A stretch of DNA of 64,000 nucleotides from a virus (IMGVR_UViG_3300047546_003220); one strand, 5' to 3'. Shown: positions 1-64,000, numbered from the stretch's first letter. Numbers and translations are program-made. The notes: generated by a model not told the origin, from the sequence alone.

Positions 1-36
1 AATAAGCTCATCACGATTAAAATTGTTTTTTTCATA

Positions 37-1608
37 TTAATCTATTGTAAATTTATCTGTATTAAAATAATTATTTTCCCAATAAGGTGGATTAATTTTT
101 TTTGGACTTACTTTTTTCAAAAACTCACCATTGATATCATAAACCTTAACTTTATCTAAGGGCCTCCCTGTTGCGAAATCAGCCTCAAAAATGTACTTGT
201 TTCCATCTTTCGATTTGACCACGTCAGTCCAAACGCCACTTCGGTAACCTCCTCGAAAACCACCTTCCGAGCGAATATCTCCATTGGGAAAATAATAAGT
301 CCATTTACCCAAGTATTTTCTCGAAGCTCCGATTTTACCAATGGCTTCAACTTTCCCTGTTCTTCCGTAGAAAATAGTTTGACCAAATGGGTAAAAATCC
401 GATTGGTTTCTTATCTGAGAAACATACCTTATCCTACCTGTACTTGTATAACCCGTTTGAGTCATATCTGAATAATTCATATTCTTATAAACTCCGTCAT
501 AATCACCCATAGTCCAAAGACCTTCAAATTTTCCGTTGCTATTGTACGTACCTTTTCTGTAGGTTCTTCCGTTTCTGAAATTCTCTTCATATTCCCCAAC
601 TAAACCAACATCTCTCAAACGAGTACCCTTCACTTCAATTCCCCCGTTAGAGTAATACTTAACAAAAGGTCCATCCTCTTCACCATTTTTATAAGTATGA
701 ATTCCAGCAAGTTGTCCTCCCCCATAGAAGTATTTCCACAAACCTTGCTTTCTTCCTTTCTTGTCTTCAAAACCATTATCTTTGACGGGAATTTCGAATT
801 GACTTGGGAAATTTTCAGCATCAATACTGTATTTTGGTACCCTATCACCAACAAATTTGAAAAAATCTATTTGTTTTATCTTATGACTTTCATAGTCATT
901 TTTGTCCATGAACTGACCTGACTCGTGGTGTAATTGATAAGGAGACCTTCTATCATCCAAATTGAATAACAAAAAATAACTTGAACCTTTTGGGTCGTTA
1001 AGATAACTTTTGAAGTAACTGTATTGACCTATGGTACATATATCAATTTTGGCACCTTTGTCTCTTCCCTTACATCTCCCGAGAATGTCTCTATACAATT
1101 TCCAAACATCTTTGTTAACACCAAAAACTTCGAATACCTGATACTTGTAGTCACCGTTATCATAAACCCCCAAATATTTGATTCCACCCGAAGATTGCAA
1201 TTTCTCGATATCATTTTGTGAAACGAAATTATCTTTACCCTGAATCTCATCAAAGACAATATTTCCCTCTCTAAGTTTAACAATCTCTTGTAAAAATTTC
1301 TTAACGTCTTCGGCTGTCTTGTATAGGTGAATGTCTTTATGTTCAAACTTCTTCTTGTTCTTCTCGTATAGGTCAAAGTATTCTTTGTATTTGTAGATGT
1401 CTTCAGCTTTGATAATTCCTGTTCCGACCTTTTTTGTAAGCCAACTAAGTAAGTAAAATTTGTCCCCCGTTACCTCAACCAATTTGTTGAAGTCTTCTTC
1501 AGAAATAGGCTTACCTTCACCAACATATTTGTTTTTCAAATTGATGGTGTTTTGGTCTACTTGTTCTCTGAGTAGTTTCCAAATAAGTGAGCGTAATTCC
1601 ATACCCAT
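37..1608 (-). CDS. MORN-variant (YwqK-like) repeat protein. The true start is probably the internal ATG at 1606-1608 (MGMELRSLIWKLLREQV), not the 1680 ORF-track start.
   Basis: The C-terminal half carries repeated G-x-W-x-YY-x-NG and G-x-Y-x-NG units typical of MORN_2 repeats. Starting at 1608 removes the overlap with the upstream gene and exposes the N-terminal motif shared with other proteins here. Confidence 0.5.
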   Translation of the reverse strand: MGMELRSLIWKLLREQVDQNTINLKNKYVGEGKPISEEDFNKLVEVTGDKFYLLSWLTKKVGTGIIKAEDIYKYKEYFDLYEKNKKKFEHKDIHLYKTAEDVKKFLQEIVKLREGNIVFDEIQGKDNFVSQNDIEKLQSSGGIKYLGVYDNGDYKYQVFEVFGVNKDVWKLYRDILGRCKGRDKGAKIDICTIGQYSYFKSYLNDPKGSSYFLLFNLDDRRSPYQLHHESGQFMDKNDYESHKIKQIDFFKFVGDRVPKYSIDAENFPSQFEIPVKDNGFEDKKGRKQGLWKYFYGGGQLAGIHTYKNGEEDGPFVKYYSNGGIEVKGTRLRDVGLVGEYEENFRNGRTYRKGTYNSNGKFEGLWTMGDYDGVYKNMNYSDMTQTGYTSTGRIRYVSQIRNQSDFYPFGQTIFYGRTGKVEAIGKIGASRKYLGKWTYYFPNGDIRSEGGFRGGYRSGVWTDVVKSKDGNKYIFEADFATGRPLDKVKVYDINGEFLKKVSPKKINPPYWENNYFNTDKFTID

Positions 1609-1615
1609 AAATACT

Positions 1616-2329
1616 CTAAAGAAATAGTTTGTGAACACTATCCTGTTGGAACTTGAGACAAAGGTATGAACCACCGTCATCTTTGTTGATTAGTTTTGTT
1701 ATACCGTTATTCAGATGAACTCTGACTCTTAGACCTAAGTCAAGTTTGTCTCCATCAGGAGAAACACATAATACTTTCCAAGAGGTTTTACCTTTCGTTG
1801 TGTCTGATAGAATTAACTTGTATCCTTCGGACATTAGTCTGAAGATTTTTGGATTTAATAGGTGAAGAGTCTTTGTACTTTCCTCTAAAAGAATGAGTTT
1901 CAATGACTGACCTTTGTACTTTTCAATCACTTTGGACTTGAAGAGTTCCGTGAGAGTTTCAGGTGTTGTTTTAGATAGCTCCTCGTGAATTTTGGATTTA
2001 ATGGACTCAGCTCCTATTCGGTTACCCGATTTTCTGAACGTATCAATTAGGTGAATACTATCTTTGAATAGGTCTTTGTCGAAATTTGCAGTATTAACAT
2101 AATCAAAGGACCCAGTCTTAATTTGTTTTTTTCTTTTGAGTGAGAACACGGATAGTGTGTCGTCCTCAAACAGAATTTGGAAATCGATGGTGGTTTTCGT
2201 CCCACCAAGGTGAGTTATTTGTTTAACCGACTTACCGAATTTCTCCTCGAACCAAGGAGTGTACTCGTGGATGTTCTTTTCAGAATCAACCGCCGCCCAA
2301 TGATTTCTACCGTCTGAAGGAAATGCCAT
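1616..2329 (-). CDS. hypothetical protein
   Basis: A 237-aa ORF in the co-oriented gene train with an ATG start; no recognisable motif. Confidence 0.4.
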   Translation of the reverse strand: MAFPSDGRNHWAAVDSEKNIHEYTPWFEEKFGKSVKQITHLGGTKTTIDFQILFEDDTLSVFSLKRKKQIKTGSFDYVNTANFDKDLFKDSIHLIDTFRKSGNRIGAESIKSKIHEELSKTTPETLTELFKSKVIEKYKGQSLKLILLEESTKTLHLLNPKIFRLMSEGYKLILSDTTKGKTSWKVLCVSPDGDKLDLGLRVRVHLNNGITKLINKDDGGSYLCLKFQQDSVHKLFL

Positions 2330-2363
2330 AAGGCAAAGATAAGGGAAATATGTTAAAAATAAA

Positions 2364-2389
2364 AACCCCCGATTTCTCGGGGGATTTAC
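2364..2389 (-). terminator. rho-independent terminator (CCCCC gagaaatc GGGGG followed by a T-run on the minus strand)
   Basis: A GC hairpin followed by TTTTTATTTTT in minus orientation, downstream of the 2530..2982 and 2390..2497 unit. Confidence 0.55.
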
Positions 2390-2497
2390 TTATTTCTTTA
2401 TTTTAGAAACAAGTTTTAGAATATGTGGTCCCACCACAACTCCGACAACTACACCTAATAAAAAGTGCCAGTGCCATAAAAATTCTAATTGTTCCAT
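2390..2497 (-). CDS. small hydrophobic peptide (35 aa, MEQLEFLWHWHFLLGVVVGVVVGPHILKLVSKIKK)
   Basis: An ATG-initiated ORF between the OMP gene and the terminator with a single predicted TM helix. It falls below the ORF-track size cut-off. Confidence 0.25.
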   Translation of the reverse strand: MEQLEFLWHWHFLLGVVVGVVVGPHILKLVSKIKK

Positions 2498-2529
2498 AGT
2501 TTTTTAAAAAAGGTTTAATTTTGTTTAGA

Positions 2530-2982
2530 CTATAAATGATAGTTTAGACCCAAACCCACAAGGTTCGCATGCTTACCATCTTTTACAGTTCTTAGAATTG
2601 ATTGTTCTAAGCACCATTTATTGTTTATCTTGTATCCAATGGTAGGGACATAAGTAAATTGCCCTTTTTGACCATCGAACAAAGTAACACCCCCATCAAG
2701 ACCAACATATAGGTTCTTTTTAAGGTGCTTACGGTACCCAACTAACACAGGCATTCTTACAAAAGACGCCTTGTTTTGCATGAATTGGAAAGATACATTC
2801 AAATTCTTTTTATGAAAGTTAACTTTCTGACCCCATGCTTTTGAGTCCCAACCAACATTTCCAGCTAACGGTGCGTTCACAGTTGCCCCCACAGAGATGT
2901 CCCATCCCTTTTTATCGTGTTTTTGTGCAAATGTTACTAGCGAACATGTGATAGCAAGAAATAACAAAAATTGTTTCTTCAT
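2530..2982 (-). CDS. outer-membrane beta-barrel protein (OmpW/OmpA-like porin family) with a Bacteroidetes-type signal peptide
   Basis: The N-terminus MKKQFLLFLAITCSLVTFAQ is a signal peptide. The alternating hydrophobic beta-strand pattern and the C-terminal aromatic-rich end (…NLVGLGLNYHL) fit an outer-membrane barrel. Confidence 0.5.
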   Translation of the reverse strand: MKKQFLLFLAITCSLVTFAQKHDKKGWDISVGATVNAPLAGNVGWDSKAWGQKVNFHKKNLNVSFQFMQNKASFVRMPVLVGYRKHLKKNLYVGLDGGVTLFDGQKGQFTYVPTIGYKINNKWCLEQSILRTVKDGKHANLVGLGLNYHL

Positions 2983-3014
2983 TTTCGTTTTATTTAACGG
3001 TTTATAAATAAAAA

Positions 3015-3050
3015 TCCCATCTTCACCTACAACTTAGTTGAGATGGGATG
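3015..3050 (-). terminator. hairpin terminator (CCCATCT…AGATGGG stem, T-rich tail in minus orientation)
   Basis: An inverted repeat seen in the sequence, downstream of the 3097..3420 stop. Confidence 0.4.
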
Positions 3051-3096
3051 GGACTTATATTCTCTTATAAATATCTTTGAATTTATGAAAATCGAC

Positions 3097-3420
3097 TTAC
3101 AAGAACCTTTTGACTCTCATTCCCTTGGATGCAAAGTAATCTTTAAAAGCCTGTCTTGTACCAGAAGCTGTTAAATTGAACATATCCTGTATCTTATGGA
3201 AAAGTTCATCAGTTACAAATAAAATCTCATCACCTTTTTCGTATGCAATTTGATTTCTTTCGTTTCTACCGAAAAGAACTACATTTTTCTGTTCCTCAGG
3301 ACTGTAATCTTTCAAATACGAATCCAAAAATAAAAAAATCATTGTATTAACTTTGGATTCATCAATTCGGTTACTTTTCAAAAAGTCTTTTATTCTATTT
3401 TCTGTAATGATGTATCTCAT
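3097..3420 (-). CDS. small protein, member of a 4-gene paralogous family (N-terminus MRYIITENRIKDFL)
   Basis: Shares an N-terminal M-x-Y-I-I-T/S-E-N/E-R motif with 3417..3725 and 3734..4120. Its C-terminal 'IF..WF' motif is shared with 9229..9639. Confidence 0.45.
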   Translation of the reverse strand: MRYIITENRIKDFLKSNRIDESKVNTMIFLFLDSYLKDYSPEEQKNVVLFGRNERNQIAYEKGDEILFVTDELFHKIQDMFNLTASGTRQAFKDYFASKGMRVKRFL

Positions 3421-3725
3421 GGCTCGACAAATTCTATTTTAACATTGAATTTATTTTCAAACCATTGTTTGAGTAAAACTTTCATTCTTTCTTGACTTAA
3501 AGCAAACATATCGGTCAACATTTTTTGGAGATTACGGTTCACCCATAATCTTCCATCTGTATGGTCAAACTCAATAATATCCTCCCAATCATCCTCGTCA
3601 TCACCAATTCGTTGGGAGATAACAATATAAGGATGAAGACGGTTAACGACCTTTCTTTCGATGATATCGTTTAGATAGTCGATTATGAACTGATTTAACC
3701 TATTTTCTGATATTACGTATTTCAT
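3417..3725 (-). CDS. small paralog family protein. The ATG start is at 3725 (MKYVISENRL); the track start at 3746 is TTG.
   Basis: Shares the paralog N-terminal motif; codon 3744-3746 is the reverse complement of TTG. Confidence 0.45.
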   Translation of the reverse strand: MKYVISENRLNQFIIDYLNDIIERKVVNRLHPYIVISQRIGDDEDDWEDIIEFDHTDGRLWVNRNLQKMLTDMFALSQERMKVLLKQWFENKFNVKIEFVEP

Positions 3726-3733
3726 ATTGGATA

Positions 3734-4120
3734 TTAGTTGTCCCAACCAAAGTTATCGACTTTTTTTAATTCAAGTCCTGTATTCTTTTGAAACCACTCA
3801 ATAAAAATAGGTTTCCATCCTTCACCAAAATAAGCGTTCAAGGAATTTGCAATCGGGTCAGGAATCAAAACAATTGGACAATCCTCTTTTTTCAAACTTA
3901 CATTAGGATTTGTGTGAAGAGAATACCACATATGGTTATCATCATAATCATCCTCATCATCGGTGAAATGTAAAAAAAGCTCGTTATCGTTGAGTTTCAA
4001 TCCTTTTTTATACTCTTTGGTTGACTCCCATCCAATATAAGGCGTTAGGTTATCGTCAAGATATTTGATGATTTGTTTTACCAACCTTCTGTTTTGTTCC
4101 TCTGTTATTATATAAATCAT
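3734..4120 (-). CDS. small paralog family protein. The ATG start is at 4120 (MIYIITEEQNRRLVKQII); the track start at 4132 is TTG.
   Basis: Shares the paralog N-terminal motif; the C-terminal GEGWKPIFIEWFQKN resembles the DKWVPIFKEWFEK of 9229..9639. Confidence 0.45.
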   Translation of the reverse strand: MIYIITEEQNRRLVKQIIKYLDDNLTPYIGWESTKEYKKGLKLNDNELFLHFTDDEDDYDDNHMWYSLHTNPNVSLKKEDCPIVLIPDPIANSLNAYFGEGWKPIFIEWFQKNTGLELKKVDNFGWDN

Positions 4121-4545
4121 ACTTTCGTCCAATTTAATGAATAGACATCCACGTCGAGAGGTGTCCCATAATACGTTACATCAATATTGAAAAAGGACTT
4201 TAGGTCTTTGAATATTTCCCTTTTGGTTACAGCGGCCCAATTTCTATCATTTTCCATATTATTGAAATCAAAATAAAACTTCAGATTTGGTTTTTGAATT
4301 GAAAAGTTTTCATGCCCATAGTGAGAGGGTTTCTCCTTAATCTCAATCTTTACCAATAATTCACTGTACTTAGATTCGAAGTAATCAACTATCCTTGGAA
4401 TAATACTTTCAATATGACTTTTATATTCTTTAATGAACTCAACTCTACCTTCCGTTGGTAAGCTGTGAAACTTAACCACCCAATCTGGAGTATCAGGTTC
4501 CACTTTGAGAGCTTCCTTTAAAACCTTTCTTATGAGTTCTTTCAT
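4117..4545 (-). CDS. hypothetical protein carrying the shared N-terminal motif (MKELIRKVLKEALKVE)
   Basis: An ATG start at 4543-4545. The N-terminus is nearly identical in pattern to MRELIRNIIREQV of 9668..10609. Confidence 0.45.
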   Translation of the reverse strand: MKELIRKVLKEALKVEPDTPDWVVKFHSLPTEGRVEFIKEYKSHIESIIPRIVDYFESKYSELLVKIEIKEKPSHYGHENFSIQKPNLKFYFDFNNMENDRNWAAVTKREIFKDLKSFFNIDVTYYGTPLDVDVYSLNWTKV

Positions 4546-4574
4546 ATCTTATAAATACGAATGAAAATAAAAAA

Positions 4575-4594
4575 CCCCTCCGTTTCGGGAGGGG
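4575..4594 (-). terminator. rho-independent terminator CCCCTCC-GTTTC-GGGAGGGG (identical core to the one at 8360..8379)
   Basis: A perfect 7-8 bp GC stem with a T-run in minus orientation immediately after the 4601 stop. Confidence 0.7.
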
Positions 4595-4600
4595 TCTGAA

Positions 4601-5803
4601 TTAGTTTCCTTTGGTAGGGAACCTTGTCCAACCGTTAGTCCAAGTTGGTTTGGATAGTAAATCCATTTCCTCTTTGGTATATTGTTTTTCTAAATTACCT
4701 TCGGATAGTGCCTTGGTTTTCATGTCTGTTGCTGTAAACACTGTAGAGGTAGATTTGAAATTGAGAAGTGGGTCAAATGCCTGAATCTCATTATTCAAAA
4801 ATTTAGAGACCCCGTCCTTGTAAGACTGAGCAGTTTCATTACTTTCAATTGAAAATGAACCCTTTTGATATCCAAGTATTTTTGAGTTTGTTATTGTAAA
4901 CTGTGTTGCTCTTCTCCATCTCAAACCTAAATTATGGTTTGATAAAGAAGTGTTGCTGAATGGTCCAATCAAAATCATTTGGTTTAACTTTGGATGTGTG
5001 AATGGTTGTGCAGATGAACCTGTTCCATCGTTATCACATTCAACACCATTTCCTGCATCTCCGTTATCAACAAATAAAGGGTCTCTTTTGGAAACACCGT
5101 AATTAAGTTCACCTGTATAACCAAAGTCAAAGTCATAATCATCATCTGCTGTTGCGAATGCATAAAGATATCTTGGTGATACAGTTCCACCGAAGAATTC
5201 AAAAGCGTCGTCGTTAGCGTAAATTGTTTGAACATATTGAATAATTGTTCCTCTACCAACCGCACCTAACGTCAAAGCATTTATCTCCGAATTTGGAAGT
5301 GCTGCGATTCCAGCGTACTCAATTCTAACATACTTGATTATACCACTGTTGTCTTCATCATTTGTCCCGCCATAAGGTCTTCCGATTCCACCTTCAATTG
5401 TTGGTTCAGAACTTCTGTTTGTTTTTGCTCTACCAAGAATTACAATTCCACCCCAATCACCAGGACTTCTTTGTCCTTCAGGTTGACCTGATGTGAAAAC
5501 AATTGGTCTATCAGGTGTGCCTTCAGCAATTATCTTTGCACCTCTCTCAATACATAGTGCACCTTTTTCTGCAACATCTGATTTGATTACAGTTCCTGGT
5601 TGGATGATTAATGAAGCCCCATCTGTTACATAGACATAACCCTTCAATGTCCATACTTTGTCTGAAGTCAAAGTTGTTGTTGCATTGATGTTACCTGTAA
5701 GAGTAGTTGATGATGGTACGTTTATTGGTCCCTCATCACCTCCAAGGTCTTTAGTACAACTGATAAATGATAATAAAGTCAGAGAAAATAATAATTTTTT
5801 CAT
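4601..5803 (-). CDS. surface lipoprotein (lipobox LSFISC) encoded downstream of a TonB-dependent-receptor-like gene
   Basis: The N-terminus MKKLLFSLTLLSFISCTKD is a signal peptidase II lipobox with Cys at +1. The protein is 400 aa and beta-rich; gene order TBDR then lipoprotein is typical of Bacteroidetes outer-membrane uptake pairs. Confidence 0.5.
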   Translation of the reverse strand: MKKLLFSLTLLSFISCTKDLGGDEGPINVPSSTTLTGNINATTTLTSDKVWTLKGYVYVTDGASLIIQPGTVIKSDVAEKGALCIERGAKIIAEGTPDRPIVFTSGQPEGQRSPGDWGGIVILGRAKTNRSSEPTIEGGIGRPYGGTNDEDNSGIIKYVRIEYAGIAALPNSEINALTLGAVGRGTIIQYVQTIYANDDAFEFFGGTVSPRYLYAFATADDDYDFDFGYTGELNYGVSKRDPLFVDNGDAGNGVECDNDGTGSSAQPFTHPKLNQMILIGPFSNTSLSNHNLGLRWRRATQFTITNSKILGYQKGSFSIESNETAQSYKDGVSKFLNNEIQAFDPLLNFKSTSTVFTATDMKTKALSEGNLEKQYTKEEMDLLSKPTWTNGWTRFPTKGN

Positions 5804-8277
5804 AGATTTAAATTAATTGATAGAGAGATTGATTGTTCGTTGTTTGTTTTAATCAAATCCCTATTGTTTATTTTTTGATAAAATCTTGTTGGTTGTGCTA
5901 GCAAATCCCCAACAGATAATTTTATTTCTCCTTTTTTTAATTTTCTTAATATAACCATGTCTACAACATCTCTTGAGTTTTCGAAGATATCAGGATATCC
6001 TTGAAATCCAACTGCAGATATTCTTTCTCCGATTCTATTATATGTTATTGAAACAGAGTTGTTGTTCTTGTGGAAGTTTAATCCACCGTTGATAATGTAA
6101 TTTGATTGTCCTTGTAATTGTCTTTTGATTTGACCGACATTCACATTTGAATTGATAAGTGCTGAGTTTGTGTAAACATCAAGCCACTCGCTCATTTTTT
6201 TTCTAAATTCAAATTCAATTCCCATTACAGATGCTTGATTTGGATTTGTATATGTTAGAAGAAGATTTGATGGTACTGAACCGTCAGCAACTATTTGTTC
6301 AATTGGTCTGATAAAGTTTTTCGAGAAAACTCCAATTGAAAAGTTTTCACCGAGTTTTGGGTAGTGTTCCCACTTCAAATCGAAGTTATAGATATCAGTC
6401 TTTTCGAGGTTTGGATTACCTAAAAGTTGTGCGTTTCTAACAAAGTCATAGTATGCAAAGTTTGCTACTTCTCTGAACTCAGGTCTTGCTAATGTTTTGG
6501 ACATTGAAAATCTAAACTTATCTTTGTCCAAGTTATAAGATATGTTAGCTGAGGGTAAGAAGTCCAAGTATTCTCTGTTAACTCTCACTCTCGTACCACT
6601 GAAATCTGATGTGTTAACTTGAAATACATTGTACTCTGTTCTAAGACCACCATTAAATTTCCATTTGTTCCATGTCTTATCGTATTGGACATAACCATTC
6701 GAAAGGTCAAAGTCGGCAGAATATCTATCAGTGTTGTTTGTAATTTCGTTTAATAGGTCAACAGCATCATATCTGAATATTCTTGCTTGAAAGTTTCTGA
6801 ACTTTTTTAGGTGTCCTACACCTACTTTAAAGTCACCAAAGTCTTTGTCTACCGAACCATTAAATTGGTTTTCATCCATTACCGACCAAAACCTATAGGT
6901 GTCTCTCCAAGCAACTGAGAAGTTATCATTTGTTCCCAATGACTTTGTTATTGGATTAACTCTATAATCAGGTTGGTCTCTTAACATCAAATTATAACCC
7001 AAGATGAAATCCCATGTCTTTATCTTACCTTCGAACTGAGAGTTGAAGATTGTTTTAACCACCGTGTTTGATGAATTACTTTTAACATATTGAACGTTAT
7101 CATAATTCTCACCGTTTCTTTGTAGATAAGAACGTTCAACCTGATGATTCAAAATTGACTTCCAAGAGAATTTATTATCACCAATATAAGTTAGGTTGAA
7201 TAATCCACTCACAGAACTGTTATCAGTAAACAAAGTGTCTCTGTATTTGTAAGCAAGCTCTGTTGAACTTTGATAGTCCAATCTATCTGTGTAGTTAAGA
7301 CCAAATGATTTTCTCGCGTTTGAGCTAAACAAGTAATTCCACTTGGACTTTTTCAAACCAAATGAAAGACCTCCATTAAAGTTTGGCGTGGATAGGAAGT
7401 TACGTTCATTTCCATCAACCACTAGTTTTGTGTATGCCCTTCTGTCTCCGATTGTTCCAACTCTGAATTTGTATGTTGACGGAAACTTGGTGGGGAAGGT
7501 TATATTTTCCACCAATCTGAAATCTCTTAAACTCGAAACCGTTCCATAACTTGTTCCGAATGATAAGGACAAAAAATTGTCGTTTACCTCCTTTGTTGTA
7601 ACTTGAACAACTCCACCAGCGAAGTCACCAGGAAGTGATGGAGAAGCCGATTTCAATACCATCACGTTATCTATAAGACCCGCTGGTATGATATCAAAAG
7701 AAAATGACCTTCTATCTGGCTCTGTCGAAGGTAAAATTGTTTTATTTAAAAATGAAAGGTTATATCTATCAGAGAGTCCTCTTACCAAAACAAACTTATC
7801 GTTTTGGATTGTAACCCCATTAACCCTTTTCAATACGTCACCAACTGTTCTATCAGGAGTCTTCTTAATGTATTCAATCGATACTCCATCAGATACAACA
7901 TTGTTGTTTCTTATTGTTCTGATAACAGAAACTTCAGTAACTTTCTGTGGGACACTCCTTACTACAACCTCATTTAATTGAGTTGTATTGTCTTCAAATA
8001 CGATATCATAATTCATATCACCCTGAACCAATAAGTCCTGTAGATACTCCTTATATCCAACGTAGGTTGCTTTAATTTGGTACTTACCCTCGGCTAAAGT
8101 GATTGAGTAAATTCCGTCCTTGTCTGATAATGTAGTGAAGACCTCACCTTTTTCGTTCTTAAAAGTAATGTGAGAAAAATAGATTGTCTCAGTCTTTGAT
8201 TTTGTTACCCCTTTGATGTTCACTTGAGAGAACAAAAGGTTTGGTAAAATTAGAAATAAAAATAAAAGTTGTTTCAT
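5800..8277 (-). CDS. TonB-dependent receptor-like outer-membrane protein with an N-terminal carboxypeptidase-regulatory-like domain. The ATG start is at 8277; the track start at 8331 is an upstream extension.
   Basis: Signal peptide MKQLLFLFLILPNLLFSQ; a CarbopepD_reg-like segment (…YSITLAEGKYQIKATYVGYKEYLQ…); a plug-like region (…DRTVGDVLKRVNGVTIQ…FVLVRGL…); and a long C-terminal barrel of alternating strands. I verified 'cat' at 8275-8277. Confidence 0.6.
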   Translation of the reverse strand: MKQLLFLFLILPNLLFSQVNIKGVTKSKTETIYFSHITFKNEKGEVFTTLSDKDGIYSITLAEGKYQIKATYVGYKEYLQDLLVQGDMNYDIVFEDNTTQLNEVVVRSVPQKVTEVSVIRTIRNNNVVSDGVSIEYIKKTPDRTVGDVLKRVNGVTIQNDKFVLVRGLSDRYNLSFLNKTILPSTEPDRRSFSFDIIPAGLIDNVMVLKSASPSLPGDFAGGVVQVTTKEVNDNFLSLSFGTSYGTVSSLRDFRLVENITFPTKFPSTYKFRVGTIGDRRAYTKLVVDGNERNFLSTPNFNGGLSFGLKKSKWNYLFSSNARKSFGLNYTDRLDYQSSTELAYKYRDTLFTDNSSVSGLFNLTYIGDNKFSWKSILNHQVERSYLQRNGENYDNVQYVKSNSSNTVVKTIFNSQFEGKIKTWDFILGYNLMLRDQPDYRVNPITKSLGTNDNFSVAWRDTYRFWSVMDENQFNGSVDKDFGDFKVGVGHLKKFRNFQARIFRYDAVDLLNEITNNTDRYSADFDLSNGYVQYDKTWNKWKFNGGLRTEYNVFQVNTSDFSGTRVRVNREYLDFLPSANISYNLDKDKFRFSMSKTLARPEFREVANFAYYDFVRNAQLLGNPNLEKTDIYNFDLKWEHYPKLGENFSIGVFSKNFIRPIEQIVADGSVPSNLLLTYTNPNQASVMGIEFEFRKKMSEWLDVYTNSALINSNVNVGQIKRQLQGQSNYIINGGLNFHKNNNSVSITYNRIGERISAVGFQGYPDIFENSRDVVDMVILRKLKKGEIKLSVGDLLAQPTRFYQKINNRDLIKTNNEQSISLSINLNL

Positions 8278-8359
8278 GTCCACAATAATTATGAACTCAA
8301 CTTTACATGCCCATAGTTTTTGTATTAACAAATGGTTAAGATATCAATAAATAAAAAAA

Positions 8360-8379
8360 CCCCTCCGTTTCGGGAGGGG
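8360..8379 (-). terminator. rho-independent terminator CCCCTCC-GTTTC-GGGAGGGG (second copy)
   Basis: Sequence identical to 4575..4594 with flanking A/T runs; downstream of the 8387 stop. Confidence 0.7.
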
Positions 8380-8386
8380 TTGGCTC

Positions 8387-9136
8387 TTAGATTGTTTCTA
8401 CAATCGAAGCGGTTACGCCATCCCACTTCTTGATTTGAGTTTTGGGAACCCAAAACTCCATCTCACCAATCTCCTCAACACGCTTCAGGTACTCCTCACG
8501 GAAACGCTGAGCCTGAGATTTGTCGGTGATGTACTCCACACCCACATGTTTAGCACAAATCTTACCGAACCCAGTCAACATTGAAAACTCATCAGTCAAA
8601 GTCTTCAAACAACAAGTACAAACATCACCACGCTTGATAGTCAACTTACCTGTGAAAAGAACCGCCTTTGGAGACACAGCTTTAAGAGCTGTGATGTCGA
8701 TAAGGATTGGGTTGAACTTGAGACCATACTTCTCTTTGAGTTCGACGCCCTTCTTACGACCAAGTTTGATGGTTTCTCCGATTGTTGGCCAGTTCATACG
8801 AACTGTCTTTTCTTTGTCCTCCTCCTTTTGAATCTGAGCCACAGCGGCTGAGATTTGCTTTGAGGTAAGTGTACCCCACTTTTCGAATTTGGAAGCGATG
8901 TCCTTAACGAATGGGTTCTCACCCTTGTACTCGACGATACGCTTCACGTCCTCAGGAAGTTCGGCTTTGTTGATGGTCTTAACTTCAGAGTTAAGAGCCT
9001 TCTCGGTAGCCATGAGTTGCTTTGGGGTTAAACCTCCCCACTTCTTGAGAGCGTCTTTCATGTTGAGGATAAAACGGTTTTGACCTTGGTAGTTACGAAC
9101 TTTGTCTTGAACTGAAACTTGGGTTGTGGTAGTCAT
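8387..9136 (-). CDS. hypothetical protein with an internal duplication (…KKWGGLTPKQLMATEKAL… / …EKWGTLTSKQISAAVAQI…). The ATG start is at 9136; the track start at 9160 is TTG.
   Basis: 9158-9160 is the reverse complement of TTG. A -7 promoter box lies 22-29 nt upstream of the ATG at 9136. Confidence 0.45.
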   Translation of the reverse strand: MTTTTQVSVQDKVRNYQGQNRFILNMKDALKKWGGLTPKQLMATEKALNSEVKTINKAELPEDVKRIVEYKGENPFVKDIASKFEKWGTLTSKQISAAVAQIQKEEDKEKTVRMNWPTIGETIKLGRKKGVELKEKYGLKFNPILIDITALKAVSPKAVLFTGKLTIKRGDVCTCCLKTLTDEFSMLTGFGKICAKHVGVEYITDKSQAQRFREEYLKRVEEIGEMEFWVPKTQIKKWDGVTASIVETI

Positions 9137-9157
9137 GGTGGATGTGTTTTGTGAATA

Positions 9158-9165
9158 CAAAGATA
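9158..9165 (-). promoter_or_regulatory. Bacteroidetes sigma-A -7 element TAnnTTTG (TATCTTTG on the minus strand)
   Basis: CAAAGATA on the plus strand, 22-29 nt upstream of the ATG at 9136. The same motif class recurs at five or more other minus-strand starts. Confidence 0.5.
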
Positions 9166-9228
9166 ATCATTTCACACAATTCACCAAAATTATTTGACGA
9201 AATAAGTTATAAAATCTGATAAATAAAA

Positions 9229-9639
9229 TTATTGGTTTATCAAACTTTCTTTGGAGAATGGTATGATTGATTTAAACTCCTCATTTGATATTTTTTCGAA
9301 CCATTCTTTGAAAATAGGAACCCATTTATCAGAAAAGAATCCATTCAGTTTAGTGAGTTCTTTTGGGTGTATTTCAACAAACGGACAAATATTTTTAATT
9401 TCATCTAAAGTGAATTTCGGGAAATCATATTGGTAAATTCCCCACTTGGTCTCAGTGAAGTTTTCACAGTTGTACCAATTTAGTAAAACGATTGCATCTT
9501 CATCTCCTATTGGCTTGATTATTTGGAAAGTTTTACCCTGCAATGCATGATAACTTTCAAATCCTTCGGGTTCAAAAATATTTTTTATTTCAGTCAAAAT
9601 TAAATCATCCAAAGATTCTTCCTTTATCAATATTTTCAT
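9229..9639 (-). CDS. small protein, fourth member of the 3097..4120 paralog family (MKILIKEESLDDLILTEIKNIFE… DKWVPIFKEWFEK)
   Basis: The conserved C-terminal W-x-P-I-F-x-E-W-F block is shared with 3734..4120 and 3417..3725. Confidence 0.45.
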   Translation of the reverse strand: MKILIKEESLDDLILTEIKNIFEPEGFESYHALQGKTFQIIKPIGDEDAIVLLNWYNCENFTETKWGIYQYDFPKFTLDEIKNICPFVEIHPKELTKLNGFFSDKWVPIFKEWFEKISNEEFKSIIPFSKESLINQ

Positions 9640-9667
9640 AAGTAAATTTAATTAATTGGAAAATAAA

Positions 9668-10609
9668 TTATCCTTTGGTCATTTTGAAATTTCTTTCCTT
9701 GATTTGTTGAATCAAATTCGGTGATGCTGACCTATCAATCAAAATTGAACCCCCCACAAATTCCAAATTTCCTAAATCCTCAACACTAGATTTTCTTAGT
9801 CTTAGTTTTCCACCAACATATTTCAAGTCACCTAATGATTTTATATTTGGTGAAGTTATCACTAATTCATCACCAACGTACTCTAAGTCACCTAATGAAT
9901 TCAATTCTGTTAGGCCATCACCTAAAACACACTTACCCCAAACTTTGCGAAGTTTACCCAATGAATTGGTTTTTCCCGATTGTAATTTGAACTTACCTTT
10001 AACCTCAATTAAGGTATCAAGATTGTTGCAAACGCTAAGCGAACAATCTCCTTTTACAAATTCCAACCCACCCAAATAATCTAATTCCGCCCCCACCCAC
10101 AAATCACAAAAAACATTTTTTAGTCTTGATAAGTTATTGATACCACTAAAAGAAGGCCTTCCGTCAAACCACACTTTATCCCTGATGAGTACAATATTTC
10201 CACCAAGTTTACTGGGAATTGATTTCATATTCTCTGTTGCTAAAAATAATTTAGGGTCCTCATAAATCAAAAAAACTGAACCGCTGGAGTCTGACTGCAA
10301 ATCCAAAATATTTGAAATTTCTTCTAAATTCTTTCCAGCTACTTCTGATAAAATTGATATTATGTCCTCATCGGTATATCCAGCTAAATAAGTTCTGAGA
10401 TATGGGTCTTCTCTGTCTATAACCGCTTCTGCGGTATTTTTTTTATTAACCCACTCTATTTGGCCTGTTTCAATGTCTCTTCTTGCAAGAGTTATACCAC
10501 CCCCTACAGATTTAATTGTTAAACCTGATTCTTTAATGTAATTTAATAATTTACTCAAATATTTTTCAGAAACTTGTTCCCTTATTATGTTTCTTATCAA
10601 TTCTCTCAT
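9668..10609 (-). CDS. leucine-rich-repeat-like (BspA-type) protein with the shared N-terminal motif (MRELIRNIIREQVSE)
   Basis: The C-terminal half holds roughly 23-aa repeats (…SLGDLEYVGDELVITSPNIKSLGDLKYVGGKLRLRKSSVEDLGNLEFVGGSILID…). Confidence 0.4.
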   Translation of the reverse strand: MRELIRNIIREQVSEKYLSKLLNYIKESGLTIKSVGGGITLARRDIETGQIEWVNKKNTAEAVIDREDPYLRTYLAGYTDEDIISILSEVAGKNLEEISNILDLQSDSSGSVFLIYEDPKLFLATENMKSIPSKLGGNIVLIRDKVWFDGRPSFSGINNLSRLKNVFCDLWVGAELDYLGGLEFVKGDCSLSVCNNLDTLIEVKGKFKLQSGKTNSLGKLRKVWGKCVLGDGLTELNSLGDLEYVGDELVITSPNIKSLGDLKYVGGKLRLRKSSVEDLGNLEFVGGSILIDRSASPNLIQQIKERNFKMTKG

Positions 10610-10625
10610 CTAAAATAAATATAAA

Positions 10626-10648
10626 ACCCCCACCATTTGGTGAGGGTT
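10626..10648 (-). terminator. rho-independent terminator (CCCCCACC attt GGTGAGGG)
   Basis: A hairpin flanked by A/T runs between the 10669 stop and the 10609 start. Confidence 0.5.
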
Positions 10649-10668
10649 CAAATATAATGATTAATCTA

Positions 10669-11235
10669 TTAGTTTTTCATTACGTACGGAGTTAATTCAG
10701 TCTTAACTTTCTCAAATTGTTCCTGAGTAATCATTCCCAAATCGAGAAGTTCTTTTTGTTCTTTGAGTTTAGCAAGGGCATTTTCTCGGTTCATACCTAA
10801 AGATTTCAATTCACCCACCGCAAAAGCCTCCTCAATATTAATTAGATAATTTGGACACATACCACAGAGTCCTTTACTAATAATATAAATTCTAAAACCA
10901 GCTCTTTTTGTTCCTTGAGCGTAAATTCTTTTAATGACGGTGTTGTTACCACTTACACTTGCTAAAGTCGGAGTTAATGGAGTTCCCGCCAATGCACCTG
11001 CAACACCTGAATAATCTTCAATGAAAGTAAAAGTTTTATTAACAGAAGGTCTGCCAATTTTCAAAGTATCACCGACCTTATATGTATGTCCATCCAAAGC
11101 AACATATTGGTCGAAATCCGCAGCTTCGAAAGCACCTTTGGTGAATGTTTTCATTTGCTCCGCGGTGATTGTTTTTTGACCATAAGATTGAATCGATGCA
11201 ATTAGGGCGATTGCGACCACAAGGATTTGTTTCAT
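10669..11235 (-). CDS. secreted protein with a C-terminal SHOCT-like domain
   Basis: Signal peptide MKQILVVAIALIASIQSYGQ. The C-terminus LKEQKELLDLGMITQEQFEKVKTEL matches the SHOCT pattern (L..LL..G.IT.EEF…K..L). Confidence 0.45.
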   Translation of the reverse strand: MKQILVVAIALIASIQSYGQKTITAEQMKTFTKGAFEAADFDQYVALDGHTYKVGDTLKIGRPSVNKTFTFIEDYSGVAGALAGTPLTPTLASVSGNNTVIKRIYAQGTKRAGFRIYIISKGLCGMCPNYLINIEEAFAVGELKSLGMNRENALAKLKEQKELLDLGMITQEQFEKVKTELTPYVMKN

Positions 11236-11258
11236 GTTTATTTGTTTGATTTAGATTA

Positions 11259-11266
11259 CAAAGATA
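11259..11266 (-). promoter_or_regulatory. -7 element TATCTTTG inside a 20-nt motif (GATTTAGATTACAAAGATAA on the plus strand, 11248..11267) repeated at 49368..49387
   Basis: Lies 24-31 nt upstream of the ATG at 11235. An identical 20-mer recurs upstream of the 48604..49359 gene. Confidence 0.5.
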
Positions 11267-11290
11267 AGTGCATTGGTAATTACGGCAAAA

Positions 11291-12532
11291 TTAAATTTTA
11301 TCAGATTTTTTCAAGTTATCTTCCTTAAGTAAAAGTTGACCATTTTCAATTGTTGTCTCACCACCCAAGGTATATGGGTCAACGTGGTCAGCATGAACCA
11401 AATCACCATTCAAAACTTGTAATAAATCCATCTTTACTTCCGTTCCATCAAGTCTTTTGACGATACCTTTAGATTGTTGGTACATTTTGATTTTATCATC
11501 AATACTGAAAAGTCTTTTGTTATCCAACTTGATAAAGTACTCGTCGATATAAGGGATGAAATCCGAAATAATTCTATCTGACTTTTCCTTCAACTTCTTT
11601 GGAGCGTATCTAAGGTTGTTCTTCCAAGAATCGATTTCCATAAGTCTTTTACCTTCCAACTCAATGTAAGTTTTAGAGAATTCACTAACGGTCTTCTCAT
11701 TCAACTTTCTACCTGTGTTGTGGTAAATCTCATACAAGAAAACAAATAGGTTCATTACCAGGGATTTATCAATCTTGATTTTGTTTGTTCCCATGTTTTT
11801 CACAATTGTCTCCCATGCGGAAATTATTGTTTTGAACTCTTTTTCGTTATCGATACTTTTTCTTTCATAAAGAGACTTCAAGGATGCCACTGAGATGTTA
11901 GTTGAAGGATGTTGGTGATAAGCCAACATCATAGCATATAACTCATCGTCCTGCATTCTATTCTGATTAAGACCAGAAATCAGTTGTGTTGTGTTAGATT
12001 TGGATAAGTCGACAGATAAATCACGGATGAAATCAGAAACGTAACCAAAAATTGCATTTCGGTCTTCTTGTTTGTTCCAAGCAATACCTTTGTTGGTTCT
12101 GATTGCAATCAGATGCATATCAGCTCTTGAACAACTTCTGAAGATGGTCAAAGGAATTTGTCTCTCCCTGAAGAAAATCTCCTCATCAGGTTTCATATTT
12201 TCTTTATCCACAACCGCCCAAGAATCCAAACAATAGTTTGTTCTATTATTACCATCGATTGAAATATACTTGAAGTTCCTCTCCTTGACTTTTGTAAAAT
12301 AATCCAAGTCAAGTTGATTCTTTGTTATTTCAGCCTTTTCAATACAACTTTCAACCGACACCAAAATTATTGGATTCGCGATTGTGTTTTCAATAACAGA
12401 GGTTCTAAACCCAATCTTACTTGAGTCTTTCCAAACTTTTTTTCTTTGGAAACGTGGGTCTACATATGTTTTGAGAGCGTAACTTTTTACAAAGTTCTCA
12501 ATGGTGGTTTCGGTATTTTGTCTGTATATCAT
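11291..12532 (-). CDS. DUF262 (ParB-like nuclease, DGxxR motif) fused to an HNH/DUF1524-like nuclease; GmrSD-like. The ATG start is at 12532; the track start is TTG.
   Basis: …ISIDGNNRTN… resembles the DUF262 DGQQR motif. The C-terminus …VHADHVDPYTLGGETTIENGQLLL… is a His-Me finger. Confidence 0.45.
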   Translation of the reverse strand: MIYRQNTETTIENFVKSYALKTYVDPRFQRKKVWKDSSKIGFRTSVIENTIANPIILVSVESCIEKAEITKNQLDLDYFTKVKERNFKYISIDGNNRTNYCLDSWAVVDKENMKPDEEIFFRERQIPLTIFRSCSRADMHLIAIRTNKGIAWNKQEDRNAIFGYVSDFIRDLSVDLSKSNTTQLISGLNQNRMQDDELYAMMLAYHQHPSTNISVASLKSLYERKSIDNEKEFKTIISAWETIVKNMGTNKIKIDKSLVMNLFVFLYEIYHNTGRKLNEKTVSEFSKTYIELEGKRLMEIDSWKNNLRYAPKKLKEKSDRIISDFIPYIDEYFIKLDNKRLFSIDDKIKMYQQSKGIVKRLDGTEVKMDLLQVLNGDLVHADHVDPYTLGGETTIENGQLLLKEDNLKKSDKI

Positions 12533-12567
12533 CTGTCGTATTTTCAGCAAATATAAAGTAATTGTTG

Positions 12568-13833
12568 TTATGCCAAAAGTTTTTTTCCTGCCTTTTCTCT
12601 ATGAAATTTGATTGCAAATCTGTGAATCTCCTCTTGTATCACACCTAACACCGTCCATTGCATTGGATGTTGTTTACCATCAATCGTGTGGATGATATTA
12701 CTTCTGTGATTACCATCTTTGGAGATAGATATCAGGTCAACTTTACCAAGAAGGTTCAGTGATTCCAAAACACCTTTCGCGGTGTTTAATTGACCCTTTC
12801 CTCCGTCAATAATAACAAGGTTGGGTAGTTGACCCTTTTCATCCAAGAGTCTCTTAAAACGTCTATAAACCACCTCTTCGAAGGACGCACAGTCGTTACC
12901 TTTGTTCTCTCCATCACGGATGATGTACTTACGATACTGATTTTTCTCAGGTTTGTTGTTAACAAATCTTACAGAGGCTGCAACATTACAATCCCCCTGA
13001 TTATGGGAGTTATCGAACGCTTCAATGATGAGTGGCAATTGAGAAAGACCCAATACCTTCTTGATACCAAAAGCAATCTTGTTGTACTTACGTACTCGAA
13101 TTGGTTCAAGTTTGTCCTCAAGGAGTTTGATTTGGTTAACTCTATGAAGATAGTTGTCCGCTTTTTCAAATTCCAGATTCTTAGCAAACTCATGCATCTT
13201 ACCTGTGAGAAATGTCTTGAGCATCTTGTAATCGAGTTCAAAGATTTTTCTGACGATAAGTTGATACTTCAAGTAATACAAATTGGATTCAAGAGCAATA
13301 CAAGGAGCATTACAACGTCCAAGGTGATACTCAAGACAAGGTTTGAACTTACCCGCTTCGATATTCTCTTGATTGAGAGTATAGGAACAGGTTCTGAGTG
13401 GTAGGATGTCGTTGATAAGTTGCATTACCTCGTGAGCCCTCTGACCTGATGTGAAATTGATACCACGAGTCTCATCACCTTTACCGTGAGTGATTTGGAG
13501 TTTAGCATAAGGACCCTCAGTCAAAGACAAGTACCAAGTTCTTGTCTTGTCGTCCTTACCTTTGATGTTGAACTTTGGTTTGTAGATTTTGATGAGCTCT
13601 TCTTCCATGATAAGAGCCTCCGCTTCAGATGAAGCAATCTGATACTCAACATCACGGATTTGTTCAACAAGAGTTCTTGTTTTTTTGTCCTCGTGTTTTT
13701 TTGTGAAATAAGATGATACACGTTTTGGAAGGAACTTCGACATCCCAACATAGATAACCTGGTCTTTATCATCTTTGTAGATGTAACAACCAGGGTATTT
13801 GGGAGCCGACTTTATTTTTTCTTTGAGTTCCAT
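12568..13833 (-). CDS. truncated UvrC-like dual nuclease (GIY-YIG domain, Cys cluster and RNase-H-like UvrC endonuclease domain, with no UvrB-binding or HhH region)
   Basis: N-terminus PGCYIYKDDKDQVIYVGMSKFLPKRVSSYF is GIY-YIG. PCLEYHLGRCNAPC is the UvrC Cys cluster. EAFDNSHNQG…VIIDGGKGQLNTAKGVL is the UvrC C-terminal endonuclease motif. At 421 aa it is far shorter than the roughly 600-aa UvrC. Confidence 0.6.
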   Translation of the reverse strand: MELKEKIKSAPKYPGCYIYKDDKDQVIYVGMSKFLPKRVSSYFTKKHEDKKTRTLVEQIRDVEYQIASSEAEALIMEEELIKIYKPKFNIKGKDDKTRTWYLSLTEGPYAKLQITHGKGDETRGINFTSGQRAHEVMQLINDILPLRTCSYTLNQENIEAGKFKPCLEYHLGRCNAPCIALESNLYYLKYQLIVRKIFELDYKMLKTFLTGKMHEFAKNLEFEKADNYLHRVNQIKLLEDKLEPIRVRKYNKIAFGIKKVLGLSQLPLIIEAFDNSHNQGDCNVAASVRFVNNKPEKNQYRKYIIRDGENKGNDCASFEEVVYRRFKRLLDEKGQLPNLVIIDGGKGQLNTAKGVLESLNLLGKVDLISISKDGNHRSNIIHTIDGKQHPMQWTVLGVIQEEIHRFAIKFHREKAGKKLLA

Positions 13834-14042
13834 TCTTTTTTGTGTCTATAAAACCAAATAAGGTGAATAACAATAACGCACGAATTTACAACAATTGTTG
13901 GACCTGCAGAAATTCCAACACCATAAATAATCCAAAAACAAGCACCGATTGTATTAATCAGTCTTAAACGGAAAATGTTCTCAACTAAGAATGAACTTAG
14001 AATGAGAACAGTTCCAATGTATCCAAATATTTCCCAACTCAT
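13812..14042 (-). CDS. small 2-TM membrane protein
   Basis: Two hydrophobic helices (IGTVLILSSFLV…; FWIIYGVGISAGPTIVVNSCVIVIHLIWF) and a basic C-terminus; 76 aa. Confidence 0.35.
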   Translation of the reverse strand: MSWEIFGYIGTVLILSSFLVENIFRLRLINTIGACFWIIYGVGISAGPTIVVNSCVIVIHLIWFYRHKKEWNSKKK

Positions 14043-14494
14043 TTCGCGAATGCCTTATCTGCCCAAGTCTTAGCCCCAACCAAAGTCCACAAATTCATAT
14101 CACACATATCAGGGAAAGACTGTCTCATAGTTCCCACAGTGATTACCTTTAAAAAACCAAGGTCGATTGAATACCACTTACCACCTTTGGTAGTGTAAAC
14201 GTTCATCCACTGACCGTATTCGTTCTTAGCTTGAATGTTAACCAAAGAATTCTTACCATACCCACGGATTACGTCAACGGTTCCTTTGGTGTCGTGGATG
14301 TTGATGAACCCCGCCTTGCATTTGCCTGCAATACGGAATTCATATTCCTTGTTGATATCTTTCAGGTGGTTTGAAACTGAAACGTCGAGAGATTTACCTT
14401 TAACGTAAGTTCTGAATGAACCGTAAAAAACGTCAGAAGAATAGGCGTTGTTGGTGTTGATGTGAAGTGCGGGGATGGTGATGGTTTGGGTCAT
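14039..14494 (-). CDS. hypothetical beta-rich protein
   Basis: ATG at 14492-14494 and a -7 box 23-30 nt upstream. Confidence 0.4.
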   Translation of the reverse strand: MTQTITIPALHINTNNAYSSDVFYGSFRTYVKGKSLDVSVSNHLKDINKEYEFRIAGKCKAGFINIHDTKGTVDVIRGYGKNSLVNIQAKNEYGQWMNVYTTKGGKWYSIDLGFLKVITVGTMRQSFPDMCDMNLWTLVGAKTWADKAFAK

Positions 14495-14516
14495 AGTGTG
14501 TTTGTTTTTGTGAATA

Positions 14517-14524
14517 CAAATATA
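14517..14524 (-). promoter_or_regulatory. -7 element TATATTTG (minus strand) for the 14039..14494 gene
   Basis: CAAATATA on the plus strand, within GTGAATACAAATATA (compare GTGAATACAAAGATA at 9151). Confidence 0.45.
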
Positions 14525-14625
14525 CGACCCTCAAAGTTACCAGCCAAAAAATTTTATATGGACTTCAAAATTTCTTTGACGTTGAGCCATTCTATCCCTC
14601 TCCCTGTGCCAGTCGATGTAGTTCA

Positions 14626-15048
14626 TCATACCTTATCACAGATGTGAGGTTGGTAACAACCTTGACCTCCACCTTCAACATATCCAACTCTATCGTTGAT
14701 GTTTGTTGAACGAAGATATGGTGTCTCTTGACCACAGATTACACATCTGTCTTTCTCATCCATCTTTGGGTCTCCTTGAAGAATACATCCTAAGTGGTCG
14801 TAACCTACGAGGTAATCGTACTCAACTTCTGAGGTATCTTTACCGCAGATGGAACAAGTCCAAGGTCTAATAATTTTTTTGACGGTTCCGTCAGGGGCAA
14901 TATCCAAAAAGAAATGTTCATCATCTCTTGGTGGACCTTCTTGATTTCTTCTTTCTTGCCAATACTTGTTTCTCACAAGTTCCCCTAAAGCATAGTTATT
15001 TGAATTACTGAGAATTTCTTCTGATGTGATGGTCACTGTAATGCTCAT
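14626..15048 (-). CDS. zinc-ribbon protein (two CxxC pairs). The ATG start is at 15048 (MSITVTITSEEIL).
   Basis: …WTCSICGKD…DRCVICGQE… and a further C…C pair. Confidence 0.35.
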   Translation of the reverse strand: MSITVTITSEEILSNSNNYALGELVRNKYWQERRNQEGPPRDDEHFFLDIAPDGTVKKIIRPWTCSICGKDTSEVEYDYLVGYDHLGCILQGDPKMDEKDRCVICGQETPYLRSTNINDRVGYVEGGGQGCYQPHICDKV

Positions 15049-15107
15049 ATGATTTGTTTTTAAAAAAATATGATACAAAAACAAAAAAACAAATCTATTT
15101 ATATGTT

Positions 15108-15521
15108 ATGGAAAAAAAATCACAAGAGTGGTTAGAAAAGTTCAGAAATACATTGGGTGAAAAGTATAAGTACATCTTAACTTCAGAGCTCAAAAATTAT
15201 GAAGTGCTAAGTTGTTTTTGTGATGAAGTGATTTTAGATAAAAATGACGAGTTGATAGAAATAAGTTTGGATATCCATGTGGATTTCATGGGTGGGTGTA
15301 ATGGTGATTCATATTCAATCGGTTACATGATAAACCAAATGAACGATGACTTAAGAGCTGTATTATATGAATTTATTGTTGATAAAAAAACTTTAAAATT
15401 CAGAAAAGCAAGTGAAAATGACCCAATGTTAAATGACGGATTATTTTTAGACTTCATTTATAAAATTGATGAGAAACACGAAGCCAAGATTTTTTATAAA
15501 TACGAATACGAAGAGTTATAA
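15108..15521 (+). CDS. hypothetical protein (first gene of a plus-strand island). The ATG is at 15108; the track start at 15054 is probably an extension.
   Basis: ORF with an ATG start; divergent from the 14626..15048 gene. Confidence 0.35.
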   Translation: MEKKSQEWLEKFRNTLGEKYKYILTSELKNYEVLSCFCDEVILDKNDELIEISLDIHVDFMGGCNGDSYSIGYMINQMNDDLRAVLYEFIVDKKTLKFRKASENDPMLNDGLFLDFIYKIDEKHEAKIFYKYEYEEL

Positions 15522-16387
15522 TGATAAGTAACGAAAAGATATATAAGATTGCCAAGAATTTACATGAGTTCACGGGACTACACACTTACAGTTCCCCAAC
15601 CAATGTAATTACCCTTTTCAAAAATAGGAGGGACCAAACAACAGAATACATAAGAAATTTCGGACCAGATAATTTCGTTAAGATTTGTATTGCAATGTGG
15701 GGAATATCAAGTCAGGCATCATTTGAAGAAATTGAAAGATGGTATGAGGAATTGTTTTTTGCAACTGTGTTTTACACAGATGGGGATTACCATGAAAATG
15801 AGTGTGATGACTGTAGCGGGAATGGAAGTGTAGACTGTGATTATTGTGATGGGAATGGAAGAATTGATTGTGATGACTGTGACGGAAGCGGTAAAATTAG
15901 TTGTGATACATGTGATGGAGATGGTGAGGTTGAGGATGGTGGTGATACGAAGACTTGTGAAACTTGTGATGGTGATGGTGATGTATATTGTGATACTTGT
16001 GACGGTGACGGCTACGAAACATGTGACCAATGTTCGGGTGGAGGTAGTGAAGAATGTAGTGAATGTGATGGTAGTGGTACAATAGTATCTGATTTTGAAA
16101 AGAATTATTATGTCCAATTAATCGCATCTTGGAATCCAACACTCAAAACTAAATGTGAATTAGAAGAGGAAACAATGAAGCCAATAACCTCTCAAACCAA
16201 ATTTGAATCTCTAAATTCCGTGATGATATTAAACACCGATGAAAGCTATGCTGAATTAGATACTGAGGTTCAAGAACATAAAATATACTGTTTGCAGTTT
16301 ATGGGAGACTCACCAAGATTAAGTCTATCTCCATTTGATACTAAAATAGATATGGTAGCTTGGGACGCTGACCACCTTTATTTATGA
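15521..16387 (+). CDS. protein with about ten tandem CxxCxGxG zinc-finger repeats of the DnaJ cysteine-rich type
   Basis: …CDDCSGNGSVDCDYCDGNGRIDCDDCDGSGKISCDTCDGDGEV…CETCDGDGDVYCDTCDGDGYETCDQCSGGGSEECSECDGSG…. Confidence 0.55.
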   Translation: MISNEKIYKIAKNLHEFTGLHTYSSPTNVITLFKNRRDQTTEYIRNFGPDNFVKICIAMWGISSQASFEEIERWYEELFFATVFYTDGDYHENECDDCSGNGSVDCDYCDGNGRIDCDDCDGSGKISCDTCDGDGEVEDGGDTKTCETCDGDGDVYCDTCDGDGYETCDQCSGGGSEECSECDGSGTIVSDFEKNYYVQLIASWNPTLKTKCELEEETMKPITSQTKFESLNSVMILNTDESYAELDTEVQEHKIYCLQFMGDSPRLSLSPFDTKIDMVAWDADHLYL

Positions 16388-16872
16388 GTGAAGTAAATTA
16401 TTTTTTGAAGGTTTTATCGAAAGAAGGATATCCAAATCCTGATGTAAAATCTATTGCCGCAATGATGGATTATAATATAGAATTATTTCTATTAGACCTA
16501 AAACAAGAAATCGGTGAAGATGGTGTAGTTGATTTTTGTGAGAAAGCAATAGAAAAACTTACAGGTAAAGAAGGTCTTAGAGTTGATTTGGATGGACCAA
16601 ACGGTGATGAATATTGTTATATACACATATACCCAATATATTACCACGAGGATGAATCTGAAAATGATGTTATAAGTAAACATGTTTGGGGTGACTCAAA
16701 AATTTTGAGTACAAATGAAGAAGGTGAAGGGGAATATATGACTATTCAAGAGGTCATTGATAATACAGACATGGGTGGTTGGTCTGATTTAGACGACCTA
16801 CTCGACCATATCAAAGAGAAAGCATACAACAAAGTATATCAAAACTGTGGTTTTGGTATATGGTGGGAATAA
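16384..16872 (+). CDS. hypothetical acidic protein
   Basis: A 162-aa ORF that overlaps the previous gene by 4 nt, suggesting translational coupling. Confidence 0.35.
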   Translation: MSEVNYFLKVLSKEGYPNPDVKSIAAMMDYNIELFLLDLKQEIGEDGVVDFCEKAIEKLTGKEGLRVDLDGPNGDEYCYIHIYPIYYHEDESENDVISKHVWGDSKILSTNEEGEGEYMTIQEVIDNTDMGGWSDLDDLLDHIKEKAYNKVYQNCGFGIWWE

Positions 16873-16875
16873 AAA

Positions 16876-16895
16876 ATGGGAGACCGAAGTCTCCC
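16876..16895. terminator. bidirectional hairpin terminator (TGGGAGAC cgaa GTCTCCCA)
   Basis: A perfect 8-bp stem with a T-run on the minus-strand side. It sits between the convergent 16384..16872 (+) and 16938..17237 (-) genes. Confidence 0.55.
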
Positions 16896-16937
16896 ATAGG
16901 GGCTGTACGGTTTTAACAGCCACTCCACCACCAAGTT

Positions 16938-17237
16938 TTACTTAACTTGGAAATCATTTCTAAAAATAAGATTAGCAATAAATTCCACTTGTTTGGAATC
17001 CTGATAGCCTAAAACATCATCGTTGGCTTCAGGGACATAGTATTTTGTAACAAAGTCCCGAGTTTCCTCATCTAAGATGGCAATCTCAAAATCATTCTCG
17101 AAATCTCCGTATAAACCCTGAGCACCTCCCACAATTGAAAGAGCGACTTTACCATCGGAAAGGACCGTTTGACGAGCTCCTTCCATTCTATTTGAGTGAG
17201 GCTTAGAGTAAGATATTATGTCTTTAATTGTAATCAT
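16938..17237 (-). CDS. hypothetical protein
   Basis: A 99-aa ORF with an ATG start at 17235-17237. Confidence 0.35.
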   Translation of the reverse strand: MITIKDIISYSKPHSNRMEGARQTVLSDGKVALSIVGGAQGLYGDFENDFEIAILDEETRDFVTKYYVPEANDDVLGYQDSKQVEFIANLIFRNDFQVK

Positions 17238-17500
17238 TTTGAGTTCAAAAGTTGTTTTAATTTAATTTCAAGAAGTTCGATGTTGTCCTTATCCTTACGG
17301 TTCTTGTTAGGTTTCATTCGAATACAATCAATAATCTCACGGATATAATCCGCTTCAGATTGCTCAACAGGTTCGGGAGAACCTTTGAGAAGTTTGTCTT
17401 CATTTTCAACATCGTCCTTAGCATTTCTCTCGCCAAGTTTGTACGCCCCGTACACAAGCGCTCCGAAGAACGCATATCTTAGAATTTGTTTGGTGTTCAT
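17234..17500 (-). CDS. small membrane-anchored protein
   Basis: N-terminal TM segment ILRYAFFGALVYGAYKL. Confidence 0.35.
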   Translation of the reverse strand: MNTKQILRYAFFGALVYGAYKLGERNAKDDVENEDKLLKGSPEPVEQSEADYIREIIDCIRMKPNKNRKDKDNIELLEIKLKQLLNSK

Positions 17501-17778
17501 TTGGTTACCTCCGCTTCGATTTTAGATTTATTAACAAGATGGTCAGTTAGAGTGTACATATCAAGTTTAGTGGTAACGATTGAGTTAACCAAGTGCTTAT
17601 ATGGTATATGAACCAAAAAATCGGTTCCATTGAAAAATGTGAGGTCGTTTTTTGTCTCGATACAACCTTGTACGAGTTTCAAGAACAACTTAAATTGACT
17701 AGCATTTACAAAGGTCTCTTCCAAAAGAATTCCGAAAGTCTCGTGTTGAATTTTTACGTGATGGCTGTGTAGGTTCAT
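17497..17778 (-). CDS. hypothetical protein. The ATG start is at 17778 (MNLHSHHVKIQ); the track start at 17808 is TTG.
   Basis: A -7 box TATCTTTG lies 18-25 nt upstream. Confidence 0.35.
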   Translation of the reverse strand: MNLHSHHVKIQHETFGILLEETFVNASQFKLFLKLVQGCIETKNDLTFFNGTDFLVHIPYKHLVNSIVTTKLDMYTLTDHLVNKSKIEAEVTK

Positions 17779-17795
17779 ATCGTTTTTATTTACAA

Positions 17796-17803
17796 CAAAG
17801 ATA
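17796..17803 (-). promoter_or_regulatory. -7 element TATCTTTG
   Basis: CAAAGATA on the plus strand upstream of the ATG at 17778. Confidence 0.4.
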
Positions 17804-17834
17804 AACAATTATTCGGTACCACAAAAATTATTTT

Positions 17835-18374
17835 TTAAATCTGTGGTGATATAGGTGTAACTACTTCTTTACCATCAGAAATAATTCTATAAGTGGTAAT
17901 TTCACCCAAATCAGGGAAACTTATCAGTTCGACTCTAATTCCCCATCTTCCCACTTGATTGTTGACTTCAGGTGTTACAATAGAAGTTAAATCCACCAAG
18001 TCCTCCCAAGTTGTACCTTCGACCATATCACGAATAATACCTTGAGTTGTATCAACCAATACGTCATTTGCATGCATTACCCCCAAGAGAAATTTTTCAA
18101 CATCGTAGATATGATATCTAACAATACTTGATAACACAACACTTTTTTCATCCAAGGAAGTAACAGTTTGTGGTTTCAAATTTACCGTTTGGGTAATAAC
18201 AGGGGTTACCCAAATCTTATCAAAGAAAGGGAGTTTAAAATTTAAACCTGGATAAACTACTTTCTTGAATTTACCAAAGGATAAATGCACGCCTTGTTCC
18301 CATTGGTCAACTATTTTGAATGGAAGGATATCGTGAATGAAAGTAACAACGACTTCTATTAATTTATCAAACAT
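17835..18374 (-). CDS. SPFH/band-7 (prohibitin/HflC-like) domain protein. The ATG start is at 18374; the track start at 18395 is GTG.
   Basis: …QGVHLSFGKFKKVVYPGLNFKLPFFDKIWVTPVITQTVNL…VLSSIVRYHIYDVEKF… follows an SPFH-domain pattern. Confidence 0.5.
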   Translation of the reverse strand: MFDKLIEVVVTFIHDILPFKIVDQWEQGVHLSFGKFKKVVYPGLNFKLPFFDKIWVTPVITQTVNLKPQTVTSLDEKSVVLSSIVRYHIYDVEKFLLGVMHANDVLVDTTQGIIRDMVEGTTWEDLVDLTSIVTPEVNNQVGRWGIRVELISFPDLGEITTYRIISDGKEVVTPISPQI

Positions 18375-18394
18375 ATAATTTGGGTTTTGTACCA

Positions 18395-18402
18395 CAAATA
18401 TA
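18395..18402 (-). promoter_or_regulatory. -7 element TATATTTG
   Basis: CAAATATA on the plus strand, 21-28 nt upstream of the ATG at 18374. Confidence 0.4.
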
Positions 18403-18428
18403 CGAAAAAATTTTGAATATTAATAAAA

Positions 18429-19382
18429 TTATTTGTATTTGAGTAGTCTATCGCTTTGAATCATGTATACATACTCGGGCAAGAATTCTTCAATTTCCTT
18501 ATAGAATTTTTTACAGTCTTTGACTCTTTCACTTTCATCGTAATTGTACACAATTTTTCTGAACCATATGTGGTCCCAATTAAGTTCTTCTTTTGACTTA
18601 TCATGAGATAACATATAGAAAAATGGGTCTGCTCTTCCTACCTCCGAATCAACATATTCTGTATCAGCCAAAAATACCCTATCTGTTAAAGTTTGTGGTA
18701 AGACATTATTGTTTCTGAGTGATTGACCAAATAGTCCTTGGTCTGTTACAAGCCAAAACCATTCAGGAACTTCATTTTTGGTGTTTACCGCTTTCAAATG
18801 TTCTTCAAGATATTCTTTCTGAACTGTCTCGTCATTGATATAAAGAAACGAAGTATTGGGTATTAACATCTTATAAGAATAACCGTCCTTTGGTTTCCAA
18901 TGTTTGATTTCTGAATATTGTTGTTCTGTTGGATAATAATAACCTCTTGGGATTTCCCAATAAGGAATTGTGATTTTTGAATCAAAGACCCATTCAGGGA
19001 GCCTTTGTCTGACGATAAAATCCAAATCCAAAAAAACAAAAGGACCTTTTTCTTTTCCGATTACAAAAGATTTACCCGAAGTCCAAAATTGACCAGCATC
19101 AACATAATCGTAGTTTTCAAGGGTATGAACATCAATTTCATCCCACAACTTAATCATGTTGTTTTTTCTATAATATTCGAAACCAGTTTTGTCGGTGAAA
19201 AGTTTTGTTGGTCCATTGAATCTTTTCCAATAACCAACCGCCAATATGGTGAACAATAACTCTTGGTCTGTGGTCATGTAGACATCGGACTCTTGAGCTC
19301 TATAAACACTGAAAGCATGACCTCTCAGCCTTTTTCTCTCAACGTAAGGTTTCGTCCAATTTACGAAAACACCCTTCATCAT
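18429..19382 (-). CDS. possible GT-A-fold glycosyltransferase-like protein (paralog of 19339..20277)
   Basis: …KGPFVFLDLDFIV… is a DxD-like motif after a hydrophobic strand and matches …KGPTTVFDLDFRLF… in the neighbouring gene. Assigning a GT-A fold is an inference. Confidence 0.3.
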   Translation of the reverse strand: MMKGVFVNWTKPYVERKRLRGHAFSVYRAQESDVYMTTDQELLFTILAVGYWKRFNGPTKLFTDKTGFEYYRKNNMIKLWDEIDVHTLENYDYVDAGQFWTSGKSFVIGKEKGPFVFLDLDFIVRQRLPEWVFDSKITIPYWEIPRGYYYPTEQQYSEIKHWKPKDGYSYKMLIPNTSFLYINDETVQKEYLEEHLKAVNTKNEVPEWFWLVTDQGLFGQSLRNNNVLPQTLTDRVFLADTEYVDSEVGRADPFFYMLSHDKSKEELNWDHIWFRKIVYNYDESERVKDCKKFYKEIEEFLPEYVYMIQSDRLLKYK

Positions 19383-20277
19383 CTTTTAAATTATAGATTT
19401 CATTGAGAATTTCAAGACCTCTCACGTCGTTTAAAGAATACTCTGCGTAGTTTCTTATTGTTTCAATTTCAGGTTTATAATATTCACCGTTCAAACTGAA
19501 ATCTTTTTTATTGTTACCATAATGATAAATAAAATTGGATGAATTTTCCAACGTGATATCTAAGTCAACAGCATATTCGGGAAGTGGTCCATCTTGTTCA
19601 TCATTAATGAGAACAGCAACCTTTTTGTTATTTTTCTTGATTAACTGTGCCAGCATATACTGTTCAGCAAATAATATATAGTTTTCACAGTAATCTATAT
19701 TTTTGTTTTTATTAACACTACTCCACTGATACATATAATCCAACGCAAAATCACAATATTGATTTTTAAAATCATTGTCCTTAATGTAAAGGCATGAAAC
19801 ATTTAATGAATAACCATCCCACTCAAAGTCACTTCCTATAACAATATCTTTTAGACAATGTTCAGGAGTGGAGTAATAGTACTTACCCTCGATTGATTCG
19901 AAAGAATATGCACCAACGTCGTGATTGAAAAATCCAATTTTTGAAATGTCTTTAAACAATCTGAAATCCAAATCAAAAACTGTCGTAGGTCCTTTTGTTG
20001 CCCTTTGAGCTAAAATTTTTGAATATGCCCAAAAAAACTTTGGACTTATTTTATATTCTTTATTTAAAACTGAATCGTTAATTTCATTAAAAAGGGATGT
20101 GATTCTGAAATTCCCCAAATACTTTCTTGTGTGGTCATCACAAAAAAGAATTCGATTAAAACTTGGAAAAAATTTTTTTACAAAAAGCACATTGGATACC
20201 AAAGACATTAACTCTGGTTTGGATTGTTTCCAACTCGAATCCTTATATCTATCATGGGCGACCCATATTGCGTTCAT
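19339..20277 (-). CDS. possible GT-A-fold glycosyltransferase-like protein (paralog of 18429..19382)
   Basis: The N-terminus MNAIWVAHDRY resembles GT8-like starts, and the DLD motif is shared with the neighbour. Confidence 0.3.
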   Translation of the reverse strand: MNAIWVAHDRYKDSSWKQSKPELMSLVSNVLFVKKFFPSFNRILFCDDHTRKYLGNFRITSLFNEINDSVLNKEYKISPKFFWAYSKILAQRATKGPTTVFDLDFRLFKDISKIGFFNHDVGAYSFESIEGKYYYSTPEHCLKDIVIGSDFEWDGYSLNVSCLYIKDNDFKNQYCDFALDYMYQWSSVNKNKNIDYCENYILFAEQYMLAQLIKKNNKKVAVLINDEQDGPLPEYAVDLDITLENSSNFIYHYGNNKKDFSLNGEYYKPEIETIRNYAEYSLNDVRGLEILNEIYNLKDDEGCFRKLDETLR

Positions 20278-20311
20278 GATAGAAAAATAATAAATGATGG
20301 GAAATAAAAAA

Positions 20312-20330
20312 CCCCAAGTTTAACTTGGGG
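20312..20330. terminator. hairpin terminator CCCCAAGTT-taa-CTTGGGG flanked by A-runs and T-runs on both sides
   Basis: A perfect stem between the 20340 stop and the 20277 start. Confidence 0.55.
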
Positions 20331-20339
20331 TTATATTTT

Positions 20340-20930
20340 TTAGAATAAATCAGGGTCTTTTTTGTCTGTAGTTTCTATTGGAACATTAGTTGGAACGGTC
20401 CCATCAAGTGGTACCGTATTTGTAGCATCATTGGCTACGGTGCCAGTGTTTGTTGAATTGTTGGTCAATGTAGTTGGTTCTGTTGAGGAATATACAGCGT
20501 CTGCCCCTTGGAAGTCGTCAACCCCCATCACATCTGTGTCGACCACTGTCGGATTGAGATATTCATTTTTATAACTACTCCAAGCCTTATTAGTTCTCGG
20601 ACCAAATCTTCCATAACCTCTTCCTTTATTCACTTTACCATCGGCGTATCCTGTAGCCCAACCCGCTTTGTTGATGTCTAACCAATCCTGAAATTTTTTA
20701 ACTCCTTCAGAATTTGCTAGTTCTGTTGGGATTTGTATACTAGGTCCCGAGCCACCACCTGAACCACTACCTGAACCACCACCTGAACCACCACCTGAAC
20801 CACCGAACCCTGTCGGGTCAGTAATATTAATTTGTTCCGAAATGAATAAATTTTCCGAATCAGTTTTTCTTATATCGTAGACCATAAATTTCTTCATAGT
20901 CTGAATTTCATTGATAATTTCTCTTTTCAT
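20340..20930 (-). CDS. protein with a Gly/Ser linker and a peptidoglycan-binding-like (PG_binding_1-like) domain
   Basis: A (GGSGGGSGGGSGSGSGGGSG) linker, then VKKFQDWLDINKAG…YADGKVNKGRGYGRFGPRTNKAW, which resembles a PG-binding repeat; the tail is Thr/Asn-rich. Confidence 0.4.
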   Translation of the reverse strand: MKREIINEIQTMKKFMVYDIRKTDSENLFISEQINITDPTGFGGSGGGSGGGSGSGSGGGSGPSIQIPTELANSEGVKKFQDWLDINKAGWATGYADGKVNKGRGYGRFGPRTNKAWSSYKNEYLNPTVVDTDVMGVDDFQGADAVYSSTEPTTLTNNSTNTGTVANDATNTVPLDGTVPTNVPIETTDKKDPDLF

Positions 20931-20931
20931 A

Positions 20932-21732
20932 TTACGCTTTTAAAACCCATTCCGTTTTATTTTTCAAACCTCCTGGTTCATCAGGTCCTGACGCAACGCA
21001 CTCACACTTTGCCGACCAAGTTTTTCCACCTTTTTTCAAAAGAACGTTAGCTTCATTTGGGTAACCCGCGATAGCACTACCATTCAAGAAAAAACTAAGT
21101 TCACCACCTTTATAAGGTACTTTACCATGTTGTTTATCTCCTTCACCATAAACCTGATATCCAGTTACGCCCTCTAAACATTTGAAAAAGTTTGCCACGA
21201 CTGTTGTTTGGGCATTTGGTGTAGGTGTTGGTGTTGGAGTAACTGCGGTTTTTGCCACATCTTGTTTATCCTTATCAGCCTCTAACCAATTCATTAATGT
21301 TCTACGAGTTTCTTTACCTGTAGAACCATATCTCGACTGATATAGACTTTTCAAATCATCATAAAGGCTATCACCTTCATCGTCTTCATACATCTCCATA
21401 AATCGTTTAAGACAAGGTCTTACTACAGCCTCATCCGAAACTTTACAATACTTACCCTTATATTTCTCTAAGATTTTTTTTATTTCATTGAGGTCAGATT
21501 CTGATGTCCATCCCGCACCTCCAGTTACAATGCCAGCTAGTTTACCTGTGAAACCCGCAGTTCCATCCATTAAATCTACGACACGTTCAACGTCGTCCAT
21601 CAAATCAGTATCTGTAAATGGGTCTTGAGCCGTTCCTGTTCCCTCTTTGATTAAAGATTTTGTTTCAACTAAAGATTTTTTGATTAAGTTGATTAGTTGA
21701 GACTCTGTTAGTCTTATTTTTCTTTTATCCAT
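20932..21732 (-). CDS. hypothetical protein with the shared N-terminal motif (MDKRKIRLTESQLINLIKKSLVE) and a TPTPTPTP linker
   Basis: ORF with an ATG start at 21730-21732. Confidence 0.4.
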   Translation of the reverse strand: MDKRKIRLTESQLINLIKKSLVETKSLIKEGTGTAQDPFTDTDLMDDVERVVDLMDGTAGFTGKLAGIVTGGAGWTSESDLNEIKKILEKYKGKYCKVSDEAVVRPCLKRFMEMYEDDEGDSLYDDLKSLYQSRYGSTGKETRRTLMNWLEADKDKQDVAKTAVTPTPTPTPNAQTTVVANFFKCLEGVTGYQVYGEGDKQHGKVPYKGGELSFFLNGSAIAGYPNEANVLLKKGGKTWSAKCECVASGPDEPGGLKNKTEWVLKA

Positions 21733-21796
21733 GAGTTCTTTATTTTATAAATATATTTCAAAATTGATTTTATTTTCTTATAAATATACTGCAAAC

Positions 21797-21828
21797 AAAA
21801 AAACCCCAACGTAGATACGAAGGGGTTT
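21797..21828 (-). terminator. rho-independent terminator (AAACCCC…GGGGTTT with a T-run in minus orientation) closing the tRNA/ncRNA transcription unit
   Basis: The hairpin is followed on the minus strand by TTTTTTTGTTTG. It lies upstream of the 21732 start, so it ends the RNA unit coming from higher coordinates. Confidence 0.55.
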
Positions 21829-21839
21829 GGCAAAAAACT

Positions 21840-22890
21840 CTGAGAATACAAGTTTTATTGAGAATCTTTAGAAGGATTATTTGTTCCCTTCATTTCCACT
21901 TCCTTTTGAGAAGTAATCCTCAGTCACGGTCAATTAGATTAACCAATCCTTAAGTTGTGTACTACTCTCTCTTTACTCATCACTCTTCGACCCTGCCGAG
22001 CCAATTCATCCTTGCGGGATTAGAGAATTTTCGAAAAACTCATGTCGGGTTTGGGACCCTTCACGGCAATGAACCTCTCATTACTATGTAGTGACCTGTT
22101 GTCCACAACTGACGAGCACTTTTCCTTTATTGATTTTATTAGATTTTCACCAATTGAAATTAATAATAGGTTGGTTTACGGATGAGGAAGGTAGCGGCCC
22201 GTCAGAAGCCATGCCATCTTTTGAACGACACGATACTAAACTACCCTCTGAAGTCTCCCGACCTCCATGTTTTACGACAACTTCATAACTCATACCCTTG
22301 GTAGGGTCAAGGTTAAGGTTGAATCAGCACCACCTGTTTTTCAACATACCTTTCGGTTTTAAGTCACCGTTTACATTGGAAAACGTGATTGTGATGGTGG
22401 ATGCCATCAATTCTCACATATATCCTTCAGGTTATTCTTATTGGTCTTCCGACCTCAACCAAACGACCCGTATCGCTTGGTCACCCAACCACGTTCCCTA
22501 CAGTGTTACCCTCGGTAGTAAAGGTTAGATGATATCCTGATTGTCTACACGAGTTCCACCCGAAGATGAAACCGCAGAAATCACCAAACCAGTGATTCCC
22601 ACTTTATACTGCTTTCACAGTTTATTTAACGACCATAGACGGCCAATATCTTAAAACAAAGAACTATCTAATTTGGAAAGAAGAGGTATCTTTACGACCC
22701 ACCGAAGTTGGAACATTTACAACCCCTTCCTTCCAATTGTCTTACAAAGTTAAGAAAGATTTTGGAATCAGTCAAATCCTTATAAAACTTTTTTTGAAAT
22801 TTTTTCATTTAATTCCGAAGACCCCCTACTCTTAATAGGACAGGTTTAAATGAAATATTTCAAAGAACTAATCAGGTCTCCCTGATTGTA
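21840..22890 (-). ncRNA. candidate large structured non-coding RNA of about 1.05 kb between tRNA-Met and a terminator; identity unknown (GOLLD/ROOL-like large ornate RNA, intron or degenerate tRNA array)
   Basis: No ORF above 76 aa on either strand across 1.05 kb in an otherwise gene-dense genome. GC content is visibly higher than in flanking coding DNA. The stretch is co-oriented with the adjacent tRNA and bounded by the minus-strand terminator at 21797..21828. Confidence 0.25.
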
Positions 22891-22891
22891 G

Positions 22892-22963
22892 TTGCGAGGG
22901 TAGGATTCGAACCTACGACCCCAAGGTTATGAGCCTTGTGAGCTACCGCTGCTCTACCTCACG
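22892..22963 (-). tRNA. tRNA-Met (anticodon CAT), initiator-like: C1:A72 mismatch, A73 discriminator, T-loop TTCGAAT, CCA not encoded
   Basis: Sense sequence CGTGAGG-TA-GAGC-AGCGGTA-GCTC-A-CAAGG-CTCATAA-CCTTG-GGGTC-GTAGG-TTCGAAT-CCTAC-CCTCGCA-A folds into a canonical cloverleaf. It is strongly similar in layout to E. coli tRNA-fMet. Confidence 0.85.
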
Positions 22964-23070
22964 ATATAAGTTAATGATAAACTCCTACTACCCCACGGTC
23001 ACCTATCCACGTCATGCGCTGGTTGTACCAGCAGGAGCTATCAATATTTTTAAGAACTTAATTTGAAAAA

Positions 23071-23118
23071 GAAGTCCCACAAATCTAAGGAGATTTTCTC
23101 AAATAACCAAATTCGTGG
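23071..23118. other. perfect 7-bp inverted repeat (GTCCCAC…GTGGGAC) with a 34-nt loop, upstream of the tRNA
   Basis: Seen directly in the sequence; it could be an operator or processing site for the tRNA/ncRNA unit. Confidence 0.3.
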
Positions 23119-23384
23119 GACTGAAATTTCGAGATTACTATTTTATTCATCTCGGTGTTTCACTTTTTGAAAAAACTCTCGTTCTGTCGTATGTAGTGAA
23201 ACATTTTTTGGGGTGTTCGTCCTTTCGGACATGAACATATAAATATTCCCAAAATGACGAAAAGTAACCTTTGTAAAAAAAATATTTTACAAATCCATGT
23301 CGTCGATATTCTTTTTTATTTGTCTTTCGATATCCCACCAACAGTAAAGACCAAAAGCAATTACTCCTACAAATATAATCCAAA

Positions 23385-23804
23385 TCATTTTAATATAATT
23401 TCAGCGAGTTTATGCATATATTCACCCGAAGTTTCAGGTTTTACCTCATCGATTGTGAAATATCCCCAATCTGTATGTTCTTCACCGTCAATAGCGTTTT
23501 CTAAATCAGGTTCAATACATTTTTCGACTTCTAACAAATAAACATACATTAAACCTTTTACCTTTTTTCCATCACGGGTATGTCTTGGAATTAGTCCGAT
23601 GAACTTTAATTCAAGTCCATCAATATCTTTAGCTGTTTCTTCGAAGAATTCTCTTCGAGCACCTTCTTGGGTTGATTCATTTTCTTCAAGTTTACCACCT
23701 GGAATGGACCACATACCAGGAAAAGAACCAAGATTATTTCTTTTACATAGGAGGATTTTATCTCCACATTTGACCATCACACCAACGTACCTTTGTTGTT
23801 TCAT
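23385..23804 (-). CDS. Nudix hydrolase
   Basis: Nudix box GGKLEENESTQEGARREFFEETA (Gx5Ex7REUxEExGU). Confidence 0.75.
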   Translation of the reverse strand: MKQQRYVGVMVKCGDKILLCKRNNLGSFPGMWSIPGGKLEENESTQEGARREFFEETAKDIDGLELKFIGLIPRHTRDGKKVKGLMYVYLLEVEKCIEPDLENAIDGEEHTDWGYFTIDEVKPETSGEYMHKLAEIILK

Positions 23805-23818
23805 TGTATTTATTAAAT

Positions 23819-24166
23819 ATGATTGTTGAAATTAACGAAAATTATTTTAAAGTTAAAACTTTAACAGACCCAAAATCACAAAAAGTTGGGATGATGAATA
23901 AAGTTTTTGATGACTCATTTAATGGTTTATTATTTTTAATGGGTGGAAAGAAACAATGTTTTTGGATGAAAAATTGTATCATTCCGCTCGACATAATTAT
24001 TATAAAAAATAATGTAATAGTCAACATTCACCACGATTGTCCTCCATGTTTAGAGGAGCCTTGTCCAAGTTATTGTGGTAATGGTAATATTGTTTTGGAA
24101 GTTGAAGGTGGTACTTGTGAGTTGCTTGGTATTGAGGCTGGCGATTCGGTTGAATATCACATTTAG
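23819..24166 (+). CDS. DUF192 (COG1430) family protein. The ATG is at 23819; the track start at 23804 is TTG.
   Basis: …NGLLFLMGGKKQCFWMKNCIIPLDIIII…VNIHHDCPPC… matches the conserved DUF192 core pattern. Confidence 0.4.
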   Translation: MIVEINENYFKVKTLTDPKSQKVGMMNKVFDDSFNGLLFLMGGKKQCFWMKNCIIPLDIIIIKNNVIVNIHHDCPPCLEEPCPSYCGNGNIVLEVEGGTCELLGIEAGDSVEYHI

Positions 24167-24702
24167 TTTTTCCAAATAGTTTCGTTCACGTCTTCTCTAT
24201 TTCCAATAAATCTTGCCAAAACAAAGAAGAAATCACTTAATCTGTTAAGATAGATTGTGATTGGGTGTAGTTTTTCGAAATTATCCAATACTTTACATTC
24301 TAATACTTCAATTTCAGTTCTTCTTGCAATTGTTCTACAAATATGTGCTAAACAACTAGCTCTTGTACCTTTTGGTAAGATAAAATTTTTCAGTGGTGGT
24401 AACTTTTGATTCATCACATCCATAGCATCCTCTAACAACTTTACATCCTCTTCGGTAACTTCAGTTAATTCTGTTTTATTATCGTTGATAATCATGGACC
24501 CCGCATTGAAAAGATTCCATTGGATTATTTCCAAATCAGCATGTGAATTATAGGTCTCACTTCGGAGTAATCCTACAAATGAGTTAAGTTCATCGAGTGA
24601 ACCTACAGCCTTAATTTCTTGAATTGTTTTGGGAACCCTTCGGCCTGATAACAAACTTGTTGTGCCGTCGTCACCTTTTTTTGTGTATACTTTGTTTGCC
24701 AT
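24163..24702 (-). CDS. PduO-type ATP:cob(I)alamin adenosyltransferase. The ATG start is at 24702 (MANKVYTKKGDDGTTSL); the track start is TTG.
   Basis: The N-terminal motif VYTKKGDDGTTSLLSGRRVPK…AVGSLDELNSFVGL is the signature of the PduO/MMAB family. Confidence 0.7.
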   Translation of the reverse strand: MANKVYTKKGDDGTTSLLSGRRVPKTIQEIKAVGSLDELNSFVGLLRSETYNSHADLEIIQWNLFNAGSMIINDNKTELTEVTEEDVKLLEDAMDVMNQKLPPLKNFILPKGTRASCLAHICRTIARRTEIEVLECKVLDNFEKLHPITIYLNRLSDFFFVLARFIGNREDVNETIWKN

Positions 24703-24720
24703 ACACAAATAATAAGTCAA

Positions 24721-26136
24721 TTATTGTTCGACTTCAACTTTTGAGGAATTAATTTTTTCTTTGATTTTTTCAACCATTTTCTTTCCCACTTCCTTCATAA
24801 ACTTTATATAGGGCACATCGGGTTTGTCGGGTGAATATCTATATGGGTCTTCGGATGGTCTTGTTTTTCTACCTAAATAATTGAGACCTGAAATATTTGT
24901 AATACACTTATGTCCTCCAGATTGAGATTGAATAAAGTCCCACATGTTAATTCCAACTTTATCTAACACATTTTTTTCCTCTTCAGTTAACTCAGAAAAA
25001 GGTTTGTCCATAATTGGTTTCAATTTGGATATAATTTCTTCTCCTCCCTCAATCATTTGAAATTTACCCCCAAATAGTGCATCAAAATCCTTAAATGTAA
25101 ATCCAACACTTTCAGGTCCAACAGAAATTTCACTTATCCATTTCAAAGTTGAAAGAGGTATTACTCTTTTTTTCAGTGCAGGTTCATATTCCAATAAAAC
25201 TTCTTGTGCTATCTCCCCCAAATTAACTCCCTTAAGTTGTCTTTCTTTTTTAAAAGGGTTACAAGATGCCTGTAATAGTCCCATTGGCCACAATAAAACT
25301 AAAAAGTCTGCATCAGGGTGAACTCTGAATGGAGTATATCTATCATAGGAACCACTTTTCATACTTCCAGCTCCATATTGGAAAATTATTCCGTCTTGAT
25401 AAACTCTTTTTGGATAATTTTTCATTTGTTCGTGATAATCTTCTGACCTTTTTTGTAGAACATCAACTGTTTCTGCATTGGTAGCTTTCATCCACGATTT
25501 AATGTTATTCAATATTGAAAGTAATGATGGTTCTGAATTCATTACAAGGTCTTCCATGAAACCTTTTTTATTCTTGAAGGCTAATATTAGTTTGTTAATA
25601 ACTAATCCAAGTAACATCTTGTTTTTAGACAGTGTCTTATCTTTATCAAGTCTAAAAATGTAATTAACTACATCTTCAGGATTCAAACCTTGCTTCACAA
25701 AGTCAGCCGAATCTACAGTGCTAATTAACGTGATGTCCTGAGAGGGAAATAAATCTTTTGGTGATACTATTTGTGAAATTGTCTCTACGTTGGAACGAGC
25801 TTGTCTGAATGATTTTGATGCTTCTTTTTCCGCACCAACTTGCTTATCATGGTGGTCAGTGTGTATTTTAAACATTGGTTTACCATGTGCAAAATCCACT
25901 AAAACTGGCATTGTATCACCTTCCGCATCATTTTTTTTAATAGCGAATTCTTTGTCCCCGTATTGAATGACGTGAGCTCCGACAACTTCTATACCATTAT
26001 CCTCAAGATATTTTTTCATGGCAATTGCGGTGGTCACACCATCTAAATCTTGGTGAAAATAAATTTCGGCTTTGGGATATCTCTTCCTCAAAGCCGATAT
26101 ATCTCTGAGACCTGACTCAACAATTACTCTTTTCAT
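24721..26136 (-). CDS. DHH/DHHA1-family phosphoesterase (NrnA/RecJ-like catalytic core with an inserted region)
   Basis: N-terminal FHQDLDGVTTAIAM (DHH motif I), …FKIHTDHHDKQ (DHH motif III) and C-terminal …QSGGHKCIT… (the DHHA1 GGH motif). Confidence 0.6.
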   Translation of the reverse strand: MKRVIVESGLRDISALRKRYPKAEIYFHQDLDGVTTAIAMKKYLEDNGIEVVGAHVIQYGDKEFAIKKNDAEGDTMPVLVDFAHGKPMFKIHTDHHDKQVGAEKEASKSFRQARSNVETISQIVSPKDLFPSQDITLISTVDSADFVKQGLNPEDVVNYIFRLDKDKTLSKNKMLLGLVINKLILAFKNKKGFMEDLVMNSEPSLLSILNNIKSWMKATNAETVDVLQKRSEDYHEQMKNYPKRVYQDGIIFQYGAGSMKSGSYDRYTPFRVHPDADFLVLLWPMGLLQASCNPFKKERQLKGVNLGEIAQEVLLEYEPALKKRVIPLSTLKWISEISVGPESVGFTFKDFDALFGGKFQMIEGGEEIISKLKPIMDKPFSELTEEEKNVLDKVGINMWDFIQSQSGGHKCITNISGLNYLGRKTRPSEDPYRYSPDKPDVPYIKFMKEVGKKMVEKIKEKINSSKVEVEQ

Positions 26137-26450
26137 TACTTCAATTCAATCGAAAAAATTTCAAATTTTTTCTTTGTTTTAGGCTCATATCCGAACATTC
26201 TCTCACCGTCTTTACCCATTTCAAACATGAACGTACCCTTTGGTAAAGCTGTTTTAACCTTCATAGATTGTTCACGACCTGTTTCAGTTCTAACAACTAA
26301 AATTTTGTTCCCCTCAGAGTCCATTTTTATTTCCGCTTCTGCATTAGCACCTGGTGTTACAATTGATATTTTTTTGTCTTTTTGTTCGCGGATTATTCTC
26401 TTAACAATTCTATTTAAATCCGATTCAGTTAATTTGATAATTTTTGCCAT
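26136..26450 (-). CDS. hypothetical protein with the shared N-terminal motif (MAKIIKLTESDLNRIVKRIIREQ)
   Basis: ORF with an ATG start at 26448-26450. Confidence 0.4.
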   Translation of the reverse strand: MAKIIKLTESDLNRIVKRIIREQKDKKISIVTPGANAEAEIKMDSEGNKILVVRTETGREQSMKVKTALPKGTFMFEMGKDGERMFGYEPKTKKKFEIFSIELK

Positions 26451-26821
26451 TAGTATTTGAGTGTTAAAAGGTATTTTGATTTATTTATTAAAGCTAGCAT
26501 TTCATCTCGTAGATTTAGTAAATCAGTATCATATCTAGAGTCCAATTGGTCAGTCATACCAACCATAAATTCAGTAATACCATCCATAAAGTTTTGAATA
26601 CTCAATGCACTTATGTCTTGAAACATAAGAGCGAACTCAGGTTCAAACTCAGGCCTACCGTATTTACCCATCATAGTTTCTGTAAAATTATCAATGAGTG
26701 CATCAAGTCCTTCGTATATTTGGCCATAAGTCTTATGTTTTGCATCACCAAATGTCTGCCAATGAAGAAATCTCCATTGTAATTGAATTTGTACAAATTT
26801 TTTTATTATTTCTTCTTTCAT
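26450..26821 (-). CDS. hypothetical protein with a weak ferritin/Dps-like helix pattern
   Basis: …LHWQTFGDAKHKTYGQIYEGLDALIDNFTETMMG… loosely resembles the Dps helix A-B pattern; this is only suggestive. Confidence 0.3.
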   Translation of the reverse strand: MKEEIIKKFVQIQLQWRFLHWQTFGDAKHKTYGQIYEGLDALIDNFTETMMGKYGRPEFEPEFALMFQDISALSIQNFMDGITEFMVGMTDQLDSRYDTDLLNLRDEMLALINKSKYLLTLKY

Positions 26822-26833
26822 AAATTATAAATA

Positions 26834-28066
26834 TTATATTCCTGGTATTGGATTCAATCTTCCCAATAACATACTTTTGAGGAATCCAGCTAATGGGTCT
26901 CCGTCAGATGACCCTGAAGATGAAACAGGTGTACTTACTTGAGGCTCTGAAGTTTGTTGTTGAGGTGCAGATGAAGTTGATGTTTGGGGTTGTTCCCTGT
27001 TGAATTTTACTATCTCACCATACTTCTTCTCTTGTTCACCTTTTCTATCATACTTACCAAACTCGTCGTCGAAGTTTTCCAAGGCTTGTGGAGTCTGATT
27101 ATATTGTTCAATTTTTTTCATCATTTGAGCTTCTCCCATTTGAGTTGATAGTTCCTCAGGTCCAACAAAATTTCCCACTCCAATATAGTCTAAGAAACCC
27201 AACCACCATTTTGTCTGTCCCATCAAAATTTTGACTCTTCTACCCTCTGGACTTCTGAATAATCTTGGAATGCCACCAAAGAAAACTTGACTTAACATTC
27301 CAGGTTTAGATAAAGTTGCCACATCAAATATTTTGGTATTTTTCACAGCGCTTATTAAATTTTCAACATCAGCGGCTTTAGCCGTTCCTCTAGCAAATTT
27401 ACCTCCCAAAGTGGTTGCCAAACCTTTTACGTTCACACTTTTCTTTCCCGCGTTGGCTAGAAGTTTCAAATAGTCCGTCATCATATTTTTTAAACCATTA
27501 AATGGTCCCAACGGTAAAGAATCTATCACACCAATAACATTGTCCCCTGTCTTCCCTCCAAGTTTTTGTATCAATTTTCCAAGCGCGTTTGGTGCTTTTG
27601 CAAAATCGTCCACTAATTTAGCTGCAGAAAGATATTGTTTACTACCAGGAGCTGCGGTTTTCATTATTTTCAAAGCCTTATCCAAGGCTTTAGTTGAACT
27701 TGTACCTAATTTGGCTGCTCCCATTACAGACTTACCTACGAAGTCTCCAAACATTGGAATCGCACTTACCAAACTTAATATACCGTAAAGGGTATCTCCT
27801 TGAGAGAAATAGGAAATGGCGTTGATTGAGTCGGTAATTGGCGTAGGGTCAACTATTCCTAAAAAATCCATGGCAGTATTATACCACTTAGCTTCTTTGA
27901 TGTTTTTCTTCTGAGGGTACAGATGGTTCAAAACATCCATCACCACTTTTTGTTCCTCAACACTAAGTTTTTCCCATTTGTTTTTGATAGAATCATATGG
28001 GCTCTCATTTACTATTTGGTTCTGAATGAGTTCTAATTGAGTTTGGGAAATTATGTATTCAGCCAT
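26834..28066 (-). CDS. hypothetical 410-aa protein with a Ser/Pro/Thr-rich C-terminus and the shared N-terminal motif (MAEYIISQTQLELIQNQIVNE)
   Basis: ORF with an ATG at 28064-28066. Confidence 0.4.
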   Translation of the reverse strand: MAEYIISQTQLELIQNQIVNESPYDSIKNKWEKLSVEEQKVVMDVLNHLYPQKKNIKEAKWYNTAMDFLGIVDPTPITDSINAISYFSQGDTLYGILSLVSAIPMFGDFVGKSVMGAAKLGTSSTKALDKALKIMKTAAPGSKQYLSAAKLVDDFAKAPNALGKLIQKLGGKTGDNVIGVIDSLPLGPFNGLKNMMTDYLKLLANAGKKSVNVKGLATTLGGKFARGTAKAADVENLISAVKNTKIFDVATLSKPGMLSQVFFGGIPRLFRSPEGRRVKILMGQTKWWLGFLDYIGVGNFVGPEELSTQMGEAQMMKKIEQYNQTPQALENFDDEFGKYDRKGEQEKKYGEIVKFNREQPQTSTSSAPQQQTSEPQVSTPVSSSGSSDGDPLAGFLKSMLLGRLNPIPGI

Positions 28067-28107
28067 CGAGGGAATTTTCTTTTATAAATATCCAAACAAA
28101 TAAAAAA

Positions 28108-28125
28108 AAGGGTCTTATGACCCTT
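28108..28125 (-). terminator. hairpin terminator (AAGGGTC ttat GACCCTT) overlapping the MTase stop codon
   Basis: An inverted repeat with flanking A-runs and T-runs. Confidence 0.45.
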
Positions 28126-28969
28126 TCATTTCCAATTTCAATTGTTTGTTCCTGTCGACAAAGTGTTGAACTCTATCATTTGCAACCTCACAATAGTTTT
28201 GACTGAGTTCAATTCCAATCCATTTCCTGTGAAGTATCTCAGCAGCCGCAAGGCTTGTTCCTGAACCACAGAATGGGTCTAATACCAAATCATTTTTATA
28301 TGTTAATATCTTGATGGCTTTCATGGGAATATCCATTGAGAAAGTAGCTTTAGTCATTTGTTTTGTGTCGGCAAAATAATCCCACTGACCATATACTAAT
28401 TCCATGAACTCTTTTTTATCTTCATCTTGGTATACAGTCTTTTTCTTTATCGTTCCGTCTTCTTGTTGTAAATCAATTATGTCTCCCTTCCATTGAGTTT
28501 CCCCTTTGATTTTTTTGATGTGATTTTTTTTATAAGCTAGAATTACACATTCTTTTGGATTATAGATATAAGGTGCGGATGGAGACATCCACGAACCCCA
28601 AGCAGTGGTTTTACTCCTATGTGGTGAATTTTCATTCAGGTCTACAAGTCCATAAAATTTATATCCTATGTCCTGCATAATTTTCCAAAGTTCTGCCACC
28701 ATGAAAATTCTACCTCCCTTGTCTTGACGGTTTATTTCGTAAGGAATGTTAAGTGCGATTCTCCCGTCATCTTTCAGAACCCTAAAAGCCTCCGACAACC
28801 ATAATACTGAAAATTCTTTGTATTCACTAAAAGGGACATCATCATTGTGGGTATCGTATTCGATACCAACACCATAGGGTGGTGAAGTTACTATGAGGTC
28901 AATTGAATTTTCAGGGAAAGTTTTCATGACCTCAATACAATCTCCATTATATATTTTATTTGTTTCCAT
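28115..28969 (-). CDS. beta-class amino DNA methyltransferase (N4-cytosine or N6-adenine; SPPY catalytic motif precedes the FxGxG AdoMet motif)
   Basis: …DLIVTSPPYGVGIEYD… (motif IV) followed by …LDPFCGSGTSLAAAE… (motif I). No partner restriction enzyme is visible, so it appears to be an orphan. Confidence 0.75.
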   Translation of the reverse strand: METNKIYNGDCIEVMKTFPENSIDLIVTSPPYGVGIEYDTHNDDVPFSEYKEFSVLWLSEAFRVLKDDGRIALNIPYEINRQDKGGRIFMVAELWKIMQDIGYKFYGLVDLNENSPHRSKTTAWGSWMSPSAPYIYNPKECVILAYKKNHIKKIKGETQWKGDIIDLQQEDGTIKKKTVYQDEDKKEFMELVYGQWDYFADTKQMTKATFSMDIPMKAIKILTYKNDLVLDPFCGSGTSLAAAEILHRKWIGIELSQNYCEVANDRVQHFVDRNKQLKLEMKGS

Positions 28970-29370
28970 TAAAGTTTCCCCTCTTGTTTTAATTGTTCAC
29001 GAATTTTAGTCGCAGATATCTCTCCAACTTCTTGAGGTGGTATGTGTTCAATAATATCATATCCAACTCCTCTCCCAAAATTAACCGATTCAATATCAGG
29101 TATGATAATAACTTTAACTGTTTCATCACCCAAAAGTTTCCAAAGTTCATTTTTTATATTCCTTTCAACCTCTTGTGCGGTGAAAGGATTTTTTTCATCT
29201 GGCTGAATGTCTCGAATACAAATCAAAACATTTTTTCCTTCGTTAAGTCTTTGGTCAATTAACCACCTATGACCTGCGTGCCAAGGTTGCCATCTACCTA
29301 TGAACATTGAATATTGTTTTGACCCCGTGTTTTTTAATTTAGGGTCACCCTCTACGTGAATTTTTTGCAT
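28969..29370 (-). CDS. HxGH-type nucleotidyltransferase (cytidylyltransferase-like fold; the NMN-adenylyltransferase NadM-like motif GRxQPxHxGH)
   Basis: …FIGRWQPWHAGHRWLI… matches the (T/H)xGH nucleotidyltransferase signature. It is short at 133 aa; the substrate is unknown. Confidence 0.5.
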   Translation of the reverse strand: MQKIHVEGDPKLKNTGSKQYSMFIGRWQPWHAGHRWLIDQRLNEGKNVLICIRDIQPDEKNPFTAQEVERNIKNELWKLLGDETVKVIIIPDIESVNFGRGVGYDIIEHIPPQEVGEISATKIREQLKQEGKL

Positions 29371-29794
29371 ACTCTAATACTTTTTTTGTTGATTCTTCAA
29401 CACTCTCATTGGTGGTGTTGATACTGAGATATCTTTCTGTTGGTTTTTCATATTCCTTAACAAAAAAATCTTCTCTACCTCTGATTTCTGTAGTGTGTAT
29501 ATAAACTTCAACAAGATTATCTCCCATTTTATCTTTGAACCTATCTCTTTGGTCTTTATAAGGTGAAACCAAAGAAACTAATACGTCTTTACCTTGATTA
29601 TGAAGGTATTGGGCTATCTGTTGAGCTAACTCAATATTTTTTCTTCGACCCGTCTCGGAGTAGTCTTTATTTTCAAACAAATCTCTGAGGTCGTCTCCGT
29701 CAATATGAAAAACTCTATGGTCTCTAAGTCTTAGAATTTCCTCACAGATGGTAGTTTTTCCTGAACCAGGTTGTCCTGTTAACCAAATAATCAT
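29345..29794 (-). CDS. cysC: adenylylsulfate (APS) kinase-like P-loop kinase
   Basis: MIIWLTGQPGSGKTTI… (Walker A), then …HIDGDDLRDLF…ETGRRKNIELA…VLVSLVSPYKDQRD…, which aligns block for block with E. coli CysC (LWFTGLSGSGKST…LDGDNVRHGL…DRKENIRRVGEVA…LTAFISPHRAER). Confidence 0.65.
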   Translation of the reverse strand: MIIWLTGQPGSGKTTICEEILRLRDHRVFHIDGDDLRDLFENKDYSETGRRKNIELAQQIAQYLHNQGKDVLVSLVSPYKDQRDRFKDKMGDNLVEVYIHTTEIRGREDFFVKEYEKPTERYLSINTTNESVEESTKKVLEYAKNSRRG

Positions 29795-30021
29795 TTTTCT
29801 AAGTTTGTTATTTTTCTGTTTAGATAGAAAGCGGCCTTTTTCAGGTCTTCCAATTCTTTTGTTTGGTCTTTCTTTCCTGCACGGGCAACATATTTTACCA
29901 CATTGAAAAGATAAGCATCTTTATCTAATTCCCAAGCCTCACATACTTTAATTACTTCGTAAGGATTGTCTGCCCCACCATAATGTTTGGGACCATTTAC
30001 CATTTCATTTTCAGAATGCAT
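29791..30021 (-). CDS. DUF3310 phage protein
   Basis: …PKHYGG…PYEVIKV…NVVKYVARAGKK…DLKKAAFYL… matches the conserved HY / KY.WR.G.K / DL.KA..YL blocks of this phage-associated family. Confidence 0.55.
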   Translation of the reverse strand: MHSENEMVNGPKHYGGADNPYEVIKVCEAWELDKDAYLFNVVKYVARAGKKDQTKELEDLKKAAFYLNRKITNLEK

Positions 30022-30111
30022 ATTAAGTTGTTTTTAAAAGATATATAATTATTACCAACCAACTTACAACTAGAGCTGTCCAAAAGTATAATAGGTCCCT
30101 ATCTAATTTTT

Positions 30112-30696
30112 TCATTTTTTCCAAGAATTTTTATCATACCCGAGAAGTTCAAAATAGTATGAGTTATTATAATATATTAAATCAGCTAATTTTTTATCAA
30201 TTACTGGTCTGTTTGTATAAACTTTGTTTTTGAATGGATTGTTATTGATAAGTTTTTCCATTTCACCTGACTTATAAAATTCAGAGTATCTTATGAAAGG
30301 GATTTTCAAATAATCTTCCAAGAGATTTTCCACTCTGATGAAATAATCAGGTTTTCTGTATTTTAAAAAATTATAAAAGTTGATGTGATAATCACTTTGA
30401 TATGTTTCTTCTAAACTTTTTATGAGATTTTCTTGAGCTCCAGCTCCGTCGAAACCAGCAGTACAACTTGTGTAGGGATTTCTGCAGGTCATAATAAGTT
30501 CATAATCTAAATGGTTTTCAGGGAGTCCAATATAGTGATTGTGCTCAAAACCTTTTTTCCAAATCTTACCCCCTTTACTTACATTGTAAGAAACAAAATC
30601 AAAATTATCGAAAATCTTGCACGCAAGCCTTGATGCTGTGTGTGCAGGAGTCCACGTAACAACTTTATTTTTTTCTGATATGTTTATTGCTTGCAT
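30112..30696 (-). CDS. hypothetical protein; weak sulfotransferase-like cues (…VVTWTPAHTAS… and …CRNPYTSC…)
   Basis: Motif resemblance only, and tentative. It is placed first in the operon that contains the APS kinase. Confidence 0.2.
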   Translation of the reverse strand: MQAINISEKNKVVTWTPAHTASRLACKIFDNFDFVSYNVSKGGKIWKKGFEHNHYIGLPENHLDYELIMTCRNPYTSCTAGFDGAGAQENLIKSLEETYQSDYHINFYNFLKYRKPDYFIRVENLLEDYLKIPFIRYSEFYKSGEMEKLINNNPFKNKVYTNRPVIDKKLADLIYYNNSYYFELLGYDKNSWKK

Positions 30697-30813
30697 TTTT
30701 ACCCCACTTGTTTTCCATGTATTCTATGTACCTATGGGTCTTATTACCGTTATAGAGCATCCAAGCAAAATAGTAATCAAACCACCATTCAATTTTCTTA
30801 AGAAATTTATTCA

Positions 30814-31029
30814 TTAAGCAAAGTATTTGGAAATTGCCTCCAATTTATCATCAGCATCCACCAACATTTGTAGAGCTTCTTCTGCATTTTTATAGAAATC
30901 TCCTGTTGAGTGGTCTCCAATACCGCTCGCGTGATTTGATAATAGTTCCAAGGTTAAAAGCGCTTTAGCTTTTTGTGCTTCCGCATCCAAACGGAGCATC
31001 TCGATTAAATGAATTTTTACGTTTCCCAT
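30814..31029 (-). CDS. hypothetical small protein
   Basis: A 71-aa ORF in the gene train. Confidence 0.3.
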   Translation of the reverse strand: MGNVKIHLIEMLRLDAEAQKAKALLTLELLSNHASGIGDHSTGDFYKNAEEALQMLVDADDKLEAISKYFA

Positions 31030-31286
31030 TATTTTGATTTTTTTCTAGTTTTTACAAAAGGTTCATTGGAAGGTTGTCCATCCATTTGTTTAGGATTAGG
31101 TTTCTTTTTTTGTTCAAGTTCCTCTTCCTTTGGTTTTGGTTTTCTTGTTTGTAATTTCCATTCAGACTTGGGAGCGTAAGCCCAATATCCTGATTTAACT
31201 TTGAGTTCGGCTTCTACATCATCAATTCTGGTAATGTGTCCGAGTTCAGTGTTCTTTGTTTCTCTAATTGATTTAATACACTTCAT
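31029..31286 (-). CDS. hypothetical small basic protein
   Basis: An 85-aa ORF with a Lys/Pro-rich tail. Confidence 0.3.
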   Translation of the reverse strand: MKCIKSIRETKNTELGHITRIDDVEAELKVKSGYWAYAPKSEWKLQTRKPKPKEEELEQKKKPNPKQMDGQPSNEPFVKTRKKSK

Positions 31287-31524
31287 TGGTTTTTTCCTCC
31301 ATGTTTTTATTTATTGTTTGTAAAATTTCTGAGTCAGTTTTACCTTGTTTAAAGAGTTCATAAATCAATGAACTAGTATCATCTTCAAAGATTAACATAT
31401 CACTTTTACCATAATAACCTTTGAGATTATTACTCTCGAGTGCCTTTATACATCTTTCAAGGTCTACATATCTTTTATTGAATCCCATGGGAATAATAAT
31501 AAGAAACTTATAAATCAGAGTCAA
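31273..31524 (-). CDS. hypothetical small protein
   Basis: An 83-aa ORF. Confidence 0.3.
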   Translation of the reverse strand: MTLIYKFLIIIPMGFNKRYVDLERCIKALESNNLKGYYGKSDMLIFEDDTSSLIYELFKQGKTDSEILQTINKNMEEKTNEVY

Positions 31525-32287
31525 AGTTATTTATCTTTTCCAAGTTAACAATTTGGAAAATATATGCCATAATTTTCCTTTTCATTATTGGGATAAATGT
31601 TTGTTCCATTGGGAAATCTTGAAGAGCTCGGACTTCAAATATTGGGAATTCTTTACAAATTTCCTCAGAGTTCCATGAAGAGAAATTTTCAATGATTGAA
31701 ACAAGAGTTGTTTCATTTGGCTCAGACTCATAAATGTGTCTTAAATAAATTTTGTTGTTAAGGGGTTCGTCATCAGGTGATTTAATTTCAAACTCCCATA
31801 TTGTGATAATGTGGTCAGATTTTCTGTAATGATAGGCAAAACCTCTTCTTTCCGATAATCTTTGTTTATTTTTTTTGAGAGAAACTTCAATGTTATCATA
31901 GGCTAAATTCCATATTGATTTTGCCATGTTGAAAGCATCAAACAACTTATTACCTGAATATTTTATTGTTTTTTCTAACTCATCATGTTCATTATCAGAA
32001 AGTTGTCTTGGCTTTTTTGGTACAAGTTCTTTCAGTAATATCTCATCATCACATGATTCAAAAATTTTGTTAGTTAAAAGTAATTTGTTTTCTTTTACTA
32101 ATGATTGAATGTTTGCCAAGTGCAAGGATAATTCTACAAAGTCAGGATAAATTTCTAACTTATTGAATCTCCTTTCACATTTTTGAAGATAGTCCAATAG
32201 AGTATATTTGTTGAATTCAAAATCAACAGGTTTTTTTAACATCCATTCAGGGTCTAATTCAAAAGATTGTTTTTTCTGTTTAGCCAT
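31508..32287 (-). CDS. hypothetical protein
   Basis: A 259-aa ORF. Confidence 0.35.
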   Translation of the reverse strand: MAKQKKQSFELDPEWMLKKPVDFEFNKYTLLDYLQKCERRFNKLEIYPDFVELSLHLANIQSLVKENKLLLTNKIFESCDDEILLKELVPKKPRQLSDNEHDELEKTIKYSGNKLFDAFNMAKSIWNLAYDNIEVSLKKNKQRLSERRGFAYHYRKSDHIITIWEFEIKSPDDEPLNNKIYLRHIYESEPNETTLVSIIENFSSWNSEEICKEFPIFEVRALQDFPMEQTFIPIMKRKIMAYIFQIVNLEKINNFDSDL

Positions 32288-32314
32288 TTGTAAAAAAATA
32301 ACATTATTTTCTCT

Positions 32315-34075
32315 TTAATCAATTCTCATTACCCAAAACCAAGTTCCTTGGACTTTAACTTCATCTGCGGTTCCGTCATATCCATTAAGTGTATGTCCAT
32401 ATCCGTCAGCATCGATAACTCCTTGAATAAACTCATCTTTATCTATGAAATCTGACCAATCAAAACCATGTTCGTTAAGAAATGCTTCAGGGTCGCTTTT
32501 AGCGTCTTCAACCAATTCTTCAATTTTTTCTTGTATCAAATCATCAGGGAAATCACCTTGAGGGTCGTCTTTTATTGATTCAATCTCATCTTCCATTTCT
32601 GTTCTAATATCTTGTAGTTCAGATATTTTTTCTTGGATTTCCTCTTCATTTTCATCGTTGATTATTTCCTCGAGATTTTCAATTTCTTTATCAGTTTTGG
32701 TAATTCTGTACTCCAAAACGCTTATTTCTCTTTCTTGCACGTCTGAAATTTCTCTATCACTCTCGTCCAAATAAACCTCGGGATTATTATAAACGTCATC
32801 AGACCAATAATCGTCTGCTTTGTTAGCAACTTCGTCAACATCGATGTAGGATTGTGCAAATCCACGACTGAATCCTTCGTAACCTATATCATCAATCAAA
32901 CTATCTACTCTATCATAACAACTTCTTTGTACTTCGTCCTCATCACCTACCGCATATCTTCGGTCATCCAATCCAGCATCAATCACTTCAAATTCAGTCA
33001 TATCATAATGCTCTCCTGTTGGTATTATGTTATAGACATCAATTTTGTCTTCTAACTCCTGAAGTTCCTCTTCCAAATCACTTATTTTATCCAATAAATC
33101 TGTTTCAACGTCTTCACTTTCATCATATTGTCTTTGCAATCTTTCAATCTCTCCTTTCAATCTATCTATTTCAACCCTATCTTCAGGTGTTTTTACCTCA
33201 ACCTCGGAATTATCAGATAACCATTCTAATAATGCGTGGGCTTTAAGACCTTCTTCAGGACAATTCGGACCAAGCTCCCATTCGTTTTCTATCCTTCTAT
33301 CTAAAGCTTCCTCTCTTCTATCGTTTAATATTCTTGCTTGTCTCAAAGCTTCTTGTCTCTCCCTTTCTTTCTTTGCCTCTTCCTTATCTTTGAATATTTT
33401 GATTTGCTCAGAATATTGGCTATTCATATAATTTTCAATCTGAGTCATCATTTCTGTAAATTTATTTGTACCCATTTGTGCAGGTAACAATGAGGTGACT
33501 TGGTCTACAGCATCCCAAAATGTGTGATTTCCATCGAATTTTTTCAAAAATGCCACCTTGTAAAAAGGGTCTGATGAATCCAAATTTCTATCGAGTATAT
33601 AAAACAGTTTACCATCTTTGTTGTAGGTTTGGAATTGATAATCTGAATCAGCAACAGTACACCATTTTGTACCCCTACCATAAACGCAGGATGCCTGATG
33701 AGTTTCAGGGTTTACAACAAAATACCTCCCGTCGTCGAATACCACATTCCCCCCTTCAACTTTTTGGTAATCCCTTTTTGGTCTTTTACTGTACTCATCC
33801 AAAGCTTTATAAATCTCTTCAACACTTTTGTACGAATTTATGTCCGTTAGGGGTAAATTGGATGAAATCTTTTCGAACTCTCTTAACTTAGTAACCAAGT
33901 TAGAAAAATTTTGGTCAAAATTTATGGTATCAAAATTTTTTCCAACCCAATCCAAAAACTTCTGAGGAACATTGTCTATAATCTTTTGTAACTGTTGGGG
34001 GTCAAATTTTTTAGCGTACTTCTGCTGGAAGTCTTCAACTCTACTTTCTTTTAATATTTGAAAAAATTTCATCAA
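32315..34075 (-). CDS. 586-aa protein with an N-terminal domain homologous to the N-terminus of 49710..51029 (conserved …CxYGxxTKWCT…YxKDGxLFYIL…) and a highly acidic coiled-coil C-terminus
   Basis: Block-wise alignment with the 49710 protein: FLDWVGKNF / YVQWLIKNY; LREFEKISSNLPLTDINSY…YKALDEY / LKKFERFKGRLPKEMRDINNLTPDQLYDAVKDF; ASCVYGRGTKWCTVADSDYQFQTYNKDGKLFYIL / AACFYGGNNKETRWCTSAPGASWFDRYIKDGPLYVIF. Confidence 0.45.
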   Translation of the reverse strand: MMKFFQILKESRVEDFQQKYAKKFDPQQLQKIIDNVPQKFLDWVGKNFDTINFDQNFSNLVTKLREFEKISSNLPLTDINSYKSVEEIYKALDEYSKRPKRDYQKVEGGNVVFDDGRYFVVNPETHQASCVYGRGTKWCTVADSDYQFQTYNKDGKLFYILDRNLDSSDPFYKVAFLKKFDGNHTFWDAVDQVTSLLPAQMGTNKFTEMMTQIENYMNSQYSEQIKIFKDKEEAKKERERQEALRQARILNDRREEALDRRIENEWELGPNCPEEGLKAHALLEWLSDNSEVEVKTPEDRVEIDRLKGEIERLQRQYDESEDVETDLLDKISDLEEELQELEDKIDVYNIIPTGEHYDMTEFEVIDAGLDDRRYAVGDEDEVQRSCYDRVDSLIDDIGYEGFSRGFAQSYIDVDEVANKADDYWSDDVYNNPEVYLDESDREISDVQEREISVLEYRITKTDKEIENLEEIINDENEEEIQEKISELQDIRTEMEDEIESIKDDPQGDFPDDLIQEKIEELVEDAKSDPEAFLNEHGFDWSDFIDKDEFIQGVIDADGYGHTLNGYDGTADEVKVQGTWFWVMRID

Positions 34076-34090
34076 CTTTTATTTAATAAA

Positions 34091-34098
34091 TATCTTTG
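34091..34098 (+). promoter_or_regulatory. plus-strand -7 element TATCTTTG upstream of the small gene 34158..34343
   Basis: TAnnTTTG on the plus strand about 60 nt upstream of the ATG. Confidence 0.35.
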
Positions 34099-34157
34099 GA
34101 CAATTATAATTGGTTTGAGGTAATATTTATATCTATAAACAAAAAAATCTATTCATT

Positions 34158-34343
34158 ATGGGATGCGGATGTAAAAACAAAGGAAATCAGGCTCAACCAA
34201 CAGCTGAACAACAAAAAATGCAACAGGAAGCCATTCAAAAAGCAGCAATCGTTAGAAATGACGCACTAAAAGAGTCTATCAAAAAAACTGTTGAAAAATA
34301 CTACAACGTACAAAAAAAAACTAACGGATATATTCCTGAATAA
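34158..34343 (+). CDS. small protein (61 aa) starting MGCGCKNKG…, on its own plus-strand unit
   Basis: ATG start with a strong plus-strand terminator immediately downstream; the N-terminal Gly-Cys-Gly-Cys might be an acylation site. Confidence 0.4.
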   Translation: MGCGCKNKGNQAQPTAEQQKMQQEAIQKAAIVRNDALKESIKKTVEKYYNVQKKTNGYIPE

Positions 34344-34366
34344 TAACGGTAGTTGAAATATAATTG

Positions 34367-34392
34367 AAAGGGGCAAATTTGCCCCTTTTTTT
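34367..34392 (+). terminator. rho-independent terminator AAAGGGGCAAATTTGCCCCTTTTTTT
   Basis: A perfect GC stem followed by a T-run on the plus strand. Confidence 0.7.
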
Positions 34393-34404
34393 GTATTTAT
34401 ATAC

Positions 34405-35406
34405 ATGGAATATTCATTAGAAGATTTTGTGGAGATGTTCAATAACGATGATTTGGATGTCGAAAAGTATTTCAACGACTACGATACTTTTTTTTCTATA
34501 TTGAATAGAAAAGGTCTAATGGGTGAAATAGACCCACACAATGCAGGTAACGGTGATGTATGGCAAAATCAATATCTTATTTGGTTATATAACAATGATA
34601 AAGTAGAATTTTACAAATGGATGAAAGAATTGTTAAATGATATCGACTTCAAGGACCAAGTATATTGGGAGGGAGATAGAGAGGATTTAGCGAGACTTTT
34701 TTGTGATGGGGCAAGATATGATTTAAGTCGCGACACTGTTGAGAGTATTTTGAAAGGTGATGATGTTTTTGAACCATATTGGGATACAACTGATGATGTT
34801 GTAAGAGACGTAATTGAAGAATTAACACCTCAAAATTTGGAGCTCTTCAAACAAAGAGTACTGAAGGAATTAGAGGGTAAAAAACTTTCCCCCGAAACAG
34901 AAGAAATGGAATTAATTGCAGCTGAACAGGGACATGAGGATTTTTGGGTAATAACTCCTGAAAATGTAGCAAGAATTATTGATAATGATGAGTCAATCAA
35001 AACCTTATTAAAGGATGAACTAAGTGATATAAAAAGTGATTTATATTCAATTCATTCAAGTGCCTACAATTCCGCTTATGAACATGAGGTTTATGATAAT
35101 ATATTCCATGAACTTGATGATTATTTCGATACTGAAAAAGGTGAATGGGTCTATACACAACACCCCTACAAGAAAGATGTAAAAATAGAAAAATATAGAT
35201 TACCAATTCGAGACTTCGAAGGTCTTGTTGTAGATTACTTGGATAATAACAAGGGTTATGGAAATTCAGGAACATTAGAATATCACGGTAGTTTTCTTGG
35301 TATAATTGAAGCGGATAAAGATTGTTTAAGTGTACAAGCTCCAGATTATCCTGACCACAGATTAGTAGATAAAAACATAAACGAATATTTTGGAGACCAC
35401 TTCTAA
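34405..35406 (+). CDS. hypothetical acidic protein
   Basis: A 333-aa ORF that begins a 3-gene plus-strand block. Confidence 0.4.
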   Translation: MEYSLEDFVEMFNNDDLDVEKYFNDYDTFFSILNRKGLMGEIDPHNAGNGDVWQNQYLIWLYNNDKVEFYKWMKELLNDIDFKDQVYWEGDREDLARLFCDGARYDLSRDTVESILKGDDVFEPYWDTTDDVVRDVIEELTPQNLELFKQRVLKELEGKKLSPETEEMELIAAEQGHEDFWVITPENVARIIDNDESIKTLLKDELSDIKSDLYSIHSSAYNSAYEHEVYDNIFHELDDYFDTEKGEWVYTQHPYKKDVKIEKYRLPIRDFEGLVVDYLDNNKGYGNSGTLEYHGSFLGIIEADKDCLSVQAPDYPDHRLVDKNINEYFGDHF

Positions 35407-36191
35407 TGGCATACATAAAATATACATTATTGGAACAGAGAGGGTTCTCCCCTTCCAAAAAGCCACCAAAGAATATTAATAATATTCTTTCTCAGATTGA
35501 ACTATTTGAAATGTATCCAAAGATTTTTGCTTTGGTTATCAAAGATGATAGGTTAAGAGCAAGAGTCTTCATGAGATATCAAGAATTTTATGAGTCGGAT
35601 TCAGAAACTTTCAGAGGTAAAGGTTTTAAGTGGTATGATTACGTAAAGTATTATAAGGAAAAAACTAAAAAAGATTATTTCTCTTATCATGAAGATTGGG
35701 CTGGTTATAACATACCATGTGATTCAATAGAATCATGTATGAAATTAATACCTGATATAAATTATTATGATTTAATAATGTTCAGTGTAATTGATACCAT
35801 CAGAGAAATAGTTGGAAACGACAACTTTTATTTGATTGGAATCGACCAAAGCAATGGTGAAGACCCTTCTTTGATTTTTCACGAAGTTGCACATGGTCTT
35901 TATTATTCTTCACCAAACTATAAAAACAAGCAGTTAAAAAACATAGAAAGACTCAACCCGAATATCAGAGAAAACTTGTCTAAAAAAATAAGTACCATGG
36001 GATATGGTGAAAATGTAATAAATGATGAGATACAAGCCTATTTATCTACAGGGGTAGATTATCCAATGACTGCAATTAAAGGTATTAAAGAAGCCCAAAT
36101 TCCTTTTAAAGAGGTTTTTGATTCATATGCAGGGAAAATCAAACCGAAAAAAATTAAAATAGATTGGTCCACAGACCTTAATAATGATTAG
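35406..36191 (+). CDS. hypothetical protein with an HExxH motif (…LIFHEVAHGLYY…); possible zinc metallopeptidase
   Basis: HEVAH is seen in the sequence with a Glu about 40 residues downstream; peptidase identity is not established. Confidence 0.3.
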   Translation: MAYIKYTLLEQRGFSPSKKPPKNINNILSQIELFEMYPKIFALVIKDDRLRARVFMRYQEFYESDSETFRGKGFKWYDYVKYYKEKTKKDYFSYHEDWAGYNIPCDSIESCMKLIPDINYYDLIMFSVIDTIREIVGNDNFYLIGIDQSNGEDPSLIFHEVAHGLYYSSPNYKNKQLKNIERLNPNIRENLSKKISTMGYGENVINDEIQAYLSTGVDYPMTAIKGIKEAQIPFKEVFDSYAGKIKPKKIKIDWSTDLNND

Positions 36192-37029
36192 ATTCGTAAA
36201 CATATTAACAAACCTGATTTCCGAAGCCAAGAGATATAAATTTTCTCCTGAAACTTTGGATAAAATCAACAAGATGGTAGATAAACTTTGGTCCGAAAGA
36301 GGTAAAGACCTCCAAAGACGCAAAGAACTTATGGGTGTTATTCCTGTTAAAACCGCCAATGGTGTTGATGGTTTGGTAAGAGTTTACGTTAATCCCAGAT
36401 TATCATACATAGGTTTTATGGATTTAAGACCTTCAAAATCATTGGACCCAGCAGATTTAGTTATCGAGGTGAACCCAAAATATTATGAGTCAAAAAAGAA
36501 CCTTTATCTTACTTTATACCATGAAATGTTACACGCTGTTGACCCAACTCAAAGTGTACATTGGTCTCCAAGACACATGATGAATTATGACGAAAAATCT
36601 GATGAGAATTATTGGGGTCATCCTGTTGAATTTTTTGCGATTTCCAATGAATTTTTGGAAGGTTTGGTAAAAGAATTTGCAAGAAGAGTTAAGAGAACAC
36701 GTAAGCCTGAAAATATAGAATTTTTGAATAATTCACTTAAAAACATTTTGAATTACTTTGCAAAAGGTGAACCGTTAAGTCCATTAAGTAAGGATATTCT
36801 TTTCAGAGTAAATGACGAACACGTCAGTGAAGAGACTCCGAAAGCTTTAAAAAATTGGACTGCAGATATGCCTCATTTGGCCGACTTCATGACTCGTGGA
36901 GAGGAAGAACCTTACTATCTCTATTATGTGCAAATGATTAAGAAATTCAATCCAGAAATTTGGAAGAAGTTTCTAAGTATGTTGTACGATACAACATTCG
37001 AGATTAAAGATTTAATTAATAAAAAATAA
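36184..37029 (+). CDS. hypothetical protein with an HExxH motif (…LYHEMLHAVDP…); possible zinc metallopeptidase
   Basis: A second HExxH protein directly adjacent, overlapping the previous gene by 8 nt. Confidence 0.3.
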   Translation: MIRFVNILTNLISEAKRYKFSPETLDKINKMVDKLWSERGKDLQRRKELMGVIPVKTANGVDGLVRVYVNPRLSYIGFMDLRPSKSLDPADLVIEVNPKYYESKKNLYLTLYHEMLHAVDPTQSVHWSPRHMMNYDEKSDENYWGHPVEFFAISNEFLEGLVKEFARRVKRTRKPENIEFLNNSLKNILNYFAKGEPLSPLSKDILFRVNDEHVSEETPKALKNWTADMPHLADFMTRGEEEPYYLYYVQMIKKFNPEIWKKFLSMLYDTTFEIKDLINKK

Positions 37030-37031
37030 GG

Positions 37032-39608
37032 TTAGATTCCCAAACTTTTTTCTAAAATCTCTAATTTCTTCTCATTATAATCTAAGATTTCACTTTGTTC
37101 TTTGATTGCTTCCAAACACGCAGCAATCAACGAGTCATATTTTACAACTAACACATTTTCGTCATCTTCTTTACCTGCCACCAATTCAGGGAAGGCAACT
37201 TGTAATTCTTGGGCAATGAAACCAACATCAACTAAACCATCATTTGTTTTTTCGTTGTTCCAGTTGTAATTTACCCCTCTTATCTTGGATATTTTATCTA
37301 TAGCGTTAGTGATAGGTCGGATATTTGTTTTATATCTTATATCTGACGGACCCGTAGGTCCCGTAGGACCTGGAGCTCCTTGTGCACCTTGAGGTCCTGT
37401 AGAACCACCAGGACCAGCAGGTCCTTGTGAACCTTGTGAGCCTTGGGCTCCTTGGTTACCAGGAGGTCCTCCAACACCTTGAGCACCCTGACCACCTTGG
37501 GCTCCTTGAGCCCCTTGTCCACCTGTTGGTCCTTGTGCTCCTTGAGGTCCTTTTGGTCCTTGTGTACCTTGGGCACCTTGTCCACCACCAGGTCCTTGAG
37601 CTCCAACACTACCTTGGGCTCCTTGTCCTCCTTGAGCACCTTGCCCGCCACCAGGTCCTGTGGCTCCTTGAGCGCCTTGTCCTCCCTGAGAACCTTGTGA
37701 ACCTTGACCACCCTGAGACCCTTGAGCACCCTGAGCTCCTTGAGCACCTTGACCTCCTTGAGCACCCTGTCCACCTTGTGACCCTTGAGCTCCTTGAGCA
37801 CCCTGTCCACCTTGTGCTCCTTGAGCACCCTGTCCACCTTGTGCACCTTGGGGCCCTGTTTGACCCTGAGCACCTTGGGCTCCTTGCGCCCCTTGTCCAC
37901 CTTGTGAACCCTGATTACCCGTTGCACCTTGAGCTCCTTGACCACCTTGTGCTCCCTGTCCACCCTGTGAACCTTGAGCACCTTGTCCTCCTTGAGACCC
38001 TTGAGCTCCCTGAGCACCTTGACCTCCTTGTGCTCCTTGTCCTCCTTTGGCGCCTTGTGAACCTTGAGCACCTTGAGCACCTTGTCCTCCTTGAGAACCT
38101 TGAGCACCTTGTCCTCCTTGGCTACCCTGAGCCCCTTGAGCGCCTTGTCCACCTTGTGAGCCTTGGTTACCCACGGGACCTTGTGAACCTTGAGCTCCTT
38201 GAGCACCTTGTCCACCTTGTGAACCTTGGGCTCCTTGAGCTCCTTGACCTCCTTGCGAACCTTGAGCTCCTTGTCCTCCTTGTGAACCTTGACCTCCTTG
38301 AGCGCCCTGTCCACCCTGAGCTCCTTGTGCTCCTTGTCCTCCTTGTGAACCTTGAGCTCCTTGAGCACCTTGACCTCCTTGAGCTCCTTGAGCACCTTGT
38401 CCTCCTTGTGAACCTTGAGCTCCTTGAGCACCTTGACCTCCTTGAGCTCCTTGAGCACCTTGTCCTCCTTGAGAACCTTGTGAACCAGTGTTACCTTGTG
38501 AACCAACAGCTCCTTGAGAACCTTGACCACCCTGAGAACCTTGGGCACCTTGTGCTCCCTGTCCACCTTGCGCTCCTTGAGCACCTTGTCCTCCTTGGCT
38601 ACCCTGTGACCCCGTATTTCCTTGGGAACCAACTGCACCTTGTGAACCTTGTCCTCCTTGGGAACCCGTTGCACCTTGTGCACCCTGTCCTCCTTGAGCA
38701 CCTTGAGCTCCTTGTCCACCTTGACTTCCTTGTGACCCAGTATTACCTTGAGAACCTTGTCCACCTTGGGCACCTTGACCACCTTGGGAACCAGTTGCAC
38801 CTTGTGCTCCTTGTCCTCCTTGAGCACCTTGAGCTCCTTGTCCCCCTTGGGAACCTTGGGACCCCGTATTTCCTTGAGAACCTTGTCCTCCTTGAGCACC
38901 TTGACCACCTTGGGAACCAGTTGCACCTTGCGCTCCTTGTAACCCTTGAGCCCCTTGAGCACCTTGTCCACCTTGGCTACCCTGTGAACCTGTATTACCC
39001 TGAGAACCTTGTCCTCCTTGAGAACCCTGACCACCTTGTGAGCCAGTAGCACCTTGTGCTCCCTGACCCCCTTGAGCACCTTGGGCTCCTTGTCCACCTT
39101 GGCTACCCTGTGAACCTGTATTACCTTGCGCCCCTTGACCTCCTTGAGAACCTTGACCTCCTTGAGAACCTTGCGCTCCCTGACCACCTTGTGCACCCTG
39201 GCCTCCTGTTGAACCTTGAGCACCCACCGCTCCTTGTGAACCTGTTGCACCCGAGGCTCCTGTAGGTCCAACTGAACCTTGAGCACCTGTGGGACCTTGA
39301 GCACCCGTTGGTCCGACTGAGCCTTGAGCACCTGTAGGACCTTGAGCTCCTTGTGGTTCGGGATTTCCCAACCAACCGACTGAAGTTATCAATGGGTCTA
39401 AAGCATTGTTAACTAACTTGGTAGTCAACTTCAAATCCGCGTCACTAACCCTAAATGTTGGAGCGGCTGAATTCCATGTAAGATAGGTTGTTGCACCTCT
39501 TTTCCATTGGAGAGTACCACTAGATACAACAAGTAGAGTTGATGTACTTCCAGTGTCCAAAAAATCTATCTGTCCACTACCTGGGGTTATTATAATATCT
39601 TCAGCCAT
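37032..39608 (-). CDS. collagen-like (Gly-X-Y) fibre protein 1 with a C-terminal endosialidase-chaperone (Peptidase_S74) autoproteolytic domain
   Basis: N-terminal globular domain ([13 protein letters not shown]…), about 670 aa of GAQ/GSQ/GGQ triplets, then …[32 protein letters not shown]…VGFIAQELQ…, the S74 intramolecular chaperone signature (S-D-x-R-x-K-x-N-I … Y/F-x-W). Confidence 0.8.
37347..39355. repeat. Gly-X-Y triplet tandem repeat tract of fibre 1, with a super-repeat of about 126 bp
   Basis: Continuous (GNN)n coding with recurring 42-residue units ([42 protein letters not shown]). Confidence 0.8.
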
Positions 39609-42315
39609 TTATTTTTTCTTTCAATAAATTTATTCTCTTCAAAATATTGTCGATTCTGACTTGTTGTTCTTTTATTGCTCCGATTCCAAATGCAACCATT
39701 GAATCATAGTCAACAGACTTAAATCCTTCATCATCAGTCCAAACGACTTCGGGAACAACTTTTTCTAAGTCTTGAGCAATGAATCCGACAGAACCTCCCG
39801 TAAAGGCATATGGTGTAGCAATATTTGGGTCTTCAACGATTTTTTTATGGGGTAACCAATCAAATCTAACTCCCTGAATTAATTTTATGGTATCCATAAC
39901 ATCCTGTAAAGGTTTGATGTTATCCTTTAATCTTTGGTCTGATGGTGGACCAGTTGGACCTGTAGGGCCTTGTGACCCTTGAGCTCCCTGACCCCCTTGT
40001 GACCCTTGACCACCTGTGGCGCCTTGTGCTCCTGTTGAGCCTTGTGCTCCTGTTGGACCGTTGTTAGGTCCTGGTGCTCCACCTGGACCTTGAGCACCCT
40101 GAGCTCCTGTATTTGCACCTTGAGCTCCTTGAGCACCTTGGTTACCTGGTAATCCTTGAGCACCTTGTGCTCCAGTGTTAGCACCTTGAGCACCTTGGGC
40201 TCCTTGAGCTCCTTGAGCACCAACGTTACCTTGGGCTCCTGTGTTTGCACCTTGGGCTCCTTGTGAACCTTGAGCACCTGTTCTTCCTGTTGCACCTTGG
40301 GCTCCTGTACTTGCTCCTTGTGCACCTTGGGCTCCTTGAGCTCCTTGAGCACCTATGTTTCCTTGAGCTCCTGTAGGGGTTCCTTGTGCACCTTGGGCTC
40401 CTTGCGCACCCGTTGAACCAACAGCTCCTTGAGCTCCTTGAGGTCCTCCTTGAGCTCCTGTTGAACCTTGGGCTCCCTGAGCTCCAACCGCACCTTGTGA
40501 ACCTTGGCTAGCTCCTTGAGCTCCTTGTGAACCTTGAGCACCTTGAGCTCCTGTATTACCTTGAGCACCTGTACTAGCTCCTTGAGCACCTTGAGCTCCT
40601 GTGTTACCTTGAGCACCTGTAGCACCTTGGGCTCCTGTGCTAGCACCTTGGGCTCCTTGAGAACCTTGAGCTCCCTGTGCTCCTGTCGCGCCTTGAGCAC
40701 CTGTACTTGCTCCCTGAGCTCCTTGAGCTCCTGTGCTACCTTGAGCACCTGTAGCACCTTGGGCTCCCGTACTCGCTCCCTGTGCACCTTGACCACCTTG
40801 TGAACCTTGAGCTCCTGTTGCTCCTTGTGCTCCTGTACTTGCTCCCTGAGCTCCTTGTGCACCTTGTGCTCCCGTATTACCTGTGGCACCTTGAGCACCT
40901 GTGGTTCCACCCTGTGCTCCTTGTGCACCTTGTGCTCCCGTATTACCTGTCGCCCCTTGAGCACCTGTGGTTCCACCCTGTGCTCCTGTAGCACCTTGTG
41001 CACCTGTGTTACCTGTAGCACCTTGAGCACCTGTAGTTCCTCCCTGAGCTCCTGTAGCACCTTGGGCACCTGTGTTACCTGTAGCACCTTGAGCACCTGT
41101 AGTTCCACCTTGAGCTCCTTGTGCACCTTGACCTCCTTGTGCACCTTGACCTCCTTGGGCGCCTGTACTTGCTCCCTGAGCTCCTTGTGCTCCTTGAGCA
41201 CCTGTATTTCCTGTGGCTCCTTGTGCTCCCGTTGTGCCTCCTTGCGCTCCTTGAGCTCCCTGTCCTCCTTGGGCTCCTTGACCTCCCTGAGCACCTGTAC
41301 TTGCTCCCTGAGCTCCTTGCGCCCCTTGAGCGCCTGTATTCCCTGTGGCTCCTTGTGCTCCCGTTGTACCACCCTGAGCTCCTTGTGCTCCTTGACCACC
41401 TTGAGCTCCAGTTGAACCTTGAGCACCTGTAGTTCCTCCTTGAGCACCCTGAGCTCCTTGAGCACCTGTATTCCCTGTGGCTCCTTGTGCTCCTGTTGGT
41501 CCACCTTGAGCTCCTTGAGCTCCCTGTCCTCCTTGGGCTCCTGTACTACCTTGTGCTCCCGTAGTTCCTCCCTGAGCACCCTGAGCTCCTTGAGCACCTG
41601 TATTACCTGTAGCACCTTGGGCTCCTGTAGTACCACCTTGAGCTCCTTGGGCTCCTTGACCACCTTGGGCACCTGTACTACCCTGTGCACCTGTACTTGC
41701 TCCTTGGGCTCCTTGAGAACCTTGAGCGCCTGTGTTACCTGTAGCACCTTGTGCTCCTGTCGTACCACCTTGAGCGCCTTGGGCTCCTTGACCACCCTGA
41801 GCTCCTGTACTACCCTGTGCACCTGTACTTGCTCCTTGGGCTCCTTGAGCACCAGTGTTACCAGTGGCTCCCTGTGAACCTTTTGCCCCTTGAGCACCTT
41901 GTCCACCTTTTGCTCCTTGCGAACCTTGTCCACCTTGAGCACCTTGTCCTCCCTGAGCTCCTTGACCACCTTGTGCTCCCTGACCTCCCTGTGCTCCTTG
42001 AGCTCCCTGACCTCCCTGTGCTCCTTGAGCACCTGCGATACCCGCTGTTGGTCCTGCCCATGTACCATCAGAGTTAACCATCTTAACACCACCAACATAT
42101 AAACCTTTGCCTGTACCTGTAACAGAACTTCCACTTACAGTTACTGTTGCTCCAAGTGTTGCAATATTGGAGTTAGTCGTAGATGAAACAACAACTACCC
42201 CGTCAGCTCCTACGTTGAGTTGGATTCTTCCACCACTCGCATCTTCAAATACAGTATGTGGAGCGGTGTTACCACCAGCATTTCCATTAGGATATATTAT
42301 AACGTTAGTGGGCAT
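39601..42315 (-). CDS. collagen-like fibre protein 2 with a C-terminal Peptidase_S74 chaperone domain
   Basis: N-terminus [15 protein letters not shown]…; a GXY tract with a periodic one-residue interruption (GGTT or GAST) every 22 residues; C-terminus …[32 protein letters not shown]…VGFIAQDLE…. Confidence 0.8.
39943..42040. repeat. Gly-X-Y tract of fibre 2 with a super-repeat of about 66 bp (22-residue unit [22 protein letters not shown])
   Basis: Regular repeats visible in both nucleotide and protein sequence. Confidence 0.8.
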
Positions 42316-45184
42316 TTTTCAATTTTAATTCTAAATCTTTTATTTGATTTTCAATATCATCAATAAATAGTTGTTGTTCCTTTATACCCTCAACTAATAC
42401 TGCATTCAATTTAACATATTCAATATAATAGTAACCTTGGTGGTTGACTTTTACTACCGTCGGATAAAACTCTTTTACGTTTTGAGCTATCAAACCAACT
42501 GAGTGAATCTTTTTGAGTCCATTAATATCTCTATATTTTCCGTCAGTTAATTTTTCATTCCAATCGAATTCAACAGTATCAATCTGAAGAATTTTATTTA
42601 AAGAGTCCTCAAGAGTTACAATATTTCTTTTAAGTCTCCTATCCGAACAGAAGTAGTTGTAAATATAGTATCCACCACTTCCTGTATATCCAGCACAAGA
42701 ACTACCTTGGTATCTCACGTTCCTTGCACCTGCGGTCCACTGACTACAATCTGAAGCGGTATATAACTGTACGTCAGCACATCCACTCCATGAAACTGTT
42801 GTATAATAGTAGAACGAACCACAACTGTATGGATAATTACATAATGAATATTGAGTACAGTTTGACCATACCAAGTTGGCATTACAAGTTCCACTTGGTC
42901 CTGTTGGACCTGTTGGACCTTGAGCCCCTTGAGCACCTGTATTTCCTGTAGCACCTTGTGTTGAACCAACGTATCCTGTACCACCTTTCGCACCTTGAGC
43001 ACCTTGTGGTCCTGGTGAACCTCCAGGTCCTTGTGAACCTGTCGCACCCGTTGAACCTTGAGCTCCTGGATGACCTGTATTTCCTGCTGGTCCTGTAGGT
43101 CCTGTTGCACCTACAGCTCCTTGTGCTCCTGGGTGTCCTGTTGCACCCTGAGCTCCTTGAGAACCCCCTGAGTTTGTAGCACCTTGCGCTCCTGGATGTC
43201 CCGTGGCTCCTTGTGACCCTTGAGAACCTCCTGTTCCTGTATTTCCTTGTGCACCTGTGTTTCCGACAGCTCCCTGTGAACCTTGATTACCTCCAGCCCC
43301 TGTATTTCCTTGAGCACCTGTATTACCTGTGGCACCTTGGACCCCTTGTGGCCCTGTAATGTTTGCGGCTCCTGTCGGTCCTTTAGCTCCCTGTGAACCT
43401 GTAGCACCCTGAGAACCTGCAGCGTTTGGTGCTCCTTGAGCACCTGTATTACCTGTGGCCCCTTGAGCTCCTGTTGAACCTCCGCCTCCTGTGGCGCCTT
43501 GTGCTCCCGTATTACCCACCGCACCTTGGGAACCAGTATTTCCTGCAGCTCCTCCACCACCCTGTGCTCCTGTATTACCTGTTGCTCCTTGAGCTCCTGT
43601 TGAACCAGCAGCACCTCCCGCACCTTGTGCTCCTGTGTGACCAACAGCACCTTGAGAACCAGTATTTCCGCCTGCTCCTCCTGCACCTTGTGCTCCTGTA
43701 TGCCCTGTGTTTCCTTGAGCACCTGCAGAACCTCCTCCACCTGTAGCACCTTGTGCTCCTGTGTGTCCTACAGCCCCTATGGAACCTTGAGCCCCTGTGG
43801 GACCTCCCGCGCCTGTTGGACCTACTGCTCCTGTGTTTCCCGTTGCACCTTGTGAACCTGTCGCTCCTACAGCTCCTGTTGGACCTACTGACCCTGTTGG
43901 ACCGACAGCACCTTGTGAGCCAGTTGGACCTGTTGCACCTGTTGGTCCAACTGCACCTGTTGGTCCTGTTGCTCCTTGAGAACCAGTCGGACCTGTTGCA
44001 CCTGTTGGCCCCACATTACCTTGAGCTCCAGTGGGTCCTTGTGCTCCTGTATTACCTGTAGCACCTTGTGCTCCTGTATTACCTGTGGCACCAATTGAAC
44101 CCTGAGCTCCCGTTGGACCAGTATCACCTGTTGGACCTACGTTACCTTGTGCACCCGTTGGACCTTGAGCACCTGTATTACCTATAGCTCCTTGTGCACC
44201 TGTATGTCCTTGTGCACCTGTCGAACCTTGGGCTCCTGTAGGACCTACAGCTCCTGTTGGACCTACGTTACCTTGTGCACCCGTTGGACCTTGTGCTCCT
44301 GTTGGACCAACCGCACCTGTCGGACCAACCGCACCTTGTGCTCCTGTTGAGCCTTGAGCACCTGTCGGACCAACTGCTCCTGTTGGACCTACGTTACCCT
44401 GTGCACCCGTTGGACCCTGAGCACCTGTTGGACCTACCGAACCTGTCGGACCAACCGCACCTTGTGCTCCTGTTGAGCCTTGAGCACCTGTTGGACCTAC
44501 TGCTCCTGTTGGACCTACGTTACCTTGTGCTCCTGTCGGACCTTGAGCACCTGTATTACCTATGGCTCCTTGTGCTCCTGTGTGTCCTTGAGCACCTGTA
44601 GAACCTTGGGCTCCTGTCGGACCAACCGCTCCCGTTGGACCTACGTTACCTTGAGCTCCTGTTGGACCTTGTGCTCCTGTGTTACCTGTGGCACCTTGAG
44701 CACCTGTATTTCCTGTAGCACCTTGAGCTCCTGTTGGACCTGTGTCTCCTGTAGCTCCTTGAGCTCCTGTATCACCTGTGGCACCTTGAGCACCTGTAGA
44801 ACCTTGAGCACCTGTGTTTGCACCTTGAGCACCTGTATTACCTGTAGCTCCTTGTGAACCTGTGGCACCTTGAGCACCCGTTGGACCCGTGGCTCCTTGC
44901 GCTCCAGCAATTCCTGTGTCGGGACCAATCCAATTGGCAGTACCATCGATTACCTGTACTCCTCCAATTGTAAAATTGTTTCTAACGTTCAACGATACCA
45001 CAGATATAATCGCATTAGAAATTTGAACCGATACGGTATTGACTTGAGTAGGAGAACTAATATTGATTGTTGAGCCTGATACGACTTTCCAACTACTCGT
45101 ACTGTTGTTTACCCAGTTAATATACGGTATACGGTCGGGTTGCGGAGCTAACGTATTACTTGGAACTATTAAGATATCGCCCAT
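42305..45184 (-). CDS. collagen-like fibre protein 3 with a Cys-rich module and a C-terminal Peptidase_S74 chaperone domain
   Basis: N-terminus [15 protein letters not shown]…; GPT/GAQ/GNV triplets; a Cys-rich segment (…[30 protein letters not shown]…[15 protein letters not shown]…SSCAGYTG…); then …[31 protein letters not shown]…[11 protein letters not shown]…. Confidence 0.8.
42916..44920. repeat. Gly-X-Y tract of fibre 3 ([28 protein letters not shown]… super-repeats)
   Basis: A (GNN)n tract with recurring 42-residue units. Confidence 0.75.
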
Positions 45185-45283
45185 GAATGTTTTTTTCTGT
45201 ATCTATAAATACAATTAACTATGGATTTGTATTCATTTTTATTTTTATAATTTATATGATTGTTCAAATAATAATTACATCGA

Positions 45284-46006
45284 ATGAACTTAAAAAAAAT
45301 AGGCGGAAAGAAATTTCTTGTAAATCTACTTTCTGACTTTATTCTCAGTAAAATACCACCTGAAGAGAAATCAATTATCAAGGTTATTGATTGTGAAAAT
45401 TTTTACGTGTTAAAAGGAAAAACCTCATCAAAAGAGGTTTTATTCATTCCAAACATAATTTCAGAGTTCAAAGAAAAATATTCCGAATACATAGAAAATA
45501 AATCTATAACTCACACTATAGATTTAATTGAGTACGACTCAGAACTTAATGAAACTTTAGAAATCGAACATACTTTCCACAATAACACTCCAAACTGTTC
45601 ATATCATTGGAAAGAAGTTGAAGGTTTTGAAGGTTACATCGAAATTGATGAAATTGTTTATGTGTCTGAATTCCCTTATGGGTATTCATTGCAACAGGGT
45701 AGAGACTTATATTATTACATGAAATACATTTTTTATAATATACCCTCAAATTACCCTGTAACTTCTTTAACTCTCACCTTATCCAAAGAAAAAAATGAAG
45801 ATGGTGACCAAGGCTTGATTGTGTTTGATGAGTTTTTCAAATCGGAGGATGAAAGGTTAAAGTCAGCAATCTTAGATGTGTTTGATTTTAATTTTGATAG
45901 ATTAAGTGAAAAAATGAAAAAAGTGGATTGGAGTATTGAACTCACGAATCCACTTGAAGAACATTCAGAATTAAAAGAAGTCGTAAAGGACTTTATTATT
46001 ATTTAA
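45284..46006 (+). CDS. hypothetical protein (plus strand, divergent from the fibre genes)
   Basis: A 240-aa ORF with an ATG start. Confidence 0.35.
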   Translation: MNLKKIGGKKFLVNLLSDFILSKIPPEEKSIIKVIDCENFYVLKGKTSSKEVLFIPNIISEFKEKYSEYIENKSITHTIDLIEYDSELNETLEIEHTFHNNTPNCSYHWKEVEGFEGYIEIDEIVYVSEFPYGYSLQQGRDLYYYMKYIFYNIPSNYPVTSLTLTLSKEKNEDGDQGLIVFDEFFKSEDERLKSAILDVFDFNFDRLSEKMKKVDWSIELTNPLEEHSELKEVVKDFIII

Positions 46007-46301
46007 TAAGTCCCAATTTTTTTTGGTGTCCTTTGATAATATCAACCGCTTCTGTTAGTTGATTATAATTTTTCTCAGGTACATAGGTAAATGACTCATA
46101 GTTATCTGAATCACCCTCAATTATCAACATCGCTGGGACCATATCGTTGTTAGTGATTTCAGAGAACAAATCATACTCTTTTTTATACTTGTCGATATCT
46201 CTGTCGAAAAATTTTATTTTTGCTTCTTTCAACATTTTTTTGAAATCAACGCAGTGAGGACAACCCTCCATCGTATAAACAATAACATTTAAGTCTTTCA
46301 T
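45999..46301 (-). CDS. glutaredoxin/NrdH-like thiol-disulfide oxidoreductase (CPHC active site)
   Basis: …VIVYTMEGCPHCVDFKKML… is a thioredoxin-fold N-terminal CxxC. Confidence 0.55.
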   Translation of the reverse strand: MKDLNVIVYTMEGCPHCVDFKKMLKEAKIKFFDRDIDKYKKEYDLFSEITNNDMVPAMLIIEGDSDNYESFTYVPEKNYNQLTEAVDIIKGHQKKLGLIK

Positions 46302-46302
46302 G

Positions 46303-46623
46303 CTAGTCCAATAAATTTAGAACTTCAACGGGAGACATAACACCAGGTTTAGAAAAAACCTCTTGTCCCGATTTGAATATTTTTATAGTTGGAACACTTC
46401 TAACATTGAGTTCATTAACAACGTATTCTCTGTCTGAATCAATATCATATTTGTAGATATTATACTTTGGTTGTGATGACTCCAAAATAAGAGCTTCGTT
46501 TACTTTTGATAAGTTATTCAACATAACTTTACAAGGTCCACACCAAGTTGCATATAAATCTAATACAAAATTTTCACCTTGATTAATTTTTTCCTTCAGT
46601 TGTTGTGTCGTTAGTTGTTCCAT
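46303..46623 (-). CDS. trxA: thioredoxin
   Basis: …FVLDLYATWCGPCKVM… is the canonical WCGPC motif; 106 aa. Confidence 0.8.
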   Translation of the reverse strand: MEQLTTQQLKEKINQGENFVLDLYATWCGPCKVMLNNLSKVNEALILESSQPKYNIYKYDIDSDREYVVNELNVRSVPTIKIFKSGQEVFSKPGVMSPVEVLNLLD

Positions 46624-46945
46624 CTTTTATAGGTTTTAATATTTGAGTTGTAAAATATATAAGTTCTTTTCGGTTTTCCGCTTTATAATAAATATTGAGC
46701 CAATACCGTTCGTCGTCTTCAGTATCATTTATGAAATGTAAGTAGAAGGGTTGCGCTGTTTTGAATATAACCTCAATCCATTTAGCCTTTCCACTTGTTT
46801 TGACGGCACCTTCCTCATATACCCTCTCATAGTTTTTTTCATCCAAATATTTAAGAGCAATTAAATCGAACATATGAAATCTCATTATGGACAGAACCCC
46901 GTCCTTCCTTTCAATGTCCAATATGTAATCAGGTTTGTTTACCAT
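46583..46945 (-). CDS. hypothetical protein
   Basis: A 120-aa ORF that overlaps the thioredoxin start by 41 nt. Confidence 0.3.
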   Translation of the reverse strand: MVNKPDYILDIERKDGVLSIMRFHMFDLIALKYLDEKNYERVYEEGAVKTSGKAKWIEVIFKTAQPFYLHFINDTEDDERYWLNIYYKAENRKELIYFTTQILKPIKDGTTNDTTTEGKN

Positions 46946-48558
46946 TCGTCGTAATATGATTCTACTTTATGTTTTTTATTTGTCCAAGTCAAATTTCCAT
47001 TTTCATCAAAGTGTGAGTCAGAAGCTAATATTGTTCCATTTGCACATAACTTTGATATTTTAACAGATTCGAAGTTTTTTTCTTGATGGCAAGATAACAC
47101 AATTTCGTCTAATTTAAATAGAACTTCATTCCAAGTTTCATCCAAACGTTGATTGTATTTACCAAGTGTTTGGACTCTATCAACATGAATTTTACCGAAG
47201 TTTTTCAGGTATAAAATTCTATATTCAATAGTAGCTCTTGTTTCTGATTCAAGTTCACCTTTCCTTAATGATATAATCATTGAACTTACCCTTCCAATAT
47301 AACCCTTAACGCAGTTTTGTTGAATGTAACTCTCTTTGTTATATTCTTCACTACTTTTGAGAATAACAGGAAAATACCCATCAATCTCTTTTTCAATTGA
47401 ATCATAAAAATACTGAGGATATGTCCTTGTGTAGCTTCCCTTCCGATAATGGTCTAATTTTTCAGACCACAAATAATGTTCCTCTTGAAATTTTTTGTAA
47501 TCAGTGCCATCAGATAACCATTTTAAATCTGTTTCACCGTAATCTTTGAGCTTTGAGTAGGTATTAATATGGTCTTGGAATGTCCAAGCATTCAAATAAT
47601 CACCGTTGATTGTTTCTTTGAATGAAGAATAGACCTTTCTGAGTTCCTCTAAGGACATACTACTTTTGAAATTTTCAGGAACTTTAAAAGTTTGCGGTGT
47701 GTAACTCAAAACAGTTTTTATAAAATCTCCATCTTGATTCATCCAATCATCACCAAAAAGTTCATTAGCAAATATGTAGCAGTGAATATTAATTGAGTCA
47801 ATTTCGTGAAGATATTTTTTTACCTTCTTTCCTTTGATTCCCCAAAGTTGCATAAAAGTATCAACAATCCTTAGCTGATTCTTCTTGAGCACCTTTCTGT
47901 AGTCTTTACCCCACATAAATTCAGAGAACACCCAAAAGTTGTTTGGATATTTGAAACCCTTTTTATCCAAATAAAACTTCATCAACCTTTGGTCACTATC
48001 CATACCAATATGTTCAGGACAGATGTTATTCAAAAATTTGGATGAAACTTCAAATAAAATTTCAGAGGGATTGGGATGATACGAATTAAGAATGTTTTTC
48101 AACTTTGAAAAAGTAGAAGAAACAGGTTTACCTAAGAAATAATTTCTTCTAATGGATTTGGTAAACTTTCTCTTTTTTTGATAGTTGTGAAGGTAACCAA
48201 AATAAAAATCTCCTGTCTTTCTGTTCACAGTCAAAAACTCAACGTTTTTAGTTCTTCTGAACCAAGTCTTTCCAACTCTTCTATCTTTACCTCCCCAAAA
48301 AATTTTAAGTGAAATTTTTTCTTCCTTCTCTTCAATTACAACCATAAGATGCTCTCTCTGAACAGAATACATCGGATTACCAAAATTATCTACAAATGTT
48401 TGCTCATCCGTGAATACTTTTTCACGAGTGAAATAGGGATGTTTGGGTGAATAATCACTTAAGTATAACTGAGTATCAGGGTCATTCAAAGATGTAAAAT
48501 CTTTGAACTTCTCAGAATGATGTTTGTTAAAACTTATTTTAAAAATTTCATTGCTCAT
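46939..48558 (-). CDS. large hypothetical protein, possibly PcfJ-like. The ATG start is at 48558 (MSNEIFKISF); the track extension runs through the terminator hairpin.
   Basis: …YIQQNCVKGYIGRVSSMIISLRKGE… weakly resembles the PcfJ core (…HCV..Y……I.SLR); it is adjacent to the DUF932 gene. Confidence 0.25.
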   Translation of the reverse strand: MSNEIFKISFNKHHSEKFKDFTSLNDPDTQLYLSDYSPKHPYFTREKVFTDEQTFVDNFGNPMYSVQREHLMVVIEEKEEKISLKIFWGGKDRRVGKTWFRRTKNVEFLTVNRKTGDFYFGYLHNYQKKRKFTKSIRRNYFLGKPVSSTFSKLKNILNSYHPNPSEILFEVSSKFLNNICPEHIGMDSDQRLMKFYLDKKGFKYPNNFWVFSEFMWGKDYRKVLKKNQLRIVDTFMQLWGIKGKKVKKYLHEIDSINIHCYIFANELFGDDWMNQDGDFIKTVLSYTPQTFKVPENFKSSMSLEELRKVYSSFKETINGDYLNAWTFQDHINTYSKLKDYGETDLKWLSDGTDYKKFQEEHYLWSEKLDHYRKGSYTRTYPQYFYDSIEKEIDGYFPVILKSSEEYNKESYIQQNCVKGYIGRVSSMIISLRKGELESETRATIEYRILYLKNFGKIHVDRVQTLGKYNQRLDETWNEVLFKLDEIVLSCHQEKNFESVKISKLCANGTILASDSHFDENGNLTWTNKKHKVESYYDEW

Positions 48559-48579
48559 AAAACAAATATAGAATAAAAA

Positions 48580-48602
48580 AAGAAGGGGGTAAACCCCCTT
48601 CA
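48580..48602 (-). terminator. hairpin terminator (GAAGGGGGT aaa CCCCCTTC)
   Basis: A perfect stem preceded by an A-run, directly downstream of the 48604 stop. Confidence 0.55.
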
Positions 48603-48603
48603 A

Positions 48604-49359
48604 CTAAACACAGTAAGACTCTGCTAACTCCCAAAGGTTCGTGTTAATCTTATTGATGTTCTGAAAGTTTTTGAGTTCTTTCATAGTCACCAATCGACCT
48701 CTCTTGGATTGGTACTGAGTACCTCCACGAACAAATTTCTCTTGGATTACATTGAATACCTTCCAAACTGAATTCCCTTGGTCTTCGTTTCTCTCAGGAG
48801 AAATCAAGTCGGTTAGTTTTAGTGTCGATGGAACAGAACCTTTTTCCCAACGAATCAAAGATGCCTTAGACAATAAGTCCATAGTTCTTTCTTCATTGAG
48901 GGTGGTTGACTCCATACAACCAACTGACCTTTGAATAACAGGGAGACGGTCTGCAAATTCGTCTGTAATCATTCTTACAGCACCCATATCAACTTTCATG
49001 TGCTTCACAGTGATTGCATCCGCAACTGAAGTTGGGACTGTGAGACCATTTGAACATACAAGTCGGAAAAGACCTGCACTTACAGAAAACGTGCTCATAC
49101 CATTATGAGAGTTTCTGATAACCGCCTCGACAAGTGAATCACCAACCTGTGGTAAATCACCGTTACGGAGACGAAGCTCGTGGCTTGAGAACTGACCACC
49201 ACCCAATTGTTTCGCTGAATATACCTTCCAACCCTCACGGTCGAAATTTTCAAGAATTTCAATCGTGGGAACGAAAGTGTACTTGTTGGACATCTTTGGA
49301 GATGGTGATGTAGAGAATACTGACGGAGTTAGATTACGGAGAGTTTCGAGTGTTAACAT
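48604..49359 (-). CDS. DUF932 (phage/plasmid-associated) protein. The ATG start is at 49359 (MLTLETLRNL).
   Basis: …AVIRNSHNGMSTFSVSAGLFRLVCSNGLTV… matches the conserved NSHDGS…G.FRLVCSNG core of DUF932. A -7 box lies 20-27 nt upstream of that ATG. Confidence 0.5.
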   Translation of the reverse strand: MLTLETLRNLTPSVFSTSPSPKMSNKYTFVPTIEILENFDREGWKVYSAKQLGGGQFSSHELRLRNGDLPQVGDSLVEAVIRNSHNGMSTFSVSAGLFRLVCSNGLTVPTSVADAITVKHMKVDMGAVRMITDEFADRLPVIQRSVGCMESTTLNEERTMDLLSKASLIRWEKGSVPSTLKLTDLISPERNEDQGNSVWKVFNVIQEKFVRGGTQYQSKRGRLVTMKELKNFQNINKINTNLWELAESYCV

Positions 49360-49378
49360 ATTTGACTGATTTAGATTA

Positions 49379-49386
49379 CAAAGATA
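49379..49386 (-). promoter_or_regulatory. -7 element TATCTTTG within the repeated 20-mer GATTTAGATTACAAAGATAA (49368..49387)
   Basis: Identical to the motif at 11248..11267. Confidence 0.5.
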
Positions 49387-49411
49387 ATCACCTCGAATCA
49401 AACTGCCAAAA

Positions 49412-49690
49412 TTAATTTAAACAAATGAGACCAAATTTTGTCTTCATGAAATTTGCTGGTATTTCGACAGGTTCCAATTTCTTTTCATTAAGTTCTCTAC
49501 AAACATCAATTAATTGAACTCTAGTAAGACTTACTTCCTTTCCTTTTTCAAAGTTCTCCAAAGCAACTTCACGGATTCTATCATAAAACTCATCTTCCTT
49601 GTGTTTGGGTACAAGGTTCAATAAGTCTTTTTCATTCTGTTTGAAGAACTTGATGATGTTATTCATATAGATATCAACATCAACACTCAT
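49412..49690 (-). CDS. hypothetical small protein
   Basis: A 92-aa ORF. Confidence 0.3.
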   Translation of the reverse strand: MSVDVDIYMNNIIKFFKQNEKDLLNLVPKHKEDEFYDRIREVALENFEKGKEVSLTRVQLIDVCRELNEKKLEPVEIPANFMKTKFGLICLN

Positions 49691-49709
49691 ATAATAAATT
49701 TAATGATTA

Positions 49710-51029
49710 CTAATCTTGTAAATCCCACATTCCATTACCCATATCAGTACCTTTCGACTTGATACTTTCAGGAACCTGCACATTATCACTTCCCTTGAGA
49801 TTCAAGAAGAATAAGTTAGGCAAGTTTCCAATACAATCAGGAATGCTCTTAAGTTTTGGGTTATTGATAAGAGCCAAGAATTTCAACTTAGGCAATTCAC
49901 ATATTGAATCAGGGACACTATCAATACAGTTATCTAATAGAACCATCTGAAGATTTTGGAATCTTGAGATTGATTCAGGAATTGAGATATTGATTTCGTT
50001 TTTGTTGTCTCTGTTTTGAATTTGGAACTCTTTCAATGATTCAGGTAAGTTATCAATGAGGTCATCAAGGCCATAAAGACCGATAAATTTACCGATGGCA
50101 CCATGACTGAAACTATCGATAACCAATTTTTCTCCACCAACAGTAAGACCTTTTGCAAACTCAGGCTTGAATATAGATTTCAACTCAACCATTGGACCAT
50201 TCAACATCTTAATTAGGTCTACACTACGGTCGTCTTTATCCATGAATTGACCTGATGGGAAATGGAATTGATATCTTTCAACAGGTAATCCTGTTTCAGG
50301 AGCAATTTTAGGGTCGTTAGGGTTGAAAATTACATATAATGGTCCGTCTTTGATATATCTATCAAACCAACTTGCACCTGGAGCTGAAGTACACCATCTT
50401 GTTTCTTTGTTATTTCCACCGTAGAAACAAGCCGCTTCTTTACCTGTAGCACCTTTGTTCTCAATTTCAATAACTCTCCAATTTTCACCATCATAAAGTA
50501 ATTTAGCACCAGGGTGAACAGGTGCACTTTTTCTTTCAGATTTTGTAGTTGTCGCTAAAGTCAAATCGAAATCCTTAACCGCATCATATAGTTGGTCAGG
50601 AGTCAAGTTATTGATATCCCTCATTTCTTTAGGTAATCTACCTTTGAATCTTTCGAATTTTTTTAAGTCATCGGAAACCTTATACAAGTCTTCCATGAAA
50701 GTTTCTTTGACTTGCTTAACTTCTTTTTCGTAACCTGTATCACCAGGGGCTCTCTCTGTTCTTGGATTCAAATAATTTTTGATTAACCACTGAACATATC
50801 CACCAGCCTTGATTTTAGCAAGTTCCTTTGAGTCGGCAGTCTCAGGGTCAACGTTGTTCAATCTTGTTGTTGGGTCAGCTTGTACCAATTGCAAAAACTC
50901 ACCGATAGACATCTTAGGCTTTTGTTTTTCACCCTTCTTATCTGTGGTTGGTTTTGTAAGAGCATCTCTCAAAATCTCAAACCTCGATTGCTCCAAAATA
51001 ACTTGTCTCAAAATTGATGTAAATTTCAT
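49710..51029 (-). CDS. 439-aa protein with an N-terminal domain homologous to 32315..34075 and a C-terminal canonical leucine-rich repeat region
   Basis: C-terminal LRRs (…LPESLKEFQ…IPESISRFQNLQMVLLDNCIDSVPDSICELPKLKFLALINNPKLKSIPDCIGNLPNLFFLNLKGS…) and the shared WCT-motif domain. Confidence 0.45.
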   Translation of the reverse strand: MKFTSILRQVILEQSRFEILRDALTKPTTDKKGEKQKPKMSIGEFLQLVQADPTTRLNNVDPETADSKELAKIKAGGYVQWLIKNYLNPRTERAPGDTGYEKEVKQVKETFMEDLYKVSDDLKKFERFKGRLPKEMRDINNLTPDQLYDAVKDFDLTLATTTKSERKSAPVHPGAKLLYDGENWRVIEIENKGATGKEAACFYGGNNKETRWCTSAPGASWFDRYIKDGPLYVIFNPNDPKIAPETGLPVERYQFHFPSGQFMDKDDRSVDLIKMLNGPMVELKSIFKPEFAKGLTVGGEKLVIDSFSHGAIGKFIGLYGLDDLIDNLPESLKEFQIQNRDNKNEINISIPESISRFQNLQMVLLDNCIDSVPDSICELPKLKFLALINNPKLKSIPDCIGNLPNLFFLNLKGSDNVQVPESIKSKGTDMGNGMWDLQD

Positions 51030-51073
51030 CTACCGTGAATTTATTAATAAATATATTGTTGAGACAAAAATAA

Positions 51074-51913
51074 CTAATAATTCAATATCAAAAGCTCTTC
51101 TCCCATATTTTGTTTTACACCTTTTTTTGCCGCCGCAGCTTTAGCAAATTCTTTTTTCTCCCATCTGAATCTGTCTGAAGGATACCATTGGTGTAATAAT
51201 TCAAAATCGTAGTAGGATAAACTGAATTTACTTTGAACTGAATTTAAACATGTTGCTAGTCTTTCGTGGTCCCCTCTATCAAAATCATGATTGGAATAAT
51301 AATTTTCAGTTTTCCAATAGGGTGGGTCTAAATAAATGTATGTTGAAGGGGAATCATACTTTTCAATCACTTGTTGGAAATCCATGTTCTCAACGTTAGT
51401 AATTTTGATAAAGTGTTCAACCCAATCAGGTTTGGAAAGTTTGTCCCTGAATGTAAGATACTTCGAACGATACTCACCTTTTAAGTCAATAAATGATGAT
51501 GTTTCTGGTTTACTTCCACTGAACACTTGAGTTACAACATAAACATATTTTGCTGCAACTTCATAATCTGGATAATTTATTGTAAACCCTGAAGAAAATA
51601 ATTCTGTCTGATATTCTCTAAATCTATCTTTGAAACTGAAATCAGTCACATACACACCTCTTTGTTGTACTGGTATTGCATCCATTGCTCTTTGTAGTTC
51701 AGATGGATTCTGAACACATTGGAACAAGTTGTAATTTAAAGGGTTGAAGTCATTGTAGACAACTCTCTTGAGATTTGGGAATTGTCCCAAGTCCATATTA
51801 AAGAAACACCAAAACATTCCCCCGAATGTTTCTACATACGTTTCCATGTCTCTGAGATAGTAATCCACTATCCATTTTCCGATTTTTGATTTTCCACCAA
51901 TATAACTTAACAT
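51074..51913 (-). CDS. Dam-like (D12 class) N6-adenine DNA methyltransferase
   Basis: N-terminal MLSYIGGKSKIGKWIVDY (the AdoMet-binding IGGK motif of the D12 class) and the catalytic …YIYLDPPYWKTE… (DPPY). Confidence 0.7.
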   Translation of the reverse strand: MLSYIGGKSKIGKWIVDYYLRDMETYVETFGGMFWCFFNMDLGQFPNLKRVVYNDFNPLNYNLFQCVQNPSELQRAMDAIPVQQRGVYVTDFSFKDRFREYQTELFSSGFTINYPDYEVAAKYVYVVTQVFSGSKPETSSFIDLKGEYRSKYLTFRDKLSKPDWVEHFIKITNVENMDFQQVIEKYDSPSTYIYLDPPYWKTENYYSNHDFDRGDHERLATCLNSVQSKFSLSYYDFELLHQWYPSDRFRWEKKEFAKAAAAKKGVKQNMGEELLILNY

Positions 51914-51949
51914 AAGTTAATAATAGTAAAAAAAACAAAAAAAGCAAAT

Positions 51950-52126
51950 TTACTTATAACAATTTTTGTACGGACGACAAGAAGCCTTTTGTGTAAATCC
52001 CATCTTGGAACATGGGGTTGATTTACAATAAGATTGACTATACTTACGAGGTTTCTTAAATTTCTTTTGTTCTTTCTCGTCAAGATATTGATAAAGAACT
52101 CTCTTAATAATTTGCTCGTTAATCAT
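51950..52126 (-). CDS. small basic Cys-containing protein (58 aa; C-x4-C…C-x5-C)
   Basis: An ATG ORF (MINEQIIKRVLYQYLDEKEQKKFKKPRKYSQSYCKSTPCSKMGFTQKASCRPYKNCYK) not present in the track. Confidence 0.25.
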   Translation of the reverse strand: MINEQIIKRVLYQYLDEKEQKKFKKPRKYSQSYCKSTPCSKMGFTQKASCRPYKNCYK

Positions 52127-52136
52127 AATTATAAAT

Positions 52137-52301
52137 ATGTCCGAAGAACAAGGTTGTAAAAAATGTAAACAAAAAAATACAAATCTAAAACAGTGGGCTA
52201 CTGGCGCTTTAGGTTTTTGGGTTCTTGGAACATCTATCTATGGAACTATAGTTTTGGTAAGACATCTTACCGAATACCTTAGACAGGTCTTTGGAATTTA
52301 A
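52137..52301 (+). CDS. small membrane protein (54 aa; CKKC pair plus one TM helix)
   Basis: An ATG ORF MSEEQGCKKCKQKN…WATGALGFWVLGTSIYGTIVLV…; it is divergent from the previous small ORF with only a 10-nt spacer, so at most one of the two is likely real. Confidence 0.2.
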   Translation: MSEEQGCKKCKQKNTNLKQWATGALGFWVLGTSIYGTIVLVRHLTEYLRQVFGI

Positions 52302-53193
52302 CGTTGAGTTTGATATACATATCTCCTCCATTGTAACCTTTACCTCTTAGTCTTAATGGTCTTGATGTATCAAATATTTTTGGTGCATCCATACTCAAAT
52401 TTCCGTCGGGATGTGGGATAATATACTTTTCTTGAGTAACTCCGCTTAAATCCAAGAATAGATTATAAATTAAATCATTATTTAATTTCTCAAAACCATC
52501 TTTCGGTATTAGTTCAATTTGAATTACTAAGTCACCTACATCACCATTTTTGAAGTCTCCCAAACTTTGTAATTTCAAAAATTGACCATTATCACACCCT
52601 GTAGGTATTTTAATTCGAATATCACTTACAGTTTGACTTGTACCTCTACCACCACATAAATAACATCTCTCTGTAATCATTTGCCCTTGACCATTACAGG
52701 TTGGACAAACTGTTCTAATCTGTTGGACCATAAAACCAGTACCAAATGTTTTTATATGGAAACCGTAACCACTACAATGTGAACATGGGACTTTATCTCC
52801 ACCCGAACCCCCACATGAATTACAGGCCAAGTCTCTTGTATATTGTATCTCTTTTTCCAAACCCAAATAAGATTCTATAGGGTTGATTTGGAGTTTTATA
52901 ATTTTATCAGGTGCGGATTTTTTTCTTTGTGGTTGTTGTTGTCGATTGAACATATTATCGAAAAAACTTTCAAATTGACTTCCTTGAAAAGGATTTTTTC
53001 TTTGGAAATCATATGTTTGTTTCTTTTCTTTGTTACCCAAGATTTCATAAGCTTCATTTATTTCTTTGAATTTTTCAGCTCCCTGAGGGTTCACATCAGG
53101 ATGGAATTTTTTAGAAAGATTTCTGTAGCTCTTTTTAATTTCTTCATCTGACGCATTCTCTTCAACTTCTAAAATATTGTAGTAATTTTTCAT
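52279..53193 (-). CDS. dnaJ: DnaJ-like co-chaperone (J domain, four CxxCxGxG zinc-finger motifs and a C-terminal substrate-binding domain)
   Basis: J domain YYNILEVEENASDEEIKKSYRNLSKKFHPDVNP…; CNSCGGSGG…CSHCSGYGF…CPTCNGQGQ…CYLCGGRGT. Confidence 0.75.
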   Translation of the reverse strand: MKNYYNILEVEENASDEEIKKSYRNLSKKFHPDVNPQGAEKFKEINEAYEILGNKEKKQTYDFQRKNPFQGSQFESFFDNMFNRQQQPQRKKSAPDKIIKLQINPIESYLGLEKEIQYTRDLACNSCGGSGGDKVPCSHCSGYGFHIKTFGTGFMVQQIRTVCPTCNGQGQMITERCYLCGGRGTSQTVSDIRIKIPTGCDNGQFLKLQSLGDFKNGDVGDLVIQIELIPKDGFEKLNNDLIYNLFLDLSGVTQEKYIIPHPDGNLSMDAPKIFDTSRPLRLRGKGYNGGDMYIKLNVKFQRPV

Positions 53194-53294
53194 ATATGGC
53201 CAACTATTCTGTAGTTCTTTTCAAAAATAAAAAAAAGAAAAAAATAATAAACAAGTTTATAACCCCACAAAAGGCTCACTTACTCTATAAAAAA

Positions 53295-53834
53295 ATGATG
53301 AATGAGAGTCAGGAAGTTATATTCGAAACCCAAGTTGAATCGGGTAGTGATTGTAGTTATGAGTTAGGTATCGTACATATGAGTTCAGAACAAAAGGAAC
53401 CAGTATATCTTACAGATGAACTCGGTAGATTTCAAAGGGTAAGATTGGATGAAAAGGGGATGACTTTGATTTTGATTGAGCCATATAAAAAAGAAGAATA
53501 CCTTTACGACCTACAGGAAAACAAAAAAATTAACTTGAATTATTTTGTAAAAACATATCTAAAAGGTGATGGGATAAAAATGGTCTCAACTCTAAATAAT
53601 AAAGTGGTGGTGCAGGATGACGACAAATTTTCTTTATTTACTGTTAAATCGGAAAACGAATCTTTAAGGTTTGTTGAGTGTATGTCTTCTTACTTTCATA
53701 AAATAAAGAGGGGTGATTGCCTTTTCATAAAAGACACATCCACCCCTCAAAGAAAATATTTGTACGCCCTTTTAGAATCGAAAGGGTTTGATAAAAAAGT
53801 TCTTTATAGAAAATTTACTTCACTTCCTCAGTAA
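53295..53834 (+). CDS. hypothetical protein. The ATG is probably at 53295 (MMNESQ…); the track start at 53196 would abut the DnaJ start codon.
   Basis: Plus-strand ORF; starting at 53295 leaves about 100 nt of divergent promoter space. Confidence 0.3.
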   Translation: MMNESQEVIFETQVESGSDCSYELGIVHMSSEQKEPVYLTDELGRFQRVRLDEKGMTLILIEPYKKEEYLYDLQENKKINLNYFVKTYLKGDGIKMVSTLNNKVVVQDDDKFSLFTVKSENESLRFVECMSSYFHKIKRGDCLFIKDTSTPQRKYLYALLESKGFDKKVLYRKFTSLPQ

Positions 53835-54045
53835 GAACAAAATGAAACTCAGTTCCTGAAATATCGATTGAGAACTGTTTGTGATGTCTATCTATTTCTC
53901 TGAAATGATTTATAACGGATTTAAATTCATCACTCTCAAGTTCGAAAACTATTGTTGCCTTACCTTTGAAAATTGTCTGAACAGAGTCAGCGATAAGGGC
54001 TAACTTCTCTAAGTCCCCAGAAGTAGTATTTTTATTTTCTGCCAT
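53815..54045 (-). CDS. hypothetical small protein
   Basis: A 76-aa ORF. Confidence 0.3.
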   Translation of the reverse strand: MAENKNTTSGDLEKLALIADSVQTIFKGKATIVFELESDEFKSVINHFREIDRHHKQFSIDISGTEFHFVLTEEVK

Positions 54046-54200
54046 AGTGATAATTTTTTTGGTTTTGGAAATAAGTCCTCCTTATTCAATTTTTTTATTT
54101 GTTTGATAAGTTTTTCTTTTTCCTTTTCAAGTTCTCGGCTATCTTTATTTTTCTCACTGTTCAACCAACTCAATATTTTCTCCGCTCTCTGACTCATCAT
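54009..54200 (-). CDS. hypothetical small Lys/Glu-rich protein
   Basis: A 63-aa ORF. Confidence 0.25.
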   Translation of the reverse strand: MMSQRAEKILSWLNSEKNKDSRELEKEKEKLIKQIKKLNKEDLFPKPKKLSLWQKIKILLLGT

Positions 54201-54588
54201 TAATTGTTAGGTTTGTATCCTCTACTTCGAAATCAAAATAAAGTTTTTTTAATTTATCTAAATCAGTTTTTTCAAAAGTTTCTTTCAAATGTTCAATTGT
54301 TTGTTTGAATAATTTTTCCTTTATTTCTCTCTCTTTGTTCAATTTAATAATTTTCAAAACTTTTGTTAACGTATTATTTATTGCAGTTTCATTCAATTCT
54401 GAAACGAATGAAATACCTTTTAAATTTGAGTCTTCAGTCTCAAATGGTACAATTTGATTTTCATCCACCATAGATTTTGGTAAAGTCCATTTTGCTGGGA
54501 ATTCCAAATCAAAACTCAAGTAATTTTTAAGTTTTCTAATTGAACGAAGGTAGTCTGCGAAACTTGATATTTCTTTGTAAAAACTCAT
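54154..54588 (-). CDS. hypothetical acidic protein
   Basis: A 144-aa ORF. Confidence 0.3.
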   Translation of the reverse strand: MSFYKEISSFADYLRSIRKLKNYLSFDLEFPAKWTLPKSMVDENQIVPFETEDSNLKGISFVSELNETAINNTLTKVLKIIKLNKEREIKEKLFKQTIEHLKETFEKTDLDKLKKLYFDFEVEDTNLTINDESESGENIELVEQ

Positions 54589-54797
54589 AGTGAAATAATG
54601 TAAGTGATGATATAACTCAATGATAAACCAAGGAAGATAAGTTCCCTGTTACTATAAACCAATGGTCTTGGTTCCTTTTGTAACAGGGCACTTAAAAACT
54701 TCGCGACATTTTTTAATGTTACTAATATTGTAAAAACAAATATAAAAAGGTATATTGTTTCAATATTATGCATTAGTTTCTGTCTTTTTGTGCTCAA
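54585..54797 (-). CDS. small membrane protein
   Basis: TM helix IYLFIFVFTILVTL…; 70 aa. Confidence 0.3.
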   Translation of the reverse strand: MSTKRQKLMHNIETIYLFIFVFTILVTLKNVAKFLSALLQKEPRPLVYSNRELIFLGLSLSYIITYIISL

Positions 54798-54948
54798 GGA
54801 TTTCTCCTCTTAATTTTTGAAGAAGAGCTTTCAATTCTTGTGCGGTTTTTCTTGCTCTTGTTCCTGCACTCTTGTTTCCTTTGAAAAACTTAGTTGTATC
54901 TACAGATAACAACTCAGCCATTTCTTTGATTTGTTCTAATGTTTCCAT
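54766..54948 (-). CDS. histone H1-like DNA-binding protein (Bacteroidetes type)
   Basis: METLEQIKEMAELLSVDTTKFFKGNKSAGTRARKTAQELKALLQKLR… closely follows the pattern (…KGNKAAGTRARKA.QELK.L.QE.R…) of the small histone-H1-like proteins of Flavobacteriia. Confidence 0.5.
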   Translation of the reverse strand: METLEQIKEMAELLSVDTTKFFKGNKSAGTRARKTAQELKALLQKLRGEILEHKKTETNA

Positions 54949-55029
54949 TTTTCGAGTTATTGAAAAAAGTTTATTTATATTCTAATTTTAACTTTTTTTG
55001 GTCTGGTGTAAATAAAAACGAGGTTTTTT

Positions 55030-55497
55030 TTATTCCATATTTTTCTCTATCAGTTTATACAACTCTGTAAGAATATCTAAGTCAGATTTTGAAAATGGTT
55101 TTTCTACATCAAAAACATCTTTTAAAAATTCTGGAATTGAAATTCGCACGTTTTCTTGAGATTGATTATAAAAACTGTCCAAAAAAAATTGTTTGAAATA
55201 TTCTTTGTGGTCCCCGTTTGATTTAATTTGAATGTTTTCTTTTCTAAATGTTTTGATTAAAGTATTCCAACACCATTCAAAATGATTCTCTTTATCTTCT
55301 TGGCTCAAAGTGATTTTTGTTTCACCTTCAGTCTCCCCCATATATGTATCAACAATTATTTGGTTGAGACTTTTGAATATATCTCCAAATAACTCAATTT
55401 TTTCATAATTCATGTTGTGCACACTGAACCACACCAAAACTTCCTCATCAGGTATTGTTTTAGACATCCAATTAAAAAAATTCTCCATAGAGCTCAT
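55030..55497 (-). CDS. hypothetical protein
   Basis: A 155-aa ORF. Confidence 0.3.
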   Translation of the reverse strand: MSSMENFFNWMSKTIPDEEVLVWFSVHNMNYEKIELFGDIFKSLNQIIVDTYMGETEGETKITLSQEDKENHFEWCWNTLIKTFRKENIQIKSNGDHKEYFKQFFLDSFYNQSQENVRISIPEFLKDVFDVEKPFSKSDLDILTELYKLIEKNME

Positions 55498-55537
55498 CTA
55501 TGGAGAATTATAGTTAAATTAAAAAATTTGTGAATTT

Positions 55538-57205
55538 TTATTGTGTTTTTCTGTTATACGAAATCAAGTTTTTCATCTTATTCATTTCTTCAGTAACAAT
55601 TTTCAATTTCTTATCTTCTACTGATTCTAACTTATTAAGAATACTACTTGCCTTCTTTGTAGATGACCCCTTGAATTTTGCAAGTCCCCCTTGTGTTTTT
55701 TCTTCACCTGCAGTTTCAATAGGCATAGGTTGTCTTTTATAAGAAGTGTTCATTTGTTCAGCACCATATAAGTTGTCCTTATAGTTTTTCATGAATTTTT
55801 CACCTACCTCACTCGGAACAACATTACCCAAAGCCTTACCGTCTTTATCTTTTACAGCGTTACCTGTTTTAGAATCACCTTTCAAATACATTTCAATCTT
55901 TTCATCTTCTGGTTTGATTTCATCAAAAACAAGATTTGTTTGACCAGGATATGCAAATGCATCTATGTATTCATCTACCGCTTGGGAAGGATGGTATTTC
56001 TTTGTTTTTTCTTTCATTCCTGAAAGGTCATAATTACTCTCTGGAAATTCCTCAGGGTTTTCTTTAAATTCACCGTTAGAACCTGCTTTGACGTATTCTT
56101 TCATTTTTTTAACAACCTCTTTAGCGTAGTCTTCATTTTCTTTCTTAGAACCTGCTAAAGCCTTTTCTGTCTTTTTCAGTCCCTCAGGTTTTTTCTTTGA
56201 AATATTTTCTTTTTCTGCTTTATCTTTTACCTGTTGCTCTAAAACAATATTCTCGATGAAATCAATCAATTCATCCTCACTGAAAGAGATTGTATTTGCA
56301 CTTTCTTTTATTCCTTTCAAAGTCAAAGCCAAGTTTACTTGTTTCAGTAACTTTGAATCGGAAGCCGATAATTTTTTATCTCCCTCGGCCTTTTTCATAA
56401 GTTCTTTTTTCAGCGACTTCAATTTCGCCTGTGGGATTTTTTCATCTTGAGGTACATCTAATTTCTTATGTAGAGCACCTTTTTTCATATCTGTTTTTTG
56501 AATCCAATTCTTTTCTTCTTTAACATTGAATTTTTTTCCGTCAACTTCAAAGGAGTCTTTACCACTTTCTTTTGCTTTAGCTAAAGCACCTGTGAAAGCA
56601 TTACCTTCTTCTGTTTCCGCCTCTTCACCCAGGTCTTTCATTTTTCTAACCCTGAAAGGAACCCCACCAAATTTTTCTTGGTATTTTGAGAAAAATTTTT
56701 CACCATCGTTAGGACTGAACCATGATTGTTTTTTTCCGTATTTAGACATCAAAGAATCAAATGTTGGAAAAACCTCTTCATCATAATCAAAGTCAAATTC
56801 ATCAGTGAATTGTCTATCCTTATCATCAAACCAACCGTGTTCATCATCGAAAGAACCAAAGATTCTGTTTCTTAAGTCAGCCTTGATTTTATTATCTTTC
56901 AATCCTTTACCAACGTAAGTTGGTTCGTCCTGAGATTTTTCTTCAGCATCCTCGATTGAATCATCATTATAGAAAAATTCTTTAGTTTCTTTTTTCTTAG
57001 AACGAAGTTTTTTGAAATCGGCTGCGGTTAATTTACCCTTAGGTGCGGCAACGTCTAATTTTTTTTGTCCTCCTTTTAGGTCCTCATCAACTTCAATCTC
57101 TTGCCACTCACCCATCTCTTCAGAAATTGTTTTTACTTTTGTCTCAATTTCTTCATTGAGAATCTTCGTGATTAAACTATCAATATGTTTTTCAAACTTA
57201 CCCAT
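55538..57205 (-). CDS. large Lys/Glu-rich hypothetical protein (possible virion internal protein)
   Basis: A 555-aa low-complexity charged protein whose N-terminus MGKFEKHIDSLITKILNEEIE fits the shared motif. Confidence 0.35.
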   Translation of the reverse strand: MGKFEKHIDSLITKILNEEIETKVKTISEEMGEWQEIEVDEDLKGGQKKLDVAAPKGKLTAADFKKLRSKKKETKEFFYNDDSIEDAEEKSQDEPTYVGKGLKDNKIKADLRNRIFGSFDDEHGWFDDKDRQFTDEFDFDYDEEVFPTFDSLMSKYGKKQSWFSPNDGEKFFSKYQEKFGGVPFRVRKMKDLGEEAETEEGNAFTGALAKAKESGKDSFEVDGKKFNVKEEKNWIQKTDMKKGALHKKLDVPQDEKIPQAKLKSLKKELMKKAEGDKKLSASDSKLLKQVNLALTLKGIKESANTISFSEDELIDFIENIVLEQQVKDKAEKENISKKKPEGLKKTEKALAGSKKENEDYAKEVVKKMKEYVKAGSNGEFKENPEEFPESNYDLSGMKEKTKKYHPSQAVDEYIDAFAYPGQTNLVFDEIKPEDEKIEMYLKGDSKTGNAVKDKDGKALGNVVPSEVGEKFMKNYKDNLYGAEQMNTSYKRQPMPIETAGEEKTQGGLAKFKGSSTKKASSILNKLESVEDKKLKIVTEEMNKMKNLISYNRKTQ

Positions 57206-57230
57206 TTGTGTATTTTTTATATAAATATCA

Positions 57231-58247
57231 TTATTTAGCTCTTTTGTTTAGTTTGGAATATTCTTGTTCCAAAATAGATATGATAACATTTTCACCTATA
57301 TTATATTTCTTAGAAATAGAACGCACAGCTTCTTTTACTGATTCATTTTTACTTAAAATTAATGCATTTATATCTCCTTGATTACAATAAGGAAACTTTG
57401 TACACTTTTTTTTGACCTTTACAAATGAACCCCCAGGAACTTGTGTTTTTCTACTTGGTCCCCAATCTTTCTTTTTTGTCGACTTGGCCCACATCGATGG
57501 TGATTCATAACCACCTACGGACCCCGAACCAGTTGCTTCTTTGGTTTCTGCTTTTTCAACACCATGAAGGTCCATCGCATTTGTTGCGAGTCCTTCTTTA
57601 AGTTTGGGAGTTTCTTTGAAACTATTTCTCAAAAATTCACTGTCTTTGAAGGCTATCGGACCTGAAAATGCCCCTGATGAACCTGAACCCGTTGCCTCGA
57701 AAGCTTCTTCTTTACCAGGTCTACTCCATTTCCTTTTATTTATAAATGGGTCATCAACTGTAACATTAGGGGTTCCAAAATTGAAATCTCTGTATCCTTG
57801 TTTGTACTTTGCTCTTTTTTTAAAGTCTAAAAAATCTTTATCTAATTGTAAGTCCTTAGAAAATTGTTTCTTAGCAGTCATTTTTGGCTCCTTTGTTTTC
57901 TCGATTGAATTTAGTTTTTTATAATATTTTGGGTCTTCCGTTAAATGGTCAATCGCAATCTCCATTGCCTTTTTCAAATCATTTGTGTGTTCTCTTTCTA
58001 CTTCAACGCCCATATCAAATTGACTAACTAACTCCCAAAGACTAACTCCATGTTTTTTTGATAATTTTTTCAAAGTCATTTCATCTCCTACCCCTCCCTC
58101 TAATTCTTGTTGTTCTTTGAATGATTGTTTCAGAGCCATTGCATCTTTCATAGTTGAAGAATTTAACTTTACGTTTGGTTGAGTTGTGAATGCTTTATCA
58201 ACCGCATTTTTGAAATCTTTAGATGCGTCTTGTTTCATGTTATGCAT
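57231..58247 (-). CDS. hypothetical basic protein with a duplicated EATGSGS(S/V)G motif
   Basis: …EEAFEATGSGSSGAFSGP… and …KAETKEATGSGSVGGYESP… occur about 50 residues apart. Confidence 0.35.
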   Translation of the reverse strand: MHNMKQDASKDFKNAVDKAFTTQPNVKLNSSTMKDAMALKQSFKEQQELEGGVGDEMTLKKLSKKHGVSLWELVSQFDMGVEVEREHTNDLKKAMEIAIDHLTEDPKYYKKLNSIEKTKEPKMTAKKQFSKDLQLDKDFLDFKKRAKYKQGYRDFNFGTPNVTVDDPFINKRKWSRPGKEEAFEATGSGSSGAFSGPIAFKDSEFLRNSFKETPKLKEGLATNAMDLHGVEKAETKEATGSGSVGGYESPSMWAKSTKKKDWGPSRKTQVPGGSFVKVKKKCTKFPYCNQGDINALILSKNESVKEAVRSISKKYNIGENVIISILEQEYSKLNKRAK

Positions 58248-58485
58248 TTTTTAATCTTGGTTCCCAATAACTTCTGTTCATCCACATAAATTGATAAAAC
58301 TCACGGAACATTCTTAAGGTAATATCTTTTATATCACCCTCGAGCTTTCCCCTTTTAATTTCTTTTTGGATTTTATCCATGAGTTTGTCTTCAAACTGTC
58401 GAACAGTATTATTTTCCATAAAGTTTCTAATCTCTTTACGAATCATTACCTCGATTTCTTTAACTTCTGAATTTGTAAGTGCCAT
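58240..58485 (-). CDS. hypothetical small protein
   Basis: An 81-aa ORF. Confidence 0.3.
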   Translation of the reverse strand: MALTNSEVKEIEVMIRKEIRNFMENNTVRQFEDKLMDKIQKEIKRGKLEGDIKDITLRMFREFYQFMWMNRSYWEPRLKNA

Positions 58486-58895
58486 TAGTTTGTAATTAAA
58501 AAGAAGGTTAATACTGCTATTACACCTGTTCCCAATATGGATTTGAATTTATTTTTTACTTTTTCTTTTTTCAAATCAACCTCAAGTTTTTTTGAATATT
58601 TTTCCATTATATCAAACTTTTGTTTTTCAGAATCAATTATGGTTAAATAATTTGTTTCTTTGGCTCTCAGGGTTGTGATAACACTATCTTTTAAAGAAAC
58701 TTTCTTTTCAGTTTCCAACAATTGTTGTTCAGTTAACTTTAATTGAGTTTTAGCCTCGTCTCCACTAACCAAGTCCTTCATTATTTGTTTAACAACAGGA
58801 ATTGGAAAACATTTTTCAACCTTACTTGTATCTGTCTGTGAAAAAGCTATCGATTTCACGAGAAGTAAGCTTATCAATATTGCTAATTTTTTCAT
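58485..58895 (-). CDS. secreted or membrane protein (signal peptide MKKLAILISLLLVKSIAFSQ, C-terminal TM), candidate lysis accessory; the ATG is at 58895
   Basis: Bacteroidetes-type signal peptide; C-terminal ILGTGVIAVLTFFLITN. Confidence 0.35.
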   Translation of the reverse strand: MKKLAILISLLLVKSIAFSQTDTSKVEKCFPIPVVKQIMKDLVSGDEAKTQLKLTEQQLLETEKKVSLKDSVITTLRAKETNYLTIIDSEKQKFDIMEKYSKKLEVDLKKEKVKNKFKSILGTGVIAVLTFFLITN

Positions 58896-59184
58896 GATAT
58901 ATTTCTTTAACAATTGTTTTTTGATTTTTTATTTTGCTGATGGATTGGTCGACTTGTTCGATTTCATTATCGAACTCAGAGATTTTATCTTCCAATTTCA
59001 AATTGTCTTCATGTAATTGTTTGATGACTGAATTTAGTGAATCCAATTGTTGTTTTTGGTCAGCCGCCATTTGAACCCTTGGCGTTAGAAAAAATATAAG
59101 GTAGTATAAAATAAACAAACCGAAGACTACCTTCAGTATTGTTTTATAATATTCTTTAATAAAATTCAAAACTTTTGTTAACAT
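58822..59184 (-). CDS. type-II membrane coiled-coil protein (spanin/holin-antiholin-like candidate)
   Basis: N-terminal TM VVFGLFILYYLIFFL followed by a coiled coil. Confidence 0.3.
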   Translation of the reverse strand: MLTKVLNFIKEYYKTILKVVFGLFILYYLIFFLTPRVQMAADQKQQLDSLNSVIKQLHEDNLKLEDKISEFDNEIEQVDQSISKIKNQKTIVKEIYHEKISNIDKLTSREIDSFFTDRYK

Positions 59185-59185
59185 A

Positions 59186-59767
59186 TTACATTGGTGATTC
59201 TTTTGTCTTCTTTCTGCTTGCCAGTACTTTACCCCATTTAGATTTGAATTTTTGGTAAAACTGTTGAAGCTTGTTAATCATATCCAAAAATTCTTGGTCC
59301 ACTTTAACCATCTGTCCATTGATATAGATTCCACTATCTTCACCAATTGTGAATATGAATTCCAAATCTTCATCAATAACTTTACCTGACCATTCTACAT
59401 TATTTGGATATACATTCAAAACGTTGAAGTCAACTAAGTCTGAAACCTCCTCAACAAACTCATCCATGGTTTCCTGAAAGGCAACCTTATCATCGGTTGT
59501 TATGTCCAAGTCAGATTTATCTTTACCATGAAGGGCTAAAATACCTCCTGAGATTCTGTACTTTTGTACCCTATCCTCTTGAGTTGGTTGTTCATCTTGT
59601 TCAATGTCTGAAACAGCTGTTTCATATTCATTGTCTTGTGAAATTCTTTTTTCTAAATCCTTGGCAACGTTGACTTGAGTGTCTTGCTCAACTAACATCC
59701 TTGATTTTTTTAGGAGATTTTTAATCTCATCATATCTTTCATTCAGCATATTGTTGTTCATTTTCAA
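59186..59767 (-). CDS. hypothetical acidic protein
   Basis: A 193-aa ORF. Confidence 0.3.
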   Translation of the reverse strand: MKMNNNMLNERYDEIKNLLKKSRMLVEQDTQVNVAKDLEKRISQDNEYETAVSDIEQDEQPTQEDRVQKYRISGGILALHGKDKSDLDITTDDKVAFQETMDEFVEEVSDLVDFNVLNVYPNNVEWSGKVIDEDLEFIFTIGEDSGIYINGQMVKVDQEFLDMINKLQQFYQKFKSKWGKVLASRKKTKESPM

Positions 59768-60350
59768 AAAATTTTGCGAAGTTTTCGAAATTAAAAGATG
59801 GGTTCAAATCAGTATATCTACTATCGATATTACTTCTTGATATAATCCCATTCCATTTTGTAATACCTTCTATTTTGGTATTATGTCCAATGGACCTCTT
59901 TTCAATTTGAAGAGAATCAGTTAATTGGTTACATAACCCAGCAAGTGATTCAATTTGAACTTGGGTGTATGGTTGCCAAAAAAAGAAGTCTCTCCATTTC
60001 TTTTCGTAAACTTCTTCTTTATAAATACTCCCAATCCAGTTAATATAATGGTTTGATAATGGTTTCTTCTCGAGCCATCCCAAATTTTCTAAAGATATAA
60101 TTACTGAGTTTTGGTTGATGGTTTCTTTTGAAAAGAAATTGTTAACAGCGGTCTCAGGTAAGAGTTGTAATAACTGGCCGTTTCTTGTAATTACAAAGTG
60201 TGGAACCCTATCGAAACTACCATTATATCTAAGTTTAAGGGAGGTCAAGTATTCCTCGACCTCCCTTGATGTATGAGATAGTATAATTTGAGTTTTGGAC
60301 TTGTGTTTACCTTTGGGTTTGAACGTTCCGTATTTCTGAATATTAAGCAT
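59739..60350 (-). CDS. N-acetylmuramoyl-L-alanine amidase (Amidase_2/PGRP fold) endolysin
   Basis: …IILSHTSRE…RVPHFVITRNGQLLQLLPETAVNNFFSKETINQNSVIISLENLGW… is the typical Amidase_2 (T7-lysozyme-like) pattern. Confidence 0.65.
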   Translation of the reverse strand: MLNIQKYGTFKPKGKHKSKTQIILSHTSREVEEYLTSLKLRYNGSFDRVPHFVITRNGQLLQLLPETAVNNFFSKETINQNSVIISLENLGWLEKKPLSNHYINWIGSIYKEEVYEKKWRDFFFWQPYTQVQIESLAGLCNQLTDSLQIEKRSIGHNTKIEGITKWNGIISRSNIDSRYTDLNPSFNFENFAKFFENEQQYAE

Positions 60351-61071
60351 CCCTTCTAAGATAACTCAAAACTTTTTTTATCGGAGAAGGTTTAACTTCC
60401 TCCACTATAATGGGTTCAGGTAATGGTTGTTCCTCTTGAAGAGTTCCGAATTTCTTTTCATTTAATCTTCTTAATTCTTCCTCTAATTTCTCTAACTCTT
60501 CAGGGGATGGAGTGTATTTAGATTTTTCGACTTCAGCTTCTAATTTGCCTGCCTCTGTACTCAATTTTTCAATGTCTATTTCAAGGTCTTGAATGGGTAA
60601 CTTTTTCTTTTCCTCTTCTTCAAACTTAACTAACATGTGAAGGAAGGATAATGATATTATTGGTAACATTCCTCCTGCAAATAAAGCCAAAAATCTTTTG
60701 TGTCCAATTAAATCACCGCTTTCAACCCCTAAAAATTGAACAACGGGGTCTACCATATCAACCCAATCTTTGAAGGTCTGACTGTTCATATCAATGTATT
60801 GATATGCAAAGAATATATTACCAATAAATTGGATGAGAGTGACGATAATAAAAGGAAAATAAACTTTTTTACCCATTTGAGCTGCGATTGCGGCAAGAGC
60901 CGATAATGCAGCGATTTCAACTCCAATTGAGAGGTATATCGACCAACTCAATGGATTAGAAATACCGTACCATTTTGTTACGTGAGAAATGGATACAATA
61001 GCAACTGTAATTATAGGTACAAGAAATGCAACATAAATCAGAGTTCTAAAATTTTTCTGAATCCAATTCAT
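60343..61071 (-). CDS. 4-TM membrane protein with a C-terminal coiled coil (holin or holin-spanin-like)
   Basis: Four hydrophobic helices followed by a charged coiled coil (…EEEKKKLPIQDLEIDIEKLSTEAGKLEAEVEKSK…). It overlaps the endolysin start by 8 nt. Confidence 0.4.
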   Translation of the reverse strand: MNWIQKNFRTLIYVAFLVPIITVAIVSISHVTKWYGISNPLSWSIYLSIGVEIAALSALAAIAAQMGKKVYFPFIIVTLIQFIGNIFFAYQYIDMNSQTFKDWVDMVDPVVQFLGVESGDLIGHKRFLALFAGGMLPIISLSFLHMLVKFEEEEKKKLPIQDLEIDIEKLSTEAGKLEAEVEKSKYTPSPEELEKLEEELRRLNEKKFGTLQEEQPLPEPIIVEEVKPSPIKKVLSYLRRDA

Positions 61072-61072
61072 T

Positions 61073-61354
61073 TTACTTTTTATTTAATTTTTTTATCTCC
61101 TCTTCTATTTCGGTTTGTCTTCTAACATCTAGCATGTTTCTATCTGTCGCTTGAATCATTCTTTTTTCTGCTTCGAGTCCCGAAATTTTGAGTTCTATAC
61201 TCAACTCTTCTTTTGTAAATGTTGAGTCTTTAATTGCCTTTATCTCTGATTTGATTTTAGCAATGTCTCTAGAGTCACCACAGCTCTTGAAAAAACTAAG
61301 TAATGCGATTATAAGAACAATCGTGGTGAAATTATTCTGAATAAACTTTTTCAT
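61073..61354 (-). CDS. small membrane-anchored coiled-coil protein (i-spanin-like candidate)
   Basis: N-terminal TM IVLIIALLSFF plus a coiled coil. Confidence 0.3.
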   Translation of the reverse strand: MKKFIQNNFTTIVLIIALLSFFKSCGDSRDIAKIKSEIKAIKDSTFTKEELSIELKISGLEAEKRMIQATDRNMLDVRRQTEIEEEIKKLNKK

Positions 61355-61424
61355 ATTTTTATAATTTTAGTACACCCTTAAATTATAAAAGGTGTACTTA
61401 ATAAATACACCCTTTACACTTTAA

Positions 61425-62222
61425 TTACATATAGTCGAACAGAGAACCTGTTTCATTTCTAAGTTTTCGAAGAGCCTTTTCCTTGATTTGTCTAACCCTT
61501 TCTTTGGTTAATTCGAAATCATTTCCAATATCTTCTAAAGTTCTTGTTGAACCAGACAGTCCGAAATAATCTTGAATAATTATTTTTTCTCTTTCATCGA
61601 GAACGTCTAAAAGGGACAACAATTTGTCTTTAAGGGTTTCGTCAGTTGTTAAACCCGCATCAGCAGATTCGGCATTTGGGTTAACAATTACATCTAAAAG
61701 AGTATCTCCCTCTTCGTTGAGAGGACTATCCAAGTTCATCATACTTGGAAGATTAACGAACTTTTCAGGTAATTCTGTACCGTTCAAATCCATTTCTTTC
61801 TTAGCTTTATGTAGTTCCTGAACTACGTTTACTGGGAGTCTTATAGTCCTTGCATTTTCATTTAAGGATTGGAGAATAGATTGTCTAATCCACCATACCG
61901 CATAGGATATGAATCTTAACTTTTTGGTCCAATCAAAATTTTCTATAGCCTTCATTAGACCATAATTTCCTTCGGCAATTAAATCAGGTAAGTCTAAACC
62001 CTGATTTTGATACTGTTTAGAAACTGTAATAACAAATCTTAAATTGCCTTCTAACAATTCTTTTTTTATTTCTTCCTTTTCTTTGAGGGAGATTTTTCCA
62101 GATAACATTCTATCTGCCAAAATTCTTTCTCTCTCAGGAGTCATTACTTTCAACTTTCTAACGTCTTTAAGGTAGACGCTTATTTCTTCTTGATTAATCG
62201 GAATAACACTTTTTTCTCTCAT
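61425..62222 (-). CDS. sigma-70 family RNA polymerase sigma factor (regions 2, 3 and 4)
   Basis: Region 2: LRFVITVSKQYQNQGLDLPDLIAEGNYGLMKAIENFDWTKKLRFISYAVWWIRQSI. Region 4.2: TLEDIGNDFELTKERVRQIKEKALRKLR. Confidence 0.8.
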   Translation of the reverse strand: MREKSVIPINQEEISVYLKDVRKLKVMTPERERILADRMLSGKISLKEKEEIKKELLEGNLRFVITVSKQYQNQGLDLPDLIAEGNYGLMKAIENFDWTKKLRFISYAVWWIRQSILQSLNENARTIRLPVNVVQELHKAKKEMDLNGTELPEKFVNLPSMMNLDSPLNEEGDTLLDVIVNPNAESADAGLTTDETLKDKLLSLLDVLDEREKIIIQDYFGLSGSTRTLEDIGNDFELTKERVRQIKEKALRKLRNETGSLFDYM

Positions 62223-62232
62223 ATTTTATTAA

Positions 62233-62757
62233 TTAATAATTTTTTGAATAGTATTCTAATGTTTCTTTTTCATATGGCGTCAAGGAATCAAATCCTTGCT
62301 TGGATATTTTATCTAAAATTTGGTCCAATGAAGGTTTTTTAACATTTCGTTTAACCTCATTTAATAGAAGTGCAACAAAATCGTCATCATCTTCATCATC
62401 TTCATTAATCCTTAAATTATTTTTTTCTACTCTCATGTCTATGAACATTTCAATATTCTCTGTGCTGTTTTCCAAATCCATCAAATGTTCTTTTATTTCC
62501 TTTGGCATGGAAAATGTAACCTTATCATTCAGTTCGGTTAATATGTAGGCTTCAGTAACACCAAAAAGGATACCCCCTACATAATCAAATATCTCCTCTT
62601 TTGAAACTTCAGTTGCAAAATGGAAAATTAATATTCCTTTTGTGTGTTGAAACTTGAGATTGGGTGAGTCTACGATTGGGGTTAATGAAATTGCCAATTC
62701 TTGGCATTCTTTTTCGGATTCAAAACTTCCGATTACAGTTAAAATATAATTTTTCAT
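62233..62757 (-). CDS. hypothetical acidic protein immediately upstream of the sigma factor
   Basis: A 174-aa ORF with a poly-Asp/Glu stretch. Confidence 0.3.
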   Translation of the reverse strand: MKNYILTVIGSFESEKECQELAISLTPIVDSPNLKFQHTKGILIFHFATEVSKEEIFDYVGGILFGVTEAYILTELNDKVTFSMPKEIKEHLMDLENSTENIEMFIDMRVEKNNLRINEDDEDDDDFVALLLNEVKRNVKKPSLDQILDKISKQGFDSLTPYEKETLEYYSKNY

Positions 62758-62781
62758 AAATTTAATTGATACAAATATAGG

Positions 62782-63321
62782 TTATACACGCTTAGATAAC
62801 CCAACAATTTGATAAAAATCTTTTTTTCCTTCACAATATTCTTTTACTAAATTGAGCAAACTGCGGAACATAAATGCTTCGTCAGATTGTTTTTCACACT
62901 TCGAAAAAAGTTCAACAAACGCAGTCAATGTTTCAATACTATAGTACCCCTCACCTTGTAAAGTATAATGTTTAGTAACCATCAATTTTGGATATTTCAA
63001 ATCGTAATTAATTCTCTCTTCGTGAGATTGAAATCTTACAGACTCATCATAGATTTTGATAAGGTCATTAACGTAGTTAAGAAGGTTGGTTGATTTGTGA
63101 ACAGTTCCCTTTGAACCTTTAACCAACAGGTCCACAATCCAATGTGTATGAGAGGGAGTTCTTAGTCTTTTACCTTCTTCCTTATATTTGACCACAAAAT
63201 CAAGTTCAGGATTCTCACCACGATTTCCTTGATAAATTGCAACTTCAGTTACAGAATCTGTTTTCCAAACTTTGATTGGTGTGTGTTCAATACCACCTTT
63301 TTTGAATGTTAAATGTTTCAT
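62782..63321 (-). CDS. hypothetical protein
   Basis: A 179-aa ORF. Confidence 0.3.
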   Translation of the reverse strand: MKHLTFKKGGIEHTPIKVWKTDSVTEVAIYQGNRGENPELDFVVKYKEEGKRLRTPSHTHWIVDLLVKGSKGTVHKSTNLLNYVNDLIKIYDESVRFQSHEERINYDLKYPKLMVTKHYTLQGEGYYSIETLTAFVELFSKCEKQSDEAFMFRSLLNLVKEYCEGKKDFYQIVGLSKRV

Positions 63322-63794
63322 AGATATACCCTCCCAACTTTCCCTGAATGTTGTTCATACCATTTTCCTTCAGCATCCATCCATACATATGGGTCTGCTG
63401 GATTTTCTGTCCATCCGTATTTCTGATAAAATTCAGGTTCTTTTTTTAATAGGTTTGCTCTGTGTGATGAATGAAATCTTTCATTACCGATAAAAGGTGG
63501 TAGTGTTACTTGGTCTTCGATATATTGTTCAAAATCCATTGTGTTTTTGAATCCACGAACAATCCATTCCGCGATTGCATAATTCATGTAAAGTTTGAGT
63601 GCGGGAACGTAATCTCTCCACATAACAGTACAAGGATGGTTTAACCATCCTTTGTATGGAGTTCCATCCAACTTAGGTCTACGAGTAATAGCTGAAATGA
63701 TTTGATATGTCTCAACACGTTGTTTTCCCAATCTTTTGTTATCAAGAGTTTGAAGGGACTTTCTCATATCGGAATAAGGGAGAAAAATTTGCAT
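63318..63794 (-). CDS. pyrimidine-dimer DNA glycosylase (Pyr_excise / T4 endonuclease V-like family)
   Basis: MQIFLPYSDMRKSLQTLDNKRLGKQRVETYQIISAI…KGWLNHPCTVMW…LKLYMNYAIAEWIVRGF… follows the conserved layout of the Pyr_excise family (M.LWSLHP.YLD…GL.ALWRE……GY.NHPQL..F…). Confidence 0.5.
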   Translation of the reverse strand: MQIFLPYSDMRKSLQTLDNKRLGKQRVETYQIISAITRRPKLDGTPYKGWLNHPCTVMWRDYVPALKLYMNYAIAEWIVRGFKNTMDFEQYIEDQVTLPPFIGNERFHSSHRANLLKKEPEFYQKYGWTENPADPYVWMDAEGKWYEQHSGKVGRVYL

Positions 63795-63833
63795 GGAGCA
63801 AATATAGGAAACAAACCCTCACAAAACAAATTT

Positions 63834-64000
63834 CTACTGACTTACTCTTGAGATATTGTCTGTTTTGGTGATTCTGACCACATTATTGGCCCAGTTGTTT
63901 ACCAATGGGTTGTGTGTGATAACAAATATCTTCTCGAAGTATTCTCTCATTTTCGAGAAGAATTCACCTACCATCTCCAAGTTATCATTTGAAATTTTTC
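63834..64000 (-). CDS. C-terminal fragment of a protein running off the window; possible SMC/SbcC-type ATPase (H-loop-like FVITHNP)
   Basis: The reading frame ends …KIFVITHNPLVNNWANNVVRITKTDNISRVSQ*; the upstream part lies beyond the window. Confidence 0.25.
   Translation of the reverse strand, partial: KISNDNLEMVGEFFSKMREYFEKIFVITHNPLVNNWANNVVRITKTDNISRVSQ

Follow-up and report, generated by a model that had tools for sequence, protein, structure and literature searches.

A conserved three-gene cassette encodes length-matched collagen-like proteins with C-terminal S74 chaperone domains in a probable jumbo phage

Three overlapping genes share one architecture

The window analyzed here is a stretch of 64,000 nucleotides of viral DNA (IMGVR_UViG_3300047546_003220), in which three tandem genes, designated F3, F2 and F1 in operon order, are preceded by a short intergenic region:

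42305..45184, minus strand: F3 gene, 959 aa, leading the operon and encoding an anchor, a collagen rod, a Cys-rich tip and an S74 domain
39601..42315, minus strand: F2 gene, 904 aa, an ORF with Pfam Collagen and Peptidase_S74 domains
37032..39608, minus strand: F1 gene, 858 aa, an ORF with Pfam Collagen and Peptidase_S74 domains
45185..45283, no strand: divergent intergenic region 5' of F3, 99 bp, AT-rich, presumed to contain the operon promoter

A sequence-only reading of this DNA had described tandem genes of 858, 904 and 959 aa overlapping by 8 and 11 nt, and the ORF calls reproduce this exactly: F3 and F2 overlap by 11 nt (42305-42315) and F2 and F1 by 8 nt (39601-39608), the latter overlap being kept in all relatives. 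A sigma-70 promoter scan of 45185..45283 gave no signal above chance. Comparison of GC3 values (0.17-0.19 for the fiber genes, 0.26-0.32 for their neighbors) shows that the codon usage of the fiber genes is native to the genome. In all three proteins, an N-terminal beta-rich domain of 86-91 aa is followed by 222-225 Gly-X-Y triplets, and Peptidase_S74 forms the C-terminal domain.

The N-terminal domains are type-specific and rare in databases:

44915..45184, minus strand: F3 N-terminal domain, aa 1-90, a type-specific putative anchor
42043..42315, minus strand: F2 N-terminal domain, aa 1-91
39351..39608, minus strand: F1 N-terminal domain, aa 1-86, modeled by AF2 as a beta-hairpin meander

For the F3 domain, 5.8e9 proteins yielded only 3 close homologs, and the F2 domain resembles it weakly (E 2.6e-5); the F1 domain has 36 relatives among 1.84e9 representative proteins, in nearly all of which Gly-X-Y repeats follow. 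The AF2 model of the F1 domain reached a pLDDT of 83, and a fold search with it gave no significant match. The shared N-terminal motif proposed earlier needs correction: F1 and F2 have M-x3-[IV]-I-I-x-P, and F3 has M-x2-I-L-I-x-P. On reading, none of the three N-termini contains a signal-peptide-like sequence, and assembly is therefore expected to be cytoplasmic.

The collagen rods are built from a common repeat module

Strong matches to Pfam Collagen (PF01391) were obtained for all three proteins, with E-values of 8e-52 (F1), 5e-48 (F2) and 7e-81 (F3), and define the rods as follows:

42884..44914, minus strand: F3 rod, aa 91-767, 222 triplets interrupted by 5 breaks, with a period of 7/14 triplets
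39943..42042, minus strand: F2 rod, aa 92-791, 224 triplets (16 x 14) with a Pro-rich C-terminal end
37347..39350, minus strand: F1 rod, aa 87-754, 222 unbroken triplets plus a Gly-Pro dipeptide

In F1 the dipeptide and the cleavage Ser755 together make up a 223rd triplet, giving 223 triplets with no interruption. F2 carries 28 one-residue insertions, one every 7 triplets, and 26 consecutive intervals between them measure exactly 22 residues, bearing out the strict 22-residue interruption noted before; the same period is found in relatives L005 and L006. The F3 rod amounts to 225 triplets when each of its 2-4-residue breaks is counted as one triplet. The triplet counts thus agree better than the residue spans of the rods (669 in F1, 700 in F2 and 677 in F3). 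The equality of the three counts had escaped the sequence-only reading.

This repeat structure far exceeds chance. Tandem Repeats Finder (TRF) returned periods of 126/63 bp for both F1 and F3 and of 66/132 bp for F2, so that the super-repeat lengths of about 126, 66 and 126 bp reported earlier hold, but not their distinctness, since in triplet units a 7/14-triplet period is common to all three fibers: the 66 bp repeat of F2 is 7 triplets plus one residue, and each fiber in the window is approximately 16 x 14 triplets. All periods are in-frame multiples of 3 bp, and slippage would therefore alter length rather than switch expression on or off. The rods are Pro-poor and Gln/Thr-rich, with abundant Gly-X-Gln in F1 and a Thr-rich composition in F3, and proline clusters in the final 10% of the rod, beside the S74 domain (10 of 20 Pro in F1, 9 of 12 in F2). 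That such sequences form a stable triple helix is assumed by analogy with polar-rich bacterial collagens; at ~224 triplets, or ~32 modules of 7 triplets, the rods would be about 190-200 nm long.

Each protein ends in a predicted self-cleaving S74 domain

The C-terminal domains, also recognized in the sequence-only reading, are located as follows:

42305..42646, minus strand: F3 S74 domain, aa 847-959, cleavage Ser847 and Lys852, Pfam 48.8 bits
39601..39942, minus strand: F2 S74 domain, aa 792-904, Ser792 and Lys797, Pfam 49.0 bits
37032..37346, minus strand: F1 S74 domain, aa 755-858, Ser755 and Lys760, Pfam 66.5 bits

Scores against Peptidase_S74 (PF13884) of 66.5 (F1), 49.0 (F2) and 48.8 bits (F3) all exceed the cut-off of 22 bits and cover profile positions 1-57/58, so that a profile search finds both Collagen and Peptidase_S74 in each protein. 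The Ser/Lys dyad, with Lys at +5, lies in SDIRYK, SDQRLK and SDRRLK across the F1, F2 and F3 set (SDRRLK in F3); every copy carries S-D-x-R-x-K, and the pattern SD.R.K..I matched all complete orthologs. A phmmer search of the PDB matched 6f45 and 7dc3, the autoprocessing domains of phage S16 gp37 and MYRF, and tblastn matched 563 phage records. The S74 signature proposed from sequence therefore stands, although two of its finer elements do not, as F1 has Y-N-W in place of 'F-x-W' and F3 has VGLIAQNV in place of 'VGFIAQ(E/D)L'. Taken together, these matches support F1, F2 and F3 as collagen-like fiber proteins ending in an S74 intramolecular-chaperone domain, from which we infer that the domains trimerize and cleave themselves off.

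Only F3 carries a distal module upstream of the cleavage site

The rod of F3 is separated from its S74 domain by one further element:

42647..42883, minus strand: F3 Cys/Tyr-rich distal module, aa 768-846, hypervariable, a candidate receptor-binding tip

This module of ~80 aa, which the sequence-only reading had correctly placed before the chaperone domain, contains 8 Cys (the flanking GTC counted), with a Cys at both ends (GTC...YFC|S). Its identity between orthologs ranges from 16 to 71%, versus 50-87% for the adjacent S74 domain. In F1 and F2, by contrast, the collagen abuts the cleavage Ser directly in every relative, and the mature forms of these two proteins are therefore predicted to be tip-less. 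Only F3 would keep a tip after the predicted cleavage, and this module is likely a receptor-binding element, with F3 as the receptor binder.

These features bear on the earlier proposal that the three genes encode alternative receptor-binding tail fibers giving combinatorial or phase-variable host recognition. Three paralogs do stand in tandem, and the length polymorphism anticipated for the repeat tracts was indeed seen among related populations, F1 ranging from 160 to 238 triplets in close relatives. Nevertheless, two of the three proteins would lack a binding domain once cleaved, the in-frame repeat units preclude on/off switching, and the paralogs, which always occur together, are ancient. 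Moreover, the tip-module DNA has no second (template-repeat) counterpart anywhere in the 64 kb window, and we found no invertase, recombinase, DGR element or reverse transcriptase among the ~40 ORFs scanned. We consequently regard variable host recognition of this kind as highly unlikely.

Triplet number is matched between the three paralogs

Relatives, among them an IMG/VR viral contig of 317 kb, keep the cassette syntenic in the order F3, F2, F1, and F3 orthologs were identified in L001, L003, L006, L007, L012, L015, L018, L022 and L023. S74 domains of one type are 49-68% identical, versus 29-37% for domains of different types; F1, F2 and F3 are three ancient paralog types that occur together, always in fixed order. 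In three lineages the triplet-equivalents of F3/F2/F1 are 225/224/223, 139/140/139 and 118/120/118, so that the triplet number differs about two-fold between lineages (224, 140, 119) and is matched within each genome. The F2/F1 counts of 224/223, 140/139, 120/118, 210/202, 225/238 and 189/160 co-vary between genomes (r = 0.96, p = 0.0025, n=6), the last three, unequal pairs coming from short metagenome contigs in which repeat collapse during assembly may distort module counts. Module numbers are thus equal in the three best-supported genomes and approximately so in the others.

Such matching invites a heterotrimer, in which one chain each of F1, F2 and F3 would form a single triple helix, on the pattern of C1q or type IV collagen, registered by a heterotrimeric S74 module and with the F3 knob monomeric and looped out between collagen and S74. 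Equal triplet-equivalents in three lineages, the better agreement of triplets than of spans and the 7/14-triplet period of all three chains speak for this arrangement; overlapping start and stop codons fit 1:1:1 synthesis, the three paralog types keep a fixed order, F1 and F2 have no tip of their own, and the Cys at both ends of the F3 tip would permit a closed loop. C1q A, B and C likewise derive from three linked genes with equal triplet numbers and breaks in only some chains. However, the interruptions of the window chains are unmatched (28 in F2, none in F1, 5 in F3), in L006 the breaks fall at differing triplet indices between chains, and the trimerization domain is S74 rather than gC1q; to our knowledge, all solved S74/ICA domains are homotrimers. 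The unequal counts noted above and L005, which has an F3N::F2C hybrid plus F1 and thus apparently two genes, also argue against a heterotrimer, though each may be an assembly artifact. We consider a heterotrimer possible but doubtful.

The genome context points to a jumbo phage

The cassette of L006 lies on IMGVR_UViG_3300032242_003291, a viral contig of 317,259 bp, together with 11 syntenic neighbors at 42-81% aa identity, and the DnaJ-like and DHH-like neighbors have their best matches in LR756502 and LR745206, uncultured phages of 634-642 kb. A viral contig of more than 200 kb and neighbors most like huge phages place the cassette in a jumbo or huge phage context, and phages of >634 kb are predicted to infect Bacteroidetes (PMC7162821). 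Carriage of a TonB-dependent receptor, with CarboxypepD_reg and Plug domains, in the window also speaks for this context. The source is probably a jumbo phage with a Bacteroidota host, in freshwater.

Besides the TonB-dependent receptor, the window encodes UvrC, DnaJ, sigma-70, DUF932 and PcfJ, and one contig with 96% identity was binned in a 'Betaproteobacteria' MAG. These cellular-type genes and this binning would suit a non-viral locus encoding cell-surface collagen-like adhesins, or fibers of an eCIS or tailocin, on a bacterial chromosome or conjugative element, and S74 or collagen is possible on eCIS fibers (PMC12923769). Against this origin stand the viral synteny and the huge-phage matches of the neighbors, the lack of any relative among 185,579 GTDB species genomes, the failure to find sheath, tube or baseplate genes in the window, and proteins with neither a signal peptide nor a C-terminal LPXTG motif, which scored 159-333 bits against the NCBIfam Lcl and Scl adhesin equivalogs, under their cut-offs of 325-500. 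A cellular origin is very improbable on these grounds.

Pfam and PHROGs recognized no gene for a capsid, tail, baseplate or terminase protein among the ~40 ORFs of the 64 kb window that are 150 aa or longer; the window holds no hallmark phage gene, and the syntenic flanks of L006 and L007 contain no structural gene. The cassette thus does not lie within or beside a tail or baseplate module in any of these three settings, and the PHROG 'tail fiber' matches are driven solely by the collagen and S74 segments. Because no virion gene is nearby, placement of the fibers on the virion is argued by analogy. Characterized S74-matured proteins are so far tailspikes, tail fibers or neck appendages, which disfavors the idea that these proteins are instead capsid or neck 'hair', that is, decoration fibers or whiskers that raise the capture radius or adhere non-specifically, with F3 adding a lectin-like knob. 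The hypervariable F3 tip resembles a specificity determinant, and the N-domain has no detectable similarity to known decoration proteins. Nonetheless, an operon away from any recognizable tail module and two of three fibers without a distal domain accord with such hair, for which the collagen-like trimeric capsid decoration protein SPP1 gp12 (PMC7602432) offers a precedent. On balance, we judge such a decoration role unlikely.

A model for three homotrimeric fibers

The reading we favor, at a probability of roughly 0.55, is that a jumbo phage carries a conserved operon of three genes for three kinds of long homotrimeric collagen-like virion fibers; the domains, catalytic motif, repeat structure, conservation, orthology, length covariation and variable tip are observed, and trimerization, cleavage, virion location and receptor binding are the parts that we infer. 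Three S74 domains of one type would trimerize in the cytoplasm and set the chain register, nucleating a triple helix at the Pro-rich C-terminal end that would then zip from the C- to the N-terminus, whereupon S74 would cut itself off at the conserved Ser via the Ser/Lys dyad. The type-specific N-terminal beta-rich domain (86-91 aa) would dock each chain on the particle, leaving mature F1 and F2 as tip-less rods and mature F3 ending in a hypervariable, disulfide-rich knob of ~80 aa. Rod length would evolve by gain or loss of 7-triplet units under a constraint, perhaps a shared reach or a shared ruler such as tail length, that holds the three fibers near equal module number. Two observations sit uneasily with homotrimeric virion fibers, namely that a tip-less fiber has no obvious means of binding a receptor and that three independent homotrimers need no near-exact triplet equality.

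The working principle proposed for S74 here is that of the procollagen C-propeptide, which sets the register and starts zipper folding in the C-to-N direction from a Pro-rich end before BMP1-type proteases remove it; the two are not homologous, and removal in the phage proteins is predicted to be autocatalytic. The closest functional counterparts are fibers and tailspikes matured by a C-terminal S74/CIMCD domain, such as K1F endosialidase, the T5 pb1 L-shaped fiber, S16 gp37 and the GA-1 neck appendage, which share the C-terminal S74 with its Ser/Lys dyad after a trimeric fiber (the trimer being predicted here). They differ in that S74 of F1 and F2 follows collagen instead of a beta-helix or receptor-binding domain, in the predicted headless mature product and in the three paralogs of one operon. 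Scl1/Scl2, Lcl, BclA and SPP1 gp12 resemble the window proteins as prokaryotic, hydroxyproline-free collagen-like rods, some of them Thr-rich (like F3) or polar-rich in composition, but S74 is absent from them, and the window proteins lack a signal peptide, an LPXTG motif and a C1q-like head.

Collagen-S74 fibers are previously known from phages, polinton-like viruses and eCIS, and what is new here is the conserved three-gene set of old paralog types, its shared period, its length matching and the predicted confinement of a tip to F3. In polinton-like viruses, collagen repeats are fused to the C-terminal chaperone of endosialidase, and each such protein is reported as the product of a lone gene, carrying one or two collagen domains (PMC12220804). 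These proteins and the PHROG 'tail fiber' families 6320, 5073 and 8745 have a two-domain architecture like that in the window, which differs from them in its ~224 triplets of 7-triplet modules, its length-matched three-paralog cassette and its rare, type-specific N-domains.

A cassette of three collagen-S74 fibre genes

Three overlapping fibre genes, transcribed in the order F3, F2, F1, encode the proteins analyzed here:

42305-45184, minus strand: F3 gene, 959 aa ORF
39601-42315, minus strand: F2 gene, 904 aa ORF
37032-39608, minus strand: F1 gene, 858 aa ORF

The ORFs and their coordinates stand as the sequence-only reading gave them, all on the minus strand, with overlaps of 11 nt (F3/F2) and 8 nt (F2/F1). 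The HMMER search against Pfam proposed there as a check returned both Collagen (E = 7e-81, 5e-48 and 8e-52 for F3, F2 and F1, respectively) and Peptidase_S74 (48.8, 49.0 and 66.5 bits; cut-off 22 bits) above cut-off in all three proteins, with S74, a C-terminal intramolecular chaperone, at the extreme C-terminus of each. All three proteins keep the S74 nucleophile motif S-D-x-R-x-K, in which Lys stands at +5 from the Ser, with cleavage predicted at Ser755 in F1, Ser792 in F2 and Ser847 in F3. The F1 domain matches two autoprocessing domains of known structure, from phage S16 gp37 (6f45) and MYRF (7dc3). Every feature of the S74 and collagen families that is testable in sequence was found, and the fibres fall outside the Scl/Lcl adhesin families. 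The motifs described earlier were mostly correct and required amendment in detail: F1 and F2 start M-x3-[IV]-I-I-x-P, F1 has Y-N-W rather than F-x-W, and F3 reads VGLIAQNV.

The basic pairing of collagen with S74 is an ordinary finding, as this architecture is already known from polinton-like viruses (PMC12220804) and occurs within PHROG 'tail fiber' families, while S74 or collagen modules are present in eCIS fibres (PMC12923769). What is new is a conserved cassette of three paralogs with a common 7-triplet (~6 nm) module and within-genome length matching, in which two members are tip-less and the third bears a hypervariable Cys-rich tip. Membership of the fibres among tail fibres is not established, as no tail, sheath, tube or baseplate families, and likewise no capsid, terminase or portal families, were found among the ~40 ORFs of the window. 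The fibres could instead be 'hairs' on the capsid or neck, for which SPP1 gp12 offers a precedent.

The GC content of the fibre genes is 50-57% versus 31-37% in the flanks. Horizontal transfer was considered on account of this excess and ruled out by the low GC3 of the fibre genes (0.17-0.19, versus 0.26-0.32 in neighbours) together with the same synonymous codon choice; the genes are thus native, and their GC excess stems from Gly, Ala, Gln, Pro and Thr codons.

The three rods share a seven-triplet period

Parsing of the Gly-X-Y tracts revealed 223 uninterrupted triplets in F1 (aa 87-755), 224 triplets with 28 one-residue insertions in F2, and 222 triplets with five breaks in F3, or 225 when every 2-4-residue break counts as a triplet, a near-equality that the sequence-only reading had overlooked. 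Its strict one-residue interruption of F2 every 22 residues was borne out, with 26 consecutive inter-insertion intervals of exactly 22 residues. The super-repeat lengths it regarded as distinct are not: Tandem Repeats Finder assigned periods of 126/63 bp to both F1 and F3 and of 66/132 bp to F2, but the 66 bp unit of F2 comprises 7 triplets plus one inserted residue, and in triplet units all three fibres have one 7/14-triplet period. Across all three, triplet autocorrelation stands at 0.40-0.60 for a lag of 14 and at 0.31-0.49 for a lag of 7 (medians 0.12-0.28). When each fibre is written out 14 triplets to a row, starting at its C-terminal end, it fills 16 rows whose columns line up.

In the F1 and F2 rods Pro clusters in the final tenth, adjoining S74, and the collagen abuts the cleavage Ser directly (slash marks the predicted cut: ...GPTGPTGP/SD in F1, ...GPTGPTGPP/SD in F2), so that mature F1 and F2 would be without a distal domain. 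The final F1 triplet, Gly-Pro-Ser, itself contains the cleavage Ser755, and the mature rod would end at residue 754.

S74 domains form trimers, direct the folding of the trimeric fibre that precedes them and afterwards cut at the conserved Ser, as in endosialidase, T5 pb1 and GA-1. The best-supported reading of the cassette, on our analysis, would be three homotrimeric fibres. S74, seated directly on the collagen tract with the most Pro-rich triplets beside it, would serve as a registration and nucleation domain; the triple helix would zip C-to-N from the S74-adjacent end, and S74 would then be removed autocatalytically at the Ser. The placement of S74 next to the most Pro-rich triplets fits such a role in C-to-N zipper folding. 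The procollagen C-propeptide plays a like part, from which S74 differs by its autocatalytic removal. A self-removing registration domain could be used to make recombinant, register-defined collagen trimers without hydroxyproline, and possibly collagen heterotrimers. With two of the three fibres predicted to mature without a distal domain, it is also worth asking what part a bare collagen rod could play on a virion.

F3 carries a divergent Cys-rich tip

F3 would be the only fibre of the three to retain a distal domain after the predicted cleavage. The Cys-rich module noted before its chaperone domain is indeed present, as ~80 aa with 8 Cys that follow the collagen and end ...YFC/SD immediately before S74. 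Tip identity is 37-71% in close relatives versus 79-87% for S74, and 16-27% in distant relatives versus 50-62% for the adjacent S74. Divergence so far above that of the neighbouring domain is, as judged from these alignments, the pattern expected for a candidate specificity determinant, and the F3 knob is a probable, putative receptor binder. Diversification of the tip by a DGR was rejected on the absence from the window of a template-like copy of the tip module. The earlier suggestion of phase variation found no support.

Glutaredoxin and thioredoxin genes (45999-46623, minus strand) lie immediately upstream of the fibre operon, and this synteny is kept in all relatives (L001, L003, L006 and L007). 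A role for the two in handling the 8-Cys tip is conceivable.

The cassette is conserved in a probable jumbo-phage lineage

A profile of the F1 N-domain (N-domains being the first 86-91 aa of the fibres), scanned against IMG/VR, located the cassette again on a viral contig of 317,259 bp (L006, IMGVR_UViG_3300032242_003291) and on a second contig of 20 kb (L007), with eleven neighbour genes syntenic with the window at 42-81% amino-acid identity. This result is decisive, and from it we conclude that the window belongs to a jumbo phage. A metagenome scan added 30 further loci; the viral, metagenome and GTDB locus scans all used the closer alignment (A2), the other (A3) being too divergent. A non-viral origin of the locus is unlikely: no relative was found in 185,579 GTDB species genomes scanned with A2. 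One 2.3 kb contig (L004, RFPQ01000172.1; 96.3% identical to window 39322-41661) is deposited within a Betaproteobacteria-labelled MAG (GCA_009926035.1); it is probably a piece of phage DNA that was binned there in error.

The F3 N-domain is rare (3 homologs among 5.8 billion clusters), and the F1 N-domain profile matched 36 of 1.84 billion representative proteins; almost all of these are contig-end fragments entering Gly-X-Y, which shows that the fibre genes break short-read assemblies. INPHARED phages searched by blastn with 7 kb of the flanks, and phages searched by tblastn with the F3 N-domain, gave no match, nor did an exact-protein look-up of F1 or a search of PDB sequences with the N-domain profile; one exact 32-mer was absent from IMG/VR and GTDB genomes, and a 240 aa neighbour used as an IMG/VR query gave no confirmed locus.

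All relatives share the gene order F3-type, F2-type, F1-type, the 8 nt F2/F1 overlap, the direct joining of collagen to Ser in F1- and F2-types, and a Cys-rich module of 79-88 aa before S74 in F3-types. S74 identity is 49-68% within types and 29-37% between types, indicating that the three paralogs are old, older than the divergence of these phages. The F2-type period of 7 triplets plus one residue is kept in L006 and in a further locus, L005 (~35 consecutive units).

L005 (295-4758) encodes a 1487 aa fibre that combines an F3-type N-domain, a ~250 aa globular insert (49% identical to one in L006 F3), a rod of 333 triplets in which the 22-residue period of F2-types recurs, and an S74 that is likewise F2-type; it directly follows a divergent 240 aa gene and precedes an F1-type gene. 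Either F3 and F2 recombined naturally here or the repeats were misassembled. F3 homologs in two JGI samples (L001, 2365-4904; L003, 2592-5251) are split by a -1 frame change near the repeat start, at different places and in homologs of different length; these splits are probably assembly errors in the repeat, and less probably programmed or population-level variation. L002 looks chimeric.

Other neighbours are also conserved. An LRR-containing protein (49710-51029, minus strand) and a D12-class adenine methyltransferase (51074-51913, minus strand) are among the best, at 74-78% identity to L006 or L007, above the non-repeat fibre domains. Two adjacent HExxH ORFs (35406-37029, plus strand; FHEVAHG and YHEMLHA), with weak SprT-like and DUF7809 matches, converge on the F1 end across a 2 nt gap and are conserved beside the cassette in L006 and another locus, L015, at 52-95% identity.

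Rod lengths are matched within genomes

Triplet-equivalents for F3/F2/F1 are 225/224/223 in the window, 139-141/140/139 in the L006 group (four contigs from different samples) and 118/120/118 in the L007 group (three contigs). Module number therefore matches within each of these three reproducibly assembled lineages while ranging from 17 to 32 among them, and the length polymorphism at repeat tracts for which a comparison of relatives had been proposed is evident between lineages (~118-140 versus ~224 triplets). Outside them module numbers co-vary, with F2/F1 counts of 210/202, 225/238 and 189/160 in less reliable short contigs. Over six independent genomes, and with the frameshifted F3 homologs of L001 and L003 (in or near the repeat) omitted from length statistics, F1 and F2 counts are correlated (r = 0.96, p = 0.0025, Spearman rho = 1.0); exact matches in reproducible groups deserve more weight than single-contig mismatches.

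Almost every count is a multiple of 7 triplets (17, 20, 23, 27, 29, 30, 32 and 34 units), as would be expected if whole repeat units are gained or lost, although assembly repeat collapse can likewise yield unit multiples. At the standard collagen rise of 0.286 nm per residue, paralog lengths would thus step by ~6 nm (7 x 3 x 0.286 nm), with the genes of one genome tracking each other. Predicted rod lengths in the three lineages are ~101 nm, ~119 nm (L006) and ~191 nm (the window), and 101-191 nm is within the range of myophage tails. The constraint could be a shared reach or a match to a ruler such as the tail, and is testable as ruler matching or as co-assembly of three chains.

Co-assembly is the basis of a different reading, in which F1, F2 and F3 are the chains of one ABC heterotrimeric collagen fibre that three divergent S74 domains register and then release, leaving a rod with a single monomeric Cys-rich tip whose length is set by concerted 7-triplet gain or loss in three genes. 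Equal triplet numbers, the common period, the coupled genes and the absence of tips from F1 and F2 would all be explained. We nevertheless consider this arrangement unlikely: the interruptions are unmatched (28 in F2, 0 in F1, 5 in F3), triplet counts are unequal in some contigs, and the L005 fibre, which might be a misassembly, appears to represent a two-gene variant. We know of no described heterotrimeric S74 and of no heterotrimeric collagen in a virus or prokaryote, and the arrangement, if true, would to our knowledge be the first of each. Three homotrimers remain the better-supported organization.

Genome context and probable host

The cassette offers a first structural handle on an uncultured, probably freshwater, jumbo-phage lineage in which most genes lack annotation. 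For two neighbours, the best tblastn matches lie in uncultured huge phages of 634-642 kb (LR745206, LR756502): a DnaJ-like protein (33% identity, E 3e-44) and a DHH-like protein (37-43% identity, E down to 1e-86). Bacteroidetes are the predicted hosts for this size class (PMC7162821), and known phages of freshwater Bacteroidetes reach 331 kb (PMC9723584). The host is probably a freshwater Bacteroidota, the freshwater origin being inferred from contig names and one MAG label. A promoter and terminator scan gave results at chance level.

In addition to thioredoxin and glutaredoxin, the window encodes two DNA methyltransferases, DUF932 and PcfJ-like proteins, an amidase, many ORFs without a family match and the following features:

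4601-8331, minus strand: TonB-dependent receptor-like protein of 843 aa, with CarboxypepD_reg, Plug and OMP_b-brl_3 domains, and the 400 aa protein that comes after it
11291-12550: HNH-domain protein adjoining the UvrC homolog
12568-13833, minus strand: short (421 aa) homolog of UvrC; GIY-YIG and RNase H-like endonuclease domains, score above the TIGR00194 cut-off
15521-16387, plus strand: second protein with a DnaJ-type CXXCXGXG zinc-finger region
22891-22963, minus strand: single tRNA-Met (CAT)
24163-24720, minus strand: cobalamin adenosyltransferase (E 4e-49)
52279-53193, minus strand: full DnaJ
61425-62222, minus strand: sigma-70 family factor

Host-like proteostasis and transcription genes of this kind are typical of huge phages. 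The 400 aa protein after the TonB-dependent receptor-like one starts with a signal of lipoprotein type (MKKLLFSLTLLSFISC), and the two look like a SusC/SusD-like pair in an apparent phage genome; the lipoprotein has matches of 37-50% identity on 'Bacteriophage sp.' contigs from human faeces.
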